Below are positions 1 through 64,000 of a stretch of DNA of 64,000 nucleotides, one piece after another (position 1 is the first letter of the stretch; every line of letters starts with the position of its first letter). The translations under genes were made by a program, and so were the position numbers. The DNA lies in IMG/VR virus record IMGVR_UViG_3300010279_000462. One strand, 5' to 3'. The DNA comes from a virus (Duplodnaviria > Heunggongvirae > Uroviricota > Caudoviricetes). Under the pieces are notes generated by a model, which worked only from the letters and a program-made list of their open reading frames with translations, was not told the DNA's origin and did not search any database.

Positions 1-1674
1 AGCTGGATCTGCACGATGGTCATGGCGGCGTCGCTGACCCTGCCCATGGCTTTGAAGGATGTCGGCACGGTGCTGAAGACCACCCAGCAGAAGGACAAAG
101 AGGGTGAGCGGTTGATCCGGCTGTTCTCCATGCCCTGCAAGCCGACCAAGACCAACGGCGGCCGCACGAGAAATCTGCCTGAGCATTTCCCGGCAGACTG
201 GGCGAAGTTCAGGTATTACTGCGTTCAGGATGTCAACACCGAGGTGGACATCTACAAGCGGCTGAAACGCTTCCCGATGCCGGCACAGGAGTGGCATCAC
301 TATCAGGTGAACGAGCGCATCAATGACCGGGGCGTGATGATCGATACGGAGCTGGTGCAGCAGGCAATCGCCTGTGACCTGATGCTTTCGGATGCCATGG
401 GCAAGAAAGCCTATGAGCTGACCGGCTTGGAGAATCCAAACTCGGTGTCGCAGCTCAAGACATGGCTGGAGGAACGCGGCATCCCGATGGACACGCTGGG
501 CAAGAAGGATGTGGCCGAGATGATCGGAGAGCTGGACAAAAACGGCGTGGACGCCGAGGCAATGGATATGCTCAAGCTCCGGCTCCAGATGGCAAAGTCC
601 TCCGTCAAAAAGTATCAGGCGGCAGAACGCTGCGTCTGTGCGGATGGCAGGGCAAGAGGTCTGTTCCAGTTCTATGGCGCAAGCCGGACGGGACGCTACT
701 CCGGCCGGAATATCCAGTTACAGAATCTTCCGCAGAACCATATCTCCACGCTGGACGAAGCACGGACGCTGGTGAAGATGGGCTGCTTCGATATGGTGGA
801 GAGCATCTACGGCAACACCCCGGATGTCCTCTCCCAGCTCATCCGCACGATGCTCATCCCGAAAGAAGGCTGTGAGTTCATCGTGGCGGACTTCTCCGCC
901 ATTGAAGCCCGCGTCCTCGCATGGGAAGCAGATGAACAGTGGGTGCTGGATGCTTTTCAGAACGGCGAGGACCTCTACTGCGCCACAGCTTCCCAGATGT
1001 TCCATGTGCCGGTGGTTAAGCACGGCGTCAACGGCGAGTTGCGGCAGAAAGGCAAGATTGCAACATTGGCCTGCGGCTACGGCGGCTCGTCCGGCGCGCT
1101 CATCAGCATGGGCGCTTTGCAGATGGGATTGAAGGAAGAAGAACTGCCGGAGATCATCGACTCCTGGCGGGAAGCCAACCCGAAGATCGTTCAGTACTGG
1201 TGGGACACAGAGAAGGCAGCAATGACTGCCTTCAAGACCGGCGAGGAGCAAGAGGTTGGCAAGATCCGCTTTGCGTTTTCCTCCGGCACACTCTGGATGC
1301 TCCTTCCGTCCGGCAGAAAGCTGGCGTATCTGGACCCCAAGCAGCAGCCGAACCGCTTTGGTCGCATGAGCGTGACCTACAAGGGCGTGGGACAGAACCA
1401 CAAGTGGAGCCGACAGGAGACCTACTCAGGACGGCTTGTCGAGAACGCCACACAGGCGATTGCCCGTGACATCCTTGCGGAAGCCATGGCGCGGATCGAG
1501 GCACACGGTCTGAATATCGTGGCCCATGTCCATGACGAGGTCATCATCGAGGCACCCAAGGGAAAGTACACGGTGGATGAGGTCTGTAAGCTCATGTCCG
1601 AGAATCCGGCATGGTGCAAAGGACTTCCACTTTCCGCAGCCGGGTACAAGGGCAACTACTACTTCAAGGATTGA
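1..1674 (+). CDS. DNA polymerase I-like (family A) polymerase domain, 5'-truncated by window edge
   Basis: Frame continues from position 1. Pol A motifs KGKIATLACGYGGSSGAL and HVHDEVIIEAP are present. Confidence 0.85.
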   Translation, partial: SWICTMVMAASLTLPMALKDVGTVLKTTQQKDKEGERLIRLFSMPCKPTKTNGGRTRNLPEHFPADWAKFRYYCVQDVNTEVDIYKRLKRFPMPAQEWHHYQVNERINDRGVMIDTELVQQAIACDLMLSDAMGKKAYELTGLENPNSVSQLKTWLEERGIPMDTLGKKDVAEMIGELDKNGVDAEAMDMLKLRLQMAKSSVKKYQAAERCVCADGRARGLFQFYGASRTGRYSGRNIQLQNLPQNHISTLDEARTLVKMGCFDMVESIYGNTPDVLSQLIRTMLIPKEGCEFIVADFSAIEARVLAWEADEQWVLDAFQNGEDLYCATASQMFHVPVVKHGVNGELRQKGKIATLACGYGGSSGALISMGALQMGLKEEELPEIIDSWREANPKIVQYWWDTEKAAMTAFKTGEEQEVGKIRFAFSSGTLWMLLPSGRKLAYLDPKQQPNRFGRMSVTYKGVGQNHKWSRQETYSGRLVENATQAIARDILAEAMARIEAHGLNIVAHVHDEVIIEAPKGKYTVDEVCKLMSENPAWCKGLPLSAAGYKGNYYFKD

Positions 1675-1683
1675 GGTGAGGAT

Positions 1684-2022
1684 ATGCCGCACGCCATTGA
1701 GATGAAGGACGGCAAGCTCCTGACGGTCTTTGATGTCAGGGATATGCTTGAAGCTGTGTCCGACTATGCCGGGGAAGAACTGGCGCGGGAACTTGGCAGC
1801 TACCTCGATACCAATGTCGAGGACATCGGTGACTACGAAAAGGAATTTGACCGACTGGATCAGGAGAACGAACGGCTGGCAGACCACTATCGGGGCGTCC
1901 TGTGCAACATTCAGGAAGAACTGTATGCGCTGGACACCCTGCTGAGTGACACCCGTCTGAATCGCGCCCGGATGCAGGGTGCGGTGAAGATCCTCCACCA
2001 GATGGTCAATCGAGAGCTGTGA
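1684..2022 (+). CDS. hypothetical phage protein
   Basis: 112-aa ORF with an RBS GAGG upstream, in the collinear replication operon. Confidence 0.5.
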   Translation: MPHAIEMKDGKLLTVFDVRDMLEAVSDYAGEELARELGSYLDTNVEDIGDYEKEFDRLDQENERLADHYRGVLCNIQEELYALDTLLSDTRLNRARMQGAVKILHQMVNREL

Positions 2023-2043
2023 ACACAGCAGAAAGGACAGCCA

Positions 2044-3111
2044 ATGAAAACAGGAAGAAACCTGCAGGAAGTTCTGGTCGAGCTGAACCGCCAGAACAAG
2101 GCAAAGCAGGATTTTATCAGCCCGGCACAGGGAATGCGCCTCCGGGAAGATGGACACACCTTTGAGCTGAACCATCTGACCACAGACCAGCAGATGACCT
2201 TCGGCACGACTTCGCTGTTCCACCGTCAGGTGGCATCGGCACTGGGCATCCCTGCCAAGTACTATGACCTCATGCAGTCGCAGAAGCCGGAGCTGCTGGC
2301 CGAGAACGTGAACGCCTGGTTCGCGGACAAGCCCAGCTCCTACATGGTGCGGTCCATGGATTACGGCGCAGGACAGGTCGCCCGTGCGTTGCTGTCAGAG
2401 CGGTACCGCCGCATTGATAACATGGAAATCGCCACAGCGGTTCTGCCACTGTTCGCCGGTTCTGACCAGTACGAGGTTATGTCGTGCGAGGTCACGGAGA
2501 ACCGTCTGTACCTCAAGGTGGTCAACCACAGGCTGGAGATGGAAGTCCGCAAGGGCGACATCGTGCAAGCCGGCGTGATGATTTCCAATTCCGAGGTCGG
2601 TCTGGGTGCAGTCTCCATCCAGCCCCTTGTTTATCGTCTGGTCTGCACCAACGGCATGGTGGTCAATGACATGGGCGAACGCCGCCACCATGTTGGCAGA
2701 CAGGCCAAGGCGGTCGAGGACAGCTTTGCACTGTATTCGGACGAAACCATGGAGGCAGAGGACAAGGCGTTCCTCCTCAAGCTCCGCGACACCACGATGG
2801 CCGCCATTGAGGAGAGCCGCTTCGCACAGGTGGTTGGCCGCTTGCAGGAATCCATGGAGGTTCCCATCACCGGCAAGGTACAGGATGTGGTGCAGCTGAC
2901 CTCCCAGAGCTACGGCATCAACGCGGAGGAGCAGGAGGGAATCCTCAAGTACCTTATCGAAGGCGGTGACCTGTCCCTCTATGGTTTGTCCAATGCGGTC
3001 ACGAGGGCCTCGCAGGATGTCGCCTCGTATGACCGCGCTACTGCGCTGGAAGGCATCGGATGGCAGGTCGCCACTATGGAGTCGGCACAGTGGAAAGAAA
3101 TCAATCGATGA
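2044..3111 (+). CDS. DUF932-like phage/plasmid-associated protein
   Basis: 355-aa ORF. Size and sequence character resemble the DUF932 family. The family assignment is from memory only. Confidence 0.5.
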   Translation: MKTGRNLQEVLVELNRQNKAKQDFISPAQGMRLREDGHTFELNHLTTDQQMTFGTTSLFHRQVASALGIPAKYYDLMQSQKPELLAENVNAWFADKPSSYMVRSMDYGAGQVARALLSERYRRIDNMEIATAVLPLFAGSDQYEVMSCEVTENRLYLKVVNHRLEMEVRKGDIVQAGVMISNSEVGLGAVSIQPLVYRLVCTNGMVVNDMGERRHHVGRQAKAVEDSFALYSDETMEAEDKAFLLKLRDTTMAAIEESRFAQVVGRLQESMEVPITGKVQDVVQLTSQSYGINAEEQEGILKYLIEGGDLSLYGLSNAVTRASQDVASYDRATALEGIGWQVATMESAQWKEINR

Positions 3112-3121
3112 GGTGACGGCT

Positions 3122-3331
3122 ATGGAAAAGGAAACACTGGTCGTTCACTGGGTCGAACACAAGAATCAAAGTCCGCCTGAGCGCAGGCACAACCGCAGTC
3201 ACGCTGACCCCACGGCAGATGCCGCCATCGGTCATGTGCTGCTGGAAGAACGCAGGAAGAAACACAAAAAGAAGCCCCGCACCGGAGTGTGGCGGGCAAA
3301 GGAGGAGCCGGATGAGGGAGAGCGAGGTTGA
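3122..3331 (+). CDS. small hypothetical protein
   Basis: 69-aa ORF between the DUF932-like and VRR-NUC genes. It overlaps the VRR-NUC start. Weak call. Confidence 0.3.
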   Translation: MEKETLVVHWVEHKNQSPPERRHNRSHADPTADAAIGHVLLEERRKKHKKKPRTGVWRAKEEPDEGERG

Positions 3332-3716
3332 GCGGCAGTTCGTGGAAGCTGTGAGGGCCGCCGGAGGGCAGGCCCTCAAATTTACGAGCCAGAGCATGAA
3401 CGGCGTACCTGACCGGCTGGTGCTGCTCATTGGCGGCAAGTGCGCCTTTGTAGAGCTGAAGGCGCCCGGCAAGCAGATGCGGCTTCTTCAGCGCAAACGC
3501 CGACAGCAGTTGGAAGCACTGGGCTTCCCTGTGTTCTGCGTGGACCGCCCGGAGCAGATCCAGCCCGCCATCGATGCACTGCTGCAATGGAATCCCGGTG
3601 AGCCGATTCCACAGGGCATCGGAGCAAAGATCCCGGAGATGCCGCGTGTCACGCTCTCGGAGCAAGCCACGCTCCCGGAGCAAGCCGCGCTCCCGGAAAA
3701 GGGGGACAGCACATGA
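3312..3716 (+). CDS. VRR-NUC domain nuclease
   Basis: RBS AAGGAGGAG precedes ATG 3312. Motifs DRLVLLIGGKCAFVELKAPGKQMRLLQ...LGFPVF are typical of VRR-NUC. Confidence 0.8.
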   Translation: MRESEVERQFVEAVRAAGGQALKFTSQSMNGVPDRLVLLIGGKCAFVELKAPGKQMRLLQRKRRQQLEALGFPVFCVDRPEQIQPAIDALLQWNPGEPIPQGIGAKIPEMPRVTLSEQATLPEQAALPEKGDST

Positions 3717-5089
3717 AGTTCATTCCGCATGATTACCAAAGCTACTGCACGGAGTACATCAAGACACACCCCGTCGCAGCTCTTTTTCTCGACATGGGAC
3801 TTGGCAAAACGGTCATTACTCTGACTGCCATCCAAGACCTCATGCTGGACACATTCGAGGTCAACAAGGTGCTGATCATTGCGCCGCTTCGTGTTGCCCG
3901 CGACACATGGCCGGCAGAAATTGAGAAGTGGGACCATCTGAAAAATCTGGACATTTCAATCGTCGTAGGCGATGTGAAGACACGCATTGCCGCTGTCCAT
4001 CACCCGGCCATGATCTATGTGGTCAACCGGGAAAATGTCAAATGGCTGGTGGAGTACTACGAGAAAAACGGGATGCGCTGGGACTTCAGCATGGTGGTCA
4101 TCGACGAGCTTTCGTCCTTCAAAAATTATCAGTCCCAGCGGTTCAAGTATCTGCGGAAAGTCCGACCCTTTGTGAAACGCTGGGTCGGGCTGACCGGCAC
4201 ACCGTCCTCCAACGGACTTATGGATCTCTGGGCCGAGATAGGAATTTTGGACGGTGGAGAGCGTTTGGGAAAGTTTATCGGTCGTTACCGTGAAGCCTAT
4301 TTCAAGGCATCGTCCATGAATCCGGCCAATGGTATCGTGTTCCAGTATAAGCCCAGAGAGGGAGCCGAGGAGCTAATCTACCAGAGAATCTCGGACATCA
4401 CCATTTCTATGAAGGCTCTGGACTACCTGCATATGCCGGACTGCATCCCGACCCGGTATGAGGTGGAGATGAACACGGAGGAGCGCAAGCTCTACGATAT
4501 GCTCAAGCAGGACCTTCTCATCCCGCTGAAGGATGGCGACATAGACGCTGCCAACGCTGCATCACTGACTGGAAAATTGTTGCAGATGAGCAATGGAGCT
4601 GTCTACGATGAGAACGGCAAAGCGAGAGTTCTGCATGACCACAAGCTGGAAGCTCTGGAGGACCTGATCGAAGCCGCCAATGGTCAGTCCGTTCTGGTGG
4701 CCTACTGGTTTAAGCATGACCGCCAGCGTATTATCGACCACCTGACAAAGCTGAAGATCCCGGTGAGGGACATCAAGACGAGCGAGGACATCAGGGACTG
4801 GAACGCCGGGAATGTCCCGGTCGCCCTGATCCATCCTGCCTCTGCCGGCCACGGTCTGAACATCCAGCAGGGCGGACACATCCTGATCTGGTTCGGGCTG
4901 ACATGGAGCCTCGAACTGTATCAGCAGACCAACGCCCGGCTTTGGCGACAGGGACAGACACAGGTGGTCACCATCCACCACATCATCACCAAGGACACGG
5001 TGGACGAGGATGTCATGGCCGCCCTTGAGCAGAAAGACATGACACAGGAGAAGCTGATTTCCGCCGTCAAAGCACGGCTGGAGGAATAG
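3713..5089 (+). CDS. SNF2-family DEAD/DEAH helicase
   Basis: Walker A DMGLGKT and DEAH-like VIDELSS are present. A C-terminal helicase domain is present. The VRR-NUC plus SNF2 pairing is common in phages. Confidence 0.85.
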   Translation: MKFIPHDYQSYCTEYIKTHPVAALFLDMGLGKTVITLTAIQDLMLDTFEVNKVLIIAPLRVARDTWPAEIEKWDHLKNLDISIVVGDVKTRIAAVHHPAMIYVVNRENVKWLVEYYEKNGMRWDFSMVVIDELSSFKNYQSQRFKYLRKVRPFVKRWVGLTGTPSSNGLMDLWAEIGILDGGERLGKFIGRYREAYFKASSMNPANGIVFQYKPREGAEELIYQRISDITISMKALDYLHMPDCIPTRYEVEMNTEERKLYDMLKQDLLIPLKDGDIDAANAASLTGKLLQMSNGAVYDENGKARVLHDHKLEALEDLIEAANGQSVLVAYWFKHDRQRIIDHLTKLKIPVRDIKTSEDIRDWNAGNVPVALIHPASAGHGLNIQQGGHILIWFGLTWSLELYQQTNARLWRQGQTQVVTIHHIITKDTVDEDVMAALEQKDMTQEKLISAVKARLEE

Positions 5090-5119
5090 CTCTCACCCTG
5101 AATAATAGGAGTAAGCAAT

Positions 5120-5836
5120 ATGAGCAAGATTCTATTTCTGAACGAAACCGACCGAAACGCATCGTATAAGACGGAGTACCGATATAAGACCGCCAAGCCG
5201 GTGAAGGCAGCCAAACCCAAGCGGGATGATGCCGGCTTCATCATCCCTTACGCAATGTTCCGTCCCATCCGGGAGCTGGGTCTGATCTGCGAGCTGCTGG
5301 GGGACACCCCGGTGCGCCGCAGTGCCGACCTCAAGATGAACCTTGACTATCTGATGAAGGAAGCCTACGAACACGCCATCGAGCAGATCATGTGCGGTGT
5401 CCGCTTGCAGGAGGTCCGCTGCCAGATGCAGTTCAATGCGGAAGACCGGGCATGGGAGCATTACACCCGGCTGCGGGAGAAGGGGCAGTACGCAGTCATG
5501 CCTTCGGTCACGGTGGAGGAACGCCGCCGGGTCATCCTTGGCGCGATCACTTGGAAGTATGACTGGATTCAGAAGCACAAGAAGTGGTGCTTCCAGTTCG
5601 CCGATGCGGTCATCACAAGAGAGAAGAACGGCGGCACGGAGAGCTGGAGCCAGTCCCAGTTCATTGAGAAGTTCATTCAGGTCGCAGATTCTCTGCCGGA
5701 AGCCAACCGACGACTGCTTGACCAACTGTACGAGACGGCTTGGGAGGTTATCCAGATTTATCGGTACGATGCTGATCCCTGCCAAGTGCCGGCTCCCTGG
5801 TATGACAAGAAGGAGGAAAACGATGCAGCAGAGTAA
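5120..5836 (+). CDS. hypothetical phage protein
   Basis: 238-aa ORF with good coding density. No recognisable motif. Confidence 0.5.
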   Translation: MSKILFLNETDRNASYKTEYRYKTAKPVKAAKPKRDDAGFIIPYAMFRPIRELGLICELLGDTPVRRSADLKMNLDYLMKEAYEHAIEQIMCGVRLQEVRCQMQFNAEDRAWEHYTRLREKGQYAVMPSVTVEERRRVILGAITWKYDWIQKHKKWCFQFADAVITREKNGGTESWSQSQFIEKFIQVADSLPEANRRLLDQLYETAWEVIQIYRYDADPCQVPAPWYDKKEENDAAE

Positions 5837-6212
5837 CACATTGCCGGCAGTTAAGAGCTTGTCGGAAGTTAAGACCTTGCCGGCAGCCAAGACCCCGTCG
5901 GCAGATAAGACTTTCCAGCCGCAGGAGAACCCTGAATGCTACGAGAACCTGGCGAATGCCATTGTCTTGCAGGCGTTCAAGGACTATAAGCGCGCACTGT
6001 GGAAGCTGTCACATGATCCGTATGACATTGACGCCGCAAGAAATAAGAAGAAGCTGGATCGTTTCTTCGATTCCAACTGGTATCGGCTGCTCACGGATGT
6101 GGATGCCGCTATTCTGGTGGGAGAAGCAAAGCGTCAGGTAGAGGACAGGTACGAGAAGCAGCAGAGGGCGATCCAGAGGTCGCGGGCGAGAAGAGCTGCC
6201 TTTGCCATGTAA
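5823..6212 (+). CDS. hypothetical phage protein
   Basis: Starts MQQSNT with RBS AGGAGGAAAACG upstream. It sits in the long ORF 5397-6212 but in the frame that follows the 5120-5836 gene. Confidence 0.45.
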   Translation: MQQSNTLPAVKSLSEVKTLPAAKTPSADKTFQPQENPECYENLANAIVLQAFKDYKRALWKLSHDPYDIDAARNKKKLDRFFDSNWYRLLTDVDAAILVGEAKRQVEDRYEKQQRAIQRSRARRAAFAM

Positions 6213-6243
6213 AACAAAGTCGGTCAGGAAGGAGGGCTTGACC

Positions 6244-6792
6244 ATGAACGAGGAAGCAAGCAACGCACAGGAAATCACAAAATCCGAACACTACATGGAA
6301 AAAGCCAGAGAACTGGCCGATTCCTATCCGCGTCTTCTGGAAAAGCGGCGGGAGCTGAAAGAGCAGATCGATGAATCTGCTGCTTGGCTGTACACACGGG
6401 ACGAGGTCATCTACAAGCTGTCGCAGGGTGCGCATGAGCAAGGTGAGCGCGTCAAGACAAGCGGCACTTCCAACCCGGTGGAGCGCACGGTCCTCAACTG
6501 CGACAAGGTGATGGCCTCCATGAACCGGGAAATCCTGAAACAGCGGGACGCCGAGCTGATGGAGCCGTACCGCCGAGTCTGCGAGGACATCGAGTTGTTT
6601 GAAATCGGCTTGCGCAGTCTGAAAGGGCAGACCCGGCAGGTTGCTCAGGAACTTTTCGTGCAGCGGAAAGCCATCCCTGCCGTGACGGATGCTGTCGGCA
6701 AACCCATCGGCCGAAAGACCGTGGAGGCTGAACGGGAGAGGGCACTTGCCGGCATTGCTAAGACCTTGGAACGATTGGAGGTGGCAGTTTGA
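6244..6792 (+). CDS. hypothetical phage protein
   Basis: Starts MNEEAS with RBS GGAAGGAGGG. 183 aa. Confidence 0.5.
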   Translation: MNEEASNAQEITKSEHYMEKARELADSYPRLLEKRRELKEQIDESAAWLYTRDEVIYKLSQGAHEQGERVKTSGTSNPVERTVLNCDKVMASMNREILKQRDAELMEPYRRVCEDIELFEIGLRSLKGQTRQVAQELFVQRKAIPAVTDAVGKPIGRKTVEAERERALAGIAKTLERLEVAV

Positions 6793-7241
6793 AAAACACA
6801 GAGGAAGTCACAGAGGAGATGAGCCGTCTGGTCATCTCGCTGTGCGATAAATACCGCAGGATTTACACGGAGGAGCTGAAAGCCAAGGCGGAACTTCACG
6901 ACTATGCAAAGTCCTCAGCGGAGGCGGTCTATCCCAAGGAAAAGGAAATGTACGAGAAGCTCTCCGCCGATGCTTCTACACGGTGTCTGATGGCCTATCA
7001 GTGGCGGCGGGACTTCAACATTGCCTTGCAGAAGGTGGAACCGCTCAAGGCAAGGCTGGTGCTGGAGCAGCACTTGATCCACGGAATGCCCCTGAAAGCC
7101 ATTGTCGGTGATCGTGGCAAAACCATGGGAAGAACCACTGCATCGCGCTACAAGCAGATCGGAATCTGGGCTTTTGCCGGGGAACTGGAGAAGATTCTCC
7201 CGGAGCTGGACAACAAGGAAAAATATATCTACGAAAAGTGA
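6789..7241 (+). CDS. putative phage transcriptional regulator (ArpU/sigma-region-4-like HTH)
   Basis: 150 aa. C-terminal HTH-like segment LKAIVGDRGKTMGRTTASRYKQ. Located at the end of the early operon. Assignment is tentative. Confidence 0.4.
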   Translation: MKNTEEVTEEMSRLVISLCDKYRRIYTEELKAKAELHDYAKSSAEAVYPKEKEMYEKLSADASTRCLMAYQWRRDFNIALQKVEPLKARLVLEQHLIHGMPLKAIVGDRGKTMGRTTASRYKQIGIWAFAGELEKILPELDNKEKYIYEK

Positions 7242-7291
7242 ACACTTTGGGTCAATGTGGAACGTCAAAGGAACACTTTGGAACATTTTTC

Positions 7292-7323
7292 TTGTTTACG
7301 GTACGTCTGCTTTTTGCTATAAT
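7292..7323 (+). promoter_or_regulatory. putative sigma70-like promoter (TTGTTT ... TATAAT)
   Basis: -10 TATAAT at 7318-7323 with a -35-like TTGTTTAC upstream. Spacing is slightly long. Confidence 0.3.
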
Positions 7324-7355
7324 TTATACTGGAAAAGCTGGATAGAGAGCGATGT

Positions 7356-7394
7356 GCCGAAGCGGTCAGATGTGACCTCGCTTCGGCTTTTTTG
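7356..7394 (+). terminator. rho-independent terminator-like hairpin
   Basis: GCCGAAGCG...CGCTTCGGC stem followed by TTTTTTG. Confidence 0.5.
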
Positions 7395-7520
7395 TTCTCC
7401 TTTTCTCCATTTACGAACATGAATTCCCATATGAATTCTCCATTTTCCGCTATCTATCCGGCTTTCTTTTACATCACAAATCCTCTCTACGAATCCCATC
7501 CACGAAAGAGGTGAACAGAA

Positions 7521-8120
7521 ATGGGTCGAAAGAATAAGAATGGGCGTCCGAAGCCCCATGTGAATAAGTACATCAACCAGAAAGGCAAGCTGCTCAAGAA
7601 GCAACCGTCGCTCAAGAAACGAATGCTCCCTCGCAAGGAGCGCAGCACACTGAAGGCGGAGGCAGAGATTATCTCTAAGGTGACCGCTCCTGCGCCGCAG
7701 TCGGTACGCCGGTTTGAGATCTGGTTTGCCGAGCTTGGCAACCATTACGGCAGCTCCGTGCAGAGCGGCAGCCGTCCGGTGCTGGTCATGAGCAATGATG
7801 TGGCAAACCACTACTCCAGCACCTTGACGGTGATCCCGATGACCACCGTGATGAAAAAGCTGGAACTGCCCACGCACATCCCGGTGTCGGAGGCGGATTG
7901 CCAGATGTACGGCAGCCACACCTATCTGCGGGAGTCTATCGCTCTGGCAGAACAGGTCACGACCATCGACAAGAAAGCCCTGCGCAATGTCCTGTGCCGA
8001 GTGACCTCTGCCGAAAAGCAGAAGGAAATCGAGCAGGCACTTGCGGGCTTCTTCAATATGGCTGCTGCGAACACAGTGGCACCTGATACCACTACCAACG
8101 AGGAGGCGAGAACATGGTAG
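7521..8120 (+). CDS. MazF/PemK-fold toxin-like protein with Lys/Arg-rich N-terminal extension
   Basis: Core FEIWFAELGNHYGSSVQSGSRPVLVMSNDVANHYSSTLTVIPMTT...LPTHIPV matches the PemK/MazF pattern. There is an N-terminal ~60-aa basic extension. RBS AAGAGGTGA. Confidence 0.65.
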   Translation: MGRKNKNGRPKPHVNKYINQKGKLLKKQPSLKKRMLPRKERSTLKAEAEIISKVTAPAPQSVRRFEIWFAELGNHYGSSVQSGSRPVLVMSNDVANHYSSTLTVIPMTTVMKKLELPTHIPVSEADCQMYGSHTYLRESIALAEQVTTIDKKALRNVLCRVTSAEKQKEIEQALAGFFNMAAANTVAPDTTTNEEARTW

Positions 8121-10516
8121 ACATCAAGAACATCCCGGTCAAGCTGAAAAATGACTGCCGGTTCTGCGTCTGGAAGTTTGAGAAGCGCAGCGGGCAGAAA
8201 ACCAAGATGCCGTATAACCCGGCAACCTCAGAACGCGCCAAAATCAACGACCTGCGCACCTTTGCGGATTTCAAGACCACCCTGATGACCTATGCGATGG
8301 GCGGTTTTGACGGCATCGGCATTGCGGTCGGCAACGGCATCGGCGCATTCGATATCGACCATTGCATTCGAGAGGACGGTACGCTGAATGACACAGCGGC
8401 GACCGTCCTTTCTATTTTCCCCTCGGCATATGTGGAGAAGTCTCCGTCCGGCCAAGGACTGCGCGGCTTCTTCTGTGTGCCGGAAGACTATGTTTTCGAT
8501 AAGACGGTCTATTACATCAACAATCGGAGCAAAGGGCTGGAAGTGTATATGCCCGGTGCGACAAACCGCTTCGTCACCGTGACGGGAGATGTTTACCGCA
8601 CAGGCGAGATTCCCAATGACCCGGAAGCCATGACCACGCTGCTTGATTCGCTGATGAAGCGGTCGAAGCAGGTGCAGAACAATCAGCTGCGCCACCACTC
8701 CTACCTGAGCGACGATGCGGTCATTGCACACGCAGAGGAAGCCGGCAACAGTGATAAGTTCAAAAAGCTGTATGCCGGTGACTGGCAGGAGCTTTATGAC
8801 AGTCAGTCTGACGCAGATATGGCAATGCTGTCTATTCTGGCTTTCTGGTGCGGGTGTGATGAGGAACAGATGGACCGCATCTTCCGCACCTCCGGCTTGA
8901 TGCGTGACAAGTGGGATCGCAAACAGGCCGGAACGACCTATGGTGCAATCTCCATCCGAAACGCTGTCAACACGGCGACTTCTGTCTATGTGCCGGTCAA
9001 CGCACAGGATATCGTGGACGAGGAGTTTTCCAATCTCGACCCGGAAGCAAAAAGTCCAGAGTATCAGCCGGATATCTCCAAGCTGACCCTGTCTCTGGAG
9101 GAGATGGCTCCGCACACGAACCCCCGCTATGGCAGAGATGAGATCGGTATGGGCAATATGTTCGCCGATTTCTTCAAGCCAATTGCCCGATACAACAGTG
9201 AGCGCGGCATCTGGTATGTCTATGACGGGAAAGTCTGGCAGCCGGATATGGAAAACCTCAAAGTTGCAGAGCTGGCAAAGCTGCTGGCGGACAAGCTGTA
9301 TGTGTTCGCCTTGACGATCACAGAGGAGGACACCAGAAAACGGTTCATCGACCGAGTGAAAAAGCTCCAGCTGCGCAAACACCGGGAGACGATGCTGAAA
9401 GATGCGAAGTCTGTGTTCCCTCTGTCCATGCGCAGTTTCGACAGCGATATTTACCTGTTCAACTGTCAGAACGGAACGCTTGATCTGCGCACGATGGAAT
9501 TTCGGGAACACCGCCCGGAGGACTATCTCACAAAGGTCTCCCCGGCTGTGTATGACCCGGAAGCGGACTGCCCGCGTTGGCGAACCTTTATTTCGGAGAT
9601 CATGCAGGACGACAAGGCGAGAGCAGACTATCTGCAGAAAGCCATCGGCTACGCTTTGACCGGCGACACACGAATGGAGTGCTTGTTCATCCTGTACGGC
9701 CCGACTTCCCGAAACGGTAAAGGCACGACGATGGAGAGCATCCTGCGCATCATGGGAGAGTACGGCAAGAACGCTGACCCGACCATGCTGCAAGCGAAGT
9801 TCAATGCACAGAGCGGCGGCCCTTCTGAGGAAATCGCGCGTCTTGCCGGCGCACGGTTCGTCAACATCTCGGAGCCTGCAAAGAAACTGACAATCGATGC
9901 GGCTTTGACTAAACGACTGACCGGCAACGATACAATCACGGCCCGGTATCTGCATGAGAACAGCTTCGAGTTTCGTCCGAACTTCAAAATCTTCATCAAT
10001 ACCAACCACCGTCCGAATATCACGGACCTTACGCTGTTCGATTCAGGTCGAATCAAGATTATCCCTTTTGACCGGCATTTCAGCGAGAGCGAGCAGGATA
10101 AGGACCTGAAGACCACATTTGCAAAGCCAGATAATATGTCCGGCATTCTGAACTGGATGCTGGAAGGCTACAGGCTGTTCCGCAGCCAAGGACTGGAAAT
10201 GCCGGACTCTGTCATCAATGCGACTGAGGACTACCGCAAGGCATCGGATAAGATCGCACAGTTCTGCGAAGCGTGTCTGGTGTCAAAGCCGGGGTCTATG
10301 CTGCGAAGTAAATCGGTTTACAACCGATACAGGCAGTGGAGCGAGGCCAATGGTTACCACGCGGAAGGTGTAAAAGGCTTCAAAGAGGAATTCAAGAAAC
10401 ACTACAAGGAAGATCGCCGCAGACCCAGTGATGGTGGGGAGAAAACCACGGTGGTTCTTGATGTGGACTTTTTGGTGGACGATGATGATCCACCTCCTGA
10501 AATTATCCCTGTATGA
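8114..10516 (+). CDS. primase-polymerase / P4-family primase with C-terminal SF3-type helicase
   Basis: N-terminal prim-pol-like DGIGIAVGNGIGAFDIDHC. C-terminal Walker A ILYGPTSRNGKGTT typical of the phage/plasmid primase P4 C-terminal domain. Confidence 0.85.
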   Translation: MVDIKNIPVKLKNDCRFCVWKFEKRSGQKTKMPYNPATSERAKINDLRTFADFKTTLMTYAMGGFDGIGIAVGNGIGAFDIDHCIREDGTLNDTAATVLSIFPSAYVEKSPSGQGLRGFFCVPEDYVFDKTVYYINNRSKGLEVYMPGATNRFVTVTGDVYRTGEIPNDPEAMTTLLDSLMKRSKQVQNNQLRHHSYLSDDAVIAHAEEAGNSDKFKKLYAGDWQELYDSQSDADMAMLSILAFWCGCDEEQMDRIFRTSGLMRDKWDRKQAGTTYGAISIRNAVNTATSVYVPVNAQDIVDEEFSNLDPEAKSPEYQPDISKLTLSLEEMAPHTNPRYGRDEIGMGNMFADFFKPIARYNSERGIWYVYDGKVWQPDMENLKVAELAKLLADKLYVFALTITEEDTRKRFIDRVKKLQLRKHRETMLKDAKSVFPLSMRSFDSDIYLFNCQNGTLDLRTMEFREHRPEDYLTKVSPAVYDPEADCPRWRTFISEIMQDDKARADYLQKAIGYALTGDTRMECLFILYGPTSRNGKGTTMESILRIMGEYGKNADPTMLQAKFNAQSGGPSEEIARLAGARFVNISEPAKKLTIDAALTKRLTGNDTITARYLHENSFEFRPNFKIFINTNHRPNITDLTLFDSGRIKIIPFDRHFSESEQDKDLKTTFAKPDNMSGILNWMLEGYRLFRSQGLEMPDSVINATEDYRKASDKIAQFCEACLVSKPGSMLRSKSVYNRYRQWSEANGYHAEGVKGFKEEFKKHYKEDRRRPSDGGEKTTVVLDVDFLVDDDDPPPEIIPV

Positions 10517-10560
10517 TCTGACTTATGCCATAGTGCTTGCCACACAGTGAAAGCATGAAA

Positions 10561-10601
10561 AGCCTGAAAAACCGCGTAATTACAGCGTTTTCAGGCTTTT
10601 T
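10561..10601 (+). terminator. rho-independent terminator
   Basis: AGCCTGAAAA...TTTTCAGGCT 10-bp stem followed by TTTT, directly after the primase gene. Confidence 0.7.
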
Positions 10602-11003
10602 GAAAGCGACTGGGGCAGTTGGGGCAACGAAAAACGGTTATTCTTATTATTACTTTCTTTTATATGTATTTTATATTTTATCTGCCACATCTGCCCCAAA
10701 AGATAAAAATAGAAAAATCAGAAAAGAAAAAAGAACGGAATATCAAGAAAAATAAGGGCTTTGAGGGCTGAAAATGTATTTTCAATGCAAAATGAGTTCT
10801 GCCACAGCCTGCCACAATCTTTGTGAGCCTATGGGTGTGCAGGGCTTTACAGAAATACGGCACTGCCTTTCAAGAATATGCCCGATGTTTTACAGGAACA
10901 CGGCATTTTACAGGAACACGGCAGGCAGTCTTTGTGGGAGCCCATATTTGTGGGCAAGGGCAAAGTCGGCCTGTTTTGTGATACATGAGAGAGGAGAACA
11001 ACT

Positions 11004-11456
11004 ATGTCGAAGAACAACCATGAAGATTTTTTGGGATGTCATACTCGCGGATATGAGGACATCAAGCTGCTGAAAATTTATCCGCTTCCGCCTGACACAA
11101 CCGTGATGGTCGTGGACACGGACAAGGACGACAATGTCGTGATGCGTGACTGTGTTGAAACCGGTAACTCCTACTGTCTGGCGTTGGTGGAGGAAAATGG
11201 CGAGAGGGCAGTTTATCCGTTTGCTCTGTCAACCATCTACGGCGTGGACTTGAGAGCGACAGTAATTCCCATTCGTCGTTGCCCCAGGTGTGGCAAACGG
11301 CTGCGTCCTCACATGGAGGAGGGCGATACCGGCACGTTGTACTACACCTGCAATCGCTGTGGTCATCGGGAGGAGAGTTGGCTGGACGCTGAGGAGCTGG
11401 ATAAACCCGAAGAATCCTGTGGCAGCTTTTTGGAGGAGGATGAAATCTATGAGTAA
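11004..11456 (+). CDS. hypothetical zinc-ribbon protein
   Basis: CPRCG...CNRCG zinc ribbon. Follows an AT-rich intergenic region. Confidence 0.5.
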   Translation: MSKNNHEDFLGCHTRGYEDIKLLKIYPLPPDTTVMVVDTDKDDNVVMRDCVETGNSYCLALVEENGERAVYPFALSTIYGVDLRATVIPIRRCPRCGKRLRPHMEEGDTGTLYYTCNRCGHREESWLDAEELDKPEESCGSFLEEDEIYE

Positions 11457-12516
11457 AATCATCACCTGTGAACAGGTCAGCAACGGTCACCCGGACAAAA
11501 TCTGTGACCAGATTGCGGATGCCATTGTGACCGACATCCTCCAGCACGACAGGAACGCCCGTGTGGCAATTGAGTGTCTGCTGAAGAAGAACCAGCTCTT
11601 TATCGCCGGCGAGGTCACGACCGACTACCAGCCCAACTACCACCAGCTCGTCCACAATGTGCTCACCGGCATCGGCACCGACAAGCTGGGCTTTGATTTC
11701 AGTGACCTGCTGCGCATCGGCATTCTGGTGGACAAGCAGTCGCCGGACATCGCACTCGGTGTGGATAGGGGCGGCGCCGGTGACCAGGGCATCATGTACG
11801 GCTACGCCACCAACGAAACGGCGGAGCAGATGCCGATTCCCTATATGGTCGCCACCAAGTTCCTGCAACTGCTGAAGGCACACCCCAGCAAGATGTTCCG
11901 TGCAGATGCCAAGGCGCAGGTCAGCTACGACTATGACACTGGCCGGATCACCACCTTCCTCTGCTCCGTGCAGCACAGCCCGGATGTAGAGGTCAGCGAC
12001 TTCCGCCATATCATCGAATCCATGATGGTGCTTGCCGCTTGTGAGTACGGACTGGATGGTGACTTCCAGAAGCTCGTCAATCCCACCGGCCGCTTCGTGC
12101 TGGGCGGCAGCTATGCAGACTGCGGTGTGACCGGTCGGAAGCTGGCGTGTGATACTTACGGCGGCATCGGTCGAATGGGTGGCGGCGCACTGTCCGGCAA
12201 AGACCCCACCAAAGTGGATCGCTCCGCTGCGTATATGGCACGGAAGATTGCCAAGGACATCGTGCAGGCCGGGTACGCTGACAAGTGCGAAGTCCAGCTG
12301 GCCTACGCCATCGGCGTGGTTCAGCCGGTGGGCGTATCGGTGGAGTGCTTCGGTACGGAGCATGAAGCCCCGGAGTTCATCGAAGCCTACGTCCGCGACA
12401 GCTACGACCTAACTCCGCAGGGCATCATCCAGCGGCTGGGTCTGCTGGATGTTGACTATAACAAGGTCAGCGCCTACGGTCACTTCGGCAAGCCTGGTCT
12501 GCCGTGGGAGGAATGA
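11449..12516 (+). CDS. metK: S-adenosylmethionine synthetase homolog, phage-encoded and compact (356 aa)
   Basis: Hallmark MetK motifs GHPDKICDQIADA, GAGDQGIMYGYA, GGGALSGKDPTKVDRSAAY. The ATG overlaps the upstream stop (ATGAGTAA). Confidence 0.85.
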   Translation: MSKIITCEQVSNGHPDKICDQIADAIVTDILQHDRNARVAIECLLKKNQLFIAGEVTTDYQPNYHQLVHNVLTGIGTDKLGFDFSDLLRIGILVDKQSPDIALGVDRGGAGDQGIMYGYATNETAEQMPIPYMVATKFLQLLKAHPSKMFRADAKAQVSYDYDTGRITTFLCSVQHSPDVEVSDFRHIIESMMVLAACEYGLDGDFQKLVNPTGRFVLGGSYADCGVTGRKLACDTYGGIGRMGGGALSGKDPTKVDRSAAYMARKIAKDIVQAGYADKCEVQLAYAIGVVQPVGVSVECFGTEHEAPEFIEAYVRDSYDLTPQGIIQRLGLLDVDYNKVSAYGHFGKPGLPWEE

Positions 12517-12519
12517 CCC

Positions 12520-12879
12520 GTGCCGCGCAGACCCAAGGTGCCGTGCAGACACCCCGGATGCCCGGAGCTGATTGAACCCGGCACTCTCTACTGTGAGAAG
12601 CACCTGCCCCTGCATCCAGAAGTGACGCGCCCTGCTGGGAAGCGGGGCTACACACGGCAGTGGCAAAAAATCAGCAAGGCGTATCTGCAAGCCCATCCAC
12701 TCTGCGCCGAGTGCATGAAGCAGGGCAGATACACGAAGGCCACCGTGGTAGACCACATCACACCGCACCGTGGAGATGCCAAACTTTTCTGGGACGAGAA
12801 TAATTGGCAGCCTCTTTGTAAGCGATGTCACGACCGGAAGACCTTCACCGAGGACATCAACCCGGTGTATCACTACTGA
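12520..12879 (+). CDS. HNH endonuclease
   Basis: CAEC...VDHITPHRGD...WQPLCKRCHDRKT is an HNH motif with zinc-binding cysteines. Confidence 0.85.
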   Translation: MPRRPKVPCRHPGCPELIEPGTLYCEKHLPLHPEVTRPAGKRGYTRQWQKISKAYLQAHPLCAECMKQGRYTKATVVDHITPHRGDAKLFWDENNWQPLCKRCHDRKTFTEDINPVYHY

Positions 12880-13280
12880 CACCCCGCCCCGGGGCCGGGG
12901 TTACTTCTCTACAGTGAAGTCACACGGAGACCGGTGGCCCCTTTCGTGTGAAAAAACGCAAAATTCATAGGCCGGGGGTCCCGGCAATATCGGCGCAAAA
13001 TGAACAGGGTGAATGCAGAGGCATCGGGGTTCCGGCTCCGGTGCCTTTCGTTTTCCCCGAAATGAACCAAAGCGTGTGAAAAACCTTGCAACACGGAACT
13101 TTTCATACGCTTTAGCTTGTTCCGGGAGGAACAGAGGCAGTTGAAAATCGGACGCCGCAAAAACAATGTAACCCGGCGGGGTAGGACCGATTTTCACTTT
13201 GCCTCTTTTCGTATGCTTTTTGAGATTTTTCACTGAAAACGCCATAGAAACGGCGAAAAATGAGGGGTAGGTGAGGATAG

Positions 13281-13583
13281 ATGCAGGATTACACAGCGGA
13301 AATGGTCAAGGACATGGCATTTGCCTTCTGTCCGCAGTGCGGAGCTGCCATCATTCCGAACCACCGGGGTAGACCACGGAAGTTCTGCTCCCCGGAATGC
13401 CGCTCCAAGTGGAACAACACTCATCCACGACCGCAGAACTGGAAGACCGTGCGGTCAAAGGTCTGCCCGGTGTGCGGCAGGGAGTTCTCCTACCGGCACC
13501 AGTACGGACTTCCGAGAAAATATTGCAGTCGTGCCTGTGCCAACACGGGCAGGGCGAAGGGAGAAAACAGAAATGGGGAATAA
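13281..13583 (+). CDS. hypothetical protein with duplicated zinc ribbons
   Basis: Two CPxCG...RKFCSxxCR / CPVCG...RKYCSRAC repeats. Confidence 0.5.
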   Translation: MQDYTAEMVKDMAFAFCPQCGAAIIPNHRGRPRKFCSPECRSKWNNTHPRPQNWKTVRSKVCPVCGREFSYRHQYGLPRKYCSRACANTGRAKGENRNGE

Positions 13584-13806
13584 GGTGATTGGCGTGTTCC
13601 CGATGTTCAACACCGGGGGCATCTGTGTACATGAGATTGACCACGCAGAGGACAAAATTCTTGCTTCCATGAACGGGGAGAACCCGGAGTGGTATCCGAT
13701 TACGGAAAAGCCGCAGTCGGAGATGGGCGGGGATGGCGATGACTTGGAGTCGGGCTTTTTGTTCGGCTCCTTTTTCGTGCCGTTCTCTGAGGTCATGCGC
13801 GTGTGA
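13573..13806 (+). CDS. small hypothetical protein
   Basis: 77-aa ORF that overlaps its neighbours at both ends. Confidence 0.35.
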   Translation: MGNKVIGVFPMFNTGGICVHEIDHAEDKILASMNGENPEWYPITEKPQSEMGGDGDDLESGFLFGSFFVPFSEVMRV

Positions 13807-15086
13807 AGGAGGACTACATGAAAGCAACCGCTGAACTGAAAATGCTGCCGGTATCTGTACTCAAGCCGGCCGCATACAATCCCCGGAAAAAGCTGAAGCC
13901 GGGGGATAAGGAGTACGAGAAGATCAAGAACTCCATCACGGAGTTCGGGTTTGCCGACCCGCTGGTGGTCAATGCCGATATGACAATTATCGGAGGACAC
14001 CAACGCCTGACTTGTGCGATTGATATGGGCTATACAGAAGTGCCTTGTGCGGTGGTGGACATCGACAAGACCAGAGAGAAAGCTCTGAACATTGCGCTCA
14101 ACAAAATCACGGGCGCGTGGGATGACACCCTGCTGGCCGACCTGCTCAAAGACATCGAAGAATCCAACTTCGATCTGGGCAAGACTGGATTTGAGCCGCC
14201 TGAAATCGAGACGCTGTTCAACAAGGTCCACAGCAAAGAAGTCAAGGAAGATGACTTTGATGTGGAGTCCGAGCTGAAGCAGCCGTGCTTCTCCAAAGCG
14301 GGCGACCTCTGGATGCTGGGCAAACACAGAGTTCTGTGCGGCGATTCCACCAAGGCAGAATGCTACGATACCCTGATGGACGGAGTAAAAGCCAACCTCG
14401 TGCTTTCGGACCCTCCGTACAATGTGGATGTGGAAGAAACGGCTGGCAAGATCATGAACGACAACATGGGCGACTCGGAATTTTACGAGTTCCTGCTGGC
14501 AGCGTTCAAGCAGATGCACGGACATCTGGCGGATGATGGCTCCATCTACATCTTCCATGCAGACACCGAAGGGCTGAACTTCCGAAAGGCATTCAAGGAT
14601 GCCGGGTTCTACTTGTCGGGGTGCTGCATCTGGAAGAAAAACGCACTGGTGCTGGGCCGCAGCCCTTACCAGTGGCAGCATGAGCCGTGCCTTTACGGGT
14701 GGAAGCAGAAAGGTAAGCACCAGTGGTATTCCGACCGCAAGCAGACGACAATCTGGGAGTACGACCGTCCGAAAGCCAATAAGGATCATCCGACCATGAA
14801 GCCCATTGGTTTGATGAGCTATCCTATCCGCAATTCCACCATGACCAACGGCATCGTCCTTGACCCGTTCCTCGGCAGTGGTTCGACCCTGATCGCCTGT
14901 GAGGAGACCGACCGCGTCTGCCGAGGTATTGAGCTGGACCCGAAGTTCGTGGATGTCATCGTGAAGCGGTATATCGAACACAGCGAAGGCCGCTATGAGG
15001 ATGTGTATGTCCTTCGGGATGGCCAGAAACTGAAGTTCGATGAGGTCGCTTCCTTTGAGCCGGAACAGGAGGCCGCAGATGGCTGA
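13803..15086 (+). CDS. ParB-like nuclease domain fused to an amino (N6-A/N4-C) DNA methyltransferase
   Basis: N-terminal ParB-N motif (PLVVNADMTIIGGHQRL). DPPYN (motif IV) precedes FLGSGST (motif I), which is the beta-class order. Confidence 0.85.
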   Translation: MKEDYMKATAELKMLPVSVLKPAAYNPRKKLKPGDKEYEKIKNSITEFGFADPLVVNADMTIIGGHQRLTCAIDMGYTEVPCAVVDIDKTREKALNIALNKITGAWDDTLLADLLKDIEESNFDLGKTGFEPPEIETLFNKVHSKEVKEDDFDVESELKQPCFSKAGDLWMLGKHRVLCGDSTKAECYDTLMDGVKANLVLSDPPYNVDVEETAGKIMNDNMGDSEFYEFLLAAFKQMHGHLADDGSIYIFHADTEGLNFRKAFKDAGFYLSGCCIWKKNALVLGRSPYQWQHEPCLYGWKQKGKHQWYSDRKQTTIWEYDRPKANKDHPTMKPIGLMSYPIRNSTMTNGIVLDPFLGSGSTLIACEETDRVCRGIELDPKFVDVIVKRYIEHSEGRYEDVYVLRDGQKLKFDEVASFEPEQEAADG

Positions 15087-15849
15087 TGCAAAATGTGTCC
15101 TCATCCACGATAACTTCCAGAACTTCAAGTCCTACAACATCCCCAAGGCACAGCTGGTGATCGCCGACATTCCGTACAACATCGGAACGGACTTCTACGC
15201 CAGCCGGCCGGACTGGTATGTGGGCGGGGACAACAAGAACGGCGAGAGCAATAAGGCACGGAAGGCGGCGTTCAATACCGACTTCACCTTCAACATCGCA
15301 GAGTACTTCCACTTCTGCAACCGGCTGCTGAAGAAGGAGCCGGCAACAGGAGAGAAGGGTGCGCCCTGTATGATCGTGTTCTGCGCGTTCCAGCAGATTC
15401 CGAAGGTCATCACCGAAGCGGAGAAGTACGGCTTCAAGAACTACATCCCGCTGACCTTCTGCAAGAACTACAGTCCGCAGGTCTTGAAGGCCAACATGAA
15501 GATCGTGGGTGCAACGGAGTATGCGCTGGTGCTGTACCGCAGCAAGCTTCCGAAGTTCCGCAACCTCGGCGAAGACGGCAAGCCCCACATGATCTTCAAC
15601 TGGTTCGACTGGAAGCGGGACGGCAAGGACTATCCGAAGATCCATCCTTCCCAGAAGCCAGTGTCCGTGCTGAAACGCCTGATTGAGATCTTCACCGACC
15701 CCGGCGATGTGGTCATTGACCCCTGCGCCGGAAGTGGCTCGACCCTTCGTGCTGCAAGAGAGCTGGGGCGGGATAGCTACGGATTTGAAGTGTCTAGAGA
15801 TTTCTACCTGAAAGCCAGGGAGCAGATGCTCGGAGAGGAGGCCGTATGA
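15079..15849 (+). CDS. DNA amino-methyltransferase (beta class)
   Basis: DIPYN motif IV and DPCAGSGSTL motif I. ATGGCTGA overlap with the upstream gene. Confidence 0.8.
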   Translation: MADAKCVLIHDNFQNFKSYNIPKAQLVIADIPYNIGTDFYASRPDWYVGGDNKNGESNKARKAAFNTDFTFNIAEYFHFCNRLLKKEPATGEKGAPCMIVFCAFQQIPKVITEAEKYGFKNYIPLTFCKNYSPQVLKANMKIVGATEYALVLYRSKLPKFRNLGEDGKPHMIFNWFDWKRDGKDYPKIHPSQKPVSVLKRLIEIFTDPGDVVIDPCAGSGSTLRAARELGRDSYGFEVSRDFYLKAREQMLGEEAV

Positions 15850-18047
15850 GCAAGGAACAGAATATGACGCTGACCCTCGGAAGTCTGTTTTCAGGCTCCG
15901 GGGGTTTTGAATTGGGAGGGCTTCTTACCAATCAAATCGTGCCGGTATTCAATTCGGAGATTGAACCATTTGCCATCCGGGTCACGACCAAGCGTCTGCC
16001 GGAGGTCAAGCATTACGGAGATGTGTCTGCCCTGAACGGTGCAGACCTGCCACCTGTGGACATCATCACCTTTGGCAGTCCTTGTCAGGATATGTCCATT
16101 GCTGGCAAGCGAGATGGTCTGGATGGTTCACGGTCCAGCCTGTTCTATGAAGCAATCCGAATCGTGAAGGAAATGAGGTGTAAGACCAATGGAGCAAAAC
16201 CAAGATTTATCGTGTGGGAGAATGTGCCGGGCGCCTTCTCCTCCAACAAAGGACAAGACTTCAAGGCAGTCCTCGAAGCCGTCATCGGTGTTAAAGAACC
16301 GTCCGCCGAGGTGCCTGCGCCTGATAAAAAAGGCTGGCCCGACGCTGACTACTATCTGGGAGACGGATGGAGCGTCGCGTATCGAGTTCTTGATGCGCAG
16401 TGGTGGGGCGTGCCCCAACGCCGAAAACGCATCTACCTTGTCGCAGATTTTACAGACCACAGTGCCCCCAAAGTACTATTTGAGTCCGACGGCCTGTCTG
16501 GGTATTCTGCGGAGAGCTTCCGTGCGTGGCAAAGAGCTGCCGCCTGTGCTGAAGACAGCACTGGAACGGCAGGCGGCTGCGGAAGAATCTGCCTGAACGA
16601 CCAAGGCGGGGCGCAGATGGATGTGTCCGAAGAAGTGACCGGGACACTCCGTGCGCAGGAGCATGGGCATCAGCCCTGCGTCCTTGAAGCGGCTGGTTTC
16701 TGTACGGAACACTCCGCCAATGCCAGAAGCATCGGGTACGAGGAAGAACGGTCGCCTACACTCCGGGCCGGCGTTGTGCCAGCCGCCATTGCACTGGAAA
16801 ATCATCCGACCGACAGCCGGGTGAAGATTTCCAAGGATGGCATGGTGCAGACGCTGACCAGCCGGTGCGGCACGGGCGGTGGGAACGTTCCTCTGATCAT
16901 GGATGGCGCGGAGAATCCTCCAGCGGTCACCTTGAAGATCCGTTCCGGGTGCGAGGGTGGCGGCAAGGGAGCCATCTGGCAGGAGGACAAGTCCGCCACT
17001 CTTGGCTGTAATAACGACCAGACAGTTTTCGTGCCGAAGTGCTACGGTGTCTGCTCGAAAGCCAGCCATTCCATGATGAGCGACAATCCGCACAGCGGCT
17101 TCTATGAAGCCAGCACTTCCCGGACGCTGGATTGCAGCGGCGGTGACCCGACCTGTAATCAGGGTGGGCTGTGTATCTGCGAACCTGTTGTCTGCGTGGA
17201 TCAGGGCGGCGGCAAGTCCAACTGTACGGTAGACGAACAGGTTGCACCGCCGCTCGCCTGTACCCATGGAGGTTCACCGGCTGTGGCATTCACGCAGAAC
17301 CAGCGGGATGAAGTCAGAGATCTGGGCGAGAAAGCCGGCTCCCTGTCCGCACAGCCGGGAATGAAGCAGCAGACCTTCGTGGCGCAGCCGGAGGATGTGA
17401 CCGCGTTCCATGTGAACCAACGCAATGAACTCATTGACCTGCACGGAAAGTCCGGCGCGCTCATGGCGACCCGGAGCGACCAGATGCAGACCTTCGTGCT
17501 GCAGGGCAGCATGATCGGGCGCAGTGATGAGAACGGTCCGCAGGGGGATGGCATCAATGAGGATGTCTGCTTCACCCTGGATGCCACTGACCGTCACGCT
17601 GTTTGCGCTTCCAAGGATGTGTACGCTATGACCACCGGCTCCTTCATGAAGGTGGAGGAGAATGTGTCTCCAACCCTTATGGCGAGGGACTATAAAGACC
17701 CGACCACCATCGCGCCGGTGCCGCAGGATATCAGCTACACGGTCCGCCGCCTGACCCCGACCGAGTGTGCCCGGCTGCAGGGCTTTCCGGATTGGTGGTG
17801 CAGTGACCTCGAAACCGAGAATCCCACGGAAGCGGATATGGCTTTCTGGCAGGATGTGTTTGAAACGCACCGCAGACTTGTGACCCATGCCAAGAAGCCG
17901 AAAACGGAGAAGCAGATCCGCAAATGGCTGGCTGACCCGTATTCGGATGCGGCAGAGTATAAGCTCTGGGGCAACGGCGTTTCTTTGCCCATAGTTTTTT
18001 TCGTTCTAAGTGGCATCGTATGGGCAGCAAATAAGGATTTTTGTTAA
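15846..18047 (+). CDS. DNA (cytosine-5)-methyltransferase with a very large variable region (733 aa)
   Basis: Motifs FSGSGGF (I), GSPCQDMS (IV), ENVPG (VI), TECARLQGFPDWW (IX) and GNGVSLP (X) are present. The final ~24 codons are supplied by the RIT left inverted repeat. Confidence 0.85.
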   Translation: MSKEQNMTLTLGSLFSGSGGFELGGLLTNQIVPVFNSEIEPFAIRVTTKRLPEVKHYGDVSALNGADLPPVDIITFGSPCQDMSIAGKRDGLDGSRSSLFYEAIRIVKEMRCKTNGAKPRFIVWENVPGAFSSNKGQDFKAVLEAVIGVKEPSAEVPAPDKKGWPDADYYLGDGWSVAYRVLDAQWWGVPQRRKRIYLVADFTDHSAPKVLFESDGLSGYSAESFRAWQRAAACAEDSTGTAGGCGRICLNDQGGAQMDVSEEVTGTLRAQEHGHQPCVLEAAGFCTEHSANARSIGYEEERSPTLRAGVVPAAIALENHPTDSRVKISKDGMVQTLTSRCGTGGGNVPLIMDGAENPPAVTLKIRSGCEGGGKGAIWQEDKSATLGCNNDQTVFVPKCYGVCSKASHSMMSDNPHSGFYEASTSRTLDCSGGDPTCNQGGLCICEPVVCVDQGGGKSNCTVDEQVAPPLACTHGGSPAVAFTQNQRDEVRDLGEKAGSLSAQPGMKQQTFVAQPEDVTAFHVNQRNELIDLHGKSGALMATRSDQMQTFVLQGSMIGRSDENGPQGDGINEDVCFTLDATDRHAVCASKDVYAMTTGSFMKVEENVSPTLMARDYKDPTTIAPVPQDISYTVRRLTPTECARLQGFPDWWCSDLETENPTEADMAFWQDVFETHRRLVTHAKKPKTEKQIRKWLADPYSDAAEYKLWGNGVSLPIVFFVLSGIVWAANKDFC

Positions 18048-18064
18048 ATTATGAGCCGATAAAA
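17976..18064 (+). repeat. RIT left terminal inverted repeat
   Basis: 17979-18004 is the exact reverse complement of 21601-21626. Imperfect similarity continues inward to about 18064. Confidence 0.7.
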
Positions 18065-18098
18065 TTCCATGATACCAACCTTTTATGATAGCTGAAAA

Positions 18099-18130
18099 GC
18101 CGGTAAAAGTAAGACCTTACTTTTACCGGC
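18099..18130 (+). promoter_or_regulatory. perfect 15-bp-arm palindrome in the ritA leader, followed by TGTATAAT
   Basis: GCCGGTAAAAGTAAG-AC-CTTACTTTTACCGGC. TATAAT lies 8 bp downstream. Confidence 0.4.
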
Positions 18131-18183
18131 TCAGCCTGTATAATGATGTTAGTACCGAACATACAGATTAAAGGTGAGGCATA

Positions 18184-19443
18184 ATGGACAATTTTCTAAC
18201 TGAGACTTCTTCAGCGAAAGTTAAAGACACTCCTACAACTTATACCGTAAAGTCCTTGGTAGAGGACGCAACGACATTTCTTCAATCCAGGGGTGACTAC
18301 CGTGACCGCGTAGTGAACTATATCAAGGGAACATGGCATCAATTTGAAAATTACTGCGAAACCAATAGCATTTTATTCTACCAGTCTGAATACAGTAACA
18401 GATTCATTGAAAGCCTTTCTATTGGTTTACAGCCTCTCAAACCGGAAACCATTAAGCGTAAGGTGGGCAATCTTAAAATGCTCGACCTGTACGCAAAAAA
18501 TGGCACATGGGAGAAGGATGCATTAGATTCCAAACCTAACCTTGAAGCGGAATTTTCTGAATTCATCGCAGCACAGGATGAGTTCTTAAAAACACGTCAC
18601 TATTCGAAATTTTCTTGTGAAACCATTTGTAAACAGACAACAGCTGTACTGAATTATCTTCAGAATAATGAAATCACCAGTTTCTCGGAAATCACTAGTG
18701 ATATCATTTCTGACTATGCTATTTCACTGAAGGGTCATGCAAAAAGTACTATGCGCTGTGAACTCAGCCGAATTAGACAGATTTTGCATAATGCCTACCT
18801 TCTAAAGTATACCGCTGATGATTTGTCCACTTACGTCCCAACGTACAATCTTGGCCAACCCCAAAGCAATGTTAAAATATGGCATTCTAGCGAGATAAAC
18901 AGAGTTCTGTCTGCGGTGGATCGGTCAAATCCTAAAGGTTTGCGGGATGCCGCTTATATCACCATTGCAGCAGAACTTGGGATGCGAAGTAAGGACATTA
19001 CTGACCTTAAGCTTTCGGATATTGATTGGGAAACTTGCACTATCTCGTTTGTCCAGAGCAAAACCGGGAAAGTCAATCCCCTTCCGCTTAATGAAAAAAT
19101 TGGCCGCGCCATTATTGACTATCTGAAAGTCAGACCCGATACGGATTGTGAATACCTATTTGTGAATATGAATCCTCCGTATGGCAAAATGAAGTCGTTC
19201 AATTCATCATTTAACAAGTATGTCAGCCGCTCCGGAGTCACTATTCCTGTTAATGCTCACCATAATCTTCACTCGCTCCGGGCTACCGTTGCGACCAAAC
19301 TTTTGAAAGAGGGCGTATCTCCTGACGATATCGTTTCTTTTCTGGGGCATTCCGACAGGGAGTCGCTTCACAACTATATCCGTATGGATATAGACAGCCT
19401 CCGAAATTGTGCATTGTCTTTTGAGAATGGTGAGTTTGTATGA
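18184..19443 (+). CDS. ritA: tyrosine recombinase RitA-like
   Basis: 419 aa. RBS AGGTGAGG. Motifs HSLRAT...LGHSD...LHNY (R-H-R-Y). Confidence 0.8.
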   Translation: MDNFLTETSSAKVKDTPTTYTVKSLVEDATTFLQSRGDYRDRVVNYIKGTWHQFENYCETNSILFYQSEYSNRFIESLSIGLQPLKPETIKRKVGNLKMLDLYAKNGTWEKDALDSKPNLEAEFSEFIAAQDEFLKTRHYSKFSCETICKQTTAVLNYLQNNEITSFSEITSDIISDYAISLKGHAKSTMRCELSRIRQILHNAYLLKYTADDLSTYVPTYNLGQPQSNVKIWHSSEINRVLSAVDRSNPKGLRDAAYITIAAELGMRSKDITDLKLSDIDWETCTISFVQSKTGKVNPLPLNEKIGRAIIDYLKVRPDTDCEYLFVNMNPPYGKMKSFNSSFNKYVSRSGVTIPVNAHHNLHSLRATVATKLLKEGVSPDDIVSFLGHSDRESLHNYIRMDIDSLRNCALSFENGEFV

Positions 19444-20420
19444 TGCGGGTTTACAAATACACAAGTGGACTATCCACACAGATACAATCCTTTATAGAGG
19501 AAAAGCGTGCTCTTGGATGCAAGTATGAAAAGGAGGCCAAAGTCTTTTATGAAATGGACAGATTTCTAGTTAGGGAAGGAGTTGTTGAGCCAATCCTCAC
19601 TCAGAATGTGGTTGAAAAATGGGTAGAGAAGCGTCCCAACGAGAAAAGAAAAAATCAACGTTGGCGACTAAATTTTACCAAGCGTTTTGTAGCTTATCTT
19701 CTGCTTCACCACTATGAAGCGTATTATCCTGAATACAAAATTTCCTCAAGCGATGACAAATGCTTCGTGCCATACATTTTCACAAACACGGAAATTGGCG
19801 ACCTTATTGCATATTTTAATACCATGAAGCCAAGTAGACAGTATCCTAATGGCCATATCGTACTTCCCTTACTGTTTCTAACACTTATATGCTGTGGGTT
19901 GCGGTCTGGTGAAGTTGCATCGCTTACAGTTAATGATGTTGATATTAAAAACGGCATTCTCACAATCAGAAATGCCAAGCACGGGAAAAGTCGCAGTATT
20001 CCTATTTCTGAAAGTATGTGCCTCAAATATGCTGAATACTATGATTTACTCCATACTAACAGCGACGGTAAGGATTATTTCTTCCCGAATGCACGTGGCA
20101 ACTGTCATCACACCAATGAAATCGAACGCAGATTTAAGGAGGCGCTATGGAACTGCGGCATTCCTTATAAAGGACGCGGTTATGGTCCTAGAGTCCATGA
20201 TCTTCGCCATACTTTTGCAGTTCGCGCCATGCAGAAGATTCGGAAGGAAAAAGGAAGTAATCTTATGGCACTTCCATATCTGTCAGTCTATTTAGGGCAC
20301 TACAACATGAACAAAACACAGCAATATTTGCACCTTGTTGTGGATGCATATCCAGAATTAATTGAGAAGCAGCAAGATTACCTTGGCGAAACAATACCAG
20401 TATGGGAGGTTTCAGAATGA
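19440..20420 (+). CDS. ritB: tyrosine recombinase RitB-like
   Basis: 326 aa. ATGA overlap with ritA. Motifs RHTFAVRA...LGHYNMNKTQQY. Confidence 0.8.
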   Translation: MMRVYKYTSGLSTQIQSFIEEKRALGCKYEKEAKVFYEMDRFLVREGVVEPILTQNVVEKWVEKRPNEKRKNQRWRLNFTKRFVAYLLLHHYEAYYPEYKISSSDDKCFVPYIFTNTEIGDLIAYFNTMKPSRQYPNGHIVLPLLFLTLICCGLRSGEVASLTVNDVDIKNGILTIRNAKHGKSRSIPISESMCLKYAEYYDLLHTNSDGKDYFFPNARGNCHHTNEIERRFKEALWNCGIPYKGRGYGPRVHDLRHTFAVRAMQKIRKEKGSNLMALPYLSVYLGHYNMNKTQQYLHLVVDAYPELIEKQQDYLGETIPVWEVSE

Positions 20421-21436
20421 GAACACCGGACTTTTCAAAATACTTAACGATGTTCCTTGAACACTATCTTCCAGAACTTAAGAATGCCAGCGAGAATACC
20501 TTGGCAACATACAGCGACACTTTCTGCTATTTTCTAACTTATTGTCAGGATGTGGAAGCAATGAAAATTGAGCGAATGTCGGTCAGTGATTTCACTGCGG
20601 AACTTGTTGAAAGATACCTGCACTGGATGGAAACAAGCCAAGGCAATAGTCTTGCAACTCGGAATAACCGACTGGCTACAATCCATTCTTTCGTTAGATT
20701 TTTGCAGCCCAGGGAACCAAAACTGCTACTCAACTTTCAGAAGATTCTTGCAATTCCAACAAAGAAAGCACCACAAAAAACTGTGCAGCCTCTCTCAAAG
20801 GAATCTGTCGCTGTACTACTTCGTCAGCCAGACACATCTACTCTCAAGGGAAGAAGGGATGCAACTGTTCTATGCGTGTTGTATGATACGGCTGCTCGTG
20901 TATCGGAAATCTGCAATCTCCGCATAGAGGATGTGCGGTTTGAGAATCCTCCGCATATTCGCATAATGGGAAAAGGAATGAAAGTGCGTACAGTTCCTAT
21001 TTTGCCAGCGACAGCTATAAACTTAAAAAGCTACCTTATAGAAACGCATCGATTAAAGCCTGAGTGCTATCACTTGCCTCTTTTCGTTAACCGTGATGGA
21101 GAACCCTTTACACGGTCCGGAATCAGGTATATTTTAAACAAATACGTCAAAATGGCCCATGAAATAGATCCATCTATTCCCGAAAGTCTTAATCCCCATC
21201 GTATCAGACATACCAAGGCAATGCATCTATATGAGGCGGTTGATGACCTTATCGATGTCCGTGATTTTCTCGGCCATGCTGATATAAAAACTACAAGTAT
21301 CTACGCTAGATCCAGTCTTGCCAAAAAGAGGAAGGCACAAGAGAAGATTTCGAATTCTCCTGTGCCTGAGATGGCATCTTGGCAACAGGATAAAGGCACA
21401 CTCGAATGGCTTAAAAACTATGGGCGCAAGAAATAG
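20417..21436 (+). CDS. ritC: tyrosine recombinase RitC-like
   Basis: About 339 aa. RBS GGGAGG 7 nt upstream. ATGA overlap with ritB. Motifs HRIRHTKAM...LGHADIKTTSIY. Confidence 0.8.
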   Translation: MRTPDFSKYLTMFLEHYLPELKNASENTLATYSDTFCYFLTYCQDVEAMKIERMSVSDFTAELVERYLHWMETSQGNSLATRNNRLATIHSFVRFLQPREPKLLLNFQKILAIPTKKAPQKTVQPLSKESVAVLLRQPDTSTLKGRRDATVLCVLYDTAARVSEICNLRIEDVRFENPPHIRIMGKGMKVRTVPILPATAINLKSYLIETHRLKPECYHLPLFVNRDGEPFTRSGIRYILNKYVKMAHEIDPSIPESLNPHRIRHTKAMHLYEAVDDLIDVRDFLGHADIKTTSIYARSSLAKKRKAQEKISNSPVPEMASWQQDKGTLEWLKNYGRKK

Positions 21437-21540
21437 CAACGGAGCCCCAAATTATAGCAGGCAGATCAGGATAATTCTTGATCTGCTTTTTTATTGGTAT
21501 ACACCATTACCTATTTGATACTGACTGTAAGGGAGGCGGA

Positions 21541-21629
21541 TTTTATTGGCTTATTTTCTATGACAAATCTTTATTATATGCCCAAACTATTCCAGATAAG
21601 ACGAAAAAAACTATGGGCAAAGAAACACC
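21541..21629 (+). repeat. RIT right terminal inverted repeat
   Basis: Reverse complement aligns with 17976-18064. The outer 26 bp are exact and the inner part is imperfect. Confidence 0.7.
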
Positions 21630-21651
21630 ATTATCGGTTGCAATACATAAT

Positions 21652-21729
21652 GGCGTCGCACTGCCATGTGTCTATTTTGTGCTGGCCGGCATCGTGTGGG
21701 CGGCGCAGAATGCCGAGGAAACCCAATAA
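21652..21729 (+). pseudogene. displaced native 3' end of the C5-MTase gene (encodes GVALPCVYFVLAGIVWAAQNAEETQ*)
   Basis: About 70% nt identity to the element-borne MTase 3' end at 17976-18040. Its protein tail parallels GVSLPIVFFVLSGIVWAANKDFC*. Confidence 0.55.
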
Positions 21730-21859
21730 AACGGCCTGCTGTATGATGAGGTACCAGAACCCCATGATACAGTGGGCATACATATCGGATGATCCTGCAC
21801 AACCGTGTCTGGCACGATTTGTGTAATGGGTCGAACATGAGAAATGTCGAAAAATGGCC

Positions 21860-21890
21860 TTGCTATTTCATCGATTCAGAGCAATATATG
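21860..21890 (+). promoter_or_regulatory. promoter cassette copy (TTGCTA-N17/18-ATATAT)
   Basis: TGGCCTTGCTATTT, same family as copies at 23161, 25060 and 27084. Confidence 0.5.
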
Positions 21891-21923
21891 TGCTACCGAA
21901 AATAAAGAAGGGAGCACAAAACC

Positions 21924-23006
21924 ATGAAAAAGTACGTTTTGAACATCGATGACCGCAAGGCACTGGTAGGCCGCCTGATGGAGCTGACTGGGCTGAGTTC
22001 CCAGTACACCTATATGCCGCGGTGTGCCTACCTTGTCGGCAACTACACCGTTGAGAAGGAGGGAACGCTTGTGACGGACGAAACCGCAGACCAGCAGGTC
22101 ATTGAGACCCTGCTGAACGAGGGCATCATCGTGGACCCTGATATGCCGACCCAGCAGCCGAGTGTGGCAGAAGCACCGCAGGACGAGATGCCCGGCGAGG
22201 TGACCGAACAGACCGATGCCGAGGAGGAAGCAACCGCCGAGGAATCCTCGGATGTTGAGGAAACCGATGACGAGGAGGAAGATGACACCCCTGATGAATC
22301 CACGGAGTCCGAAAGCGAGGATGTGGATGACCTGACGGTCAGCGTTCCTATGGCGGGTCACACTCCACAGAGCATCCGCAACTTCCTGAACCTGATGTAC
22401 AGCCGCGGACCGCTGCTGAACAAGGCTCTGGGAACGAATTTCTCGGTATCGGATGCTTTGCTGGAAGCCTTGGATCAGGCGACCATCCGCACGGTGAATG
22501 AGATGCTGGATGAGCTGGAGGAGTACCGCCTCGGTGCGGGAGATACCGGCATGACCGGCATCCTCATCCTGCCGGATAAGATCAGCCTGTGCTTCGCCGG
22601 ACCGCTGAGTTCGGAACAGGTGCGCGTCTGCACCCAGCTGACTTCCGCCATGAACCGCATGGCGATCACCCAGAAGCGGATTCAGGCAAAGACCGTGAAC
22701 GATGAGAACGAGAAGTACGCTTTACGCATCTGGCTCATCCGCTTGGGTCTGAATGGCAACGAACACAAGGAACTGCGCAGAGTCCTGATGCAGAACCTTT
22801 CCGGCCATGCCGCCTTCCGCACGGCAGAGGAAGCTGAGAAGTTCCGTATCAAGGAAAAGGCAAAGCGCGACAAGCTGAAAGCCGCGAAACAGGCGGCACA
22901 GGGCGGCGACGCCGATGCCGGGGAAACGGGCGAGGCGGAAGCAGACGCGCCCACACAGCCCGACTGTGGGGCGGACACGGCGCAGATGCTGGAAGCGGGA
23001 GCGTAA
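21924..23006 (+). CDS. protein with amidoligase C-terminal-like domain and acidic linker (paralog of the downstream amidoligase C-terminus)
   Basis: C-terminal ~110 aa (…NDENEKYALRIWLIRLGLNGNEHKELRRVLMQNL…) align with the amidoligase C-terminus (…TDNEKYAMRCWMLRLGFIGDEFKTAREILLRNM…). D/E-rich segment in the middle. Confidence 0.6.
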   Translation: MKKYVLNIDDRKALVGRLMELTGLSSQYTYMPRCAYLVGNYTVEKEGTLVTDETADQQVIETLLNEGIIVDPDMPTQQPSVAEAPQDEMPGEVTEQTDAEEEATAEESSDVEETDDEEEDDTPDESTESESEDVDDLTVSVPMAGHTPQSIRNFLNLMYSRGPLLNKALGTNFSVSDALLEALDQATIRTVNEMLDELEEYRLGAGDTGMTGILILPDKISLCFAGPLSSEQVRVCTQLTSAMNRMAITQKRIQAKTVNDENEKYALRIWLIRLGLNGNEHKELRRVLMQNLSGHAAFRTAEEAEKFRIKEKAKRDKLKAAKQAAQGGDADAGETGEAEADAPTQPDCGADTAQMLEAGA

Positions 23007-23160
23007 GCTCCTGACCCCTTATGGGGCCGGCAGATAACCGAGAGCCTTTTTCATTGTACCGATATTACCTCTGAAAATGTACATTATCAAGCGGATTTTC
23101 CGCAATAATGTACACGATCATTGCCCTCGAAGATCGGTGATTATTTGACCCTTTATGGCC

Positions 23161-23189
23161 TTGATATACACCCAACATGACGGTAATAT
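23161..23189 (+). promoter_or_regulatory. promoter cassette copy TTGATA-N17-TAATAT
   Basis: Exact 17-nt spacing. ATGTACA and TGTACACGATCA motifs lie upstream. Confidence 0.6.
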
Positions 23190-23236
23190 GCACATACCGC
23201 AAGGGGAACAGAACAAGACCAAAGGAGAAGAACACC

Positions 23237-24172
23237 ATGAACGATAAGACCAGAGAGCAGATTGAAGCCATGAAGAAGCAGACCATCGGGGTCGAGATCG
23301 AGATGAACAACATCACCCGCGAGAAGGCAGCCAGAAAGGTTGCGGATTACTTCGGAACGACAGCGTGGAATGCAGCCGCCCAGTACGGCTACATGAGCTG
23401 GGCTTGTAAAGACCAGCAGGGCAGGGTTTGGAAGTTCCAGCGGGACATCAGCATCCACGGACCGGACAGCGAGAAGTGCGAACTGGTGACCCCCATCCTT
23501 ACCTACGAAGACATCGAGACCTTGCAGGAAATCGTCCGACTGCTTCGCAAGGCGGGTGCAAAGTCCAGCCCCAGCAGAGGATGCGGAGTTCACATCCACA
23601 TCGGAAAGGGCGACCACGATGCAAAGACCCTGCGAAACTTGGTCAACATCATGGCAGCCCACGAGGAGCAAATCGGCAGAGCGATTCGCATCGATGAGGG
23701 ACGCACTGGTCACTACTGCCAAGTGGTCAACTACCACTTCCTCAAAGAGCTGAACCGCAGAAAGCCCACCACCATGACCCAGCTTGCCGACATCTGGTAC
23801 GAGGGCAACGATGCAGACTACGGCAGAACCCAGCACTACAATTCCAGCCGGTACCATATGCTCAACCTCCACGCAACCTTCACCAAGGGTACGATTGAGT
23901 TCCGGCTTTTCCAATTCGCAGACCCTTCGGACGGCAAGCAGAACGGGCTGCACGCCGGTGAGCTGAAGGCATACATCCAGCTTTGCCTTGCGATGAGCCA
24001 GCTTGCCAAGACGGTGCGCACGGCAAGCCCCAAGCCCCAGCAGACCGACAATGAAAAGTACGCGATGCGCTGCTGGATGCTTCGGCTGGGCTTCATCGGA
24101 GACGAATTCAAAACGGCAAGGGAAATCCTTCTGCGGAATATGGAGGGCAACGCTTCCTGGCGCAACGCATGA
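23237..24172 (+). CDS. amidoligase (Amidoligase_2 / GCS2-like carboxylate-amine ligase family)
   Basis: N-terminal IGVEIEMN motif and GCS2-like overall profile. Adjacent to two GGCT genes, the conserved neighbourhood described for phage amidoligases. RBS AAAGGAGAAG. Confidence 0.6.
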   Translation: MNDKTREQIEAMKKQTIGVEIEMNNITREKAARKVADYFGTTAWNAAAQYGYMSWACKDQQGRVWKFQRDISIHGPDSEKCELVTPILTYEDIETLQEIVRLLRKAGAKSSPSRGCGVHIHIGKGDHDAKTLRNLVNIMAAHEEQIGRAIRIDEGRTGHYCQVVNYHFLKELNRRKPTTMTQLADIWYEGNDADYGRTQHYNSSRYHMLNLHATFTKGTIEFRLFQFADPSDGKQNGLHAGELKAYIQLCLAMSQLAKTVRTASPKPQQTDNEKYAMRCWMLRLGFIGDEFKTAREILLRNMEGNASWRNA

Positions 24173-24241
24173 GCGCAGGAAGTTCGGGCACCTATCGGGC
24201 GGGCAACCGCCCTTTAGGCGGTAGAAGGAGGCAGCAAAACC

Positions 24242-24472
24242 ATGAAAAATCAGACAACCGAAAAAGCACCCGGCAGAAGCTTTCGGGTGGTCATCACCGA
24301 GACGCTCAAGCGGGTGGTCGAGGTCAACGAAAGCGAACTCAAGGAACCCACAATGGACGAAGCCATCCAAACCGTCAGCGACTGGTGGCACAACGAGCAG
24401 ATTGTTCTGGAAGCAGAGGATTTCGATGGCGTGGAATTCACGCCCGCGGAGGGCGGTGGACAGGATGACTGA
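24242..24472 (+). CDS. small acidic hypothetical protein
   Basis: 76 aa. RBS AGGAGG. Lies between the amidoligase and GGCT genes. Confidence 0.45.
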   Translation: MKNQTTEKAPGRSFRVVITETLKRVVEVNESELKEPTMDEAIQTVSDWWHNEQIVLEAEDFDGVEFTPAEGGGQDD

Positions 24473-25001
24473 CCGATTCCGGCTGAACCTTGACACCGCC
24501 AGCCGAAAGCCGACACGGTATTATCTTGCCTACGGCAGCAACCTCGACATGGAGCGTATGGGACACAGATGCCCCTACGCAGTCCCCATCGGAACGACCG
24601 AGATCTACGGCTACCGGCTCCTGTTCAAGAGGAGCAAGACCGGCAGCTACGCGACCATCGAGCAGGACGCCAACGAAAGCGTCCCGGCTGTGGTCTGGCT
24701 GCTCTCGGAATACGATGAGCGTCTGCTCGACGGGTACGAGGGCTGTCCGAGGTACTACTACAAGAAGCAGTTCCAGCTTCCGGTCTGGAATTTGGAAGGG
24801 CATCGGATGAAAAAACTGAAACCCTGCATGGCATACATCCTGCACGAAGAACGACTGCTGGGCTGCCCCAGCCGGGACTACTTCAAGCTGCTGGATGACG
24901 GATACGCAGATTGGGGATTTCCCAAGGATGTCCTCTGCCGCGGGCTTTGCGCCAGCATCGGCAGGGTGGCAGCCATGCAGTTTCTCGGAAACAGCGGATG
25001 A
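24465..25001 (+). CDS. gamma-glutamyl cyclotransferase (AIG2/GGCT-like) 1
   Basis: YYLAYGSNLDMERM...GYRLLF...YEGCPRYY is the GGCT signature. Confidence 0.75.
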   Translation: MTDRFRLNLDTASRKPTRYYLAYGSNLDMERMGHRCPYAVPIGTTEIYGYRLLFKRSKTGSYATIEQDANESVPAVVWLLSEYDERLLDGYEGCPRYYYKKQFQLPVWNLEGHRMKKLKPCMAYILHEERLLGCPSRDYFKLLDDGYADWGFPKDVLCRGLCASIGRVAAMQFLGNSG

Positions 25002-25059
25002 GTACAATATCCACGATCTTGTGAGGAAATCATTGTGCAGGATATGATGCACACCGGCC

Positions 25060-25090
25060 TTGCTATTTGAGCAAAACAGAGGCATATATA
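25060..25090 (+). promoter_or_regulatory. promoter cassette copy (TTGCTA ... ATATAT)
   Basis: CCGGCCTTGCTATTTGAGCAAAACAGAGGCATATATAG. Confidence 0.45.
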
Positions 25091-25134
25091 GCATACCGCC
25101 AGACAAGAGCGGAAAACGAAGGGAGATAAAGAAC

Positions 25135-25626
25135 ATGAATAAAACAAAGTATTACATCGCCTACGGCAGCAACCTGTCGGTAAAGCAGATGGCGCACCGA
25201 TGCCCGGATGCCCGCGTTGCGGGTCAGGCGGTGCTGGAAGACTGGGAACTGCTGTTCAAGGGCTGTGCGACCATCGAACCGAACAAGGAGAAGAACACGC
25301 CTGTTCTGGTGTGGGAGATCTCCGAGGAAGATGAGAAGCGGCTGGATGTCTACGAGGGCTACCCGCATTACTACCGCAAGGAAGACCTGACGGTCGAGGT
25401 GATTAGCGAGGGAGCAGAACCGAAAACGGTCACCGCCATGGTCTACATCATGGAGAACGACTTCGGGCATACCTGTCCGGCCATCAACTATTACGGAGTC
25501 CTGCATGACAGCTACAGGGCTTTGCATTTCCCGATGCACGTCCTTGAGGGTGCGCTGAAGAAGTGCATCGGCAAGGAGGCGGCAGCCCGGATGATCAAGG
25601 AGGTGCAGCACAATGTTTCCGAATGA
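25135..25626 (+). CDS. gamma-glutamyl cyclotransferase (AIG2/GGCT-like) 2
   Basis: YYIAYGSNLSVKQMAHRCP...YEGYPHYY. Confidence 0.75.
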   Translation: MNKTKYYIAYGSNLSVKQMAHRCPDARVAGQAVLEDWELLFKGCATIEPNKEKNTPVLVWEISEEDEKRLDVYEGYPHYYRKEDLTVEVISEGAEPKTVTAMVYIMENDFGHTCPAINYYGVLHDSYRALHFPMHVLEGALKKCIGKEAAARMIKEVQHNVSE

Positions 25627-26071
25627 GAACACCGTAAAAGCCCTGCGCGCGAAGTTCCCGGTCGGCTGCCGTGTGGTGCTGGACCAGATGGACGATGTGC
25701 AGGCCCCGCCCATCGGGACGCAGGGAACCTGCCGAGGCGTGGATGATGCCGGCTCCGTAATGGTCGCGTGGGATTCAGGCGGAAGCCTGAGCGTTGCCTA
25801 TGGCGCGGACAGTTGCCACCGTGTGGCTTCCGAAGAAGAAATCAAGGTGTCGCTCGACCACATCGGTAAAACGCGACACAGGGGCGCATTTTGCCCCAGG
25901 TGCGGAACCAGAGTGGACAAGGAGTATGGACACCAGCTTCAGGCAGTCAGCCGGGTGGCGGACATCCTGATTTGCAACACTTGTGGAACGTCAGAAGCGA
26001 TGGAGGCTTTCCGTGGCAATCAGACGCCCCTTGCTGACTGGGCAATTGTGAAAGCGGGGTGGGTCGAATGA
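25613..26071 (+). CDS. hypothetical conserved phage protein (DUF4314-like)
   Basis: RBS AAGGAGG. VVLDQMDD...GTQG motif and a CPRCG...CNTCG zinc ribbon. Confidence 0.45.
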   Translation: MFPNENTVKALRAKFPVGCRVVLDQMDDVQAPPIGTQGTCRGVDDAGSVMVAWDSGGSLSVAYGADSCHRVASEEEIKVSLDHIGKTRHRGAFCPRCGTRVDKEYGHQLQAVSRVADILICNTCGTSEAMEAFRGNQTPLADWAIVKAGWVE

Positions 26072-26439
26072 AGGTGCTTTTGGTCGAACCGATGAAGCAC
26101 CCGCAGGAGATTGATATTCAGCCGGAGCTGAAAGAGTACTACCGAATCCTCGACTGCGACTGCATCACGGCGACCTACCCTTGGGTGGAGCCGATGGCGT
26201 TGGTGACCGATGACAACGGCCTCTTTACGGACAAGCTTTTCAGCCGGTTCATCCCGGAACTGCAGCAGGCCATCCGGGGCAGCTTCTTCCTCTGCGGGAT
26301 CGGTGGGGAGGACTTTACCGACCTGCCGCCGGACCTGATGGAGAAGTTCAAGAAGCGGTTCTGGTACCCGGAAGCCTTCATCCGAACCGCCAAAGGCATG
26401 ATGGCCTTCCGGCTGGCCGATGACGCACAGCCCGAATAA
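26069..26439 (+). CDS. hypothetical phage protein (DUF3846-like)
   Basis: Starts MKVLLVEPMK. 123 aa. Start overlaps the upstream stop. Confidence 0.4.
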
Positions 26440-26448
26440 ATGCAAAAG

Positions 26449-26480
26449 CCCCTCCAGCGAGATGCCGGAGGGGTTGGTTT
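26449..26480 (+). terminator. terminator-like GC hairpin (CCCCTCC...GGAGGGG) followed by TTGGTTT
   Basis: 7-bp GC stem directly after the 26439 stop. The U-tract is weak. Confidence 0.45.
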
Positions 26481-26683
26481 GTGGAGCGATTGGGGGCCGG
26501 AAAATATCGAGGACCCTTTTCCAGTTTACTGTATATTAGCTCTCAAATGCAAGAATAGCAAGCCGGAATACCGCAAGATCCTGCACGAACTTTGGGCGGC
26601 AGATGTGTGTATATGGTCGAAAGGAAAACGGAGAGTACGAGGAACAGCCCCAGCCTCTGCTGGGGGTTCCTTGGGGGATTCCC

Positions 26684-26935
26684 TTAAAGGAAATCCCTCA
26701 TGCTCATGCCGACTTCGTTGAGCTGCTGTTCAAGGCTCATGTAGTGCCATTCTTCGTCCTCGTTTTCTTCCTCCTCGTCCAGTTCTTCGGGGTAGGGGTC
26801 GTGCTTCCAGCCGCCCTTCCGGTATTCTTCTTCCCGAATGTCGTTGCGGTCGTAAATGTCCAGCTCGTATTCTTCTTCCAGCTCTGCGATGCGTTCCTCG
26901 ATGGCGGTTTCAATCTCGGTGATGGTCTTTTTCAT
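26684..26935 (-). CDS. small highly acidic hypothetical protein (minus strand)
   Basis: Starts MKKTITEIE with RBS GGAGG on the minus strand. A GC hairpin (CAGCCCCAGC/GCTGGGG) lies downstream at about 26650-26675. Confidence 0.5.
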   Translation of the reverse strand: MKKTITEIETAIEERIAELEEEYELDIYDRNDIREEEYRKGGWKHDPYPEELDEEEENEDEEWHYMSLEQQLNEVGMSMRDFL

Positions 26936-27083
26936 GGTCGTGTCCTCCGTTTTCCTTGTGTGTTTCTTTCCTTTCGGTGACTGTATATTCGCTCTAAAAC
27001 ACATATTTATCAAGGCCATTACGCGATATAAATCCACCAAAGAATGCCCCGGATGATTGGCGATAATATGATGTTTTATGGCC

Positions 27084-27112
27084 TTGCTATTCTTCGGACA
27101 TGACGGTAATAT
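27084..27112 (+). promoter_or_regulatory. promoter cassette copy TTGCTA-N17-TAATAT
   Basis: Exact spacing. TTTATGGCCTTGCTATTC subfamily. Confidence 0.6.
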
Positions 27113-27143
27113 GCACATACCGAAACGGAAAGGAGCAAACAAC

Positions 27144-27350
27144 ATGGAACGCTACACCTACGAGATCACCTTCACCCGGCTGGACGGCCAGCCCGAAGAA
27201 GTCCAGCAGTACACCGACGAGGGCTTTGCCAGAGAATGCTTCCGGCTTTTCGATGAGCCGGACAGCGCAGAGATGTACAGCCGCATCCGCCTGACCCGCC
27301 ACGACTGGGAAACCGGCACGGACGAGACGCTGGAAACCTTGGAATTCTGA
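27144..27350 (+). CDS. small acidic hypothetical protein (68 aa)
   Basis: RBS GGAAAGGAGC. First gene behind the promoter copy. Confidence 0.55.
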   Translation: MERYTYEITFTRLDGQPEEVQQYTDEGFARECFRLFDEPDSAEMYSRIRLTRHDWETGTDETLETLEF

Positions 27351-27365
27351 AAGGAGAGAACGAAC

Positions 27366-27905
27366 ATGGATAAGAACTGGAACAAGGCCCGCCTTGATGA
27401 ACTGGCAGCCGATTTTGGCAGCGCGGCATCCCGCCGCAAGCTGGTTCAGGAATTCGGGGATTACCCCGATGCCCTGTGGGGCAACAACGAGAACGGTGAG
27501 AAGGTGATGCTTTCCATCCGGAAGGACGGTCTCACCGAGCGTGTGTTCCAAAACAACCACTGGGTGCGCGTCAGCGAGTACGGTGCGGAAGGACAGATGG
27601 AGGGTGAGACCTACGAGGGGCGGCGGGCTGAATGCCCGAAGCCGACCGAGACCGAACCGGAGGAGCTGGAACTTTCGGACGCGCAGAACGCCCGCAACGA
27701 TGAAATCTACAACGCCGCCTTCGATTTCTGCAAGGTGATGGCCGAGGATGAGAACCTTGAATGGAACATGGAGATCATTGGACAGCTTGCGGACTTTGCC
27801 GCAGAACTCCTGACCGCCCACGGCAGCCGCGTCCGCTTCCCCTCGGTGGTCATCGAGCCGGATGATACCCAGCACATCGAAGAATACTACAGCGAGGAAC
27901 AGTGA
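27366..27905 (+). CDS. acidic hypothetical protein (179 aa)
   Basis: RBS AAAGGAGAG. Co-transcribed with the 27144 gene. Confidence 0.55.
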   Translation: MDKNWNKARLDELAADFGSAASRRKLVQEFGDYPDALWGNNENGEKVMLSIRKDGLTERVFQNNHWVRVSEYGAEGQMEGETYEGRRAECPKPTETEPEELELSDAQNARNDEIYNAAFDFCKVMAEDENLEWNMEIIGQLADFAAELLTAHGSRVRFPSVVIEPDDTQHIEEYYSEEQ

Positions 27906-27951
27906 CACATTTGCCCGAACACAAGGCTGAATGATCGTGTACATTAGCCAC

Positions 27952-27980
27952 TTGCTATTGCCGAACCGTGACGGTAATAT
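27952..27980 (+). promoter_or_regulatory. promoter cassette copy TTGCTA-N17-TAATAT
   Basis: Preceded by GAATGATCGTGTACATT. Confidence 0.6.
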
Positions 27981-28011
27981 ACAGCTACCAAAACGAAAGG
28001 GGTACGAAACC

Positions 28012-28272
28012 ATGACCTACACGAAAATCAGCCTTTACACTTCCAACGGAATCCCGGAGGCACTCAGCAATCTTTGGTACGGAGCAGAAAGCTCGGTGGT
28101 CGAGATTCGGGATGCGGTCGAAGATGCCGAAAACGGCAAAGACCTCCTGCGGCGGCTGGGTGACATAAAGCTCCTGCGGCGGTTCACCCTCGACCGGGAG
28201 AACGAGCAGAGAATTCGACTGAAAAGCACGGACTGCTTCGGGAATGTAAGCTACCTTGAAATCCGAAAGTAA
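28012..28272 (+). CDS. small hypothetical protein (86 aa)
   Basis: RBS AAAGGGG. Starts MTYTKIS. Confidence 0.5.
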   Translation: MTYTKISLYTSNGIPEALSNLWYGAESSVVEIRDAVEDAENGKDLLRRLGDIKLLRRFTLDRENEQRIRLKSTDCFGNVSYLEIRK

Positions 28273-28390
28273 GCGGAAGGACGGGCAGGAGCAAGGGGCT
28301 GGGAAACCGGCCTTTTGCTCGTGTCCGCTCAGTAAAAAGTCGCCCGAATATGTACAAATCATCCGGCAAATGATCGTGTGATCTAGCCGC

Positions 28391-28419
28391 TTGATAGTGT
28401 GCGGACGTGACGGTAATAT
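28391..28419 (+). promoter_or_regulatory. promoter cassette copy TTGATA-N17-TAATAT
   Basis: Upstream ATGTACA...AATGATCGTGTGA. The leader contains GGGGGAAAGCCCC. Confidence 0.65.
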
Positions 28420-28480
28420 ACAGTCACCGCAAGGGGGAAAGCCCCACGGACGACAAAAAACAACGCTGGAGGATACAAAA

Positions 28481-28924
28481 ATGAAGAAGAACGAAGACCG
28501 CATCAACAAACTTTTCGAGGAGCTGGTTCCCATTAGCGGCAAGGCCGACAGCCTCGCCGGGGAGCTGGTCAGAGCCATCAGCCGCATCGGATACCGATTC
28601 TACAACGACGGCGACCTTGTGAACATTGGGTACGGCAAGGAAACCTGCAACCCGGCAGCCCGCTTCCTGATCGCCAAGGGCAATAACGAGATTTCCGACC
28701 TGACGGTTGCCCTTTGGGAAATCTTCAGCGAGGACGCCTACGAAAAGGTGCTGGACACCTTGGAAGGCGCGGTTGCCGACTACATCGAGCAGAACCCCGA
28801 CCTTCGCAAGCAGCCCACCGAAGATATGTGGAGCTTCCGGGATGCGGAAGAAGACAAGGATGACAGCTGGCTAGAGGAAGATGACTGCGAGGAAGACTAC
28901 TACGACGAGGCAGAAGATTTCTAA
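28481..28924 (+). CDS. acidic hypothetical protein (147 aa)
   Basis: RBS GGAGGA. Starts MKKNEDR. Confidence 0.55.
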   Translation: MKKNEDRINKLFEELVPISGKADSLAGELVRAISRIGYRFYNDGDLVNIGYGKETCNPAARFLIAKGNNEISDLTVALWEIFSEDAYEKVLDTLEGAVADYIEQNPDLRKQPTEDMWSFRDAEEDKDDSWLEEDDCEEDYYDEAEDF

Positions 28925-28938
28925 AACACACCAGACAG

Positions 28939-28970
28939 GGGAGCTTGCCGGAAACGGCGGCTCCTTTTCT
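28939..28970 (+). terminator. terminator-like GC hairpin followed by TTTTCTT
   Basis: GGAGCTTGCCG-GAAA-CGGCGGCTCC then TTTTCTT. Confidence 0.45.
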
Positions 28971-29030
28971 TGTGTCAGAACCCGTAAATGTACACCGATC
29001 TGAGGGCGAATGATCGTGTAGTATAGCCGC

Positions 29031-29059
29031 TTGATAATGTGGGACCGTGACGGTAATAT
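29031..29059 (+). promoter_or_regulatory. promoter cassette copy TTGATA-N17-TAATAT
   Basis: Upstream AATGTACA...GAATGATCGTGTAGTATAGCCGC. Confidence 0.65.
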
Positions 29060-29091
29060 ACACTCACAAAAACGAAAGCGAGGAAACGAAC

Positions 29092-29286
29092 ATGAAAAAG
29101 AAGACCCTTACCAAGAAGCAGCAGGAAGCCCTCCTGGAGATTGCCAAGCGCCTGATGGCATCGGTGGACAGCCGCGGCGACCTTGAGGAACGCGGATGCG
29201 ACAGCGAGGACTTCATCGAGGTTCCGGTCTGGGGCATCCAGAAGGCTATGGAGGAAGCCTACCTTCTGGGCAAAGCGAGCCGGTAA
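29092..29286 (+). CDS. small hypothetical protein (64 aa)
   Basis: RBS GCGAGGAAACG. Starts MKKKTLT. Confidence 0.5.
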   Translation: MKKKTLTKKQQEALLEIAKRLMASVDSRGDLEERGCDSEDFIEVPVWGIQKAMEEAYLLGKASR

Positions 29287-29397
29287 GCCCCAGACAGCCC
29301 CCACAAAGGGGCGCAGAAACAAGCAAGCAACGACCCAAGCCAGACCGCACAAGCCCCACGGAGGGGCTGTGTGGCGGCGTGGGGAAAGGACGGAGGA

Positions 29398-29622
29398 ATG
29401 AAGAACATGGAAGAAATCATGATGGATATCATCGTGGAAATCTACAACCACATGGATGAGGGCGACAAAGAAGCCTTCACGCTGGAGGATGCCAAGGAGA
29501 TGGTCGAAGACCAGATCCGGATGGATAAGGAGGCTGGTCGGGAACCGCTGGACTACGACCCACAGTTCTTCTACGACAACATCGTGGACCTCATGGAGCA
29601 GGATGCCGAGGACGAGGATTGA
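29398..29622 (+). CDS. small highly acidic hypothetical protein (about 74 aa)
   Basis: RBS GGACGGAGGA. Starts MKNMEE. Confidence 0.45.
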   Translation: MKNMEEIMMDIIVEIYNHMDEGDKEAFTLEDAKEMVEDQIRMDKEAGREPLDYDPQFFYDNIVDLMEQDAEDED

Positions 29623-29671
29623 TGTACATTCTGCCCGGTATTCCGGGCAGATGATCGTGTAGTATAGCCGC

Positions 29672-29700
29672 TTGATAGTGTGGGGCAGTGACGGTAATAT
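29672..29700 (+). promoter_or_regulatory. promoter cassette copy TTGATA-N17-TAATAT
   Basis: Upstream GATGTACA...AGATGATCGTGTAGTATAGCCGC. Confidence 0.65.
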
Positions 29701-29756
29701 ACAGACACCGAAAGGGAAAAGCCCCAAGGAAAACAAAACACACGGAGGATACTACC

Positions 29757-30059
29757 ATGAAAAAAACCTTTACCAGCACGAAGAACGAGTACCGCTTCAA
29801 GACCACCACCACGCAGGAAGACCTTGAAATGCAGGTTTGCGCCGGAGACGGTATGGTGTGCAAGTACGGTGACCATATCCTGATGGTTGACCCCTATTGG
29901 AAGGGCGGATTCATCGCCGCCATCTACGAGTTCATTGAAACCCCGGAGGAAACCGGGCTTTGCGAATGCGAATGCCGCTTGAATTTCTGCGAGAAGTCGG
30001 AAGCCTCTTTCGAGGATGGCGGCCACGCAATGGCATGGGCCATCAGCCGGGTGCAGTAA
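29757..30059 (+). CDS. cysteine-rich small hypothetical protein (100 aa)
   Basis: RBS CACGGAGGA. Starts MKKTFT. Contains CECECRLNFC. Confidence 0.55.
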   Translation: MKKTFTSTKNEYRFKTTTTQEDLEMQVCAGDGMVCKYGDHILMVDPYWKGGFIAAIYEFIETPEETGLCECECRLNFCEKSEASFEDGGHAMAWAISRVQ

Positions 30060-30178
30060 AGCACCCAAGGGCAAGGCTCCCGGCAGGGGGCTTTTGCTCG
30101 TTGTGGCGTATCCTCCGCGTAGAATTATACACATAAATCCGACAATACCGAGTGCGAATGATTGTGTATCATAGCCGC

Positions 30179-30207
30179 TTGCTATATCCCGGCACTGACG
30201 GTAATAT
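30179..30207 (+). promoter_or_regulatory. promoter cassette copy TTGCTA-N17-TAATAT
   Basis: Upstream TATACA...GAATGATTGTGTATCATAGCCGC. The leader contains GGGGGAAAGCCCC. Confidence 0.6.
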
Positions 30208-30264
30208 ACAGACACCGAAAGGGGGAAAGCCCCACGGAAACAAAACACACGGAGGATACACACC

Positions 30265-30642
30265 ATGATGAAGAAAGCGAAAACCTACCTTGCCAGCATC
30301 GAGAAGGCCACCACCGAGCGGGAGCTGCTCGGCATCGAGATCCAGTTCAAGCAGGACATGACGATCAGCTGCGATGACCTCGGAAAACTTTGCAGGGCGG
30401 CAGAAGACAAGCGGTACACCCTGCGGAACAACGAGGAGACCAAGCGGCTGAAGCACATCCTTTTCTTCCGTACCAAGGCGGAGATGGACGCCTACCACGA
30501 CATGAGCCGCAAGCCGGAAGCGTGGAGCGCAGAGGAAATCGAACACCAGCGCATTCGCTTCTGCAGCGTTTGGCAGGTCATCGAGGAAGCGGAGCTTGCC
30601 GATGAGTATGAGGCTTGGAAGGAAGCCAACCCCAACGCATAA
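30265..30642 (+). CDS. hypothetical protein (125 aa)
   Basis: RBS CACGGAGGA. Starts MMKKAKT. Confidence 0.55.
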   Translation: MMKKAKTYLASIEKATTERELLGIEIQFKQDMTISCDDLGKLCRAAEDKRYTLRNNEETKRLKHILFFRTKAEMDAYHDMSRKPEAWSAEEIEHQRIRFCSVWQVIEEAELADEYEAWKEANPNA

Positions 30643-30650
30643 CCCAAAAA

Positions 30651-30682
30651 GGACACACGCCCCGCAAGGGGCTGTGTCTCGT
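30651..30682 (+). terminator. weak terminator-like hairpin (ACACGCCCC-GCAA-GGGGCTGTGT)
   Basis: GC stem with one bulge. No clear U-tract. Confidence 0.3.
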
Positions 30683-30753
30683 ATCCACCATGTTTCCGAA
30701 AATGGAAAAGATTTTGAATACAAAATAAAAAGTTTCCCAAATGGGAAAATGAT

Positions 30754-30782
30754 TTGATATTCTGCGTATAATATGCTATACT
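30754..30782 (+). promoter_or_regulatory. sigma70-like promoter TTGATA-N17-TATACT
   Basis: Exact spacing. Upstream direct repeats AAATGGAAAAGATTTTGA / AAATGGGAAAATGATTTGA. Confidence 0.5.
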
Positions 30783-30804
30783 AGGAAAAAGGAGGCGGGA
30801 AAGT

Positions 30805-32022
30805 ATGGTTGTGCGAAAAGAATACCTTGATCAGCTTTGGGCATGGAAAGATGAGCAGCAGATTAAGGTTGTGACCGGAATTCGACGCTGTGGAAAGTCT
30901 GTACTTTTGGAACAGTATCAGCAACGTCTTTTAGAAGAGGGGGTTGCACCGGAACAGATTATTTCAATCAATTTTGAAGACATGGATAATGAGCCTTTGA
31001 AGGATTATAGGGAACTGTATCGGTATCTCAAGGAGCATTTGTGCGTTGGTAAAATGACCTATATCTTTTTGGATGAAATTCAGGAAGTTGAGTATTTTGA
31101 AAAGGTGGTCGACAGTCTTTATATCCGAGATGGTGTGGACATCTATATTACAGGCTCGAATGCTTATATGTTGTCAAGTGAGCTTGCGACTCTTTTGTCA
31201 GGTCGATATACAGAAATAAAGATGCTGCCGCTTTCATTCCGCGAATATAGCGCTGTGACAGGTTTGCCGAAAGAAGAAGGTTTTGCGGAGTTTATGAAAA
31301 CCGGCGGAATTCCGTATGTGGCTGCAATGAACCGCACAGATGACAAGGTAAATCAATATCTTGAAGGAATTTATAACACTGTTATCATAAAAGATATTGA
31401 GCAGCGGCAGGCAAGACGAGAAAAAGAAGGCGGAAGACGAAAAATCACGGATATTACGCTGCTGAAGACAATTGCACGATATCTCGCAAGTGTAATCGGT
31501 AGCCCGGTATCTATGAAGAGCATAACTGATTATCTGACATCAGCAGGAAGAAAGGTTTCACAGAACACAGTTAGCGATTATGTTGAAGCATTAACGGAAT
31601 CGTTCGTCTTTTACCCGGTAGAACGCTTTGACATTGTTGGAAAGCAGATTCTAAAGGTCAATAATAAGTTTTACATGGTCGATATGGGAATCAGGAACCA
31701 CATTCTTCCAAGAAAGCGTTATGATCTTGGATTTACCATTGAAAATATTGTGTTCCTTGAACTGACACGAAGAGGAGGACAAATCAATATAGGAAAATAT
31801 GGCTCCACAGAAGTAGATTTTGTGGTACAGAAGGAAGGCGTTCTGACTTATTATCAGGTGACAGCTGACATGACAGCCGAAGAAACATTTGAACGAGAGA
31901 TGCGGCCTTTGCGTAGCATCCAGGACAACTATGAAAAGATTGTATTGACACTGGATCGGTTCTCTCTTGGAAATTACGACGGCATAAAAGTCGTGAATGT
32001 CATTGACTGGCTATTGACATGA
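30805..32022 (+). CDS. AAA+ ATPase (DUF4143-type ATP-binding protein)
   Basis: Walker A GIRRCGKS and Walker B IFLDEIQ. In a low-GC island. Confidence 0.75.
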   Translation: MVVRKEYLDQLWAWKDEQQIKVVTGIRRCGKSVLLEQYQQRLLEEGVAPEQIISINFEDMDNEPLKDYRELYRYLKEHLCVGKMTYIFLDEIQEVEYFEKVVDSLYIRDGVDIYITGSNAYMLSSELATLLSGRYTEIKMLPLSFREYSAVTGLPKEEGFAEFMKTGGIPYVAAMNRTDDKVNQYLEGIYNTVIIKDIEQRQARREKEGGRRKITDITLLKTIARYLASVIGSPVSMKSITDYLTSAGRKVSQNTVSDYVEALTESFVFYPVERFDIVGKQILKVNNKFYMVDMGIRNHILPRKRYDLGFTIENIVFLELTRRGGQINIGKYGSTEVDFVVQKEGVLTYYQVTADMTAEETFEREMRPLRSIQDNYEKIVLTLDRFSLGNYDGIKVVNVIDWLLT

Positions 32023-32270
32023 AGAGGATGCGTATGAATGATGCAAACTTCGGTCCGAAGAAACAAGATGGCAATGCCAATCGGGGTACCACTGATAAAA
32101 TGAGCGTTACGGAATCGCTCACAGGAATTCTAAAAGATGAAAACCTTGAGGCACTAAAAGCGGAGAGGATAAAAGAAAAGTACGAAACTGTTTAATACAC
32201 GATATATTTCAAGGACTTCTTCGGAGGTCCTTTTTCTTTTGCTCATTTTCAAAGAAGGGAGGGAAAGCCA

Positions 32271-32750
32271 ATGGCTACCAGAGGCAGAAAACCAAAGCCA
32301 ACCGCTATCAAGGAACTGGAAGGCAATCCGGGCAAGCATCCGTTGAATGCCAGCGAACCGAAGCCCAACAAGAAAGCACCGGCCTGTCCGAAATGGCTGG
32401 AGCCGGAAGCGAAAAAAGAATGGCGGCGACTCGCCAAGCAGATGGAAGCCATCGGCATCCTGACCGAAGTGGACATGGCGGCCTTTGCCGGTTACTGTCA
32501 GGCATACGCCAGATGGAAAGAAGCCGAAGAATTCATCACCCAGCACGGCAGCATCGTCAAGACCCCGTCCGGCTACTGGCAGCAGGTGCCGCAGGTATCC
32601 ATTGCTCAAACCTACTTGAAAATCATGAACAAGTTTGCAGAGCAGTTCGGTCTGACCCCTTCTTCCCGAAGCCGGATCATTGCATCGGACGAAAGCCCTG
32701 CGGATGCGACCGATGAGATGGAGAATCTGCTGGGAGGAGGTGGCAGCTGA
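32271..32750 (+). CDS. terminase small subunit, P27 family
   Basis: N-terminal GRKPKPTAIKELEGNPGKHPL and overall P27-family pattern. Directly upstream of TerL. Confidence 0.8.
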   Translation: MATRGRKPKPTAIKELEGNPGKHPLNASEPKPNKKAPACPKWLEPEAKKEWRRLAKQMEAIGILTEVDMAAFAGYCQAYARWKEAEEFITQHGSIVKTPSGYWQQVPQVSIAQTYLKIMNKFAEQFGLTPSSRSRIIASDESPADATDEMENLLGGGGS

Positions 32751-34375
32751 TGGCAGAAACCAGACCGAAAAACTACCCTAAGCTGAAGGACTACAAGCCC
32801 AGCCGGTTCATGCTGCCGACCTGCCACTATGATGAAGCTAAGGCTGACCGGGCGGTGACCTTCATTGAGAACCTGCGCCATACAAAAGGCAAGTGGGCGG
32901 GCAAGCGGTTCTGGCTCTTGCCTTGGCAGGAACAGATCATCCGGGATGTGTTCGGCATTGTGGATGAGCGCGGCAACCGTCAGTTCCGCACAGCCTATGT
33001 GGAGATTGGCAAGAAGAACGGAAAGTCCGAGCTTGCCGCTGCGGTGGCTCTGTATCTGCTTTTTGCCGACAACGAACCCTCTGCAGAAGTGTACGGCGCA
33101 GCCGCCGACCGCCAGCAGGCATCCATCGTTTTCGATGTCGCCCACCAGATGGTGCAGATGACCCCGGCTCTTTTGAAACGCTGCAAGATCATGGCGGCGA
33201 CCAAGCGTATCGTCAATTACGGCAATGCCGGATTCTATCAGGTGTTGTCGGCAGAAGTCGGAACGAAACACGGCTTGAACGTGTCCGGCCTTGTGCTGGA
33301 TGAAGTCCATGCGCAGCCCAACCGCAAGCTCTATGATGTCCTGACCAAAGGCTCTGGTGATGCACGAGAACAGCCGCTGTTCTTCCTGATCACCACGGCC
33401 GGCACGGATAAGGAGAGCATCTGCTACGAGCTGCACATGAAAGCCCTTGACCTTCTGGCAGGGCGCAAGATTGACCACACCTTTTACCCGGTCGTCTATG
33501 GTCTGACCGATGAGGACGACTGGCACGATGAAGCCAACTGGTACAAAGCGAATCCCTCACTCGGACAGACCATCCGCATTGAGCGTGTCCGGGATGCTTA
33601 CCGGGAAGCCCTGGATAACCCGGCAGAGGAAAATGTGTTCAAGCAGCTTCGTTTGAATATGTGGGTGTCCTCGCTGACTCGCTTCATTCCGGAACACATC
33701 TACAACCTTGGCGATCAGCCAATAGACATGGAAGCCCTAAAAGGCCGTGACTGTTATGGTGGACTGGACTTGTCCAGCACCGGCGACATCACGGCTTTTG
33801 TGCTGATGTTCCCGCCGAGGACGCCGGACGAGAAGTACATCATGCTTCCGTTTTTCTGGATTCCGGAGGACACGATTCCCCAGCGTGTGCGCAGGGCATC
33901 CGTTCCATATGATATCTGGCATCAGCAGGGCTGCCTCATGGCAACCGAGGGCAATGTCATCCACTACGGATTCATTGAGGAGTTCATCAAGGAGCTGGGT
34001 GAAAAGTACCACATCCTCGAAATCGCCTTTGACCGCTGGGGTGCGGTGCAGATGACTCAGAACCTTGAAGGGATGGGCTTCACGGTCGTACCTTTTGGAC
34101 AGGGCTTCAAGGATATGAGCCCGCCCACCAAAGAGTTCTATAAGCTCCTGATGGAAGGACGCATCGTCCACGGCGGCAATCCTATCATGGCATGGATGGC
34201 GGGAAATGTGGTCGTGGACACAGATCCGGCTGGCAACATCAAGCCGACCAAGGCAAAGTCGCCGGAGAAGATCGATGGTATCGTCGCTGCGATCATGGCA
34301 CTTGACCGCTGCATCCGAAACGAAGGACAGCAGCAAGGCAGCATCTACGATGAGCGCGACATGATCGTTTTTTAA
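32750..34375 (+). CDS. terminase large subunit
   Basis: 541 aa. Terminase ATPase and nuclease organisation. ATGA overlap with TerS. Confidence 0.85.
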   Translation: MAETRPKNYPKLKDYKPSRFMLPTCHYDEAKADRAVTFIENLRHTKGKWAGKRFWLLPWQEQIIRDVFGIVDERGNRQFRTAYVEIGKKNGKSELAAAVALYLLFADNEPSAEVYGAAADRQQASIVFDVAHQMVQMTPALLKRCKIMAATKRIVNYGNAGFYQVLSAEVGTKHGLNVSGLVLDEVHAQPNRKLYDVLTKGSGDAREQPLFFLITTAGTDKESICYELHMKALDLLAGRKIDHTFYPVVYGLTDEDDWHDEANWYKANPSLGQTIRIERVRDAYREALDNPAEENVFKQLRLNMWVSSLTRFIPEHIYNLGDQPIDMEALKGRDCYGGLDLSSTGDITAFVLMFPPRTPDEKYIMLPFFWIPEDTIPQRVRRASVPYDIWHQQGCLMATEGNVIHYGFIEEFIKELGEKYHILEIAFDRWGAVQMTQNLEGMGFTVVPFGQGFKDMSPPTKEFYKLLMEGRIVHGGNPIMAWMAGNVVVDTDPAGNIKPTKAKSPEKIDGIVAAIMALDRCIRNEGQQQGSIYDERDMIVF

Positions 34376-34399
34376 TCACCAAGTTATGGAGGAAAACCT

Positions 34400-34615
34400 A
34401 TGAAGTATCTGATGAGTGCAGAGTGGTGGCACGCCGCCGGCGTCCGTGCCGCAAAGACCATGTTCCAGACCGGCGCGGCTCTGGTAGTGACCCAGATGCC
34501 GGGCGGAAGCGTGGACTGGATGGCGGTCGGCAGTGCCGTGATCGTGGCGGGCATTGCCTCGCTTGGAACCAGCCTTGCCGGTTTGCCGGAGCTGGAGAAG
34601 GGAGATAACGCCTGA
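34400..34615 (+). CDS. small hydrophobic protein
   Basis: 71-aa ORF rich in A/G/V with likely TM segments. Lies between TerL and portal. Confidence 0.4.
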   Translation: MKYLMSAEWWHAAGVRAAKTMFQTGAALVVTQMPGGSVDWMAVGSAVIVAGIASLGTSLAGLPELEKGDNA

Positions 34616-36012
34616 TGACATTCTGGGAATGGCTGGGGTTTGCGAATCCCAGAGACGCGCCTGAAACAACCGAACAGCCCAAAGAAGGTCTGCCGCAGGT
34701 CACGGATAATGTCCGTGATTCCGGGCAGACCTTTGTGTTTGGACGATCGAACGCGGGGGAGCAGGTGGATGAAAAAGCCGCTATGCAGATCCCGACCGTG
34801 TATGCCTGTGTCCGTCTGCTGGCAGAGTCCATTGCGGCATTACCGCTCCATCTGTACCGGGTGACGGATGAGAACGGCAACAAGGAAAAGGCACGGGACC
34901 ATCCGCTATACAAGATCCTGTACCGACAGCCTAATCCAGAAATGACAGCCTTTGTGTTCTGGGAGACCCTGATGACCCATCTGCTGCTGTGGGGCAACGC
35001 CTACGCACAGATCGTCCGGGACGGCAAGAACACAGTACTGGGACTGTACCCGCTTTTGCCGGAAAATGTCGAAGTAGACCGGGATGAAAGCGGCGAGCTG
35101 TACTATATCTATCATGCCTACACCGATGAAGTGCCGGGAGAACAGAACAAGGATATCTACTTCCGCAGGGATGAAATCTTCCATGTTCCGGGTCTGGGAT
35201 TCAATGGCCTAATCGGTTTCTCGCCGATTGCCATGATGAAGAACAGTCTCGGCACTTCCATTGCGGTGGACAAGTATGGTTCGGCTTTCTTCAAAAATGG
35301 AGCCCAGCCGAGCGGTGTTCTGGAACATCCCGGCATCATCAAGGACCCCACCCGCGTCCGAGATAACTGGGAAGCCGCCTATGGCGGTGCAGCAAATGCG
35401 CACCGTGTGGCAGTGCTGGAGGAGGGCATGAGCTACAAGCCCATTTCTCTGCCCCCGGAGGACAGCCAGTTCCTTGAAACCAAGCAGTTCTCTGTGACGG
35501 AGATCTGCCGCATCTTCCGTGTGCCTCCGCATCTGGTAGCCGACCTGTCCAGAGCGACCTTTTCCAACATTGAATACCAGTCACTGAATTTTGTGATGCA
35601 CTCCCTGACTCCGTGGCTTGTCCGCATCGAGCAGGGCATCATCAAAGATTTGCTGCTGGAGGAAGAACAGGATACTTACTTCCCGAAATTCAACGTGGAT
35701 GGGTTACTCCGTGGCGATTACCAGAGCCGGATGAACGGCTATGCCACCGGCATCAGCAACGGCTTCCTCTCTCCGAATGACATCCATCGTCTTGAAAATA
35801 TGGACCTGATCCCGGCAGAGGATGGCGGCGATGACTACTATCTGAATGGCGGCTATGTGAAGCTGAAGGATGCTGGTGCAGCCCAGCAGAATAAAGCGGC
35901 CGCCATCCAGCAGAACCAGCCTGCACAGACACAGCCGGAGGAAGATGACCCTGACAGCGACAATCGGCTGAGTGAGAGTAGGCCACAGAAAAGTAGAAGG
36001 AGAAGCAGATGA
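34615..36012 (+). CDS. portal protein (HK97-family)
   Basis: 465 aa. Position and sequence character of phage portals. Confidence 0.8.
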   Translation: MTFWEWLGFANPRDAPETTEQPKEGLPQVTDNVRDSGQTFVFGRSNAGEQVDEKAAMQIPTVYACVRLLAESIAALPLHLYRVTDENGNKEKARDHPLYKILYRQPNPEMTAFVFWETLMTHLLLWGNAYAQIVRDGKNTVLGLYPLLPENVEVDRDESGELYYIYHAYTDEVPGEQNKDIYFRRDEIFHVPGLGFNGLIGFSPIAMMKNSLGTSIAVDKYGSAFFKNGAQPSGVLEHPGIIKDPTRVRDNWEAAYGGAANAHRVAVLEEGMSYKPISLPPEDSQFLETKQFSVTEICRIFRVPPHLVADLSRATFSNIEYQSLNFVMHSLTPWLVRIEQGIIKDLLLEEEQDTYFPKFNVDGLLRGDYQSRMNGYATGISNGFLSPNDIHRLENMDLIPAEDGGDDYYLNGGYVKLKDAGAAQQNKAAAIQQNQPAQTQPEEDDPDSDNRLSESRPQKSRRRSR

Positions 36013-36860
36013 AAAAGTTCTGGAACTGGATCAAGAACAGCGATGACACCAGAATTCTCCGGCTGGAAGGTCCCATCGATGAGGAATCCTTCTGGGGCGA
36101 TGAGATCACGCCGCAGATGTTCCGGGATGAGCTGAATGCCGGAGAGGGTGATGTGACCGTCTGGATCAATTCTCCCGGCGGCAATGTGTTCGCCGCCAGT
36201 GAGATTTACACTATGCTCAGGGACTACAAGGGTAAGATCACGGTCAAGATCGATGCGATTGCGGCTTCCGCTGCATCCGTTGTTGCAATGGCCGGTGATA
36301 TTGTCCAGATGAGTCCCGTTGCGATGCTCATGATCCATGACCCCAGCACCGTGGCGATGGGCAACACCAAGGATATGGAGAAAGCCATCGAGGTGCTGAA
36401 CGAAGTCAAAGAGAGCATCATCAACGCCTATGCGGATAAGTCTGGTCTGACTCACGCCCGCATTGCCAACCTTATGAGCAATGAGACATGGATGAACGCC
36501 AAGAAAGCCGTGGAGCTGGGCTTTGCGGACGAGATTCTCTTTGCAAAGAAAGCGGAGCCGGACAGTGACCCGGCTGACCCTGCAGAAGCGGAAGAAGCCC
36601 CAGACGAGGAACCGGGCGAGGGCGAAGAAAAGCAGTCTATCCAGAAGGATACGGCAGGGCACCTTTTCTCCAGCCGTCAGATGGATTTAATCGTCCTGAA
36701 TCGTCTGGGTGTCAAACCTTCCGCGACCGCAGCAACCCCCAAGGAATCGCCCAAAGAGTCGCCTGCCGATTCTGGCCCTGTTCTGGATATGGACGGCAAG
36801 ACCGAGAACGGCGACTATTCCTACAATGTCCTGATGAAGCAGCTGGAGTGCATGAAGTGA
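36009..36860 (+). CDS. ClpP-like head maturation protease
   Basis: INSPGGNVFAASEIYTMLRDYKGKITVKIDAIAASAASVVAMAGD is the ClpP/S14 fold motif. Confidence 0.85.
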   Translation: MKKFWNWIKNSDDTRILRLEGPIDEESFWGDEITPQMFRDELNAGEGDVTVWINSPGGNVFAASEIYTMLRDYKGKITVKIDAIAASAASVVAMAGDIVQMSPVAMLMIHDPSTVAMGNTKDMEKAIEVLNEVKESIINAYADKSGLTHARIANLMSNETWMNAKKAVELGFADEILFAKKAEPDSDPADPAEAEEAPDEEPGEGEEKQSIQKDTAGHLFSSRQMDLIVLNRLGVKPSATAATPKESPKESPADSGPVLDMDGKTENGDYSYNVLMKQLECMK

Positions 36861-36912
36861 TGCGTCCCGGCTTTTTTCATACCGATAACTGAATTTGTGG
36901 AGGTACACGAAT

Positions 36913-38118
36913 ATGAGTAAGATTCTGGAACTGCGCACCAAGCGCAACACCCTCTGGGAGCAGACCAAGGACTTCCTGGAGAAGAACCGCGGTGAGAACG
37001 GTCTGGTCAAGGCCGAAGCTGTGGAGCAGTACAACAAGATGGCGCAGGAGGTCAAGGATCTGGGTGCAGAGATCGAGCGGCTGGAACAGCAGGCACAGAT
37101 CGAGGCACAGCTGTCCGCTCCGACTTCCAATCCTGTTCACGCTGACCCCAAGAACGGCAGCAAGAAGGATGTCAAGCCCACGGCCACTGCCGAGTATGCC
37201 GAGAACTTCTGGAATATGATCCGCAATCGCGGTCACTACGGCGAAGTCCGCAACGCCCTGTCTGTGGGCGAGGACACCGAGGGCGGCTTTACTGTCCCGG
37301 ACGAGTTCGAGAAAAAGCTGGTAGAGGCACTGGAGGAGAACAACATCTTCCGTGGAATGGCGACCGTCATCCGCACCAGCTCCGGCACCCGCAAGATTCC
37401 CATTGCGGAGGATACCGGCGAGGCAAGCTGGATCGATGAGGGCGAGGAGATCCCGGAGAGCGATGCCGCCTTCGGTCAGACTATGCTGTCTGCCTACAAG
37501 CTGGGTACTATGATCAAGATTTCCAATGAGCTGCTGAACGATTCCGCCTTTGACCTTGCCACCTATATTGCCCGCCGTTTTGGTGTGCGTATGGGCAATG
37601 CCGAGGAACGCGCCTTTATCACCGGTGATGGTGTCGGCAAGCCTCTGGGCCTGCTGGCAGAGACCGGCGGTGCAAAGGTCGGTGTGACCGCAGCCAAGAA
37701 GGATGCCGTGTCCTTTGATGAGATCTTCAAGCTCTACTACGCACTGAAGGCTCCGTACCGCAAGAAGGCACAGTTCCTCTGCAACGAAGCTCTGGTGCTG
37801 CAGCTGATGACCCTCAAGGACAATAACAACAACTATATCTGGAAGCCGGGTCTGGAGATCGGCAAGCCGGATACCCTGCTGAACCGTCCGCTGAAGACTT
37901 CTGCCTTTATGCCGGAGGTCAAGGGCGGCAGCAAGGTCATGGCCTTTGGCGATTACAGCTACTACTGGGTGGCTGACCGCCAGAACCGCACCTTCCGTCG
38001 TCTGAACGAGCTGTATGCCCGTACCGATCAGGTCGGTTTCCTGACCACCCAGCGTGTGGATGGCAAGCTGATCCTGCCGGAGTCCGTGCAGCTGCTCCAG
38101 ATGGCTGCCGGCGGCTGA
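36913..38118 (+). CDS. major capsid protein, HK97 family
   Basis: N-terminal coiled-coil delta domain followed by the HK97 MCP fold. RBS GTGGAGGT. Confidence 0.85.
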   Translation: MSKILELRTKRNTLWEQTKDFLEKNRGENGLVKAEAVEQYNKMAQEVKDLGAEIERLEQQAQIEAQLSAPTSNPVHADPKNGSKKDVKPTATAEYAENFWNMIRNRGHYGEVRNALSVGEDTEGGFTVPDEFEKKLVEALEENNIFRGMATVIRTSSGTRKIPIAEDTGEASWIDEGEEIPESDAAFGQTMLSAYKLGTMIKISNELLNDSAFDLATYIARRFGVRMGNAEERAFITGDGVGKPLGLLAETGGAKVGVTAAKKDAVSFDEIFKLYYALKAPYRKKAQFLCNEALVLQLMTLKDNNNNYIWKPGLEIGKPDTLLNRPLKTSAFMPEVKGGSKVMAFGDYSYYWVADRQNRTFRRLNELYARTDQVGFLTTQRVDGKLILPESVQLLQMAAGG

Positions 38119-38139
38119 TAAGAGAGGAGAAAACCGATC

Positions 38140-38478
38140 ATGGCACTGATCCCGCTTTTTGAAGCAAAGACCTATCTGCGCGTGGACAGCGGGGATGAGG
38201 ATGCCCTGATCGGACTCCTGCTCTCCTCTGCTGAGCAGATGTGCAAGGATGTGGGGCGGCTCTCGGATGACCAGTGGGAGGCAGTCAATGCTGCTGACCG
38301 GGATGCCGAGAACGGTGTACAGCCGACGAGGGAGCTGGAAGCCCTGCGCAGTACTTGCCGTGTGGCAATTCTGTATGCTCTGGGCTATTTGTACGAACAC
38401 AGGGACGAAGCAGACCATCACGCACTGATGATGACGCTTCGTTCCATTCTGTTTGCTGTGAGGGAGGGGGTGTTCTGA
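38140..38478 (+). CDS. head-tail connector protein (gp6-like)
   Basis: 112 aa. LIPLFEAKTYLRVD...LLLSSAEQMCKD pattern. Confidence 0.65.
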   Translation: MALIPLFEAKTYLRVDSGDEDALIGLLLSSAEQMCKDVGRLSDDQWEAVNAADRDAENGVQPTRELEALRSTCRVAILYALGYLYEHRDEADHHALMMTLRSILFAVREGVF

Positions 38479-38810
38479 TGATTGAAAAGCTGAACGAGCG
38501 AATCACGATTCAGCAGAGCAAGCATATGACCGACAAGGTCGGCAACCATCGGAACGCATGGGTGGATTATTACACCTGCTTCGCCTACGCTTCGACCTAT
38601 GAGGCGCAGGAGGAAGAAGGTGAAGTCACAGCTGAACAGAAAAGCGTGGTGTTCACGGTTCGCTGGTGCAGCGAAGTCAGACAGCTGACTTCGACCGGCT
38701 ACCGGGTCATGTTCCGGGGTGAGCTGTACGACATCATTTCGGTTGACCCAATGAACTACGGTAAGAAAACCATCAAGGTTCATTGCCGGCTGCAAAGGAG
38801 ACAGAAATGA
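38478..38810 (+). CDS. head closure / head-tail adaptor protein
   Basis: 110 aa. YDIISVD motif. TGATG overlap with the upstream gene. Confidence 0.6.
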   Translation: MIEKLNERITIQQSKHMTDKVGNHRNAWVDYYTCFAYASTYEAQEEEGEVTAEQKSVVFTVRWCSEVRQLTSTGYRVMFRGELYDIISVDPMNYGKKTIKVHCRLQRRQK

Positions 38811-39184
38811 GCAGGACTGTGAGTGTGGATGAGCTGGCATCCGCCATCAATGAGGGCTTGCAGGAGTATGCGACACTCGCTGCCGCTGGGGTCAAGAGTG
38901 CGGTCCGCAAATCTGCCAAAACCGTCAAGGAACAGATTGAGGCGGGCGCGCCGACTCGGACCGGCCATTACAAGTCGAGCTGGGTCGCCACCAAGCAGGA
39001 GGAGTCCAGCCAGAGTTTGCAGATGGTCGTGCATTCCAAAGACAGATACCAGCTGGCGCATCTTCTGGAAAATGGTCATGCCAAGCGCGGCGGTGGGCGT
39101 GTGGCGGGAAGACCGCATATTGCGCCAGCCGAGCAGCTGGGCGAAGAATTGCTCCAAGGCCTCATCGAGAAGGCACTGAAATAG
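38807..39184 (+). CDS. HK97 gp10-family neck protein
   Basis: TGHYKSSW motif. Overlapping start. Confidence 0.6.
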   Translation: MSRTVSVDELASAINEGLQEYATLAAAGVKSAVRKSAKTVKEQIEAGAPTRTGHYKSSWVATKQEESSQSLQMVVHSKDRYQLAHLLENGHAKRGGGRVAGRPHIAPAEQLGEELLQGLIEKALK

Positions 39185-39193
39185 GAGGACACC

Positions 39194-39511
39194 ATGACCC
39201 ACGAAGAAGTCAAAACTATGGTGGAGGAAATGGGCTATCCTTGTGCGTATGACCATTTCGCAGAGGGGGAAAGTCCTGACCCGCCATTCATCTGCTTCCT
39301 TTATCCGAAAGCCGAGAATTTCGGTGCGGACGACATCGTGTATCACCATTTTAACCGGCTGCACATTGAAGTCTACACAGATTACAAAGACCCGGATATG
39401 GAAGCGGCAATCGAAGAAGTCCTGACCCGGCACGAGCTTTTTTATGAAAAGAGCGAGGTCTGGATCGAGACTGAAAAAATGTATGAAGTCCTGTATGAGC
39501 TAATCGTGTGA
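39194..39511 (+). CDS. putative tail terminator/completion protein
   Basis: Call based on position only. 105 aa. Confidence 0.4.
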   Translation: MTHEEVKTMVEEMGYPCAYDHFAEGESPDPPFICFLYPKAENFGADDIVYHHFNRLHIEVYTDYKDPDMEAAIEEVLTRHELFYEKSEVWIETEKMYEVLYELIV

Positions 39512-39547
39512 CGCTGATGCAGGGCTGTTTTTATGGAGGAATAAGCA

Positions 39548-40159
39548 ATGGCCAAGAAAAGCAATAAGGTCAAGTACGGCCTGAAAAACTGCCATTACGC
39601 CAAGGCAACCTTTGACGAGGATGGCAGTGTCACCTACGCAAAGCCTGTGCGTATCCCCGGTGCGGTCAGCCTGTCGATGGATGCCAACGGCGATATTGAA
39701 CCGTTCTATGCGGACAACATCGCGTACTATGTCGTGAACAACAACTCCGGCTATGAGGGTGACCTCGAAATCGCGCTGATCCCTGAGAGCTTCCTCACCG
39801 ACATTATGCACGAGGAGCTGGACGGCAACGGTGTGCTGGCGGAGAACGCTAACGCGGAGCTGGAGCATTTCGCCTTCCTGTTTGAATTCGATGGCGACCA
39901 GCGGCACATCCGTCATGTCATGTACAACTGCGTGGCATCCCGTCCGGCTGTGGAGGGTGACACCAACGAGGACAGCAAGGAGGTCAAGACCGACAAGCTG
40001 ACCATTCAGGCAACCCCACTGGCGAACGGCTACGTCAAGGCCAAGACCGGCACTGACACCACCGATGATGTCTACAACAAGTGGTACGAAAAGGTGTATG
40101 AGCCGCAGGCGGAAGCATCCAGTGTGACTGACCCGGAGGAAGTAGACCCCCAGGGCTGA
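39548..40159 (+). CDS. major tail protein
   Basis: 203 aa. Located upstream of the chaperone/TMP pair. RBS GGAGGAATAA. Confidence 0.65.
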   Translation: MAKKSNKVKYGLKNCHYAKATFDEDGSVTYAKPVRIPGAVSLSMDANGDIEPFYADNIAYYVVNNNSGYEGDLEIALIPESFLTDIMHEELDGNGVLAENANAELEHFAFLFEFDGDQRHIRHVMYNCVASRPAVEGDTNEDSKEVKTDKLTIQATPLANGYVKAKTGTDTTDDVYNKWYEKVYEPQAEASSVTDPEEVDPQG

Positions 40160-40215
40160 TTTGAACTGTGGCAGGGCATTGGCTCTGTCACTACATGAAA
40201 AAGGAGAATTTTGAT

Positions 40216-41049
40216 ATGAAAAAAAGTCGTGTATTCCCTCTGTTCGCTGTCATCGTGATCGCATTCCTGCTGATTCGGTCGCTGACCATTGTGCCGACCG
40301 GCTACACAGGCGTTAAGACCAGCTTCGGTCAGATTCAGGAAACCACTATTCAGAGTGGCAAGCTCAACTTTACGATCCCCTTTGTGCAGAGCATCCACAC
40401 CGTCAACAACAAGCAGCAGGACAAGCATATTGAGAACCAGATCTGGGGCGAAGCCTCCGACAAGACTCCGGTGTATGCGGCAGATGTCATCGTGACCTAT
40501 CAGGTATTGCCTGAAAAGTCCGCGTGGCTGTATGCCAATGTGTCCGACATCAAGAATCTGCTTGGGGATGAGCTGGTCGCATCTGCTGTGAAATCGGCTA
40601 TGTCTGAGCTGGGTCCCGAAGATGTGACCAATCGCACCAAGGTGGAGCCTCTGGCACAGCGGAAGCTGGCTGAGTCCCTTAACCAGAAGTACGGTGAGGG
40701 TGCTGTGTTCGTCAACAAGGTGGTCATCAACGACATGGATTTCGAGGAAGCGTACAATGTTGCCATCCAGCAGAAATCCATTGCACAGCAGAATGCCGCC
40801 CGCCAGAAGATCGAGAATGAAGCCGCTATTGCTAAGGCAGAGGCGGACAAGCAGGTGGCCATCACCAATGCTGAGGCAGAAGCCCAGAAGACTTCCATTG
40901 CAGCCGAGGCACAGGCAGAAGCCAACCGCAAGATTACGGACAGCCTGTCTGATACGCTGATCGAGTACCAGAAGGTTCAGAAGTGGGACGGCAAGCTGCC
41001 CACCGTCAGCGGCGGCAATGCGCTGGTTAGCATCGACCCGGCAGAGTAA
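40216..41049 (+). CDS. SPFH/band-7 (prohibitin/HflC-like) domain membrane protein
   Basis: N-terminal TM helix, then an SPFH core (TGYTGVKTSFGQIQE…), then an Ala/Gln/Glu-rich coiled coil (AQQNAARQKIENEAAIAKAEAD...). Confidence 0.75.
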   Translation: MKKSRVFPLFAVIVIAFLLIRSLTIVPTGYTGVKTSFGQIQETTIQSGKLNFTIPFVQSIHTVNNKQQDKHIENQIWGEASDKTPVYAADVIVTYQVLPEKSAWLYANVSDIKNLLGDELVASAVKSAMSELGPEDVTNRTKVEPLAQRKLAESLNQKYGEGAVFVNKVVINDMDFEEAYNVAIQQKSIAQQNAARQKIENEAAIAKAEADKQVAITNAEAEAQKTSIAAEAQAEANRKITDSLSDTLIEYQKVQKWDGKLPTVSGGNALVSIDPAE

Positions 41050-41112
41050 GAATCACAGATTGAGGGCAGGAGGACTGCCCTCTTATACATTGAATATAGG
41101 AGGACAACAACC

Positions 41113-41490
41113 ATGGCAGTTACGAAGAAAATCGAGATCGATGGTCAGCAGGTGGAGTTCCGTGCAAGCGCAGCCGTGCCGCGCCTGTACCGCATCAAGT
41201 TCGGCAGAGACATCTATAAGGACCTTCGTTCTCTGGAAAAGAGTGTGGATGACGGCAACGAGGATAGCTCCGACCTCGACTTGTTCAGTCTGGAGATGTT
41301 TGAAAATATCGCCTATATCATGGCGAAGCACGCCCATCCGGATCAGGTGGCAGACACCCCGGATGAGTGGCTGGAGAACTTCAACACCTTCTCCATCTAC
41401 CAGATCCTTCCCCAGTTGATCGAGCTGTGGGGTCTGAATGTGCAGACGGAGGTAGAGGCAAGAAAAAACCTCGCAAAAGTGAGCGGGTAA
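41113..41490 (+). CDS. tail assembly chaperone (gpG-like)
   Basis: 125 aa. Lies immediately upstream of the TMP and ends with the slippery heptamer A_AAA_AAC. Confidence 0.7.
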   Translation: MAVTKKIEIDGQQVEFRASAAVPRLYRIKFGRDIYKDLRSLEKSVDDGNEDSSDLDLFSLEMFENIAYIMAKHAHPDQVADTPDEWLENFNTFSIYQILPQLIELWGLNVQTEVEARKNLAKVSG

Positions 41491-41654
41491 TGACCACCCC
41501 GCTCTTTATGCTGCGCTGTGTACAGCTCGGTATCAGCATCGCCGACCTCGACCTGCTGACCATTGGGTTGGTCAATGATATGTTCACGGAGCGGCAGAAC
41601 GATGAGTATCCGTATCAGGAATTGGCAAGCCAGTCGGACTTCGACCGATTCTGA
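41469..41654 (+). CDS. tail assembly chaperone -1 frameshift extension (gpGT-like)
   Basis: Slippery A AAA AAC at 41463-41469 in the zero frame. The -1 frame stays open to 41654. Confidence 0.55.
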   Translation, partial: PRKSERVMTTPLFMLRCVQLGISIADLDLLTIGLVNDMFTERQNDEYPYQELASQSDFDRF

Positions 41655-41714
41655 GAACCAGACGCTCGTGCTTATTTGAAGTGTGAAATAAGCACGGTAG
41701 GTGAGTGAGGGCGG

Positions 41715-41754
41715 AAAATAAAAAATCCCACCCAGCCGTGCACAGCTGAGTGGG
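41715..41754 (-). terminator. rho-independent terminator on the minus strand, downstream of the TA cassette
   Basis: CCCACCCAGC...GCTGAGTGGG stem. The minus-strand reading is followed by ATTTTTTATTTT. Confidence 0.55.
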
Positions 41755-41853
41755 AAAAGAAGGTGGCCCGTAGGTCATCTTCCCGGTCTCGGACCTCGCA
41801 AGGTTGCCGAAAACTGATCGCGTTTAGAATTATAACCGACTTGGCAGCAACAG

Positions 41854-42189
41854 TCAACCGATTAGACCGTGCTTGGAAGCTCTTTTCTGGGCAAGATCAT
41901 ATACTTCTTCATCGGCACGAACACCAATGACGATTACCATCATGGATGATTCCGTGCGGCGAAGTTGGTAAACGACTCGTAAGCCCGCGGAACGGAGCTT
42001 GATTTTAAGCAATCCGGCAAGATTGGTTCCACTGTGATTGCCGAGGGGCTTACCGTAGCCTTGTTCATCAACAGGCAGAGGATTCTGCTGAACTTTTTTG
42101 ATGGCCTTCAGAACAAGGACGCGCTGGCTTCCATCAAGGTCTTTCAGATCTTTTTCTGCTTCGGGAAGATATTCAAGTTTCCAGCTCAT
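41854..42189 (-). CDS. RelE/ParE-family type II toxin
   Basis: 111 aa. RelE-like profile (KPLGNHSG...GLLKIKLRSAGLRVVYQ). ATGA overlap with the antitoxin. Confidence 0.75.
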   Translation of the reverse strand: MSWKLEYLPEAEKDLKDLDGSQRVLVLKAIKKVQQNPLPVDEQGYGKPLGNHSGTNLAGLLKIKLRSAGLRVVYQLRRTESSMMVIVIGVRADEEVYDLAQKRASKHGLIG

Positions 42190-42518
42190 TCGATTTCAAC
42201 CTCGTCAAAACCGGCGAGATCGTCTTCCGTGACACCGAGACGACGGTTCATTTCTTCCTCAGAAATTAAAGTGGAGGGATCAAAATGTGCCATACGCTCA
42301 GATGCAATCGCCATCAAGCGGGCATCGTTCAATTCATCCATCAGTCGGACATACTCATCCGGGGAAATAAGGACGCATTCAGCAACGTTGTTTTTCATAA
42401 CAACTTTTGCACCGTATTGTTTGACGTCCTCAAAAATTTTTCCTGCAAGGCCGCGGTTGAATTGCGTGATGGGAACCGTATTCGTAATAGCACTCATAAC
42501 AGAAGCCATGGTCGTCAA
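42186..42518 (-). CDS. Phd/YefM-family antitoxin
   Basis: 110 aa. ITQFNRG...AECVLISPDEYVRLMDEL pattern. Lies upstream of the toxin. Confidence 0.7.
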   Translation of the reverse strand: MTTMASVMSAITNTVPITQFNRGLAGKIFEDVKQYGAKVVMKNNVAECVLISPDEYVRLMDELNDARLMAIASERMAHFDPSTLISEEEMNRRLGVTEDDLAGFDEVEIE

Positions 42519-42700
42519 CTCCTTTCTTCATCATCATTGTAGCACTTATCTGCAAAATCGTCAACCATAATATTGACCAATTTGCTGACAAATATATTGT
42601 ATGCTAAAAAGACGACTTTGATGCAAACGTCAATATATGGAGCCTGTCTGCCTTCGTGCAGATGGGCTTTTTTCATGCCAACAAGGAGGTGGTTATCCGC

Positions 42701-45700
42701 ATGGCATCCAGAATCGCAGGCATTACCGTTGAAATTGGCGGTGACACTACAAAACTCTCCAAAGCATTGGAAGGCGTCAACAAGTCCATCAAGACAACGC
42801 AGTCTGAGTTGAAGGATGTCAACAAGCTCTTAAAGCTCGACCCCTCCAATACGGAAGCGGTGACCCAGAAGCAGCGGATGCTGAAGGAAGCCATCGAAGC
42901 CACCAAGGAGAAGCTGACTACCCTCAAGACGGCGGCTCAACAGGCCAATGAACAACTGGCTGACGGCAAGATCACCCAGGAGCAGTATGATGCACTCCAG
43001 CGTGAGATCGTGGAAACGGAGGAACAGCTCAAATCCCTGCAGGAACAAGCGGCGGTCACCAATGCGACCCTTGCCAAGATCGATGCGGTGGGTGACAAGC
43101 TGCAAACTGTGGGGTCCAAGGTCGAGGACACCGGCAAAAAGTTCCTGCCGGTAACGGCGGCTGTCACCGGCCTTGGTACAGCGGCGGTCAAGACGGCAGC
43201 GGACTTTGATACAGAAATGAGCAAGGTCGCCGCTATTTCCGGCGCAACGGGAGATGACTTTGACCAGCTCCGTGCCAAAGCCCGCGAGATGGGCGCCAAG
43301 ACCAAGTTCTCTGCATCCGAGGCGGCATCGGCCATGGAGTACATGGCTATGGCCGGCTGGAAGACCGGGGATATGCTGGACGGTATCGAAGGTATCATGA
43401 ACCTCGCGGCCGCATCGGGTGAAGACCTCGCCACGACCTCGGATATCGTTACGGATGCGCTGACTGCCTTTGGCCTGTCGGCTTCGGATTCCGGGCATTT
43501 CGCAGATATCCTCGCAGCGGCTTCGTCCAATGCCAACACGAATGTCTCCATGATGGGCGAGACGTTCAAATACTGTGCGCCTATCGCGGGTGCTTTGGGA
43601 TTCTCCGCAGAGGACACCGCCGAAGCCATCGGCCTAATGGCAAACTCTGGCATCAAGGCATCTCAGGCCGGCACATCACTGCGCTCCATCATGAACAACC
43701 TTGCCGGTGAAGTTACCTTTGTGGGTAAGAACATCGGTGAGGTCACCATTGCCACCAGCAATGCAGACGGCAGTATGCGCAGCCTAAACGACATCCTGGC
43801 AGATTGCCGTGTGGCTTTCTCCGGGTTGTCGGAATCTGAGAAAGCTGCGAATGCAGAAGCACTGGTCGGCAAGAACGCCATGTCCGGCTTCCTGGCTCTA
43901 ATGAATGCCAGCCAGTCGGACATCGACAAGCTGAGCGGTGCCATTGAAAACTGCGATGGCGCATCCGAGAGCATGGCGACTACCATGCAGGATAACCTCA
44001 ATGGTCAGCTCACCATTCTGAAATCTCAGTTGGAGGAGCTGGCTATTTCTTTTGGCGACCTGCTCATGCCGACCATCCGTAAGATCGTGTCGGCGGTACA
44101 GGCATTCGTGGACAAGCTCAACAGCATGGATGACAGCACCAGAGAAACCATCATCAAGGTGGCGGCTTTGGCGGCGGCTATTGGTCCGCTCCTGATCGTA
44201 TTAGGCAAGACCATATCGACAGTCGGTACAGCCCTCAAGGGATTCAGTTCTCTGGCAAAGGGCATCCGGCTGCTGTCCACCCATGTCGGCAGCGCAAGCG
44301 GCTTGTTTGGAAAACTGGGCGCGGCACTCGGCGGGATCTCCGCCCCGGTCATGACCGTTGTTGCGGTCATCGGAGTTCTGGTCGCAGCCTTTGTGAATCT
44401 CTGGAACACCAATGAGGAGTTCCGCACGGCGATCACCAACATCTGGAACGGCATTGTGGAAACGGTACGCGGCTTCTGTGACCAGCTGACCCAGCGAATC
44501 AATGACCTCGGCTTTGACTTCAAGGACATTGTCGAAGTCCTGAAAGCTGTGTGGGATGGCTTCTGTCAGGTGTTAGCTCCTGTGTTCGAGGGCGCGTTTC
44601 AGGTCGTATCCACGGTGTTGAGTACTGTGCTGGATACCCTGATCGGTCTGTTCGATGTTTTCTCCAATCTGTTCCAAGGAAACTGGAGCGGAGCGTGGGA
44701 AGCAGTCAAGGGTATCTTCTCCGGCATCTGGGAGGGCATCCAGTCCATCTTCTCTACGGTGCTGGACACCTTGAAGGGCGTGGCAGATGTGTTCCTCGGC
44801 TGGTTCGGCACGGATTGGAACTCGGTCTGGGAGAGTATCAAGTCGTTCTTTGAAGGTATCTGGACGGGAATCAGCACGTTCTTCTCCGGCGTTCTGACTG
44901 GAATTCAGACGACCGCGTCCAACATCTGGACCGACATTTCGACATTTTTCACAGGGGTGTGGACCGGGATCAAGACCTTCTTTGAGGGGATCTGGAATGG
45001 TATCGTTTCTTTCTTTACTGGAAAGACCAGTGAGATGGACGAGAACACCACATCCACCTTCAATGGCATCTCGTCGTTTCTCGGCGGCATCCTGTCTGGC
45101 TTGCAGACGGTCTTCTCCACGGTGTGGGAAGCCATCTCTGGCGTGGTCGGCGGTGTCATGGATGCCATTTCCTCGGTCATCTCCACCGTAATGAACCTGA
45201 TCTCCGGCGACTGGTCATCGGCCTGGGAGGGTATCAAGTCCACGGCTTCTACCGTGTGGGAAGACATTTCCAGTGTGGTTTCGACCGCATGGGAGGGCAT
45301 CTCGTCCTTTGTGTCGGGTGCTGTTTCCACGCTGGGCAGCGGACTGTCCACTGCATGGGAAGGCATCAAGACAACCGCAGACACAGCGTGGGAAGGGCTG
45401 AAGACCGGCATCTCGGATGTCTGGTCGAACCTGCAAACCACTGTGTCCACAGCGGTATCCACACTGGGCAGTAATCTTTCTACGGCGTGGGATGGCATTA
45501 AGAGTACGGCATCGACGGCATGGGATGGTATCAAAAGTGCCATCACCTCGGTGTGGGACGGCATCCAGTCGGGTGTGACCTCTGCCGTTGATACGGTCGC
45601 CACCGGGTTATCCAGCGCATGGGAAGGAATTCAGTCCACGGCAAGCACTGCATGGGAGGGCATCAAGTCCGGCATTTCCAGTGCGTGGGAAGGAATCTCC

Positions 45701-48655
45701 GGCTTCTTTGGCGGCATCTGGGATTCCATTACCGGCAAGACCAGCGATTCCACTTCTCAGATGAAGACCGACACCTCCAATGCGTGGTCGGGTGTGGAGG
45801 CAGAAGCACAGACCGCATGGTCTGGTGTCTCCACTTCCGTGTCGGCTGCCTGTTCTGGTATGGCGCAGTCGGTGACAAGCCAGATCGACAGCATCAAGGC
45901 ATCCATGTCTGCGGCATGGTCCGGAATCGCCTCGGAAACGACCGCAGCCTGGAACAATGTCAAGACCAGCCTTGCAACGGCATGGTCGGGCATCTCCTCC
46001 ACCATGACTGCCAGCCTGAATGGTGTAAAAGCAGCGGTCAGCAACGGCTGGACACAGCTTCGCAGCCTGACGGTTTCCAGCTGGTCCGGCATCCAGTCCA
46101 GCCTGACGGCGAGCTGGAATTCCATCAAGACGGCGACCACGACGGCAGTCAATACCGTGAAGACTTCGGTCACAACGGGGTGGACGGATCTGCGCGGCCT
46201 GACCACTTCCAGCTGGAGTTCCATCCAGAATGCGCTGAATACGAGCTGGAACTCCATCAAGAGCGCAACGACAGCATCGGTTAATGCGGTGAACACCTCG
46301 GTCACGACCGGGTGGACGAATCTGCGGAGCTTGACTGCTTCGAGCTGGAACTCTATACAGACTGCACTGAACACAAGCTGGAACAACATCCGGAGTGCGA
46401 CCACGAGTTCGGTCAATGCGGTGAATACCTCTGTCACGGCCGGATGGAACAATCTGCGCAGCATGACTGCCAGCAGTTGGTCGAGTATCCAGTCGGCACT
46501 CAGTTCCATCTGGAACAGCATTAAGTCTACGGCTTCTTCGGCGGTCAACGCTGTGAAATCCGCTGTGTCCTCTGGATGGAGCGGGGTGAAGTCCTCGACA
46601 AGCTCCACCTTCAGCAGTGTGCAGTCGGCAGTGTCAGGTGCAATGTCGAATCTGCGCTCTACGGTATCCTCCGGTGTGTCCAGCGTCAAGAGCAGTTTCA
46701 ACTCGCTGAGTTCCATTGCATCCTCGGCATACAGCTGGGGCGCAGATATCTGCTCTCAGATGGCAGCCGGTGTCCGGGCGGCAGCTGGCAGGGTCGTTCA
46801 GGCGGCGGAAAATGTGGCAAGCAAGGTCAGAAGCCTCTTGCACTTCTCTGTTCCTGACACCGGTCCTCTGTCCGATGCGGATGAGTATATGCCTGACTTC
46901 ATGAAGCTGCTGGCAAGCGGCATCAAGAAGAATCAGGACAAGGTCATCAAGGCAGTCAAGAAGTTGTCCAGCGGCATGAACACCAACCTGACGACCCCGG
47001 TCGGTGACATGAGCGATAAGGTCAAGTCGGTGGTTGGCGGCTTTGCCAGTACGATTTCCGGCAGCACCTATCGGGTCAGTTCTGCGGCAAGTGGGCTGGC
47101 AAGCGGCATCAAAAATGGTCTGTTGAACGGTCTATCGGATCTTCAGACGGAGTTCAAGGGTGTCTGGGACGGACTCGAAAATACCACGAAGGCCGCCATG
47201 GACAACATCAGCGATGAAGTCAAGCATGGAATGTCCGAGATGGCAAACTCCATGGGAGAGCTTGGTTCTCAGACCAGCTCCCTTGGCTCCCTGATCCGTA
47301 ACCTTGGCGACACCTTCAATAACGATTTCCTTTCTAACCTCGGCAGTGGCATCGGCAAGGTCGGCGATACCGTGAGCAATGTCATGGGTATCGTGGACAA
47401 GCTGGGGCAGATGAAGAACACGGTCAGCTCTTTGGGCGAGACCTTCAAGAATCTGACCGGCGCGCTTGGCACAGATTCGGGCGGCGGATTGTTGTCGAAA
47501 TTGGGGCAGCTTGTGTCGCAGCTCGGCAGCAGCAACAGCTCTGGCATCATCTCCAACTTCGGCAACCTCATCTCCGGACTGACCTCGAAGATGGGCGGTC
47601 TGGGACAGGGCATCTCCGGCGTTCTCTCGAAGCTGGGTAGCCTTGGTTCCAGCGGAAGCGGAATCCTGTCGAGTCTCGGCAGCGTTGCTTCCGGTGTGCT
47701 TTCCAAGCTCGGCGGTGTGGGCAGCAGTCTGTCGGGAATCCTTTCCGGAGTTGGCTCCTCGCTGGGCGGCATCGCGGCTTCTGCGGGTTCGGCGCTTACC
47801 GGGCTGTTCGGCTCGGTCGGAACAACGGTGTCCGGCTTGGCGGCAGGAGCCGGTTCCGCACTGGCCGGCATCGCTTCCTCAGCTGGCGGTTTTCTCGCTT
47901 CGGCTGGTACGGCGCTTGCTGGCGTGGCCGGCCCTGCGGGTATTGCTGTAGCGGCGGTCGCCGGTGTCGGACTTGGCGTGAAAGCCCTGTGGGATAACTG
48001 CGACAGCTTCCGGGACGGTGTGACGAATATCTGGAATGGCATCAAGAACACCTTTGCCAGCGGCGTTGCTGCCGTAAAGCAGGGCGTATCGAATGCGGCT
48101 TCCTTTGTCGGCAACATCGCTTCTTCCATCTGGGGCGGTGTCAAGAACGTGGCATCCTCGGCATGGAACTGGGGCAAGGACATCGTAAGCGGTATCGCTG
48201 GCGGCATCCAAAAGGGTGTCAGCTGGTTCGGCAACGCTGTCAGGAGTGTGGCGGACGGTATCCGTTCCTTCCTCCACTTCTCTGTCCCGGATGAAGGCCC
48301 TCTGGCAGATGCCGATACCTATATGCCGGACTTCATGCAGCTTATGGCAAAGGGAATTCAGGGCAATACCGGCAATGTGCTGGATTCTGTGAAAACTCTG
48401 GTCGGAAAAGTCCATGAAGGCATGGCGGATATCAGCACATTTCGTCTGCCGGAAGTGAATATTCCACAATTCAATGCGAATGGGTGGAATATTCCGCAGC
48501 CCGCGCTGGCTGGCGGTACGACCAGAACGACCAATCTGGGCGGTGTTCACATCACCGTGAATGGCTACAATGCCCGGAACGATGATGAGCTGGCACAGAT
48601 CGTGGCAGACAAGATCAATGACATGATTGATCAGGATGATTCAGTCTACAAGTAA
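42701..48655 (+). CDS. tail tape measure protein (1984 aa)
   Basis: RBS AAGGAGGTGG. N-terminal TMP domain, long low-complexity repeat core (WxGIKS repeats) and duplicated C-terminal modules. Confidence 0.85.
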   Translation: MASRIAGITVEIGGDTTKLSKALEGVNKSIKTTQSELKDVNKLLKLDPSNTEAVTQKQRMLKEAIEATKEKLTTLKTAAQQANEQLADGKITQEQYDALQREIVETEEQLKSLQEQAAVTNATLAKIDAVGDKLQTVGSKVEDTGKKFLPVTAAVTGLGTAAVKTAADFDTEMSKVAAISGATGDDFDQLRAKAREMGAKTKFSASEAASAMEYMAMAGWKTGDMLDGIEGIMNLAAASGEDLATTSDIVTDALTAFGLSASDSGHFADILAAASSNANTNVSMMGETFKYCAPIAGALGFSAEDTAEAIGLMANSGIKASQAGTSLRSIMNNLAGEVTFVGKNIGEVTIATSNADGSMRSLNDILADCRVAFSGLSESEKAANAEALVGKNAMSGFLALMNASQSDIDKLSGAIENCDGASESMATTMQDNLNGQLTILKSQLEELAISFGDLLMPTIRKIVSAVQAFVDKLNSMDDSTRETIIKVAALAAAIGPLLIVLGKTISTVGTALKGFSSLAKGIRLLSTHVGSASGLFGKLGAALGGISAPVMTVVAVIGVLVAAFVNLWNTNEEFRTAITNIWNGIVETVRGFCDQLTQRINDLGFDFKDIVEVLKAVWDGFCQVLAPVFEGAFQVVSTVLSTVLDTLIGLFDVFSNLFQGNWSGAWEAVKGIFSGIWEGIQSIFSTVLDTLKGVADVFLGWFGTDWNSVWESIKSFFEGIWTGISTFFSGVLTGIQTTASNIWTDISTFFTGVWTGIKTFFEGIWNGIVSFFTGKTSEMDENTTSTFNGISSFLGGILSGLQTVFSTVWEAISGVVGGVMDAISSVISTVMNLISGDWSSAWEGIKSTASTVWEDISSVVSTAWEGISSFVSGAVSTLGSGLSTAWEGIKTTADTAWEGLKTGISDVWSNLQTTVSTAVSTLGSNLSTAWDGIKSTASTAWDGIKSAITSVWDGIQSGVTSAVDTVATGLSSAWEGIQSTASTAWEGIKSGISSAWEGISGFFGGIWDSITGKTSDSTSQMKTDTSNAWSGVEAEAQTAWSGVSTSVSAACSGMAQSVTSQIDSIKASMSAAWSGIASETTAAWNNVKTSLATAWSGISSTMTASLNGVKAAVSNGWTQLRSLTVSSWSGIQSSLTASWNSIKTATTTAVNTVKTSVTTGWTDLRGLTTSSWSSIQNALNTSWNSIKSATTASVNAVNTSVTTGWTNLRSLTASSWNSIQTALNTSWNNIRSATTSSVNAVNTSVTAGWNNLRSMTASSWSSIQSALSSIWNSIKSTASSAVNAVKSAVSSGWSGVKSSTSSTFSSVQSAVSGAMSNLRSTVSSGVSSVKSSFNSLSSIASSAYSWGADICSQMAAGVRAAAGRVVQAAENVASKVRSLLHFSVPDTGPLSDADEYMPDFMKLLASGIKKNQDKVIKAVKKLSSGMNTNLTTPVGDMSDKVKSVVGGFASTISGSTYRVSSAASGLASGIKNGLLNGLSDLQTEFKGVWDGLENTTKAAMDNISDEVKHGMSEMANSMGELGSQTSSLGSLIRNLGDTFNNDFLSNLGSGIGKVGDTVSNVMGIVDKLGQMKNTVSSLGETFKNLTGALGTDSGGGLLSKLGQLVSQLGSSNSSGIISNFGNLISGLTSKMGGLGQGISGVLSKLGSLGSSGSGILSSLGSVASGVLSKLGGVGSSLSGILSGVGSSLGGIAASAGSALTGLFGSVGTTVSGLAAGAGSALAGIASSAGGFLASAGTALAGVAGPAGIAVAAVAGVGLGVKALWDNCDSFRDGVTNIWNGIKNTFASGVAAVKQGVSNAASFVGNIASSIWGGVKNVASSAWNWGKDIVSGIAGGIQKGVSWFGNAVRSVADGIRSFLHFSVPDEGPLADADTYMPDFMQLMAKGIQGNTGNVLDSVKTLVGKVHEGMADISTFRLPEVNIPQFNANGWNIPQPALAGGTTRTTNLGGVHITVNGYNARNDDELAQIVADKINDMIDQDDSVYK

Positions 48656-48672
48656 GAAATGAGGTGATGCGT

Positions 48673-49449
48673 ATGGGCTATCTGCCTGAACGGAAAACGG
48701 TATCGCAGTTTGATCTCAAGGGCAGGTTCGCACGACAGTATCTGTCCTTTGCGGGGAAGTCCAGCAAGGACTTCCTTTTATATTTGTCCGGACCCGGTGT
48801 GTATGACTCCCCGGCGGCAGATGTGGAAAGCACGGCGGTCCCCGGACGAAACGGTGACATCATCAGCGAAAACGCCAAGTCCGGCAGGCGGCGGTTTCAG
48901 AATGTGGATATCAAATATGAAGCGTTCTTTTTCAACGGTCTGCCCGCCAAGACTGCGGCGGTGAAGTCGTGGCTTTTGTCCCCGGTTGGGTATCAGAAAC
49001 TGCAGGACACCTACGACCCCTCATTCTTCCGTATGGCGGTCTGTACGGAAGCCATGGAGTTTGATGTAACGGCGCAGAAGGCTGCCAAGATGGACCTCGT
49101 GTTCAACTGCAAGCCCCAGCGTTGGAGTGTAGAAGGGCAGAGAACGGTACGGCTGGAAAGCCGCAGCAACCTCATGAATCCCTTTGCTTTCCCGGCACAG
49201 CCCATCTTCAAGGTCTATGGAGATTCGGGCGGTGTGCTGTATGTGGGAGACGAGTCCATTACCATCCACAGCATCAAGGACTATGTCCTGCTGGACTGTG
49301 AGACGCACAACGCCTACAACGCCAGCGGCTTCTGCAATGAAACCATCCTGTCAGATGATTTCCCGGAACTGCCGGCCGGCAAAACGCAGATCACATGGAC
49401 GGGCGGGATCACGGCTGTAGAGGTAACACCAAGATGGTGGACACTGTGA
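48673..49449 (+). CDS. distal tail protein (Dit)
   Basis: Position after the TMP. About 258 aa. RBS GAGGTG. Confidence 0.65.
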   Translation: MGYLPERKTVSQFDLKGRFARQYLSFAGKSSKDFLLYLSGPGVYDSPAADVESTAVPGRNGDIISENAKSGRRRFQNVDIKYEAFFFNGLPAKTAAVKSWLLSPVGYQKLQDTYDPSFFRMAVCTEAMEFDVTAQKAAKMDLVFNCKPQRWSVEGQRTVRLESRSNLMNPFAFPAQPIFKVYGDSGGVLYVGDESITIHSIKDYVLLDCETHNAYNASGFCNETILSDDFPELPAGKTQITWTGGITAVEVTPRWWTL

Positions 49450-49465
49450 TAGGAGGTGGAGCGGG

Positions 49466-51286
49466 ATGATCCCTTGTCTGTATGCATCCACAGAGACAAA
49501 ATTCGACAATAACGGCATCGGGAAGCTGGCGGACGCACAGTCCTGTGTGGTGACAGAAAAGCGCAACGGCAGCTTTGAACTGGAAATGGTCTGTCCGGCA
49601 GACGGCATCCATGCGGAGAGCTTGGAGGAGGGAAACATCATTCTCGCAAAACCCTCGGATACCGGCAGGACACAGCCGTTTCGCATCTATAAGATCGCAA
49701 CGCCCATCGATGGCAAGCTGGTGGTGAAGGCACGGCACATCTCCTATCAGCTTAACTTCATCACCGTCTCGCCCTTTGCCACGACTGGCTGCACCGGTGC
49801 GCTGGCAGGACTGGAAAATCATGCGGCGTCTGACTGCCCTTTTGCGGTCTGGACGGATATTTCCTCCAATGCAGCATTCCGGCTGTCCACGCCATCGTCC
49901 TTCCGAAACTGTCTCGGCGGTATCGATGGCTCTGTGCTGGACACCTTTGACGGAGAATATGAGTGGGATCGATACGAGGTCAAACTCCATCGCTGCCGGG
50001 GAGCTGACCACGGTGTGCATATCACCTATGGAAAGAACCTCACGGATTTCCGAATGGAGAAGAACATCGAGAATGTTATCACCGGTGTGCATCCATATTG
50101 GCAGAACTCTGAAACCGGCGAGGTGACAGAGCTGCCGGAAAAGGTCGTGTTGATGGAACAGCGGTCTGTGCCGTACCAGAAGTTCTCTGTGCTGGACTGC
50201 ACCGCTGGCTTTCAGGACAAGCCGACTGCGGAGATGCTTCGCAGCTATGCGCAGGAATATCTGAAGAACACCAGCCTGACCGAGCCGCAGGTCGATATCG
50301 ACATCGACTTCATCCAGCTCTGGAATACGCCGGATTATGCGGATGTGGTGGAAGCTGAACAGGTGAGCCTCTGTGATACCGTCCATGTGTTCATTTCTAA
50401 GCTGGGAATCGAGGTCAGTTCCAAGGTGACGGAGACCGAGTACGATGTCCTGCTGGAACGGTACAAGAGCATCACGCTGTCGAACTCGCTGGTCAGCAGC
50501 CGGAACTCCTCGCTGACTACGGCGTTGAGCAGCATCCGCAATACCGCCAACGAAGCCTACAATACCGCACTTCGTGTGGAAAACAGCATGGGCGAACAGA
50601 TCGGCGGTATCTCCGTGTCCATGGTTTATGATGGTACGCTGTTGGCCGGTCTGTTCGGTCTGCACTACCAGAATGTGACCGAGGTGAACGGAGATACCGT
50701 GCGGTATGCCTTCAATGCCGGAACGCTGGCAAAGTCCAGTTTCGCATGGAAGAACAGTCCGGCAGGATTCTTCATTTCCACAGATGGCGGTAAGACATGG
50801 GGCTATGGCTGGGAAAAGGATGATTCCCCGGTCAAGACCGCACTGCTCCTGGAAGATACCTTGCAGGAGTTGGACGAGAGATACAAGAAAGCGGCGGCTC
50901 TGACAGATGAGCTTCTGGCACAGCTGGATGAGCGGTACAAGACTGCATCCGCCTTGACCGAAGACCTGCTCAAGAAGCTGGATGAACGATACGGTGTGGC
51001 AGGAAAGCTGTCGGAATCCCTGATGGCTGAACTGGATGAACGCTATGCGCCGGCAGTTGTGGTAAGAAAGACCGCACCAACAGCACCAAAGGACAATGCA
51101 CTCTGGGTCGATATCTCCGAACTGCGGCTGAAGCTGTGGGATGGAGAAGCATGGCAGACGGTTGGCTATGAGCCGCCAGAGCCTGACCCGGATACCCCGA
51201 CAGAGGAAGGAGGCGAAGAAGATGGCAAGCAGGAAAGCGGCAGTACAGACGCAGGAGCAGACAGCGCAGGTGACACAGACGGCTAA
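49466..51286 (+). CDS. tail-associated lysin / tail endopeptidase-like protein (Tal)
   Basis: N-terminal siphovirus Tal fold (NGIGKLADAQS...). C-terminal 4x LDERYK coiled-coil repeat. Confidence 0.7.
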   Translation: MIPCLYASTETKFDNNGIGKLADAQSCVVTEKRNGSFELEMVCPADGIHAESLEEGNIILAKPSDTGRTQPFRIYKIATPIDGKLVVKARHISYQLNFITVSPFATTGCTGALAGLENHAASDCPFAVWTDISSNAAFRLSTPSSFRNCLGGIDGSVLDTFDGEYEWDRYEVKLHRCRGADHGVHITYGKNLTDFRMEKNIENVITGVHPYWQNSETGEVTELPEKVVLMEQRSVPYQKFSVLDCTAGFQDKPTAEMLRSYAQEYLKNTSLTEPQVDIDIDFIQLWNTPDYADVVEAEQVSLCDTVHVFISKLGIEVSSKVTETEYDVLLERYKSITLSNSLVSSRNSSLTTALSSIRNTANEAYNTALRVENSMGEQIGGISVSMVYDGTLLAGLFGLHYQNVTEVNGDTVRYAFNAGTLAKSSFAWKNSPAGFFISTDGGKTWGYGWEKDDSPVKTALLLEDTLQELDERYKKAAALTDELLAQLDERYKTASALTEDLLKKLDERYGVAGKLSESLMAELDERYAPAVVVRKTAPTAPKDNALWVDISELRLKLWDGEAWQTVGYEPPEPDPDTPTEEGGEEDGKQESGSTDAGADSAGDTDG

Positions 51287-51965
51287 GTCGTTCACGGTGT
51301 TTCAGGATGTGGAGCTGTCCTTTACGGAGAACCTGATCCCCACGCACATCCCGGTCAAGCAGTACGACAATCAGGCGCGGAAAGTGCGGTGTCGGCTGTA
51401 TCAGAATTCTCTGGAATATAAGGTCAGCACGGACATCATTGTGAGCTATTCGGCTACGCGGCCAGATGGCGCAGTGTTCCAGTATTCCAGTGAGACGCGC
51501 CCGGATCTCGTGTTTGTGGAGGATGGCGCAGTGATCCTGACAGTCACGGCCTTTATGACCGAAGTGTATGGGCGGTTTCCCATTGACATCTACCTTCTGT
51601 CCGATGAGGGGGATGTGATCGGCTCGTTCAGTCTGGTGCTGAATGTGACCCGTGCGGCGGTCAAGAATGGCAAGATTGCAACGCTGACCTACAAGGCGTG
51701 TCTGGAAGCAACCGCAAAGGGCATTCTGGAATTCCTCATTACCGATGACGGCTACCTCGTGATGCGCTCGGACAACAATCTGGGTCTGACGCAGGGGTCT
51801 GTGTCCAGCACCATTGACAAGGTGGCGCAGGACATCGCCGAGGGAATGGTCAACGCATCCATCAATATGGATGGGCATCTGGTATTTGAGAGCTGGGATG
51901 CTCTGAACCTGATATTTGAGATGGACGACGAGGGTCGGCTCATCGTGAGATACAATGAGGCGTAA
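51222..51965 (+). CDS. tail/baseplate protein
   Basis: RBS GGAAGGAGG. 247 aa. Start overlaps the Tal 3' end. Confidence 0.5.
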   Translation: MASRKAAVQTQEQTAQVTQTAKSFTVFQDVELSFTENLIPTHIPVKQYDNQARKVRCRLYQNSLEYKVSTDIIVSYSATRPDGAVFQYSSETRPDLVFVEDGAVILTVTAFMTEVYGRFPIDIYLLSDEGDVIGSFSLVLNVTRAAVKNGKIATLTYKACLEATAKGILEFLITDDGYLVMRSDNNLGLTQGSVSSTIDKVAQDIAEGMVNASINMDGHLVFESWDALNLIFEMDDEGRLIVRYNEA

Positions 51966-51982
51966 GCCGGAAAGGACAAAGA

Positions 51983-54900
51983 ATGGGAGAGTTTGTCGGA
52001 AAACGAGTGGTTCCGGATCATGTTGGTATCTGGGATCAGAATAAGACCTATGAACCCCTGATGATCGTGCTGGACAATTCGACCGGCGACAGCTATATCA
52101 GCCGAAGGGCAGTGCCGACTGGCATTTCTCTGGCGGATGAGAGCTATTGGTCTCTGTGCGCCCACTACTCCGCACAGATGCGCAAGCTGGAACAGGACAT
52201 CAGTCTGGATGTCCAGCAGATGCACAGCGATGTGAGTGCTGCGAAGAATGCCATGAGCAAAGATCTGTCGGACACGAAAACCGCAATGAGCCGGGAACTG
52301 ACCGACACGCATACTGCCATGAGTCAGGAATTGTCGCAGACGGAACAGCGCGTGGAGAATAACCTCAAGCAGACCAGTGCCGAGCTGACGGGCAGGGTCG
52401 AACAGGCAAAATCCGACCTGAATACGGGTCGTCAGGAGTTGCAGGATGCTAAGACTACGCTGACCAAGCGCATGGATAGCATTGCCGGAAGCCGCACGAC
52501 CAATGCGGAGGTGCTGGACGCTCGTGTGGATGCAGAGGGTAAGACCCACACCAATCTTGGTGAGCATATCCGCAGCGGTTTTGAGCGCGTTTGGGGTGAC
52601 CAGCAGGAATCTGTGAATCATCTTTGCCGGATGGCGGCGGTAAGCGATGCGATGCGCACGGCGAACCTTGTCCATACGGTTGACACCGAGGCGCAGAATA
52701 CGTCTGGTGAAGTCAAGGCAAAAGCCGTGTCTTACGGACATGGTGACCGCGCGGGTGCTATCCTGAATGGTCAGCTGAAGGAAGGCGAGAATGGCGTGTC
52801 TGTTCTGCGCTTTACCGAGCCGATGTCGATCAAGGCTGGAACGCCGTATACCGTGTTCATCGATGAATCGACCCCGAAGATGGGCTACGGCGTTTTCTTC
52901 TATGAGGTCGATACCGGTGTCTGCCTGCAGGTGAATGGTGTGAACCGAGGTTTTACTCCGGCCAACAATGTCATTTCCACTGCGGTATTTGACAACGGCG
53001 GTATGTTCCGTGCTGGCGTTTATTCGACCGACTGTGAATTCGAGGATCACGAGATCCACCTGTATGTGGTGGAGGGCGAGTATACCCGGAAGGACTTCTT
53101 CGGTATGCCTGCTGCTGAAGATATCTCGAAGAACGCAGCCGAGATCGCATCCGTCCGGGATGAAGTGCGAAAGGACAACCTCATCATCATGCGGCAGGTC
53201 ATGGTGAATGATGAGGCCGGTGAGCCGCTCTTTACGGCGACCCCGGTTGGAACGCTGAATCTTGGCGCAACGGTGCTGAACGGAAAGTTGGGACCGACTG
53301 CCGGGACGTATATCACGCAGATTTCTGCCACGTTCCAGCTGGAGCAGGAGAAAAACTACACCCTGCTCGTTTTGGATGACCGCAAGGATATCGAATACTC
53401 TGTGTTCCTGCTGGATGTAGATGCGTGGAAGGATGTCATGGAAAACGGCAAGACCCGTGAATTCAATGTCATCCATAGCCCTTGCGGATTGATCCCCGCC
53501 CATCGCACGGGTCCGCATCAGCTCCGTTTGTGGGTCAAGACCGATACGGAGTTCAAGAACCGCGCGGTACAGGTCTATCTGGTAGAGGGCGAACACGAGG
53601 AGAATGAACTCCGCGCTTATCTCCCGGCCAAGGAAGCCGAAACTGCAGTGAGAGGTGTTTCAGAGAACATTGTCTCTGTCGGCCGGGTCAGTGATACTCT
53701 GCGCCGCAATAACCTGATCCGCACGGTCTCCCGAAAGGCTGTGGACTCCAGTAATGCGGTCCATGCCACGGCGGAAAGTCTGGGCGTATCTTCCGGCGCT
53801 ATCATCAACGGCAGCCTTGGGCCGAATGTAGGCATAAGTACTCTGCATTTTGGCGAGGACTTCTGGCTGGACAGCTCCAAGACCTACACCCTTTATGCTC
53901 GTGCCGGAGAAGATATGCCGGAATGTTCGGTCTACTTCTATGGAAACAGCAAGTCGGGATGTATGCAGGTGAGCGGTGTCAACAAGGGATTCAGTGTCCA
54001 TGCCATTGCACCGCAGACCTTCACTCCGGATGAAAGCTGCTATTATCGTCCGGGCGTGTACACCAGTCAGGATTTGGAGTTCGAGAACTGTGAGCTGCAT
54101 CTCTTTGTGCTGGAGGGCGTCTATACCTATGCGGATGTCCGTGGGCTTGTTGAGTTCAATGACCTAAACGACAGCAGCACTGCAATGTCCGCAGTGCGGG
54201 ACTTCATCCGGAAGAAAAATCTGCTCCGGACGACCAATTATTCGGATAGCAATGCTCAGACACAGGCAAAGATCCGGATAATCGCAGACAACGAGAGCGA
54301 CCAGTCTATGATTCGGATGGAAGGCAATATGGGCGGTGCGCTTGCACTGAACAGCATCCGCTGTACATCGCTTTTCCATCTGACGAAAGGAAGAACCTAC
54401 ACCCTGTTCGTGATTGCGGAGAAAGATTGCCCGATGCTCACTGCCTATGCCGGCGATGAGGTGACCTATGGCTCGGTACAGATCGGTGGTGTAACGGTTG
54501 CAGTCAACTCTAAGAACGATCCGGTGCATACCTTTACCGCTGACAAGGACTACGATTGCCGCCTGCGTATTGCCTGTGACACAGCCACGACCTTTACGGG
54601 ACAGAGAGCGTATTTCTATCTGGTAGAAGGCAGCTATACAGGACAGCAGATGCGCTCGTGGGCTGGGTATGATGAGCTGATGGCGTTGGAGTCTGCAACA
54701 AGTGAAATGACCCAAGCTCTGGCACAGAAGGAGGAAGCCCGCTGGAATTCTGTGCAGAACGGTTTGGAGAATGTTATGACAGTCTCGGACCGTGCGCGGA
54801 TGTACAACCTAGTGAAAACCATTGATTCCAGCGTGAAGAACAATGAGGGAAAAGTGGCTGCAACGGCAACTGCCTGCGGTATTCTCGACAATGCGGGTGT

Positions 54901-56947
54901 CGTTATCAACGGCACGATGTCCAGTGAGATGAACGCCAGCATCCTAAAGTTCTCCGAGCCGATGCATCTGGAAAAAGGCAAGACCTACACGGCGCATATC
55001 GTGGACCCTGACCCGACTGCACCGTACTCCATGTTCTTCTACAAGGTGGGTTCCAACGCCTGTTTGCAGCAGGATGGCGCGAATCGCGGTGTTTCGGCAA
55101 TCGGTGGCCGCTTTGAATTGGTGATCCCGGATACAACGGGAGATTATCAGATGGGCGTCTATTCCACCGGCGCACAGTTCGACAATCATCTGATCCATGC
55201 CTATCTGTATGAGGGCACGGATTGGAGTGCAGATGATTTCTATGCCTATCCCACCAGCACCCTGCTTGCAAGCTGCATTTCCGAGATGGCAGCAGTCAAG
55301 GACAGCGTTCGCAAGAAGAACCTTGTGCGGATGATGAGCGGCAAGGGATTCCGGGACGGTGCCGGTGTCTATCGGCTGAATGCAATCGGTATGCCCGACC
55401 CGGCGGGGCTTGTGCTGAATGGTGAGGTTGGTACAGCAACGACTGTGAGCTACACGAATATCAGCGAAGTGTTCCATCTGGAAGCAGGTCGGACCTACAC
55501 CATTCTGGTTCGGGATGACGATAAGACGATGGACTACAATGTGACGGTAGTTGATAAGACTACAGGCAACTCCATCCGGCAGGACGGAGCGGGGCTGGCG
55601 TTCCATGTTCAGAAGTCGCCTTTTGCGAACTTTGTCCCGGATGCCAGTCAGGATGTTCGTCTGCGCATCAACTTCCGTAAGGCGATGAGCTGTGAAGACC
55701 ATATCCTGCACGTTTATCTGGTCGAGGGTAAATACAGCCTGACGGATATGCTGGCGTTTGCACAGGAAAAAGAGGAAGAACCGGAAGAGGATACCGGCTT
55801 CCCTTATGAGAGCTATAACCTCCCGATCCTGAAATTGACCGGCTCCATGAAGGGCATCAGCAAGTCCAACAAAGTCAATCTGACCTACACCTACGGGGAA
55901 CTTTCTGGAAGCTGTACGCTGAAATGGCAGGGCGCATCCAGCATTGCCTACGACAAGAAGAACTTCACCATTACCTTCGGCGAGGCGCAGACCATCGTGG
56001 AGAGCTGGGGCGCACAGAAGAAGTACTGTCTGAAAGCGAATTATGTCGATTTCAGTCATTGCCGCAACATTGTGGCTGCTAAGCTCTGGGGTCAAGCCCT
56101 GCGCACCCGAACGAAGCGCAATGAAAAGCTGTATCCGCTGCCCAATGGTGGCGCTATTGATGGCTTCCCCATCATGCTGGTGATCAACGACGAGTATCAG
56201 GGCATCTATACCTTTAACATCCCGAAAGACAAGTGGATGTTTGGTATGACGGACGGTGCAAGGGAGTGTATCCTGACTGCTGAGACCCACGCCAAGGGAA
56301 CACAGTTTGCAGAGGAAGCCAAGGTCGATACGACAGACTTCGAGATGGAGTATGTGCCGGATGAAGCCAATACCCAGTGGGTCAAGGACAGCGTGAACAC
56401 CCTGATCCGCACGGTCATGAACTTTAGCGGAACCACGGCGGCAGAAGTGGACAGTGTGATTGGTCCTTATCTGGACATCGACAGCGCGGTGGACTATTTC
56501 ATCATCACCTGTATGTTTGCCCTGACGGACAACCTCGACAAGAACTATATCCTGCTCACTTTCGATGGCGTGAAATGGATGTTTTCCGAGTATGACCTGG
56601 ATACGGCATTCGGTAACTGCTGGAACGGCAAAACCTACTACAATCCGAGTACCATTGTGACCCTTAAGAGTTTTGCGAATACCCATAAGATGATGGGTAT
56701 CCTCTACAACTGCTATAAGGACAAGATCAAAGCCCGGTATGCCGCACTGCGCAAGAATGTTCTGAGCGAAGGCAATGTGCAGACGACCGTTTCCAACTTC
56801 CTCGTGGACATCCCGAAAGGGCTGCTGGATGAGGAAGTTGTTCTGTGGCCGAAGATTCCCGGCACGAACACAAACAATATGAGCCAGATTCTCAACTGGT
56901 ATCGCCTGCGCTGCATCGAGATGGACGCAGAGATCAACGCACTCTAA
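51983..56947 (+). CDS. tail fiber / receptor-binding protein 1 (1654 aa)
   Basis: The N-terminal ~190 aa are shared with fiber 2 (MGEFVG...YISR..VP, THTAMSQEL repeats). Five modules of about 230 aa each open with ..VR(K)KNL.R. Distinct C-terminal domain. Confidence 0.75.
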   Translation: MGEFVGKRVVPDHVGIWDQNKTYEPLMIVLDNSTGDSYISRRAVPTGISLADESYWSLCAHYSAQMRKLEQDISLDVQQMHSDVSAAKNAMSKDLSDTKTAMSRELTDTHTAMSQELSQTEQRVENNLKQTSAELTGRVEQAKSDLNTGRQELQDAKTTLTKRMDSIAGSRTTNAEVLDARVDAEGKTHTNLGEHIRSGFERVWGDQQESVNHLCRMAAVSDAMRTANLVHTVDTEAQNTSGEVKAKAVSYGHGDRAGAILNGQLKEGENGVSVLRFTEPMSIKAGTPYTVFIDESTPKMGYGVFFYEVDTGVCLQVNGVNRGFTPANNVISTAVFDNGGMFRAGVYSTDCEFEDHEIHLYVVEGEYTRKDFFGMPAAEDISKNAAEIASVRDEVRKDNLIIMRQVMVNDEAGEPLFTATPVGTLNLGATVLNGKLGPTAGTYITQISATFQLEQEKNYTLLVLDDRKDIEYSVFLLDVDAWKDVMENGKTREFNVIHSPCGLIPAHRTGPHQLRLWVKTDTEFKNRAVQVYLVEGEHEENELRAYLPAKEAETAVRGVSENIVSVGRVSDTLRRNNLIRTVSRKAVDSSNAVHATAESLGVSSGAIINGSLGPNVGISTLHFGEDFWLDSSKTYTLYARAGEDMPECSVYFYGNSKSGCMQVSGVNKGFSVHAIAPQTFTPDESCYYRPGVYTSQDLEFENCELHLFVLEGVYTYADVRGLVEFNDLNDSSTAMSAVRDFIRKKNLLRTTNYSDSNAQTQAKIRIIADNESDQSMIRMEGNMGGALALNSIRCTSLFHLTKGRTYTLFVIAEKDCPMLTAYAGDEVTYGSVQIGGVTVAVNSKNDPVHTFTADKDYDCRLRIACDTATTFTGQRAYFYLVEGSYTGQQMRSWAGYDELMALESATSEMTQALAQKEEARWNSVQNGLENVMTVSDRARMYNLVKTIDSSVKNNEGKVAATATACGILDNAGVVINGTMSSEMNASILKFSEPMHLEKGKTYTAHIVDPDPTAPYSMFFYKVGSNACLQQDGANRGVSAIGGRFELVIPDTTGDYQMGVYSTGAQFDNHLIHAYLYEGTDWSADDFYAYPTSTLLASCISEMAAVKDSVRKKNLVRMMSGKGFRDGAGVYRLNAIGMPDPAGLVLNGEVGTATTVSYTNISEVFHLEAGRTYTILVRDDDKTMDYNVTVVDKTTGNSIRQDGAGLAFHVQKSPFANFVPDASQDVRLRINFRKAMSCEDHILHVYLVEGKYSLTDMLAFAQEKEEEPEEDTGFPYESYNLPILKLTGSMKGISKSNKVNLTYTYGELSGSCTLKWQGASSIAYDKKNFTITFGEAQTIVESWGAQKKYCLKANYVDFSHCRNIVAAKLWGQALRTRTKRNEKLYPLPNGGAIDGFPIMLVINDEYQGIYTFNIPKDKWMFGMTDGARECILTAETHAKGTQFAEEAKVDTTDFEMEYVPDEANTQWVKDSVNTLIRTVMNFSGTTAAEVDSVIGPYLDIDSAVDYFIITCMFALTDNLDKNYILLTFDGVKWMFSEYDLDTAFGNCWNGKTYYNPSTIVTLKSFANTHKMMGILYNCYKDKIKARYAALRKNVLSEGNVQTTVSNFLVDIPKGLLDEEVVLWPKIPGTNTNNMSQILNWYRLRCIEMDAEINAL

Positions 56948-56960
56948 GGAGGTCAATTCT

Positions 56961-57086
56961 ATGAAGAAACACGTTAATATGACTAAATTTTTCGGGGGGG
57001 GGGTAGTCCTGACAGCTGATTCTCATCCTCCTCCTGCTCACTGGAAAGTCATAAGAAAGCCTAACAGCAAGCAGGAAGGAGAATGA
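56961..57086 (+). CDS. 41-codon leader ORF containing a G10 homopolymer
   Basis: Strong RBS TAAGGAGG 8 nt upstream. G10 at 56994-57003 encodes GGG. Stop lies 5 nt before the fiber-2 ATG. Confidence 0.4.
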   Translation: MKKHVNMTKFFGGGVVLTADSHPPPAHWKVIRKPNSKQEGE

Positions 57087-57090
57087 GATC

Positions 57091-59703
57091 ATGGGTGAAT
57101 TCGTAGGCGGCCGCATCGTGCCCAAGCACTGCGGCGTATGGAACAAGAACACAAAGTACGAAATGCTCAGCATCGTATTTCAGCCGGAAACGGGCAACAG
57201 CTATATCAGCCGAAAGAACGTCCCGGAGGGTACTGCTTTGAGCAGCGAGGAATACTGGGCGCTCTCTGCAGAGTATTCGGCACAGGTCCACCGGCTGGAA
57301 CAGGATGTTGAAGCGGATGTGGAGCAGATGCACACCGACCTTGCCGCAACCAAGGAAGCGATGAGCAAGGAACTCTCTGAAACGCATACTGCGATGAGCC
57401 AAGAGCTGACAGAGACCCACACCGCCATGAGTGAGGAGTTGTCTGAAACGGAGAATCGGCTGAATACCAGCCTTCAGCGGACCACGGACGCTCTGACTGG
57501 ACAGGTGAACCAGGCAAAGTCTGACCTGAACACGGGCCGTCAGGAGTTGCAGGAGGCGAAGACCACGCTGACCAAGCGTATGGACAGTATTGCTGGCGGC
57601 CGAACGACCAACGCTGAGATTCTGGATGCCCGTGTCGATAACCAGGGCGTAACGCACGACACAATTGGCGCGGCAATGCGCTCGGCAGAACAGACGCGCG
57701 GACTGTGGGATAGCTGGTTCTCTTCCATTGTGACGCAGCTTCTGGATGAGGCGACTGGGCGGGAAACGGAAGCATTGACTTTCGATTCTACAATCAAGAC
57801 CTTTATCAATCTGGATGGCACGGTGGGAACGCTGGCAAATGACAGTGACAGCGGTTGGCACACTTCCGAGATGATTCCGGTCGTTGCAGGTCATGTGTAT
57901 GTGGTGACTGCATCAAGCGGTTGGAGAAAATACTACTATGCTTTCTACGACAGCGATGAGAAGGTTCTTTCTGGTGAAATCGCGCCGGATAACAGCTCTG
58001 CCCGCATTGAGAATCGTGTTGTGATTGCGCCGGTTGGTGCCGTTACGATGCGCATCACATGGATTCAGAGCACCACCTTTATCGGAAAGGTCGAGGAAGT
58101 GACGCGGTTCCTCTTTGCCTCCAATGAACTGAACGGAAAGCCGGAGGAACGTGTGGCGGCTCTGGAAGGTGAAATGGACAGGGCACAGGCTGATCTAACT
58201 GCGGCGGCAACAGGAGAGCAGAACACGCTGGACAGTGCAGCGGTGGTCGAGGGTGAAGCCATTGAAATCACTTACACGGCAAACCGCTGCATCAACGAAA
58301 GAGCAGGTGAAATCAGTCCTCTGGCAACAGAGAACACTGCCTTCCGTGTCTCTGACCCTATTCCTGTGGTTCCGGGTGAGCTGTACGCTTTTACAGTGTC
58401 TGGTGGCTGGCACAAGTATCTGTATGCGTTCTATAATGCCGATGGAAAAGTTGTCGGCGGATTTCAGGAGCATCGTGATGCTGTTGGTACCTACTATGAT
58501 AGGATTTCACCGGTTCCGGCAACTGCGGCTACTGTGCGTATTGCGTGGATTGAAAACAGTCATTTCACCGGCGTGATCAAGAAGGTGAGTCGTATCAGCT
58601 ACCCTTCGGCAGAGCTTGTTGGCGTTGCCGCGGAAGAAGCTGCTGTTCGGGATAGCAAGATTGCCGGGCTGGAATCCTATCTGGCCACCAAGGTCGTTGA
58701 CGAAAACTACGAGTATGCCATTGGCGATAAGCTCAAGGTCACGGAGAATACTGGTATTGTCTTGAATCCGACGACTGGCGCCAAGGTCAAGGAGCCAACC
58801 GGTAACACGAACTACCGGGTCACGGAACCTATTTCTGTGGAGCCGTACACGCCGTACTGCATCAATGCAGCTGGAAGGGCTGGCTACGGACTGTATGCGT
58901 TCTATGATGCGGCTGGCAATCGTGTCGGCGGTGAAAACAATACCAGTGGAGCCGACCGAAAGATTGAGAACAAGACTGTGGTTGCGCCGGCAAGAGCCGC
59001 GACAGTTCGGATTGCCTGCATCCGTGGCGTTCAGGAGTGCTCTATTCAGAAAATGACGCGCGGCTATTTTATCGGTATGAAGCCGAAATGGGCGGGCCGC
59101 ACTTGGGTATGCCTGGGTGACAGCCTGACGGAGAACAACAGCCGAACCACAAAGCACTACTTCGACTATATTGCCGAAAAGACCGGCATCAGCGTAGTCA
59201 ATCTCGGTGTAAGCGGGACTGGTTATATGCGGCGTCAGGATATCAACAGAGCCTTCTACCAGCGGGTAAGTGATATCCCGGTGGATGCCGATGTGATCAC
59301 CATCTTTGGCAGCGGCAACGACCTGAGCCTGACACTGGGGACGGTTACAGATACCGGCACGGATACGCTTTGCGGCTGTATCAATGCGACTATTGATGCA
59401 ATCTACGAGCGCATCCCGTTGGCACGGCTTGGCATCGTAACGCCGACTCCGTGGGTTGGCAGTATGCCCTCTAAGACCACTTGTGCTATGGCAAAGTATT
59501 CGGATGCCATCGTTGAGATTTGCAAGCGGCGCAGTATTCCGTGTCTTGACCTCTACCGCGAATCCAATCTGCGCCCGGATGATGAGAATTTCCGCAAGCT
59601 GGCTTTCTCGAAGGATGACGGTAACGGTGTGCATCCGGACGAAAAAGGACACGAGATTATTGCGGCATCGTTCCAGAGTTTGCTGGAACGGCTCATTCTC
59701 TAA
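57091..59703 (+). CDS. tail fiber 2 with three CBM-like repeats and a C-terminal SGNH/GDSL hydrolase
   Basis: N-terminus paralogous to fiber 1. Three repeats of about 95 aa. C-terminal GDSLTE...GSGND...DGNGVHPDEKGH (SGNH catalytic motifs). Confidence 0.8.
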   Translation: MGEFVGGRIVPKHCGVWNKNTKYEMLSIVFQPETGNSYISRKNVPEGTALSSEEYWALSAEYSAQVHRLEQDVEADVEQMHTDLAATKEAMSKELSETHTAMSQELTETHTAMSEELSETENRLNTSLQRTTDALTGQVNQAKSDLNTGRQELQEAKTTLTKRMDSIAGGRTTNAEILDARVDNQGVTHDTIGAAMRSAEQTRGLWDSWFSSIVTQLLDEATGRETEALTFDSTIKTFINLDGTVGTLANDSDSGWHTSEMIPVVAGHVYVVTASSGWRKYYYAFYDSDEKVLSGEIAPDNSSARIENRVVIAPVGAVTMRITWIQSTTFIGKVEEVTRFLFASNELNGKPEERVAALEGEMDRAQADLTAAATGEQNTLDSAAVVEGEAIEITYTANRCINERAGEISPLATENTAFRVSDPIPVVPGELYAFTVSGGWHKYLYAFYNADGKVVGGFQEHRDAVGTYYDRISPVPATAATVRIAWIENSHFTGVIKKVSRISYPSAELVGVAAEEAAVRDSKIAGLESYLATKVVDENYEYAIGDKLKVTENTGIVLNPTTGAKVKEPTGNTNYRVTEPISVEPYTPYCINAAGRAGYGLYAFYDAAGNRVGGENNTSGADRKIENKTVVAPARAATVRIACIRGVQECSIQKMTRGYFIGMKPKWAGRTWVCLGDSLTENNSRTTKHYFDYIAEKTGISVVNLGVSGTGYMRRQDINRAFYQRVSDIPVDADVITIFGSGNDLSLTLGTVTDTGTDTLCGCINATIDAIYERIPLARLGIVTPTPWVGSMPSKTTCAMAKYSDAIVEICKRRSIPCLDLYRESNLRPDDENFRKLAFSKDDGNGVHPDEKGHEIIAASFQSLLERLIL

Positions 59704-59708
59704 CACCC

Positions 59709-59731
59709 CACAGCCCAGCGGCTGTGTTTTT
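59709..59731 (+). terminator. rho-independent terminator
   Basis: CACAGCC-CAGC-GGCTGTG followed by TTTTT. Confidence 0.7.
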
Positions 59732-59813
59732 AATAGATTACCACTACACAGGGGCGGCAGACACCGTCCCAATTTTTATGCCCTGAAATGGGGCAGGAAA
59801 GGCAAGGTACAAT

Positions 59814-60245
59814 ATGCAGAATGTGATCGACAAGATCCAGTTCGCTTTTGCGGCACTGGGCGGCTTTCTCGGTTGGTTTTTCGGAGGCTTTGATGGCTTC
59901 CTCTACGCGCTCATCATCTTTGTGGTGACCGACTACTTTACTGGCATCCTTGCGGCAGGCATTCGCAAGGAGTTGTCCAGCGAGGTGGGCTTCAAGGGCA
60001 TCGCAAAGAAGGTGTGCATCTTCCTGCTGGTGGGCATGGCGAATGTCATTGACACGCAGGTACTCCAGAACGGAGCAGCCATCCGCACGGCAGTGATCTT
60101 CTTCTATCTGTCCAATGAAGGTCTGTCTATTCTGGAGAACTCCGCCGTCATCGGAATTCCCATCCCGGACAAGCTGAAGGAGATGCTGATCCAGCTGACC
60201 AAGGAAAAGCACATCCCTGAAAAGAGCGATGAGGACGATAATTGA
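59814..60245 (+). CDS. holin (TcdE/phage_holin_4-like)
   Basis: 143 aa. Three TM segments and a charged C-terminus. Confidence 0.7.
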   Translation: MQNVIDKIQFAFAALGGFLGWFFGGFDGFLYALIIFVVTDYFTGILAAGIRKELSSEVGFKGIAKKVCIFLLVGMANVIDTQVLQNGAAIRTAVIFFYLSNEGLSILENSAVIGIPIPDKLKEMLIQLTKEKHIPEKSDEDDN

Positions 60246-60362
60246 CCTCTATTGAGAGAAATTTTCATGAGAAGGCTTAACTTTCGTCAGAAAATCGTGC
60301 GCTTTATGAAGGAGTGTTTATGGGAGAGGGCAACCTCTCCCTCATTTTGAGGAGGAACAGTT

Positions 60363-61031
60363 ATGAGTGAATATCCTGCAAAGCTGACCACCGGCTATTA
60401 CCGTGTGCGGAGCAATTGGGAAGATGAGGCATCCCAGCTCGGAGCCTACAAGCTGCTGTCAAATGCCAAGGCTAAGTGTGACGAAAACCCCGGCAGCTAT
60501 GTGTTTGCCGAGGACGGCACCGTAATCTACCCGGAAGACGAACCTGCAACTCGTGAAGAACTGGGCGAGGAGAAGCCTGTGTTGGACAAACCGGAGGAGC
60601 ATCCTACTGAGGATGAGTCTGGTAAGGATGACTCCGCCGACAGCGAGGAGTTCCCACCCGCAGAGGCACAGCCGGATGCTAATGCCTATGGCAAGCTGAA
60701 AACGCTGATGAACATCCGGGCGGAACCCGACCTCACTGCCGAGGTGAAAGCAATCTACCCGGTTGGAACCATTGTGGAGGTGCTGGAGGTCTGCGGTGAC
60801 TGGCTGAAGATCAGATGCCCGGAAGCAGAGAATGGCATTGCGTATGTGCTGAATGCTGAGGGCGAGTATGTCTTTGTCGGCCGGAATGTGTACGAAGTCG
60901 TAGCGGGGGACAACCTGTGGCGCATTGCAGAGCGCAAGCTCGGCAGCGGTACCCGCTATACCGACATCCGTGCGCTGAACGGCCTGACATCCAACACCAT
61001 CCGCATTGGCATGAAGCTCCTGCTTCCCTGA
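60363..61031 (+). CDS. cell-wall-binding protein (novel N-domain, SH3-like and LysM), no catalytic domain
   Basis: N-terminal domain YRVRSNWEDEASQLGAYKLLSNAKAKCDENPGSYVF is paralogous to the endolysin C-terminal module. C-terminal LysM (GDNLWRIAERKLG...IRIGMKLLLP). Confidence 0.65.
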   Translation: MSEYPAKLTTGYYRVRSNWEDEASQLGAYKLLSNAKAKCDENPGSYVFAEDGTVIYPEDEPATREELGEEKPVLDKPEEHPTEDESGKDDSADSEEFPPAEAQPDANAYGKLKTLMNIRAEPDLTAEVKAIYPVGTIVEVLEVCGDWLKIRCPEAENGIAYVLNAEGEYVFVGRNVYEVVAGDNLWRIAERKLGSGTRYTDIRALNGLTSNTIRIGMKLLLP

Positions 61032-61060
61032 TGCCCGCTGAAACAAATCAACCATGCACG

Positions 61061-61085
61061 GCCCGGAGCAATCCGGGCTTTTTTC
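61061..61085 (+). terminator. rho-independent terminator
   Basis: GCCCGG-AGCAAT-CCGGGC followed by TTTTTTC. Confidence 0.65.
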
Positions 61086-61102
61086 ATTTGGAGGAAAAGA
61101 CT

Positions 61103-62605
61103 ATGGCTTATACGAACAGCCCACTTGTGGCATACACGAAACTCAGCCCGAATCACTCCGGGCAGAGGACGCACAGCATCGATCGCATCACGCCCCACTG
61201 TGTCGTTGGTCAGCTGAGTGCGGAAAGCATCTGCGGGTGCTTCATCAACACGAGCCGTCAGGCAAGCTGCAACTATGGCATTGGCAAGGACGGTCGCATC
61301 TCGCTCTGTGTCGAGGAGAAGAACCGCAGCTGGTGTTCTTCCAGCAGGGAGAATGACCAGAGAGCCATCACCATCGAGTGCGCCAGCGACAACTTCCACC
61401 CTTATGCAATGAACGATGCGGTCTACACCAGCCTCATCAAGCTCTGCACCGACATCTGCAAGCGCAACGGAAAAACGAAACTTATCTGGCTGGCGGACAA
61501 GAATAAAACTCTCAATTACACCCCGGCGGCAGATGAGATGGTGCTGTCTGTTCATAGATGGTTTGCCGCAAAAGCGTGTCCCGGTGACTGGCTGTACGCC
61601 CGCCTCGGTGATCTTGCCGCCAAGGTGACGGCTGCGCTTGGCACACCTGCTGCTCCTGTGGCGACCGGCTTGCAGGCAACTGCGCTCAAAGCACTCACCG
61701 ATGCAGAAGTCGTGGCAAAGGTGGCTCCGCTGTTCACTGCAAACCAGAAGCAGTCCGGCATCCTTGCCTCTGTGTCTCTGGCGCAGTTCATTCTGGAGTC
61801 CGGCTATGGCAAATCGGAACTGGCGCAGAACGCCAATAACTGTTTTGGCATGAAGAAATCCCTTTCAGGGAACAGCTGGGCTGGCTCTGCGTGGGATGGG
61901 CAGTCTGTCTACACCAAGCAGACCGGGGAGCAGAACCCGGATGGGAGCTATGAGACCATCACGGCGGATTTCCGAAAGTATGCTTCTGTCGAGGACTCCA
62001 TTACGGACCACTCCGCCTATCTGCTGGGCGCGATGAACGGCGACAAGAAGCGGTACGAAGGTCTGGTAGGGTGCAAGGACTACAAGAAAGCCGTGCAGCT
62101 CATCAAGGACGGCGGCTATGCCACCAGCCTGACCTATGTGCAGAACCTTTGCAGTGTCATCGAGCGTTGGAACCTGACGCAGTATGATGTCACTGAATCT
62201 TCTGCGCCAGAGGCATCTGGCTGGTACCGTGTGCGCAAGAGCTGGTCTGACGCGGCATCCCAGAAGGGCGCATTCAGGGAACTTTCCAATGCCAAGGCGT
62301 GTGCGGACAAGAATCCCGGCTATTCCGTTTTCGATGGCAGCGGTAGCGTGGTCTATGCGGTTGCCAGCACCTCTGCCAATGCAACCGCATCCTTCCAGCC
62401 GTATATGGTGCGTGTTTCCATCAGTGACCTGAATATCCGCAAAGGTCCCGGCACGAATTACAGTTCTCGCGGCTATACCGGCAAGGGCGTGTTCACCATT
62501 GTAGAGGAGGCATCCGGCAAGGGCGCAACCAAGTGGGGGCTTCTGAAGTCCTATGCTTCCGGCAGGAACGGCTGGGTCAGCCTTGACTACGCCAAGAAGG
62601 TCTGA
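61103..62605 (+). CDS. bifunctional endolysin: N-acetylmuramoyl-L-alanine amidase plus glucosaminidase plus wall-binding domains
   Basis: Amidase_2/PGRP motifs (IDRITPHCVVGQ, HRWFAAKACPGDW). Glucosaminidase (ILESGYGKSELAQNANNCFGMK). Repeated YRVR-type domain and bacterial SH3. Confidence 0.8.
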   Translation: MAYTNSPLVAYTKLSPNHSGQRTHSIDRITPHCVVGQLSAESICGCFINTSRQASCNYGIGKDGRISLCVEEKNRSWCSSSRENDQRAITIECASDNFHPYAMNDAVYTSLIKLCTDICKRNGKTKLIWLADKNKTLNYTPAADEMVLSVHRWFAAKACPGDWLYARLGDLAAKVTAALGTPAAPVATGLQATALKALTDAEVVAKVAPLFTANQKQSGILASVSLAQFILESGYGKSELAQNANNCFGMKKSLSGNSWAGSAWDGQSVYTKQTGEQNPDGSYETITADFRKYASVEDSITDHSAYLLGAMNGDKKRYEGLVGCKDYKKAVQLIKDGGYATSLTYVQNLCSVIERWNLTQYDVTESSAPEASGWYRVRKSWSDAASQKGAFRELSNAKACADKNPGYSVFDGSGSVVYAVASTSANATASFQPYMVRVSISDLNIRKGPGTNYSSRGYTGKGVFTIVEEASGKGATKWGLLKSYASGRNGWVSLDYAKKV

Positions 62606-62668
62606 TTGACCGCATCAGCCTCGCAACGGAAACCTATCTGACGGTTGCAAAGCAGCCCGCTTCGCTCT

Positions 62669-62698
62669 GGACTTCCCAAATCAGCTGGGAAGTCCTTT
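62669..62698 (+). terminator. rho-independent terminator
   Basis: GGACTTCCCA...TGGGAAGTCC 10-bp stem followed by TTTACATTTT. Confidence 0.7.
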
Positions 62699-62784
62699 AC
62701 ATTTTGTCGGTATTGCTTCGATCTCGGCATTCTGTCAGGCAGATAATTTGTCGGTATTATGCCGATTTATCTTTGCGACAGAAC

Positions 62785-62813
62785 TTGCTATTCGGGTCCA
62801 TATGCGGCAATAT
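62785..62813 (+). promoter_or_regulatory. promoter cassette family copy TTGCTA-N17-CAATAT
   Basis: ACTTGCTATTCGGG...GGCAATATAC resembles the 27084 copy. Precedes the serine recombinase. Confidence 0.45.
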
Positions 62814-62839
62814 ACGACTACCAAAAGGAGGACAACACA

Positions 62840-63781
62840 ATGGAAGTGATGGTTGATCGCAAGCGGGCGGCGGCTTATTGCCGAGTCAGTACGGGAATGG
62901 AATGTCAGGAAGGTTCGTATGAAACCCAAATCAAGTACTACAAGGACCTGATCTCTAACGACCCGGATGAGGAACTGGTAAAAATCTATGCAGATGAGGG
63001 AAGCGGACGGAGTACGCAACGCCGGCCTGAGTTCCAGCAGATGATGCAGGACTGTGAGGATGGCAAGATCGATGTCATCTACACCAAGTCCATCTCCCGA
63101 TTCTCCCGAAATATGCTTGATTGTGTGACCGCAGTGCGTCGGCTGAAAGAGCTGGGCATTGCGGTCATTTTTGAACGGGAAAACATCAACACAATGGACC
63201 GCCAGAACGAACTGTTCTTCCACATCATGGCGATTATCGCTGAGGAAGAATCCAAGAGCATCGGCGGAAATGTAAAGCTCGCCATTGACCACTGCCATGA
63301 GGAAGGCAAGCCGACCGGGCGCGTGACTTATGGGTATCGCCGGGTAAACAACAAAGGCGAGTGGCGCATTGAGGAATCGGAGGCACGGCGCGTCCGTTGT
63401 GCCTTTGACCTTGCCGCCAAGGGCATCGGCTACGATGCTATCCGGAAGGAACTGGACGCGATGGAAAAGGCGGAAGGAACAGGCGTTTCATGGTCCCAAA
63501 ACCGCAACCGTGTTCCGATGCTGTTGAAGCACATCGCCTACACGGGGGACTACATCACGGACACCTACTATACGGCATACGGCAAAAACGGCCACCGATA
63601 CAGCAAGCGGAATAACGGGGAACGCGCCCAGACCTATCTGGAAGGTCATCATGAACCCATTGTCAGCAAGGAGCAGTTCGAGCGTGTCCAGACCCTGATG
63701 AGCATGGGACTGCTTCACTCTGGCAGGAAGAAGTACACGAAGGAACAGCAGGAGCTTCTAAACGATTCCAGCTGGCAGTAA
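62840..63781 (+). CDS. serine recombinase (resolvase plus recombinase domains)
   Basis: AAYCRVSTG with catalytic Ser. SRFSRN. Recombinase domain YGYRRVN. RBS AAAGGAGGA. Confidence 0.8.
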   Translation: MEVMVDRKRAAAYCRVSTGMECQEGSYETQIKYYKDLISNDPDEELVKIYADEGSGRSTQRRPEFQQMMQDCEDGKIDVIYTKSISRFSRNMLDCVTAVRRLKELGIAVIFERENINTMDRQNELFFHIMAIIAEEESKSIGGNVKLAIDHCHEEGKPTGRVTYGYRRVNNKGEWRIEESEARRVRCAFDLAAKGIGYDAIRKELDAMEKAEGTGVSWSQNRNRVPMLLKHIAYTGDYITDTYYTAYGKNGHRYSKRNNGERAQTYLEGHHEPIVSKEQFERVQTLMSMGLLHSGRKKYTKEQQELLNDSSWQ

Positions 63782-63796
63782 GAGGGAGGAAAGCGT

Positions 63797-64000
63797 ATGG
63801 AGATTACAGTTGAAAAAGTCAATACGGCAGTACAGCCCAAGAAACGAGCACTGAACACCTTGAACGGAGTGCGCGTGGCAGTCTATGCCCGTGTCAGCAC
63901 GGATCAGGAGATTCAGCTCCACAGCCTGGATGAGCAGATGAAAGGCTTCAAGATGAAGATTGCCCAGAATCCCGGCTGGGTGCTGGTAGATGTTTACGCC
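63797..64000 (+). CDS. second serine recombinase, 3'-truncated by window edge
   Basis: VAVYARVSTDQE resolvase motif. RBS GAGGGAGGAAAG. Confidence 0.7.
   Translation, partial: MEITVEKVNTAVQPKKRALNTLNGVRVAVYARVSTDQEIQLHSLDEQMKGFKMKIAQNPGWVLVDVYA

What the first reader, a model, noticed from the sequence alone, without database searches (positions are those of the whole stretch)
7521..8120. Orphan MazF/PemK-fold protein with a Lys/Arg-rich N-terminal extension and no adjacent antitoxin
The C-terminal ~130 aa fit the PemK/MazF toxin fold (…FEIWFAELG…SGSRPVLVMSNDV…LTVIPMTT…). The first ~60 aa are highly basic (MGRKNKNGRPKPHVNKYINQKGKLLKKQPSLKKRMLPRKER). No antitoxin-like ORF lies upstream. Instead there is a promoter-like sequence, a terminator-like hairpin and tandem GAACACTTTGG repeats. 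It sits directly upstream of the primase. It could be an RNA-binding or ribonuclease factor used for host shutoff or an abortive-infection counter-measure rather than a canonical TA toxin.
Basis: partly seen in the sequence, partly recalled or inferred. Interest (0 to 1): 0.55.

Follow-up and report, generated by a model that had tools for sequence, protein, structure and literature searches.

The report
Antitoxin-less phage MazF with basic tag
A gut prophage carries a MazF-type RNA-cutting toxin gene with no antidote gene. It sits immediately upstream of the replication primase and bears a conserved, strongly basic N-terminal tag shared by a large, undescribed clade of phage MazF proteins. 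Its function has not been tested.

Summary
ORF 7521-8120 (+, 199 aa) is a real gene with a strong RBS. Residues 61-180 are a confident MazF/PemK domain (Pfam E=1e-20; AF2 model matches B. subtilis MazF at TM 0.91). Residues 1-60 are very basic (net +15, pI 11.3). The stop codon overlaps the start of the primase-helicase gene.

The gene is not a canonical toxin-antitoxin toxin. No antitoxin-like domain turned up in 53 window ORFs scanned against Pfam. In 36 of 44 related viral contigs the gene lies in a gap of 300 nt or less between the SNF2 helicase and the primase, leaving no room for an antitoxin.

The N-terminal extension is not peculiar to this phage. 74 of the 148 closest 50%-identity cluster representatives carry M-G-R-K-N-[RK]-R-[KR]. 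In 70 it is the exact N-terminus; in 4 it follows an apparently miscalled start. A K-Y-I motif often follows, then a linker of variable length.

The catalytic Arg and Thr are conserved. The canonical loop Glu is replaced by Val/Ile/Leu in all 90 aligned sequences.

Best reading: a solitary, lytic-cycle MazF endoribonuclease of a temperate Heliusvirales-like phage, with an arginine-rich tether. This is a new variant of a known kind, and its function is inferred only.

The parts
7231..7281 (+). Two 20-nt direct repeats (ACGnnAAnGGAACACTTTGG) spaced 31 nt start to start. They lie upstream of the -35, and the first overlaps the stop codon of the upstream gene. Probably regulator binding sites.
   Evidence: family D2; exact GAACACTTTGG at 7240-7250 and 7271-7281. 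Partly conserved in L001/L004.
7295..7323 (+). Sigma-70-type promoter-like site: TTTACG, 17-nt spacer, TG-extended TATAAT.
   Evidence: 10 of 12 matches plus TG; best in 5000-13500. The TGnTATAAT/TATACT element is conserved in six aligned loci.
7356..7393 (+). Intrinsic-terminator-like hairpin (9-bp GC-rich stem, 14-nt loop with an inner stem) followed by TTTTTT, about 30 nt downstream of the -10.
   Evidence: I2; dG -32 kcal/mol, z -4.5. A hairpin plus U-run with a different sequence occupies the same place in L006, L009 and L012 (z -6 to -8.3). The L001 fold was not significant (z -0.9).
7334..7465 (+). Long-range 18-nt inverted repeat that encloses the terminator hairpin in the 190-nt leader. 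UACAU lies at 7470-7474, just 3' of it.
   Evidence: I1, 89% complementary. (leader fold z -3.8). (TACAT positions).
7506..7513 (+). Ribosome-binding site AAGAGGTG, 7 nt before the ATG.
   Evidence: Equivalent GGAGGTGAA sites in relatives.
7521..7595 (+). Conserved N-terminal basic tag, residues 1-25 (MGRKNKNGRPKPHVNKYINQKGKLL); net charge +8.
   Evidence: Invariant G2 R3 N7 R9 H13 V14 N15 K16 Y17 I18 G22 in 53 sequences. M-[GP]-R-K-N-x-R is the exact N-terminus of 70 of 148 cluster representatives.
7596..7700 (+). Variable basic linker, residues 26-60. Predicted with low confidence and not conserved in sequence or length.
   Evidence: extension length 18-131 aa across the clade; pLDDT 56-69.
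7701..8060 (+). MazF/PemK endoribonuclease domain, residues 61-180. Catalytic-equivalent R85 (7773-7775) and T108 (7842-7844); V80 occupies the position of the canonical loop Glu.
8061..8120 (+). C-terminal tail and stop codon. The ...NEEARTW* end is constrained by the overlapping primase RBS (GAGGAGG, 8100-8106) and start codon (8114).
   Evidence: sequence. The C-terminal EARTW is conserved only where the overlap exists. The overlap or abutment recurs in L001, L009 and L012.
8114..10516 (+). Primase-helicase (NrS-1-like primase-polymerase HBD, D5_N, DUF5906, Pox_D5), translationally coupled to the MazF gene.
   Evidence: Pfam; phrog_1829, E=2e-171.
6789..7241 (+). Upstream 150-aa gene of unknown function (pI 8.7). 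Fast-evolving and replaceable; not antitoxin-like.
   Evidence: no family or PDB match. (about 30% identity in relatives; absent from L024/L026). Absent from most loci of the A5 subfamily.

Best explanation
The gene encodes a solitary MazF-family endoribonuclease with no antitoxin. It belongs to the replication (early/middle) gene module of a temperate, Heliusvirales-like phage of gut Clostridia.

**Expression.** It is made only when the module is transcribed during lytic development. It shares an operon with the primase-helicase and is translationally coupled to it. In this sub-lineage a promoter is followed within about 30 nt by an intrinsic terminator. I infer that this keeps expression off unless a phage regulator activates transcription or allows read-through.

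**Action.** The MazF domain is presumed to act as a dimer, as MazF proteins do. It would cut single-stranded RNA at a short sequence that is still unknown and probably not the UACAU of B. subtilis MazF. Its job would be to shut down or reprogram host and early-phage translation, in the way T4 uses RegB.

**N-terminal extension.** The conserved arginine/lysine-rich tag, joined through a disordered linker of variable length, most likely tethers the nuclease to RNA or the ribosome.

**Status of each step**
- Shown: MazF identity, conservation of the catalytic Arg/Thr, absence of an adjacent antitoxin, synteny, conservation of the tag, and the promoter/terminator layout.
- Inferred: RNase activity, timing of expression, the target, and the role of the tag.

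**Confidence by step.** Solitary MazF-family protein in a phage replication module, about 0.9. Active RNase, about 0.65. Lytic-cycle shutoff or reprogramming role with the tag as a tether, about 0.4. The overall figure of 0.5 applies to the explanation as a whole.
For: - **MazF domain.** Pfam E=1e-20; PHROG 1936 'MazF-like growth inhibitor'; EndoA E=9e-16; AF2 plus Foldseek TM 0.91 to the B. subtilis MazF-RNA complex.
- **Active site across 90 diverse relatives.** R85 (=R25) in 87/90. T108 (=T48) in 86/90, with Ser in the other 4. N96 in 90/90. Q81, G83, P86, H119, E144 and Q145 each in at least 84/90. The role of R25/T48 is taken from PMC8634880, which cites Simanshu 2013.
- **No antitoxin.**
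  - No antitoxin-type Pfam or PHROG domain in 53 window ORFs.
  - The small leader ORFs are not conserved and lack an RBS.
  - The four upstream genes are about 30-57% identical in relatives, and unrelated genes replace them in L024/L026.
  - In 36 of 44 viral contigs the MazF ORF sits 300 nt or less after the last SNF2 match, usually about 100 nt. It is 21-128 nt before the primase in 40 of the 42 loci that have a primase match.
- **Fixed position.** The order SNF2 .. MazF .. primase .. SAM synthetase .. HNH .. methyltransferase holds in 14 metagenome loci and in genome contigs, including chromosomal scaffolds of Clostridium fessum, Faecalibacterium intestinale and Blautia faecis isolates.
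- **Untagged relatives.** Untagged solitary MazF-like genes are annotated in the equivalent module of Heliusvirales phages and Streptococcus phage Javan405.
- **Temperate phage.** Serine recombinase, holin and endolysin at the right end. TerL is 76% identical to that of a Heliusvirales phage.
- **Tag.** Invariant residues, synonymous codon variation, strict N-terminal position, variable linker. Within 79 sequences (78 loci plus the window) the motif was found only at MazF N-termini.
- **Promoter and structurally conserved hairpin with U-run**.
Against: - No experiment and no expression data are available.
- The residue at the position of the canonical loop Glu (E20 in B. subtilis, E24 in E. 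coli) is Val/Ile/Leu in all 90 relatives. Mutating that Glu abolishes activity in E. coli and D. audaxviator MazF (PMC8634880). Catalysis or specificity may therefore differ from studied MazFs.
- The B. subtilis site TACAT is not depleted in the window (31 observed, 39 expected). No self-protection signal supports a shutoff nuclease of that specificity.
- AF2 gives only low confidence for residues 1-60, so the tag's partner is unknown.
- MazF is much more divergent (47-52%) than its flanking genes (74-94%). That could reflect an arms-race function such as anti-defence rather than housekeeping shutoff.
- A host-encoded or unrecognisable antitoxin cannot be excluded.
Confidence: 0.5

Rival explanations
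1. It is an ordinary type II toxin whose antitoxin exists but was not recognised. Candidates are one of the fast-evolving upstream proteins (g182/g150), a protein encoded elsewhere in the prophage, or a host MazE that cross-neutralises it.
For: - A g182-like 162-aa gene lies directly upstream of the untagged MazF-like gene in Heliusvirales phages and Javan405, abutting or overlapping it.
- g182 and g150 have no known family.
- They co-vary in divergence with MazF.
Against: - Most loci of the LGFNPxKYI-tag subfamily have only about 100 nt between SNF2 and MazF and no g182 or g150 match.
- L024/L026 carry unrelated genes there.
- In the window, a 280-bp promoter/terminator region separates g150 from MazF.
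- No MazE, AbrB, RHH or PemI domain was found in 53 ORFs scanned.
Confidence: 0.12
2. The protein works with the replisome and is not an mRNA interferase. In this view a MazF/Kid-fold nucleic-acid-binding factor, tethered by its basic tag, modulates the primase-helicase or processes RNA at the origin.
For: - Every tagged MazF examined lies directly upstream of the primase-helicase, often with overlapping stop and start codons.
- It occupies a fixed position in the replication module.
Against: - The RNase active-site residues are under strong purifying selection.
- From general knowledge of MazF chemistry, not checked here: cleavage leaves a 2',3'-cyclic phosphate, which cannot prime DNA synthesis.
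- Untagged homologs in Heliusvirales phages are not adjacent to the primase.
- Adjacency may only reflect shared ancestry.
Confidence: 0.12
3. The N-terminal extension is a built-in control element that replaces the antitoxin. It would be either an autoinhibitory segment or a degradation signal that keeps the toxin short-lived or inactive until needed, making this a single-chain toxin-antitoxin.
For: - The tag is strictly N-terminal and conserved.
- It occurs in MazFs that have no antitoxin gene.
- The linker is flexible and variable.
- From my own recollection, not checked here: fused toxin-antitoxins are known in other families, such as CapRel and EzeT.
Against: - From general knowledge, not checked here: MazE segments that block the MazF RNA groove are acidic.
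- This tag has net charge +8 with no acidic residue, so it would not be expected to mimic RNA.
- Untagged solitary MazFs exist in sister phages, so a tag is not needed to do without an antitoxin.
- AF2 gives no confident docking.
Confidence: 0.1
4. It is a prophage-encoded defence (abortive infection or superinfection exclusion) toxin. It would be expressed or activated in lysogens when another phage infects.
For: - The phage is temperate, and relatives occur on chromosomal scaffolds of isolate genomes.
- MazF is far more divergent than its neighbours, as expected for conflict genes.
- Surveys often interpret TA toxins on prophages as defence genes (PMC10858875).
Against: - The gene sits inside the replication operon and is translationally coupled to the primase. 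It is not in a moron or lysogeny region.
- No sensor or antitoxin partner was found.
- Homologs occur in a phage sampled from wastewater with no integrase nearby (Lactobacillus phage ATCCB, next to the DNA polymerase).
Confidence: 0.08
5. It is a type III-like system. The short RNA made from the upstream promoter and ended by the hairpin would act as an RNA antitoxin for the MazF-fold toxin, as ToxI does for ToxN.
For: - The order promoter, then a roughly 60-nt hairpin-terminated RNA, then the toxin gene resembles the ToxIN layout.
- The leader is more structured than shuffled controls (z -3.8).
- UACAU occurs in all six aligned leaders.
Against: - The transcribed leader contains no tandem repeats. 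The GAACACTTTGG copies lie upstream of the promoter.
- No Rfam match.
- The whole element is absent from the large sister subfamily, where MazF directly follows SNF2.
- The toxin is PF02452, not a ToxN/AbiQ-family protein.
Confidence: 0.03

Closest known systems
Bacillus subtilis MazF (EndoA/YdcE) and Staphylococcus aureus MazF, the UACAU-specific type II toxins (PDB 4mdx, 1ne8, 4mzm)
   Same: - Same fold (TM 0.91, rmsd 1.8 A; about 32% identity over the structural alignment).
- Same catalytic Arg and Thr, and the KLPTH and EQ.TID motifs.
   Different: - No mazE gene is present.
- It has a 60-aa basic N-terminal extension.
- The loop Glu (E20) is replaced by Val.
- It is encoded in a phage replication operon, not in a chromosomal two-gene operon.
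PHROG 1936 / 35650 'MazF-like growth inhibitor', as annotated in Ca. Heliusvirales phages (Blautia, Clostridium and Evtepia phage NatCom) and Streptococcus phage Javan405
   Same: - Homologous domain (39-41% identity).
- Solitary.
- Same kind of module: SNF2 helicase upstream; SAM synthetase, HNH and methyltransferase downstream.
   Different: - Those proteins are 116-130 aa with no tag, and they are not adjacent to the primase.
- The PHROG profiles do not cover the extension; the match starts at profile position 9.
- I found no functional study.
Myxococcus xanthus MazF-mx, a solitary MazF
   Same: It is a MazF-family nuclease with no cognate mazE gene (reviewed in PMC4803016, found).
   Different: - From my recollection, not checked here: MazF-mx is chromosomal, developmental, and neutralised by the regulator MrpC.
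- It has no N-terminal tag and no phage context.
Phage T4 RegB endoribonuclease
   Same: This is a functional analogy, drawn from my own knowledge and not tested here. RegB is a phage-encoded, sequence-specific RNase with a TA-toxin-like fold and no antitoxin. It is made early and inactivates mRNAs.
   Different: - Different fold family (RelE/YoeB-like, not MazF).
- No sequence relationship.
- Different host phylum.
ToxN (type III toxin, Kid/MazF-like fold) with ToxI RNA
   Same: The toxin gene is preceded by a promoter and a terminator.
   Different: - There is no repeat array in the transcript.
- The toxin belongs to a different family.
- The element is missing in the sister lineage.

Membership tests
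PemK/MazF toxin family (Pfam PF02452) | Sequence match to the family profile above the curated threshold | tested here: met
   74.5 bits against a cutoff of 23.1, E=9.8e-21, profile positions 1-108 of 109.
PemK/MazF toxin family (Pfam PF02452) | SH3-like barrel fold of MazF/Kid | tested here: met
   AF2 pLDDT >93 for residues 61-180. Foldseek finds 4mdx_A at TM 0.91, rmsd 1.8 A, E=1e-11.
PemK/MazF toxin family (Pfam PF02452) | Catalytic Arg (R25 in B. subtilis, R29 in E. coli) and Thr (T48/T52) | tested here: met
   R85 and T108 align to R25 and T48. R is present in 87/90 relatives and T/S in 90/90.
PemK/MazF toxin family (Pfam PF02452) | Acidic residue in the beta1-beta2 loop (E20 in B. subtilis, E24 in E. 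coli), which is needed for activity in studied MazFs | tested here: not met
   Val80 occupies this position, and V/I/L is found in 90/90 relatives. Importance of the Glu: PMC8634880.
PemK/MazF toxin family (Pfam PF02452) | Sequence-specific endoribonuclease activity as a homodimer | not testable with these tools
   Requires biochemistry.
Type II mazEF/pemIK toxin-antitoxin module | Adjacent, co-transcribed antitoxin gene (MazE/PemI; AbrB/SpoVT or RHH type), normally upstream | tested here: not met
   No such domain in the neighbours or in 53 window ORFs. Most relatives have about 100 nt upstream and 21-128 nt downstream.
Type II mazEF/pemIK toxin-antitoxin module | Neutralisation of the toxin by direct binding of a labile protein antitoxin | not testable with these tools
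   A host-encoded or unrecognised partner cannot be excluded.
Type III toxin-antitoxin (ToxIN-like) | Tandem RNA repeats transcribed upstream of the toxin and separated from it by a terminator | tested here: not met
   There are only two spaced DNA repeats, and they lie upstream of the promoter. No Rfam match. The element is absent in the sister subfamily.
Ca. Heliusvirales-type phage (context of the gene) | TerL related to Heliusvirales, and a replication module with SNF2, SAM synthetase, HNH and DNA methyltransferases | tested here: met
   TerL is 76% identical to that of Clostridium phage NatCom_42228. Module similarity. No formal TerL phylogeny was done.

The most novel reading that the evidence does not exclude
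The MGRKN..KYI-tagged proteins would be a distinct class of single-gene, antitoxin-free MazF nucleases that act as core components of the replication module of one of the most prevalent gut phage lineages. The N-terminal arginine-rich tag would be the built-in control or targeting element. It could bind a specific RNA, the ribosome or the replisome, or set the protein's lifetime. It would thereby do the job that the antitoxin does in classical systems. That would make this a phage-domesticated toxin with a new mode of regulation.
Probability: 0.2. Interest if true: 0.7.

Novelty: new variant of a known kind. Interest (0 to 1): 0.5.

Why it matters
**Why this case is informative.** MazF/PemK is among the toxin domains most often annotated in gut phage genomes (PMC10858875), and it is usually filed as a TA or 'growth inhibitor' gene. 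In this lineage it has no antitoxin and sits at a fixed position in the replication module. It also carries a conserved tag that no database family describes. These phages infect Faecalibacterium, Blautia, Clostridium and Lawsonibacter, and individual protein clusters hold hundreds to more than a thousand member sequences.

**What would follow if the protein is active.**
- It would show how temperate phages of dominant gut Firmicutes reprogram host RNA.
- It would show how a toxin can be kept safe without an antitoxin.
- The clade would be a source of new sequence-specific RNases with a possibly altered recognition loop.

Tried and rejected
**Structure**
- The AF2 run on a shallow 53-sequence alignment gave pLDDT 46 and was useless. 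A 90-sequence alignment built from cluster representatives fixed the domain but not the N-terminus.

**Homology searches**
- The second homolog search, with the alignment, returned the same top 120 proteins and added nothing.
- The third homolog search used only the tag. It collected 26 candidates and returned one truncated 57-aa protein. Whether the tag occurs on non-MazF proteins in public data therefore remains open.
- A degenerate DNA scan for MGRKN.R in viral contigs returned a single locus.
- Within the loci already fetched, the tag is found only on MazF.
- No Pfam or PDB match exists for the tag peptides.

**Self-avoidance of the B. subtilis site**
- TACAT is not depleted. The strongly depleted 5-mers are palindromic restriction-type sites.

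**Leader region**
- Rfam finds nothing there.
- I rejected a leader-peptide or small antitoxin ORF. The 40-aa ORF at 7392-7514 has no RBS, starts inside the terminator, and is not conserved.
- I rejected an internal start at GTG codon 54, which has no RBS while the upstream peptide is conserved.

**Upstream proteins**
- g150 and g182 gave no PDB, Pfam or PHROG assignment.
- My impression that their C-termini resemble sigma-factor region 4 comes from reading the sequence only and is unverified.

**Literature**
- Searches found only catalogue-level mentions of phage MazF/PemK.
Full report
**1. The observation**

ORF 7521-8120 (+) encodes 199 aa. The ATG sits 7 nt after AAGAGGTG (7506-7513). Neither the internal GTG at codon 54 nor the 40-aa ORF in the leader has a ribosome-binding site.

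Residues 63-177 match Pfam PemK_toxin (E=9.8e-21, 74.5 bits against a cutoff of 23.1) and PHROG 1936 'MazF-like growth inhibitor'. The closest solved relatives are B. subtilis EndoA/MazF and S. aureus MazF (E about 1e-15).

An AlphaFold2 model built on 90 diverse relatives has pLDDT >93 for residues 61-180 and 56-70 for residues 1-60. It superposes on the B. subtilis MazF-RNA complex 4mdx_A at TM 0.91 and rmsd 1.8 A.

Residues 1-60 contain 18 Lys/Arg against 3 Asp/Glu (pI 11.25). The MazF domain is neutral, with pI 6.9.

The stop codon overlaps the start of an 800-aa primase-helicase (ATGGTAG at 8114-8120; NrS-1-like HBD, D5_N, DUF5906, Pox_D5). The primase RBS, GAGGAGG (8100-8106), lies inside the last MazF codons. 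This explains why the C-terminal ...EARTW is conserved among close relatives.

**2. The upstream region**

The 280-bp intergenic region contains these elements:

| Element | Coordinates | Evidence |
|---|---|---|
| Two exact GAACACTTTGG copies, 31 nt apart, within 20-nt repeats | 7231-7281 | |
| Best sigma-70-like promoter in 8.5 kb (TTTACG-17-TGnTATAAT) | 7295-7323 | |
| GC-rich hairpin followed by T6 | 7356-7393 | |
| Structured leader of about 190 nt (z -3.8) | 7328-7525 | |

- The repeats are not tandem and lie upstream of the -35.
- In the five other loci aligned with the window, the extended -10 and the about 25 nt after it are the best-conserved non-coding bases.
- L006, L009 and L012 each have a strong hairpin plus U-run at the same place, with a different sequence (z -6 to -8.3). 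The L001 fold was not significant (z -0.9).
- Rfam has no match.
- The small ORFs in the leader are not conserved.

**3. The phage**

- All genes in the window are on the + strand.
- TerL (32750-34375) is 76% identical to that of Clostridium phage NatCom_42228, a Ca. Heliusvirales phage.
- The replication module matches Heliusvirales-type phages and related prophages gene for gene.
- A holin, an endolysin and a serine recombinase lie at the right end.
- Relatives sit on large chromosomal scaffolds of Clostridium fessum, Faecalibacterium intestinale and Blautia faecis isolates.
- I conclude that the element is a temperate phage or prophage of gut Clostridia.

**4. No antitoxin**

Pfam and PHROG scans of 53 window ORFs, including all neighbours of the gene, found no MazE/PemI, AbrB/SpoVT, RHH or other antitoxin-type domain.

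Comparative evidence is stronger.
- In 14 metagenome loci with MazF 46-64% identical, the order is conserved: SNF2, four unknown genes, intergenic region, MazF, primase, SAM synthetase, HNH, ParB-methyltransferase.
- Against the relatives found in genome contigs, identities to the window genes are as follows:

| Gene | Identity to window |
|---|---|
| DUF932 | 93-94% |
| metK | 92-95% in full-length matches |
| SNF2 | 90-92% |
| primase | 74-90% |
| MazF | 47-52% |
| g182 | 55-59% |
| g129 | 50-56% |
| g238 | 42-53% |
| g150 | 29-37% |

- In L024 and L026, unrelated genes replace the four upstream genes.
- For the second tag subfamily I compared 44 viral contigs.
  - In 36 of them, the MazF ORF starts 300 nt or less after the last SNF2 match, usually about 100 nt.
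  - In 40 of the 42 that have a primase match, MazF ends 21-128 nt before the primase.
  - Neither gap can hold an antitoxin gene.
- Untagged MazF-like genes of 116-130 aa, also without an annotated antitoxin, occupy the equivalent module in reference Heliusvirales phages, Streptococcus phage Javan405 and Lactobacillus phage ATCCB.

**5. The N-terminal extension is a conserved tag**

Within the close family, G2 R3 N7 R9 H13 V14 N15 K16 Y17 I18 G22 are invariant. Residues 26-60 vary in sequence and length.

A profile search of 1.84 billion cluster representatives gave 6712 hits. I examined the 148 closest representatives that were not already in hand.
- 70 begin exactly with M-[GP]-R-K-N-[RKN]-R-[KR]-[KR].
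- 4 more carry the motif after an apparently miscalled start.
- Among the 70, the extension is 18-131 aa long.
- 40 of the 70 also have a [KR]-[YW]-[ILVMTA] motif, seen as IHVNKYI or LGFNPxKYI.

Codons for the tag vary synonymously between lineages, and every start is preceded by a strong RBS. The peptide itself is therefore under selection.

In 79 sequences (78 loci plus the window), the motif occurred 46 times at MazF N-termini. The eight other regex hits looked spurious. No Pfam family or PDB chain matches the tag. Every tagged MazF I examined lies directly upstream of the primase-helicase.

**6. The active site**

Across 90 diverse relatives:

| Window residue | B. subtilis equivalent | Conservation |
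|---|---|---|
| R85 | R25 | 87/90 |
| T108 | T48 | 86/90 Thr, 4/90 Ser |
| N96 | N36 | 90/90 |
| Q81, G83, P86, H119, E144, Q145 | various | each at least 84/90 |
| V80 | E20 (E24 in E. coli) | V/I/L in 90/90 |

R25 and T48 contact the substrate RNA, and mutating them abolishes toxicity (PMC8634880, citing Simanshu 2013).

The Glu missing at position 80 is needed for activity in E. coli and D. audaxviator MazF (PMC8634880). The clade thus has a distinctive [TS]-S-[VIL]-Q loop. An active RNase remains the most likely reading, but specificity and perhaps mechanism may differ from studied MazFs.

The B. subtilis site TACAT is not depleted in the window (31 observed, 39 expected).

**7. Interpretation**

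I read this as a phage-domesticated, solitary MazF nuclease.
- It is expressed with the replication genes during lytic growth and is translationally coupled to the primase.
- In this sub-lineage it lies behind a promoter-proximal terminator. That terminator would limit leakage in lysogens.
- Its arginine-rich N-terminal tag on a flexible linker would tether it to RNA or the ribosome.
- The nearest functional analogy is T4 RegB, which I cite from my own knowledge.

The rivals are, in descending order of my confidence:
- an unrecognised or host-encoded antitoxin;
- a replisome-associated role;
- the extension acting as a built-in inhibitor or degron;
- a prophage defence toxin;
- a type III-like RNA antitoxin.

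None of these is excluded by experiment. The comparative data argue against the first and the last.

**8. Novelty**

Phage MazF/PemK genes are already catalogued (PHROG 1936; PMC6507118; PMC10858875; PMC12323421). I found no functional study of them. The Heliusvirales paper and the GuFi-phage preprint do not mention the gene.

The following features do not appear to have been described:
- the conserved N-terminal tag;
- the Glu-less loop found throughout the clade;
- the fixed position next to the primase, without an antitoxin.

I rate this a new variant of a known kind and of moderate interest. What is firmly established is identity and context, not function.

Noticed in passing
window 18184-21436: Three tandem, overlapping tyrosine-recombinase genes (419, 326 and 344 aa; Phage_integrase domains) lie inside the phage genome. 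They sit between the methyltransferases and a modification cassette. A serine recombinase is also present at 62759-63781. This may be an inserted recombinase-trio element.
   Followed up: no
window 23177-30059: A cluster that resembles a nucleotide/DNA hypermodification module: Amidoligase_2 (23177-24172), two GGACT/AIG2-like proteins (24402-25001 and 25060-25626), DUF4314, DUF3846 and Nmad4 (29688-30059). A SAM synthetase and three DNA methyltransferase genes (one fused to ParB) lie upstream at 11290-18047.
   Followed up: no
whole window: CCWGG and GGWCC are strongly under-represented. CCTGG is 18 observed against 90 expected, CCAGG 11 against 57, GGACC 39 against 120, and GGTCC 28 against 76. 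This is consistent with restriction-site avoidance.
   Followed up: no
window 7295-7395, and the equivalent region of L001, L004, L006, L009, L012: - A conserved TG-extended -10 promoter is followed within about 30 nt by a hairpin plus U-run.
- It lies directly downstream of the fast-evolving g150 gene.
- The layout recalls lambda Q / PR' / tR' antitermination control and may gate the whole downstream operon.
- The 25 nt after the -10 (TTTATACTGGAAAAGCTGGATAGAGA) are the most conserved non-coding bases.
   Followed up: partly
window 7470-7474; leaders of L001, L004, L006, L009, L012: UACAU, the B. subtilis/S. aureus MazF cleavage site, occurs in the leader upstream of the MazF gene in all six aligned loci. 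My rough estimate of the chance of this, over about three independent lineages, is about 0.02. It may be a coincidence or an autoregulatory cleavage site.
   Followed up: partly
window 5120-7241 versus L018-L026: The block of four unknown genes plus MazF is a hypervariable island (29-59% identity, or replaced outright). It lies between highly conserved SNF2 (90-92%) and primase/metK (74-95%).
   Followed up: partly
window 30805-32022: An AAA_14 / DUF4143 ATPase gene lies immediately upstream of the small terminase subunit (32271-32750).
   Followed up: no
window 10517-11290: About 770 bp between the primase and the SAM synthetase contains only weak ORFs. One is a 150-aa zinc-ribbon-like ORF (11004-11456) that is conserved in L019 and L022. 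Relatives have a 270-600 bp gap here.
   Followed up: no

Follow-up and report, generated by a model that had tools for sequence, protein, structure and literature searches.

The 64-kb window (the whole stretch of phage DNA analyzed here) encodes a genuine MetK, i.e., a methionine adenosyltransferase (MAT), which is compact and, judging from its residues and predicted fold, apparently catalytically intact. The carrier is a siphovirus-type phage related to the Ca. Heliusvirales gut phages and to the Streptococcus 'Javan' prophages, and MetK is a long-term cargo of this lineage, sited between the replication and packaging modules. The explanation that we favor, and that we regard as reasonably probable, is that a competent streamlined MetK supplies SAM to the DNA methyltransferases (MTases) of the phage. 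The presence of metK is in itself already known, since the gene has been published as a common AMG of the same phage lineage and of viruses generally.

The metK ORF runs from the ATG at 11449 to the TGA at 12514-12516. This represents 356 codons counting the stop, and the protein is therefore 355 aa long rather than the 356 aa of the original prediction. We favored ATG 11449 as the start because homologs open with MSKIITCEQ. The three MetK motifs quoted in that prediction were all recovered: GHPDKICDQIADA at residue 13, GAGDQG at 109, and GGGALSGKDPTKVDRSAAY at 244. Pfam identified three full-length MetK domains: PF00438 at residues 4-99 (profile positions 3-99 of 99), PF02772 at 108-216 (2-120 of 120), and PF02773 at 218-354 (1-137 of 138). 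The protein scored 397.3 bits against TIGR01034, the NCBI metK equivalog with a cut-off of 309.4 (E = 6e-119), and it matched phrog_1569 from end to end (residues 4-355 on profile positions 2-346 of 346, E = 2.9e-134). Identity to the E. coli MetK structures was ~45-50% (E = 1e-95).

The start of metK had also been predicted to be coupled to the upstream gene by a short overlap. The overlap is real (Table 1), but homologs of the 150-aa upstream ORF are limited to a handful of relatives (L008, L015-L017, and L055), and the coupling is therefore not a conserved feature. This ORF yielded no Pfam match above threshold and no PHROG match; a sub-threshold match to Zn_ribbon_3 was its only signal in Pfam.

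Table 1. Features of the metK region, with the evidence used to assign them.
Feature	Position	Strand	Evidence
150-aa CxxC...CxxC Zn-ribbon-like ORF, accessory	11004..11456	+	TAA overlaps metK start (ATGAGTAA)
Shine-Dalgarno-like GGAGGAGG, 9 nt 5' of metK ATG	11432..11439	+	Read from sequence
metK, compact methionine adenosyltransferase (SAM synthetase), 355 aa	11449..12516	+	Pfam, TIGR01034, phrog_1569, AF2, dN/dS
HNH endonuclease, 119 aa, starts 4 nt past MetK stop	12520..12879	+	Pfam HNH E = 2e-10; phrog_144 E = 4e-38
Small Zn-ribbon protein, 100 aa	13281..13583	+	phrog_2308 and HNH-associated phrogs
ParB_N-fused N6/N4 DNA methyltransferase, 427 aa	13803..15086	+	Pfam ParB_N and N6_N4_Mtase; phrog_498 E = 2e-187
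Second N6/N4 DNA methyltransferase, 269 aa	15040..15849	+	Pfam N6_N4_Mtase E = 1e-24; phrog_67
C5 cytosine DNA methyltransferase, 733 aa	15846..18047	+	Pfam DNA_methylase, 3 stretches; phrog_116, phrog_38038

MATs are obligate homodimers whose active sites form where the subunits meet; they usually assemble as dimers of dimers, and their activities comprise SAM synthesis and tripolyphosphatase. The AF2 model of the window MetK, based on an alignment of 82 sequences, reached a pLDDT of 95.6 and a pTM of 0.93 (an earlier model from 32 sequences at >=76% identity, with a pLDDT of 59, was discarded). Foldseek superposed this model on 7LOO (E. coli) and 6RKC (Ureaplasma) with TMq values of 0.94-0.95 and an rmsd of 1.5-2.0 Å. 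All 16 catalytic and ligand residues that we checked are present: in E. coli numbering, H14, D16, K17, E42, E55, Q98, D118, D163, K165, F230, D238, R244, K245, K265, K269, and D271, whose roles toward methionine, ATP/PPPi, Mg2+, and K+ we take to be established in the MetK literature. The motifs GAGDQG and GGGAFSGKD are present as well. Among 89 phage-context homologs, the checked residues are invariant with a single exception (D238H), and pairwise comparison with 63 relatives gave a median dN/dS of ~0.07, showing purifying selection. The gene is real, and the enzyme is probably active.

It had been proposed that a loss of catalytic Asp, Lys, or His residues would point to a decoy; we found no such loss, with every residue conserved. 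An inactive decoy, or a dominant-negative subunit poisoning host MetK or titrating SAM-dependent defense proteins, would account for the shortened length of the protein and for nothing further. The intact, clade-wide invariant residues, the full MAT fold, the score above the equivalog threshold, and the dN/dS of ~0.07 make such a role very unlikely, and compact homologs also occur genus-wide in non-phage chromosomal contexts of Oribacterium (see below). We view the decoy as extremely improbable and close to refuted. Likewise, nothing in our analysis points to interference with host SAM-dependent defense, which the original prediction had raised as the other possible role of the protein.

As predicted, the window protein is shorter than host MetKs: the 71 cellular MetKs that we fetched are mostly 378-401 aa long (full range 367-415), and that of E. 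coli has 384 aa. E. coli MetK (1FUG, 1P7L, and 7LL3) shares the three-domain fold (TM 0.92-0.95) and the active-site residues of the window protein but is 29 residues longer. Relative to it, the window MetK has five fewer residues in the gating loop at the active site (DRADPLEQ to DRG), four fewer in the central-domain helix-loop (NGTL region), three fewer in the central-domain hairpin (KIV), and 14 fewer at the C-terminus, plus a few single-residue differences. The resulting signature is a gating loop of 7 residues, a helix-loop of 14, a hairpin of 11, and a tail of one residue after PWE. We defined the compact clade by these loop lengths (7, 14, and 11) and a tail of <=2 residues after PWE. 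In the 89 phage-context homologs, gating loops are 7-8 residues long, helix-loops 14, and hairpins 11, and the tail is a single residue in all but two. The two central-domain deletions are absent from all 71 cellular comparators, of which only two have tails of <=3 residues. Gating loops of 7-9 residues occur in 22 of the 71, and we therefore rejected the 5-residue gating-loop deletion as a hallmark of phages. Compactness is thus a trait of the clade in which the C-terminal tail is gone and two central-domain loops are trimmed. The clade-specific deletions fall in central-domain surface loops and in the tail, outside the active site.

We also rejected compactness as an exclusively phage-borne trait, because at two loci (L089 and L165) a compact MetK is encoded on chromosomes of Oribacterium spp. 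(Lachnospiraceae), in non-phage surroundings. The chromosomal protein is 352 aa long and 58% identical to the window MetK, presents the same loop and tail signature, and nests inside the compact clade in an NJ tree. Its gene is surrounded by housekeeping genes in both O. parvum (TrkH/TrkA, PGK, and Band_7) and O. sinus (AsnA, SCIFF/radical-SAM, and Band_7); neither phage genes nor MTases were found near it. The compact form is kept across the genus at 75-92% identity.

One tentative interpretation, which we consider rather unlikely, is that the compact MetKs constitute a distinct streamlined MAT subfamily exchanged between temperate Firmicutes phages and chromosomes, with an altered oligomeric state or regulation. 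Such a subfamily might be characterized by a minimal gating loop, trimmed central loops, and no tail, and would have become fixed in Oribacterium. Tetramerization could be altered by the central-domain deletions and by loss of the tail. The MAT inter-dimer interface is evolutionarily plastic and regulatory, and it varies among bacteria (PMC9202080); our search of the MAT oligomerization literature found no phage MATs. If the subfamily is real, its altered inter-dimer surface may yield, for example, a dimeric enzyme that is weakly product-inhibited or insensitive to inhibitors. Such an enzyme would be fit for a burst of SAM during infection or for resisting factors aimed at host MetK.

Resistance of this kind is central to another explanation, in which MetK maintains SAM when the host, the SAM lyase of a rival phage, or a defense system depletes it or inhibits host MetK. 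The trimmed loops and missing tail might then free it from regulators or inhibitors that act on host MetK. The location of the clade deletions, which spare the active site, would fit this explanation, as would the plasticity of the inter-dimer interface. The SAM lyase (SAMase) of phage T3 contacts the E. coli MetK surface at W215, P212, and T130; of these, the stretch with W215 and P212 has not been conserved in the window MetK. This scenario is nonetheless purely speculative: in our literature search, neither a SAM-depleting defense nor an inhibitor of MetK turned up for these hosts, and we found no paper that casts a phage SAM synthetase as an anti-defense factor; moreover, the compact form in Oribacterium chromosomes indicates that compactness needs no arms-race explanation. 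We judge it very unlikely. Both the T3 SAMase and the window MetK are phage proteins that bear on the host SAM pool in a restriction-modification setting. The T3 enzyme destroys SAM and inhibits host MetK, so that the phage stays unmethylated and SAM-dependent defense is disarmed; the window protein, in contrast, is a predicted SAM maker that travels with MTases. The original prediction drew a contrast with SAM-degrading phage enzymes; the predicted activity is indeed the opposite one, and the proteins are unrelated in sequence and fold: when we searched for a SAM lyase family in Pfam, NCBIfam, and the PDB, only MetK families matched the window protein.

The HNH nuclease and the three DNA MTases expected downstream of metK were all found, the HNH gene beginning within a few nucleotides of the metK stop (Table 1), and metK and the MTase genes form one block on the + strand. 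The HNH gene has a second, weaker match to a TerS-labelled phrog. It lies directly or closely 3' of metK in nearly all related loci and directly 3' of TerL in one relative (L090). Since it matches phage HNH families and adjoins TerL in that relative, a role in packaging is at least as likely as one in anti-restriction. The 100-aa Zn-ribbon protein keeps its position between the HNH and ParB-MTase genes in relatives, and its counterpart in Streptococcus phage phiNJ3 is annotated as a 'zinc-finger protein'. The ParB_N-fused MTase is conserved in relatives at 65-97% identity; the second N6/N4 MTase is found in many of them but not all. In the C5 MTase, we located motifs I, IV, VI, VIII, IX, and X; motifs VIII and IX are separated by ~440 aa containing 11 spaced 'TL-x-A' TRD-like units. 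The protein is a candidate multispecific MTase.

The order primase - MetK - HNH - Zn-ribbon - ParB/MTase - (MTase) - C5-MTase was found in ~85 related loci spanning IMG/VR gut phages, a C. fessum prophage, NatCom Heliusvirales, and Streptococcus Javan/phiNJ3 prophages. It is maintained even where MetK is only 55-63% identical (NatCom and Streptococcus Javan/phiNJ3), and metK is set between the replication module and the HNH, DNA MTase, and terminase genes. None of the 71 cellular comparator loci presented HNH, Zn-ribbon, or MTase neighbors. The linkage is not universal for phage metK: the metK of Faecalibacterium phage FP_Brigit is full-length, yet no MTase is annotated in the ~6 kb on either side of it. 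Because the MTase link is conserved in ~85 loci, SAM supply for self-methylation is the most economical reading. The recurrent gene order supports, without proving, a role in phage DNA methylation; alternatively, synteny could mirror a shared module history instead of functional coupling. Of the predicted role in self-methylation and anti-restriction, the MTase linkage is thus conserved, but the part assigned to the HNH nuclease was overstated, given its position in L090.

According to the explanation that we favor, MetK would convert host methionine and ATP into additional SAM during lytic replication. The methyl donor would then suffice for all three MTases (the ParB-fused N6/N4 enzyme, its N6/N4 neighbor, and the large, probably multispecific C5 enzyme), such that many new genome copies could be methylated quickly. 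Fully methylated progeny DNA would resist restriction in the next host. The activity of the enzyme, the timing of its expression, and a limiting role of SAM in phage DNA methylation are what we infer in this scheme. It is also possible, but quite unlikely in our view, that metK acts as a general methionine/organosulfur AMG, channeling methionine into the SAM/SAH cycle and reshaping host sulfur and one-carbon metabolism, regardless of the MTases nearby. Kieft et al. grouped viral metK with dcm, mtnN, luxS, and ahcY among the organosulfur AMGs, a class widespread in viruses of the human gut. However, mtnN, luxS, ahcY, and other methionine-cycle genes are absent from the annotated ORFs of the window (some small ORFs were not scanned), and the DNA MTases are the only SAM consumers encoded near metK.

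The window encodes TerS, TerL, a portal, and a major head protein, together with PolA, an SNF2 helicase, and a D5-type primase. Its TerL is 76% identical to that of NatCom_42228 and 75% identical to those of the metK-bearing Javan prophages and of metK-carrying NatCom phages, which indicates that metK was inherited with the phage backbone. The module order is that of NatCom_18656, whose record is classified as Ca. Heliusvirales. In this group, K00789 (metK) and K00558 (dcm) are the top two AMGs, found in 58.9% and 67% of genomes, respectively (PMC11283538). The Ca. Heliusvirales NatCom genomes (PV0364xx; de Jonge et al. 2024, PMC11283538) encode MetKs 61-63% identical to that of the window and share the order PolA, helicase, MazF, MetK, HNH, MTases, amidoligase, GGCT, and TerS. 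The window differs from them by the 150-aa ORF overlapping the metK start and by its third MTase. It also carries, after dcm, an insert of three recombinases that none of the relatives we fetched has. Copies of the window MetK at 92-95% identity were found in IMG/VR. The Rfam scan of the window (gathering cut-offs) detected no riboswitch or other RNA element near metK, and no tRNA was found in the window. Promoter and terminator signals between 10300 and 13900 were not above shuffled background, and we therefore do not claim operon boundaries.

The metK gene is annotated in ~90 streptococcal prophages. Viral metK has been catalogued as an AMG generally, with substrate-binding motifs kept, purifying selection, and, in S. 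suis phages, co-occurrence with dcm (bioRxiv 10.1101/2021.01.05.425418). The Streptococcus prophage SAM synthetases (Javan, phiNJ3, phiD12, and 12/111phiA group; PMC8223999) also belong to the compact clade: they are 345 aa long, 54-58% identical to the window MetK, and like it possess a 7-residue gating loop and no C-terminal tail. The neighbors of metK are those of the window as well: primase/helicase, SNF2 helicase, HNH, Zn-finger, adenine MTase, cytosine MTase, and terminase genes. These prophages have Bacilli hosts rather than Clostridia as for the window, and their genomes are smaller (33-60 kb).

Functional data on the Streptococcus prophage enzyme concern host phenotypes in lysogeny and not phage methylation (PMC8223999). 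In S. agalactiae prophage 12/111phiA, deletion of relB-metK or of metK alone ended autoaggregation and lowered glycocalyx and biofilm, and plasmid-borne metK partially restored these traits (PMC8223999). These experiments, the only genetics on a compact-clade phage metK, point to host physiology. It is therefore conceivable, although on balance unlikely, that prophage MetK raises SAM in the lysogen and shifts host physiology through polyamines, quorum signals, and envelope methylation. Phage DNA methylation would then not be its main purpose, a conclusion to which we give the same limited weight. The lineage is temperate, as a copy 93% identical to the window MetK lies in a C. fessum prophage on a 1.09-Mb scaffold (L085), and the fixation of a compact-clade MetK in non-phage contexts of Oribacterium indicates that the enzyme is usable by cells. 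However, metK shares its strand with lytic genes and lies within the replication-to-packaging block, which is not a classic moron position, and no promoter or terminator signal stands above background beside it. The complementation in S. agalactiae was incomplete and, according to its authors, confounded by secondary mutations (PMC8223999). Moreover, lysogenic conversion leaves the tight, long-conserved MTase linkage unexplained.

As one further copy of a catalogued phage AMG, the window metK changes little. The compact MetK family bears wrong or empty labels in GenBank and PHROG ('peptidase', as metK is mis-annotated in the NatCom records, and 'unknown function'), which can be put right. The compact clade represents a naturally minimized MAT of 345-355 aa for enzymology and biocatalysis. 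Finally, as a counterpart to the well-studied destruction of SAM by T3, the metK and multi-MTase block of this very prevalent gut-phage lineage provides a good system for testing whether the methyl donor limits self-methylation and escape from restriction.

The original prediction described a compact S-adenosylmethionine (SAM) synthetase, MetK, whose start overlaps the preceding gene and which lies upstream of an HNH nuclease and three DNA methyltransferases (MTases). This observation was correct, since we recovered the open reading frame, the start overlap with the TAA of the preceding gene, and the three quoted motifs (at residues 13, 109 and 244). The HNH and MTase genes follow on the same strand, and a Zn-ribbon gene also lies between them. 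The protein has 355 residues; the earlier figure of 356 had counted the stop codon.

Positions of metK, its neighbors and the related features discussed in the text
Feature	Sequence	Position	Strand	Remarks
MazF/PemK-like toxin gene	window	7521-8120
150-aa ORF	window	11004-11456		upstream of metK; TAA overlaps metK start as ATGAGTAA
Ribosome-binding site	window	9 nt 5' of metK start		GGAGGAGG
metK	window	11449 (ATG)-12516 (TGA)	+	ORF, 355 residues
HNH endonuclease	window	12520-12879	+	3' of metK
Small Zn-ribbon protein	window	13281-13583	+
ParB_N-fused N6/N4 MTase	window	13803-15086	+
Second N6/N4 MTase	window	15040-15849	+
C5 MTase (dcm)	window	15846-18047	+	733 aa
Inverted repeats	window	17973-18065 and 21540-21632		imperfect, 93 nt, flanking recombinase insert
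Recombinase insert	window	about 18025-21720
Three recombinase genes	window	18184-21436
Duplicate of dcm 3' end	window	21649-21704		about 56 bp
Amidoligase/cyclotransferase block	window	21924-25626
Low-GC3 islet	window	30805-32195
'Peptidase'-labelled MetK	PV036427, PV036428, PV036430, PV036444, PV036445, PV036448	e.g., 7998-9044 (locus L002)
Compact-clade metK	Oribacterium parvum ACB1 (L089)	9998-11056		352 aa, 58% identical to window protein
Compact-clade metK	O. sinus F0268 (L165)	6001-7125

Judged by sequence and predicted structure, the product is a genuine MetK by every available test. All three Pfam MetK domains were matched at essentially full length, the NCBI metK equivalog model gave 397 bits (cut-off 309), and phmmer retrieved E. 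coli MetK structures with E = 1e-95. Alignment to the E. coli enzyme by MAFFT showed that the catalytic and ligand-binding residues, numbered as in the E. coli literature, are all present (H14, D16, K17, E42, E55, Q98, D118, D163, K165, F230, D238, R244, K245, K265, K269 and D271). These 16 residues were invariant across 89 phage-context homologs, with the sole exception of one D238H. Loss of such residues would have pointed to a decoy or inhibitor, and their retention makes this alternative very unlikely. An AlphaFold model based on 82 diverse homologs (pLDDT 95.6, pTM 0.93) was aligned by Foldseek to the E. coli and Ureaplasma enzymes with TM scores of 0.94-0.95 and rmsd of 1.5-2.0 Å; a model from a shallow alignment (pLDDT 59) was discarded. 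In pairwise comparisons with 63 relatives, dN/dS never exceeded 0.25 (median 0.07; dS 0.4-2). A close homolog of 599 aa (P0001, 91% identity), found on a 98.7-kb ENA metagenome contig, presents an internal tandem duplication covering most of MetK (residue 56 to about 282), which could have arisen either in assembly or by true duplication of part of the gene.

The enzyme is indeed shorter than cellular MetKs, which are mostly 378-401 aa long (n = 71 fetched). Compared with the 384-aa E. coli enzyme, the active-site gating loop is shorter by five residues, a central-domain helix-loop by four and a central-domain hairpin by three, and the 14-residue C-terminal tail is absent. These lengths are nearly fixed across the 89 phage-context homologs (gating loop 7-8, helix-loop 14, hairpin 11), and the tail is a single residue in 87 of them. 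Among the 71 cellular enzymes, the tail is mostly 11-18 residues and the gating loop 7-25 (median 22; about 23 in Bacillus and Clostridium types). We ruled out the short gating loop as a phage hallmark because it measures 7-9 residues in 22 of these 71 enzymes as well. Against the same set, the two central-domain deletions were confined to the compact clade, i.e., the shortened MetKs of Ca. Heliusvirales gut phages and streptococcal prophages, and the absent tail nearly so. Compact MetKs formed one clade in a neighbor-joining tree, separate from the host MetKs of Clostridia and Bacilli, in agreement with the published clustering of viral MetKs apart from bacterial ones (Kieft et al., bioRxiv 10.1101/2021.01.05.425418). 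The family corresponds to phrog_1569 in PHROGs (346-position profile), labelled 'unknown function', and the ortholog is mislabelled 'peptidase' in the NatCom Heliusvirales genomes in GenBank.

The window belongs to a tailed phage. Nearly all genes lie on the + strand and include TerS, TerL, portal, major head protein and long tail genes, in addition to PolA, DUF932, an SNF2 helicase, a MazF/PemK toxin and a D5/NrS-1-type primase-helicase. TerL is 75-76% identical to that of Streptococcus 'Javan' prophages and Clostridium phage NatCom_42228, and the module order is that of NatCom_18656, whose record is classified as Ca. Heliusvirales. Dozens of IMG/VR contigs carry a 92-95% identical MetK with the same neighbors, and in Clostridium fessum SNUG30386 a 93% identical copy is embedded in a scaffold of 1.09 Mb (L085). 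We conclude that phages of this lineage are temperate and have gut Clostridia as hosts. The toxin gene lies directly 5' of the primase-helicase gene (7-nt overlap of ends), a position conserved among relatives, and no obvious antitoxin was found for it. A second low-GC3 islet (0.41-0.43) just 5' of TerS holds a gene for a 405-aa ATPase (AAA_14 + DUF4143) together with a 58-aa ORF, neither of which matched a PHROG, and probably represents an accessory or defence-like gene gained recently.

The same order, (primase)-MetK-HNH-Zn-ribbon-ParB/MTase-(MTase)-C5 MTase-amidoligases, recurs in about 85 loci, where MetK identity is 73-95% in gut IMG/VR phages, about 62% in NatCom phages, 55-61% in prophages of MAGs and 54-58% in Streptococcus prophages. 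Not one of these neighbors was found at any of the 71 cellular metK loci. Because this linkage outlasts the divergence of MetK and DNA MTases are the sole nearby gene products that use SAM, the best-supported mechanism is that MetK would provision SAM for methylation of phage DNA. The predicted supply for self-methylation is thus backed by gene linkage, from which we infer the functional connection. Kieft et al. (bioRxiv 10.1101/2021.01.05.425418) framed viral metK as a general organosulfur auxiliary metabolic gene, but no further methionine-cycle gene was found among the annotated ORFs of the window. A counter-defence role, in which MetK would maintain SAM against depletion or resist MetK-binding inhibitors like T3 SAMase, is conceivable but without support: a literature search for such a role of a phage SAM synthetase found nothing. 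Lysogenic conversion, in which a prophage MetK alters host physiology, is plausible and compatible with other roles, since S. agalactiae lacking a compact-clade prophage metK showed altered aggregation, glycocalyx and biofilm, and complementation was partial (PMC8223999). The HNH protein matches phage HNH families; its weaker match to a TerS-labelled PHROG and its position directly 3' of TerL in one relative (L090) suggest that it is more probably a packaging-associated than an anti-restriction nuclease.

The case for SAM provisioning is further strengthened by the C5 MTase. About 440 residues separate its motif VIII (QRRKR, residue 191) from motif IX (RRLTPTE, residue 634), with 11 'TL-x-A' units in between, regularly spaced at 23-42 aa. 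This pattern fits tandem target-recognition domains, as known from multispecific C5 MTases encoded by Bacillus phages. The enzyme is probably multispecific, so that each genome would carry many methylated sites. In relatives the homologous gene spans about 1.9-2.5 kb, a variation in length suggesting that target-recognition domains have been gained and lost. Three tyrosine-recombinase genes in tandem (419, 326 and 344 aa, each with Pfam Phage_integrase) resemble a RIT ('recombinase in trio')-type mobile element that entered at the dcm 3' end. Their GC3 is about 0.40 versus about 0.70 in adjoining phage genes, and the trio was found in none of 80 IMG/VR relatives nor in the C. fessum prophage. 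Two amidoligase_2 and two gamma-glutamyl cyclotransferase (GGACT/AIG2) genes, then DUF4314 and DUF3846, form a block whose position 3' of the MTases is kept across the lineage.

Phage metK of this kind is already known: K00789 (SAM synthetase) and K00558 (dcm) occur in 58.9% and 67% of Ca. Heliusvirales genomes (de Jonge et al., PMC11283538), Kieft et al. catalogued viral metK and described it as keeping its motifs, being under purifying selection and occurring together with dcm, and about 90 streptococcal prophage records have metK annotated. In the literature consulted, we found no description of compact-clade biochemistry or of such genes in Oribacterium chromosomes; both are modest leads. 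There, compact metK sits among housekeeping genes, being surrounded by TrkH/TrkA, oxidoreductase and PGK genes in O. parvum, and by AsnA, Band_7 and a SCIFF/radical-SAM pair in O. sinus; several Oribacterium genomes have annotated homologs at 75-92% identity, the longest contig being 1.09 Mb. The compact form is therefore not confined to phages, and the Oribacterium genes may either have replaced a host gene after transfer from a phage or mark the cellular origin of the phage clade.

Follow-up and report, generated by a model that had tools for sequence, protein, structure and literature searches.

The question raised by this locus is whether a C5-cytosine methyltransferase (C5-MTase) of 733 aa, whose variable region is greatly enlarged, recognizes one DNA target or many. 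The window, i.e., the whole 64,000-nt stretch of viral DNA analyzed here (IMGVR_UViG_3300010279_000462), carries genes for terminase, portal, and major head proteins, which marks its phage origin. The original prediction, made from this sequence alone, described three consecutive MTase genes and proposed that the third carries an expanded target-recognition region, possibly multispecific. Comparison with relatives supports that proposal, with ten modules rather than two that are gained, lost, and reshuffled independently under purifying selection. We consider it likely that the protein is a multispecific-type phage C5-MTase in which one catalytic core is combined with ten modules, each having its own predicted target.

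Three overlapping methyltransferase genes form a conserved island

The plus strand carries all three MTase ORFs, each of which matches its expected Pfam family, downstream of two context genes:

11449–12516, plus strand: MetK, S-adenosylmethionine synthetase, 355 aa (Pfam S-AdoMet_synt N, M, and C domains)
12520–12879, plus strand: HNH endonuclease, 119 aa (Pfam HNH, E 2e-10)
13818–15086, plus strand: ORF1, fusion of ParB_N with a beta-class amino-MTase, 422 aa (Pfam, PHROG)
15079–15849, plus strand: ORF2, second beta-class amino-MTase, 256 aa (Pfam N6_N4_Mtase, E 1.4e-24; PHROG 67)
15846–18047, plus strand: ORF3, C5-cytosine MTase, probably of multispecific type, 733 aa (PF00145, E 3.9e-42; TIGR00675 dcm)

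We reassigned start codons from the sequence, and the resulting starts are the same as the gene calls in relatives; that of MetK was taken from homology with the 355-aa gene of the related genome L005. ORF1 starts at ATG 13818, preceded by the ribosome-binding site GAAGGAGG, and GTG 13803, the start given originally, was dropped. ORF2 starts at ATG 15079 with AGGAGG before it, its first 8 nt being shared with the end of ORF1 (ATGGCTGA), and ORF3 starts at ATG 15846 with a 4-nt overlap (ATGA) with the ORF2 stop. Because the corrected starts overlap the upstream gene ends, translational coupling of the three MTase genes is real, as predicted. Between HNH and ORF1 lies a gap of ~940 bp with two small ORFs. 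The MetK–HNH–ParB-MTase–MTase–C5 island is kept in relatives: the HNH gene stands at the identical place in L005 and a second relative, L006, a 422-aa ORF1 orthologue is called in both, and a 256-aa ORF2 orthologue is found among the gene calls of relatives.

The ParB-like N-terminal fusion proposed for the first MTase is borne out by Pfam matches to ParB_N (aa 11–94, E 3.9e-8) and N6_N4_Mtase (aa 198–387, E 2.4e-28), and ORF1 also matches PHROG 498, DNA methyltransferase (E 2e-187), and PHROG 620. Its motif IV reads DPPY, and an N6-adenine target is therefore likely. The second gene, with DIPY as motif IV, is an amino-MTase as claimed. No restriction endonuclease could be recognized among the neighbors of the C5-MTase (the MetK and HNH genes, the two other MTase genes, and an inserted element), the small phage-type HNH being the sole nuclease domain nearby.

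The pairing of a ParB-MTase with a multispecific C5-MTase has an experimentally studied precedent in a Bacillus cereus prophage (PMC3592412). In strain ATCC 10987, this prophage encodes an HNH endonuclease, a ParB-MTase fusion for which non-specific nicking activity has been reported (PMC3592412), and the adjacent multispecific C5-MTase M.BceSV (PMC3592412, PMC11347163). The present neighborhood resembles it in having genes of these three kinds, where the likeness to M.BceSV is drawn from the published description, but differs in having a second amino-MTase between the ParB-MTase and the C5-MTase and MetK upstream.

A canonical catalytic core encloses a ten-module array

Within the C5-MTase gene, we distinguish the following parts:

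15846–16460, plus strand: N-terminal part of the catalytic core, aa 1–205 (motif alignment, AF2)
16596–17744, plus strand: putative TL-motif target-recognition modules u1–u10, aa 251–633 (motif spacing, HMM, indels, selection)
17283–17510, plus strand: modules u7 and u8, aa 480–555 (local alignment)
17745–17980, plus strand: motif IX (RRLTPTECARLQGFPD), an alpha-helical insert, and motif X as far as W-G-N-G-V, where the phage-derived sequence ends (alignment)

The core motifs occur in canonical order (I, FSGSGG, aa 15–20; IV, PC, aa 79–80; VI, ENV, aa 125–127; VIII, QRRKR, aa 191–195), and motifs I–VI, VIII, and IX align residue by residue with M.HhaI. Motif IX begins at aa 634, so that motifs VIII and IX are ~438 aa apart, compared with ~105 in M.HhaI; the first estimate had been ~400 aa. 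An AF2 model built with 115 diverse homologues gives the core a pLDDT >90, with M.HhaI and M.HaeIII as the best Foldseek matches. In contrast, the array in this model has a pLDDT mostly <50 and no confident fold; another model, with 28 close homologues, was discarded (pLDDT 29). A search of the array against all PDB sequences gave no match at E up to 10.

The TL motif is a hallmark of C5-MTase recognition domains and has served to delimit modules within multispecific enzymes (PMC2413257). The variable region contains ten T/S/P/A-L-x-A/S/C units spaced 30–49 aa apart, with anchors at aa 267, 305, 336, 385, 427, 469, 499, 538, 577, and 610, which gives modules of roughly 40 aa. The pattern T[LIV]x[ASTC] is observed 7 times against 1.4 expected (P 3.5e-4). 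The last unit, u10, lies 24 aa from motif IX, and the canonical range for the distance between a recognition unit and motif IX is 10–50 aa (PMC2413257).

An independent HMM from six classical units of SPR and rho11s was too weak and did not recover the array. It was replaced by a family-iterated module HMM with a decoy control, which yielded 1918 matches in real sequences and 9 in shuffled decoys. This HMM recovers exactly the same ten sites in the C5-MTase and also matches TL motifs of the SPR, rho11s, H2, and phi3T enzymes (1–2 per enzyme). As a minor point, a leave-one-out ungapped PSSM gives z of 1.9–4.7 for nine units and 0 for u3, a test that is partly circular because the anchors were picked by motif.

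The tandem ~38-aa repeat noticed originally is real and corresponds to u7 and u8, the most visible pair of the ten-unit array. Aligned locally, aa 480–517 and aa 518–555 score 71 (z 13.8–15.9), a value reached by none of 2000 shuffles, and are 48% identical; the two modules may have shared or overlapping targets.

Modules are gained, lost, and reshuffled under purifying selection

Among relatives with at least 86% identity, the differences are in-frame indels 23–40 aa long, each of which amounts to one TL unit gained or lost. Single-module losses among them concern u1 and u6, and four extra module types appear (SSTIGE, AQTVSS, ANTLNT, and GTVATG), with the GTVATG module lying between u10 and motif IX in many relatives. 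In protein P0104, one module of the u7/u8 type, ending in the u8-type FVLQ, occupies the place of u7 and u8. Close relatives carry up to twelve modules, whereas enzymes of ~400 aa have two TL units only, one being of the u1 or u3 type. Protein length across the family rises by 39.7 aa for each module above an intercept of 424 aa, with a median module spacing of 41 aa.

Module recurrence was counted across 150 representatives, obtained by clustering at 50% identity and including distant relatives. Every one of the ten modules is found again in 15–82 of these proteins, in differing orders and combinations, and module identity of 60–90% is kept despite the reshuffled order and content. The repertoire in 270 sampled proteins comprises 913 unique module sequences, which fall into 148 single-linkage clusters at 60% identity, a figure that is only rough because single linkage chains at 40–50% identity. 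Single-module indels together with other orders elsewhere argue for independent units and not for one cooperative surface, and the comparison as a whole supports the view that the modules are independent and exchangeable. A single recognition domain plus unrelated linker, a case that would have spoken against the original proposal, is not what the region contains.

Relative to L005 and L006, the array has accumulated 3 nonsynonymous and 68–69 synonymous changes (dN/dS 0.011), with 4–10 synonymous and 0–1 nonsynonymous changes per module. These counts indicate very strong purifying selection on the array, extending to all ten modules.

Relation to characterized C5-MTases

We compared the protein with the Bacillus phage enzymes M.SPRI, M.Phi3TI, M.Rho11sI, and M.H2I (K02124, M13488, X05242, M72412). 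Like these, it is an orphan C5-MTase of a temperate phage and has one catalytic core, and its variable region between motifs VIII and IX is enlarged and filled by contiguous ~40-aa modules whose content varies between related phages. Trautner and colleagues are said to have put the modules of SPR and phi3T at ~40 aa in 1996. In both cases, each module shows a T[LIV]x[TSA] motif and then a hydrophobic strand. The differences lie in the number of TL units (2–4 in the retrieved Bacillus phage sequences, ten here, and up to twelve in close relatives), in a core identity of just 25–32%, in the host lineage (gut Clostridia here, Bacillus for SPR, phi3T, rho11s, and H2), and in a module repertoire that is far larger here. 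We found no published description of C5-MTases with ~10 modules in a literature coverage that is incomplete.

Module u9 (CFTLDATDRHAV) weakly resembles the C-terminal module common to SPR, phi3T, rho11s, and H2 (AFTVNTIDRHGV; z 3.7–5.4), and u3 weakly resembles a phi3T/H2 module (z 3.1–3.7). The other eight show no similarity to experimentally mapped modules, and nothing beyond the u9 and u3 resemblances was available for assigning target sequences to modules. Inactive pseudo-modules occur in classical enzymes, as in M.Rho11sI, so the number of specificities may be lower than the number of modules but not higher. The monospecific M.HhaI and M.HaeIII share the catalytic fold and motifs of the present enzyme and have one TL motif each in the recognition domain (PMC2413257); between motifs VIII and IX, M.HhaI has one such motif and the present enzyme ten.

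A recombinase-in-trio element supplies the end of the C5 gene

The original prediction overlooked that the 3' end of the C5 ORF (17981–18047) belongs to an inserted, probably mobile element of the recombinase-in-trio (RIT) type:

17981–21656, plus strand: inserted RIT-type element, 3676 bp (absent from L005; junctions read; GC profile)
17973–18065, unstranded: left terminal inverted repeat, 93 nt (77% complementary to 21540–21632)
18184–19443, plus strand: RitA-like tyrosine recombinase, 419 aa, with a long N-terminal region (Pfam Phage_integrase and SAM-like domain; NCBIfam Xer-type)
19440–20420, plus strand: RitB-like tyrosine recombinase, 326 aa (overlaps the RitA-like gene by 4 nt; Pfam, NCBIfam)
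20402–21436, plus strand: RitC-like tyrosine recombinase, 344 aa (overlaps the RitB-like gene by 19 nt; Pfam, NCBIfam)
21540–21632, unstranded: right terminal inverted repeat (its minus-strand reading encodes a peptide ending in NGVSLPIVFFVLSGIVWAYNKDLS and a stop)
21657–21729, plus strand: displaced original 3' end of the C5 gene, a remnant ending in ALPCVYFVLAGIVWAAQNAEETQ and a stop (collinear with the intact gene end in L005)

The element was delimited against L005, a genome 92% identical apart from its empty site, and has a GC content of ~41% compared with 55% in its surroundings. All three recombinases match Phage_integrase across nearly the whole profile. Insertion took place within the motif X codons and the reading frame was rebuilt: the first 67 nt of the element encode a replacement C-terminus, SLPIVFFVLSGIVWAANKDFC, followed by a stop, so that the C5 gene owes its final 22 codons to the element. 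Between the rebuilt and the displaced C-terminus, 14 of 17 aligned codons match, and the remaining three are conservative replacements. The site is empty in L005 and L006 and occupied in the window and in two further genomes, L009 and L011, in different MTase alleles. Relatives assemble as contigs of element length, and no excision product was observed.

RIT elements have been described previously (Van Houdt 2009; Ricker 2013; PMC3414803, PMC10214605, PMC8138268), with target specificity entered as not tested (PMC10214605, Table 1). The present element shares with them three adjacent overlapping tyrosine recombinase genes of which the first is lengthened by an additional DNA-binding region at its N-terminal end, a size of ~3.5 kb, and terminal inverted repeats. 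It departs from those described in its location in a phage of gut Firmicutes, in its defined target in the motif X codons of a C5-MTase gene, and in its protein-coding inverted repeats, which rebuild the C-terminus of the target. Motif X as the target of RIT trios at large was considered and dropped: a more distant trio in genome L008 (57% RitA identity) lies outside any methyltransferase gene, and the target claim is therefore limited to the closer subfamily. Within that limit, the C5 gene offers the first clear target site of an RIT element.

Alternative readings of the array

An enzyme that recognizes DNA through u10 alone, with the other nine units forming a structural or non-specific DNA-binding extension (for processivity or tethering), would be monospecific. 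Consistent with this, u10 stands at the canonical distance from motif IX, two short proteins of the family, P0187 and P0227, have a u10-like unit adjoining motif IX, and AF2 leaves the array unresolved. However, u10 is not fixed next to motif IX, because many relatives have the GTVATG module in between, and neither the dN/dS of 0.011 in every unit nor the per-module identity amid reshuffling is expected of a structural spacer. Modules far from motif IX are also reportedly functional in classical multispecific enzymes, according to work from the Trautner laboratory. Together, these points make a u10-only enzyme unlikely. We regard as quite improbable that the array forms one composite recognition surface, whose specificity would be relaxed or very short and which would methylate cytosines almost globally, since near-identical variants lose or gain single modules with their neighbors undisturbed, and since the modules stand in other orders in other proteins. 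Dense methylation would nonetheless benefit phages, the co-encoded MetK fits a high methyl demand, and at least ten targets of 4–6 bp would approach global methylation anyway.

The inserted element raises the further issue of whether its insertion inactivated the C5 gene, leaving the array as a relic of a decaying gene, as might be suspected from the way the 3.7-kb element breaks the original reading frame at motif X. We give this very little credence: the element-supplied C-terminus is in frame and close to the displaced one, AF2 places a confident C-terminal helix at the rebuilt end (pLDDT 92–95), and the same rebuilt end is found in two other genomes. Furthermore, the 733 codons are free of frameshifts and stops, and comparison with uninterrupted relatives shows strong purifying selection on the array.

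Proposed mechanism and significance

For the probably multispecific enzyme, a mechanism can be drawn by analogy with M.SPRI, M.Phi3TI, M.Rho11sI, and M.H2I. The modules would take turns at the shared catalytic core, each directing methylation at its own short DNA target; a single polypeptide would therefore shield the phage genome from many Type II restriction systems. The two upstream amino-MTases, one of them ParB-fused, would add probable N6-adenine marks, and MetK would supply the methyl donor. The modules are probably active, most of them with different targets, and what comparable phage enzymes are known to do suggests an anti-restriction role, in line with the broad anti-restriction capacity proposed originally.

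Multispecific C5-MTases are a classic example of modular DNA recognition. A bolder proposal, which we offer tentatively and with considerable doubt, is that the 10–12-module enzymes are the most multispecific DNA methyltransferases known, with every module active and distinct and drawn from a pool of at least 100 types that phages of gut Clostridia reshuffle as an arms-race device; and that a subfamily of RIT elements has specialized on the motif X codons, its inverted repeats rebuilding the C-terminus in either orientation. If true, RIT elements, a poorly understood class, would thereby gain both a first defined target and a first "host-gene-sparing" design. If active, the modules would represent a ready library of ~40-aa recognition units, in which natural deletion and insertion variants permit motif-to-module assignment, and would bring into sharper focus, as a structural problem, how a single catalytic site can serve many modules. 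Their activity would also explain how a very widespread gut prophage lineage tolerates many restriction systems. An annotated phage record, NatCom_17901, is classed as Ca. Heliusvirales, and among Ca. Heliusvirales genomes a C5-MTase is present in 67% and MetK in 59% (PMC11283538).

Organization of the methyltransferase island

The window derives from a phage or prophage, with terminase, portal and major head protein genes and a D5-type primase-helicase. As the original prediction had stated, three consecutive methyltransferase genes follow MetK and an HNH gene; gene calls in two close relatives agree, with identical lengths and an identical island (MetK, HNH, a 77-aa ORF, and genes of 422, 256 and 735 aa). 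Two start codons were slightly corrected: the true start of the ParB-MTase gene is the ATG at 13818, preceded by GAAGGAGG, and the second amino-MTase starts at ATG 15079, overlapping the upstream stop as ATGGCTGA.

Genes of the island
11449-12516: MetK, upstream of the three methyltransferase genes
12520-12879: HNH gene, upstream, with ~940 bp holding two small ORFs before the ParB-MTase gene
From ATG 13818, + strand: ParB-MTase fusion, 422 aa, ParB_N and N6_N4_Mtase, motif IV DPPY
From ATG 15079, + strand: second N6_N4_Mtase, 256 aa, motif IV DIPY
15846-18047, + strand: C5-MTase, 733 aa, PF00145, ATGA overlap with the upstream gene

The gap between the HNH and ParB-MTase genes encodes a 100-aa double zinc-ribbon protein (13281-13583) with weak, sub-threshold matches that include Lar restriction alleviation and YacG, and a 77-aa ORF (~13573-13806) that relatives keep immediately 5' of the ParB-MTase gene. 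Either small ORF may be a partner in anti-restriction or in regulation. The beta-class amino-MTases are believed to work as dimers (PMC7544214).

The variable region of the C5-MTase is predicted to hold ten recognition modules

The core of the C5-MTase can be aligned to M.HhaI through motif I (aa 15-20), PC (79-80), ENV (125-127), QRRKR (191-195), motif IX (634-649) and motif X (709-717), and the gap between motifs VIII and IX is ~438 aa compared with ~105 aa in M.HhaI. Within it, the tandem ~38-aa repeat noted originally (aa 480-517 and 518-555) is a clearly related pair, with a score of 71 and z of 13.8-15.9. Read as a whole, the variable region shows ten units that follow one pattern, u1 to u10 (aa 251-633; the repeat pair being u7 and u8), each with a hydrophobic residue, an acidic turn and (T/S/P/A)-L-x-(A/S/C), anchored at aa 267, 305, 336, 385, 427, 469, 499, 538, 577 and 610 with a spacing of 30-49 aa. 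This 'TL' motif is a published recognition-domain signature of C5-MTases and has also been used to define the modules of multispecific enzymes (PMC2413257). T[LIV]x[ASTC] occurs seven times in the variable region versus 1.4 times in shuffles (P = 3.5e-4), and once in the remaining 305 residues.

A module HMM was seeded with the ten units and iterated over 270 family proteins and four Bacillus phage enzymes, with shuffled decoys as control. It gave 1918 matches in real sequences versus 9 in decoys and marked exactly the ten sites, and it also marked the TL motifs of the SPR, rho11s, H2 and phi3T enzymes (1-2 per enzyme), all outside its build set. Apart from u7 and u8, similarity between modules is weak, with a few pairs at z 3-8, as diverged recognition modules with a common scaffold motif would be expected to show. 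The array has no match among PDB sequences; AlphaFold modelled the C5-MTase core well, and the array not.

Compared with the orthologues in L005 and L006, two close relatives with an uninterrupted C5 gene, the array differs by 3 nonsynonymous and 68-69 synonymous changes (dN/dS 0.011), each module having 4-10 synonymous and 0-1 nonsynonymous changes, and none of the ten looks, from these counts, like a decaying linker or pseudo-module. The N-terminal core has a dN/dS of 0.18-0.22 in the same comparison. This catalytic N-terminal part holds ~21 nonsynonymous differences, most of which appear by eye to cluster near aa 16-36 (~15891-15953), where the window has FSGSGGFELGGLLTNQIVPVFNSE against FDGSGGFPLGGLLTGKITTLWSSE in L005 and L006; the recurrence of both forms in relatives suggests two alternative alleles swapped by recombination rather than relaxed selection.

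The expanded target-recognition region and possible multispecificity proposed originally are supported and can be extended: the protein is predicted to be a C5-MTase of the multispecific type that carries ten recognition modules. We infer its activity, how many separate targets it has, and its role in anti-restriction.

Modules are gained, lost and shuffled among relatives

The family is very large: there are at least 8000 close matches and, with an E cutoff of 1e-3, 37,402 representatives. Relatives at 86-97% identity differ in almost nothing but in-frame indels; these are 23-40 aa long, and each is a gain or loss of one TL unit. Deletions in close relatives remove aa 253-275 (u1), aa 448-479 (u6, in six proteins), or the stretch from the TL of u1 through to that of u2, while insertions of 28, 34, 40 and 38 aa each bring their own T[LIV] motif (SSTIGE, AQTVSS, ANTLNT and GTVATG); module counts in close relatives reach 11-12. 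Carriers of such changes include P0081 and P0099 (u1 absent), P0100 and P0103 (u6 absent), P0034 (ANTLNT module added) and P0030 (GTVATG module added), and P0104 has one u7/u8-type module where the window enzyme has the pair.

Among 150 representatives (50% clustering), every module recurs in 15-82 proteins at ~50-90% identity and in varying order, for example u2,u3,u5,u9,u7,u10 in the homologue P0129, u4,u5,u1,u2,u6 in P0132 and u9,u4,u5 in P0204. Enzymes of ~400 aa have two TL units, one of them of u1 or u3 type. For 66 full-length representatives, protein length fits a line against module count with a slope of 39.7 aa and an intercept of 424 (r = 0.74); the median spacing is 41 aa. The 913 unique module sequences in the sample fall into 148 single-linkage clusters at 60% identity, a rough figure. 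The window C5-MTase belongs to a large gut-phage family whose members each draw 2-12 modules from a broad, shuffled repertoire.

Comparison with multispecific enzymes of Bacillus phages

In the database sequence records of M.SPRI, M.Rho11sI, M.H2I and M.Phi3TI, the variable regions contain 3, 4, 4 and 2 units, respectively, in a layout like that of the window array (..SPT[IL]TT.., ..SHTLSA.., ..TTLTS.., ..AFTVNT...), at a core identity to the window enzyme of 25-32%. According to the Trautner-laboratory literature, unit number reportedly tracked the number of specificities in these four enzymes, and rho11s is said to contain inactive modules. Module u9 (CFTLDATDRHAV) is weakly similar to a module common to all four (AFTVNTIDRHGV; z 3.7-5.4), and u3 to a unit common to phi3T and H2 (z 3.1-3.7). 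The pattern of reported specificities would make the module shared by the four enzymes the one for GGCC, and the module specific to phi3T the one for GCNGC. If those assignments are right, u9 may be of GGCC type and u3 of GCNGC type, which we regard as a lead and not a result.

[quoted passage not shown] The ParB-MTase of that prophage has non-specific DNA-nicking activity, and the sites modified by M.BceSV are GCNGC and related ones (PMC3592412, PMC11347163).

A recombinase-in-trio type element interrupts the C5 gene

Comparison with L005, at 92% nucleotide identity on both flanks, delimits an element inserted within the C5 gene directly after the motif X codons W-G-N-G-V, with GGCGT repeated at both junctions; L005 and L006 are empty sites, and P0002 is likewise an uninterrupted allele.

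Inserted element and displaced gene end
17981-21656: inserted element, 3676 bp, ~41% GC
17973-18065 and 21540-21632: terminal inverted repeats, 93 nt, imperfect
21657-21729: displaced end of the C5 gene, surviving downstream of the element

With three overlapping tyrosine recombinase genes (419, 326 and 344 aa) and its terminal inverted repeats, the element is organized like recombinase-in-trio (RIT) elements (PMC3414803, PMC8138268). Its left end carries the C5 frame onward as SLPIVFFVLSGIVWAANKDFC and a stop, a low-GC counterpart of the displaced C5 end (ALPCVYFVLAGIVWAAQNAEETQ and a stop) diverged mostly at synonymous sites, and the other strand of the right inverted repeat encodes the same kind of C-terminal tail. 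The substitute C-terminus of the enzyme is encoded in the element's own inverted repeat. RIT element target specificity is given as untested (PMC10214605).

Related elements, 70-75% identical, occur in four MAG contigs (L009-L012, 3593-3999 bp). Each contig is about the size of the element, which suggests that the element is multi-copy and that assemblies break at its inverted repeats. The window's arrangement recurs at both junctions in L009, a Dorea contig, and at the left junction in L011; in each case the target and the rebuilt tail are the same, and the element sits in another allele of the C5 gene family. One of the four contigs was assigned to a Bacteroides bin, possibly a binning artefact and possibly a sign of wide spread of the element.

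The more distant trio of L008 (57% RitA identity) is not located in a methyltransferase gene. In this locus, which lies in another phage (IMGVR_UViG_3300029698_000145, 3986-7201), the trio has a paralogous gene on either side; the two genes are divergently oriented, and their products end ..DNPKYTMRC.L.RLGM.G.E.K..RK..LRNL.G.SAFRK, with a HicA/HicB-like pair inside; it has either a different target or lies in a larger inverted duplication.

Beyond the element, a block common to relatives (window 21924-23006 onward; L005 12403-16900) comprises a 353-aa gene without Pfam matches, Amidoligase_2, DpnD-PcfM, two GGACT/AIG2-like (gamma-glutamyl cyclotransferase) genes, DUF4314 and DUF3846.

Phage lineage

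The annotated phages closest to the window come from gut Clostridia (Oscillospiraceae, Acutalibacteraceae, Ruminococcus), and one inspected record, phage NatCom_17901 (PV036423.1), classed as Ca. Heliusvirales, has a similar methyltransferase cluster adjoining terminase. According to the paper describing this order, 67% of its genomes encode a C5-MTase and 59% encode MetK, enzyme architecture lying outside that paper's analysis (PMC11283538). The window C5-MTase is an extreme new case within a known kind of enzyme; the kind itself is not new. In NatCom_17901, a gene that bears the annotation phosphoadenosine phosphosulfate reductase (5048-5908) separates the first methyltransferase from the long C5-MTase, occupying the place of the window's second amino-MTase.
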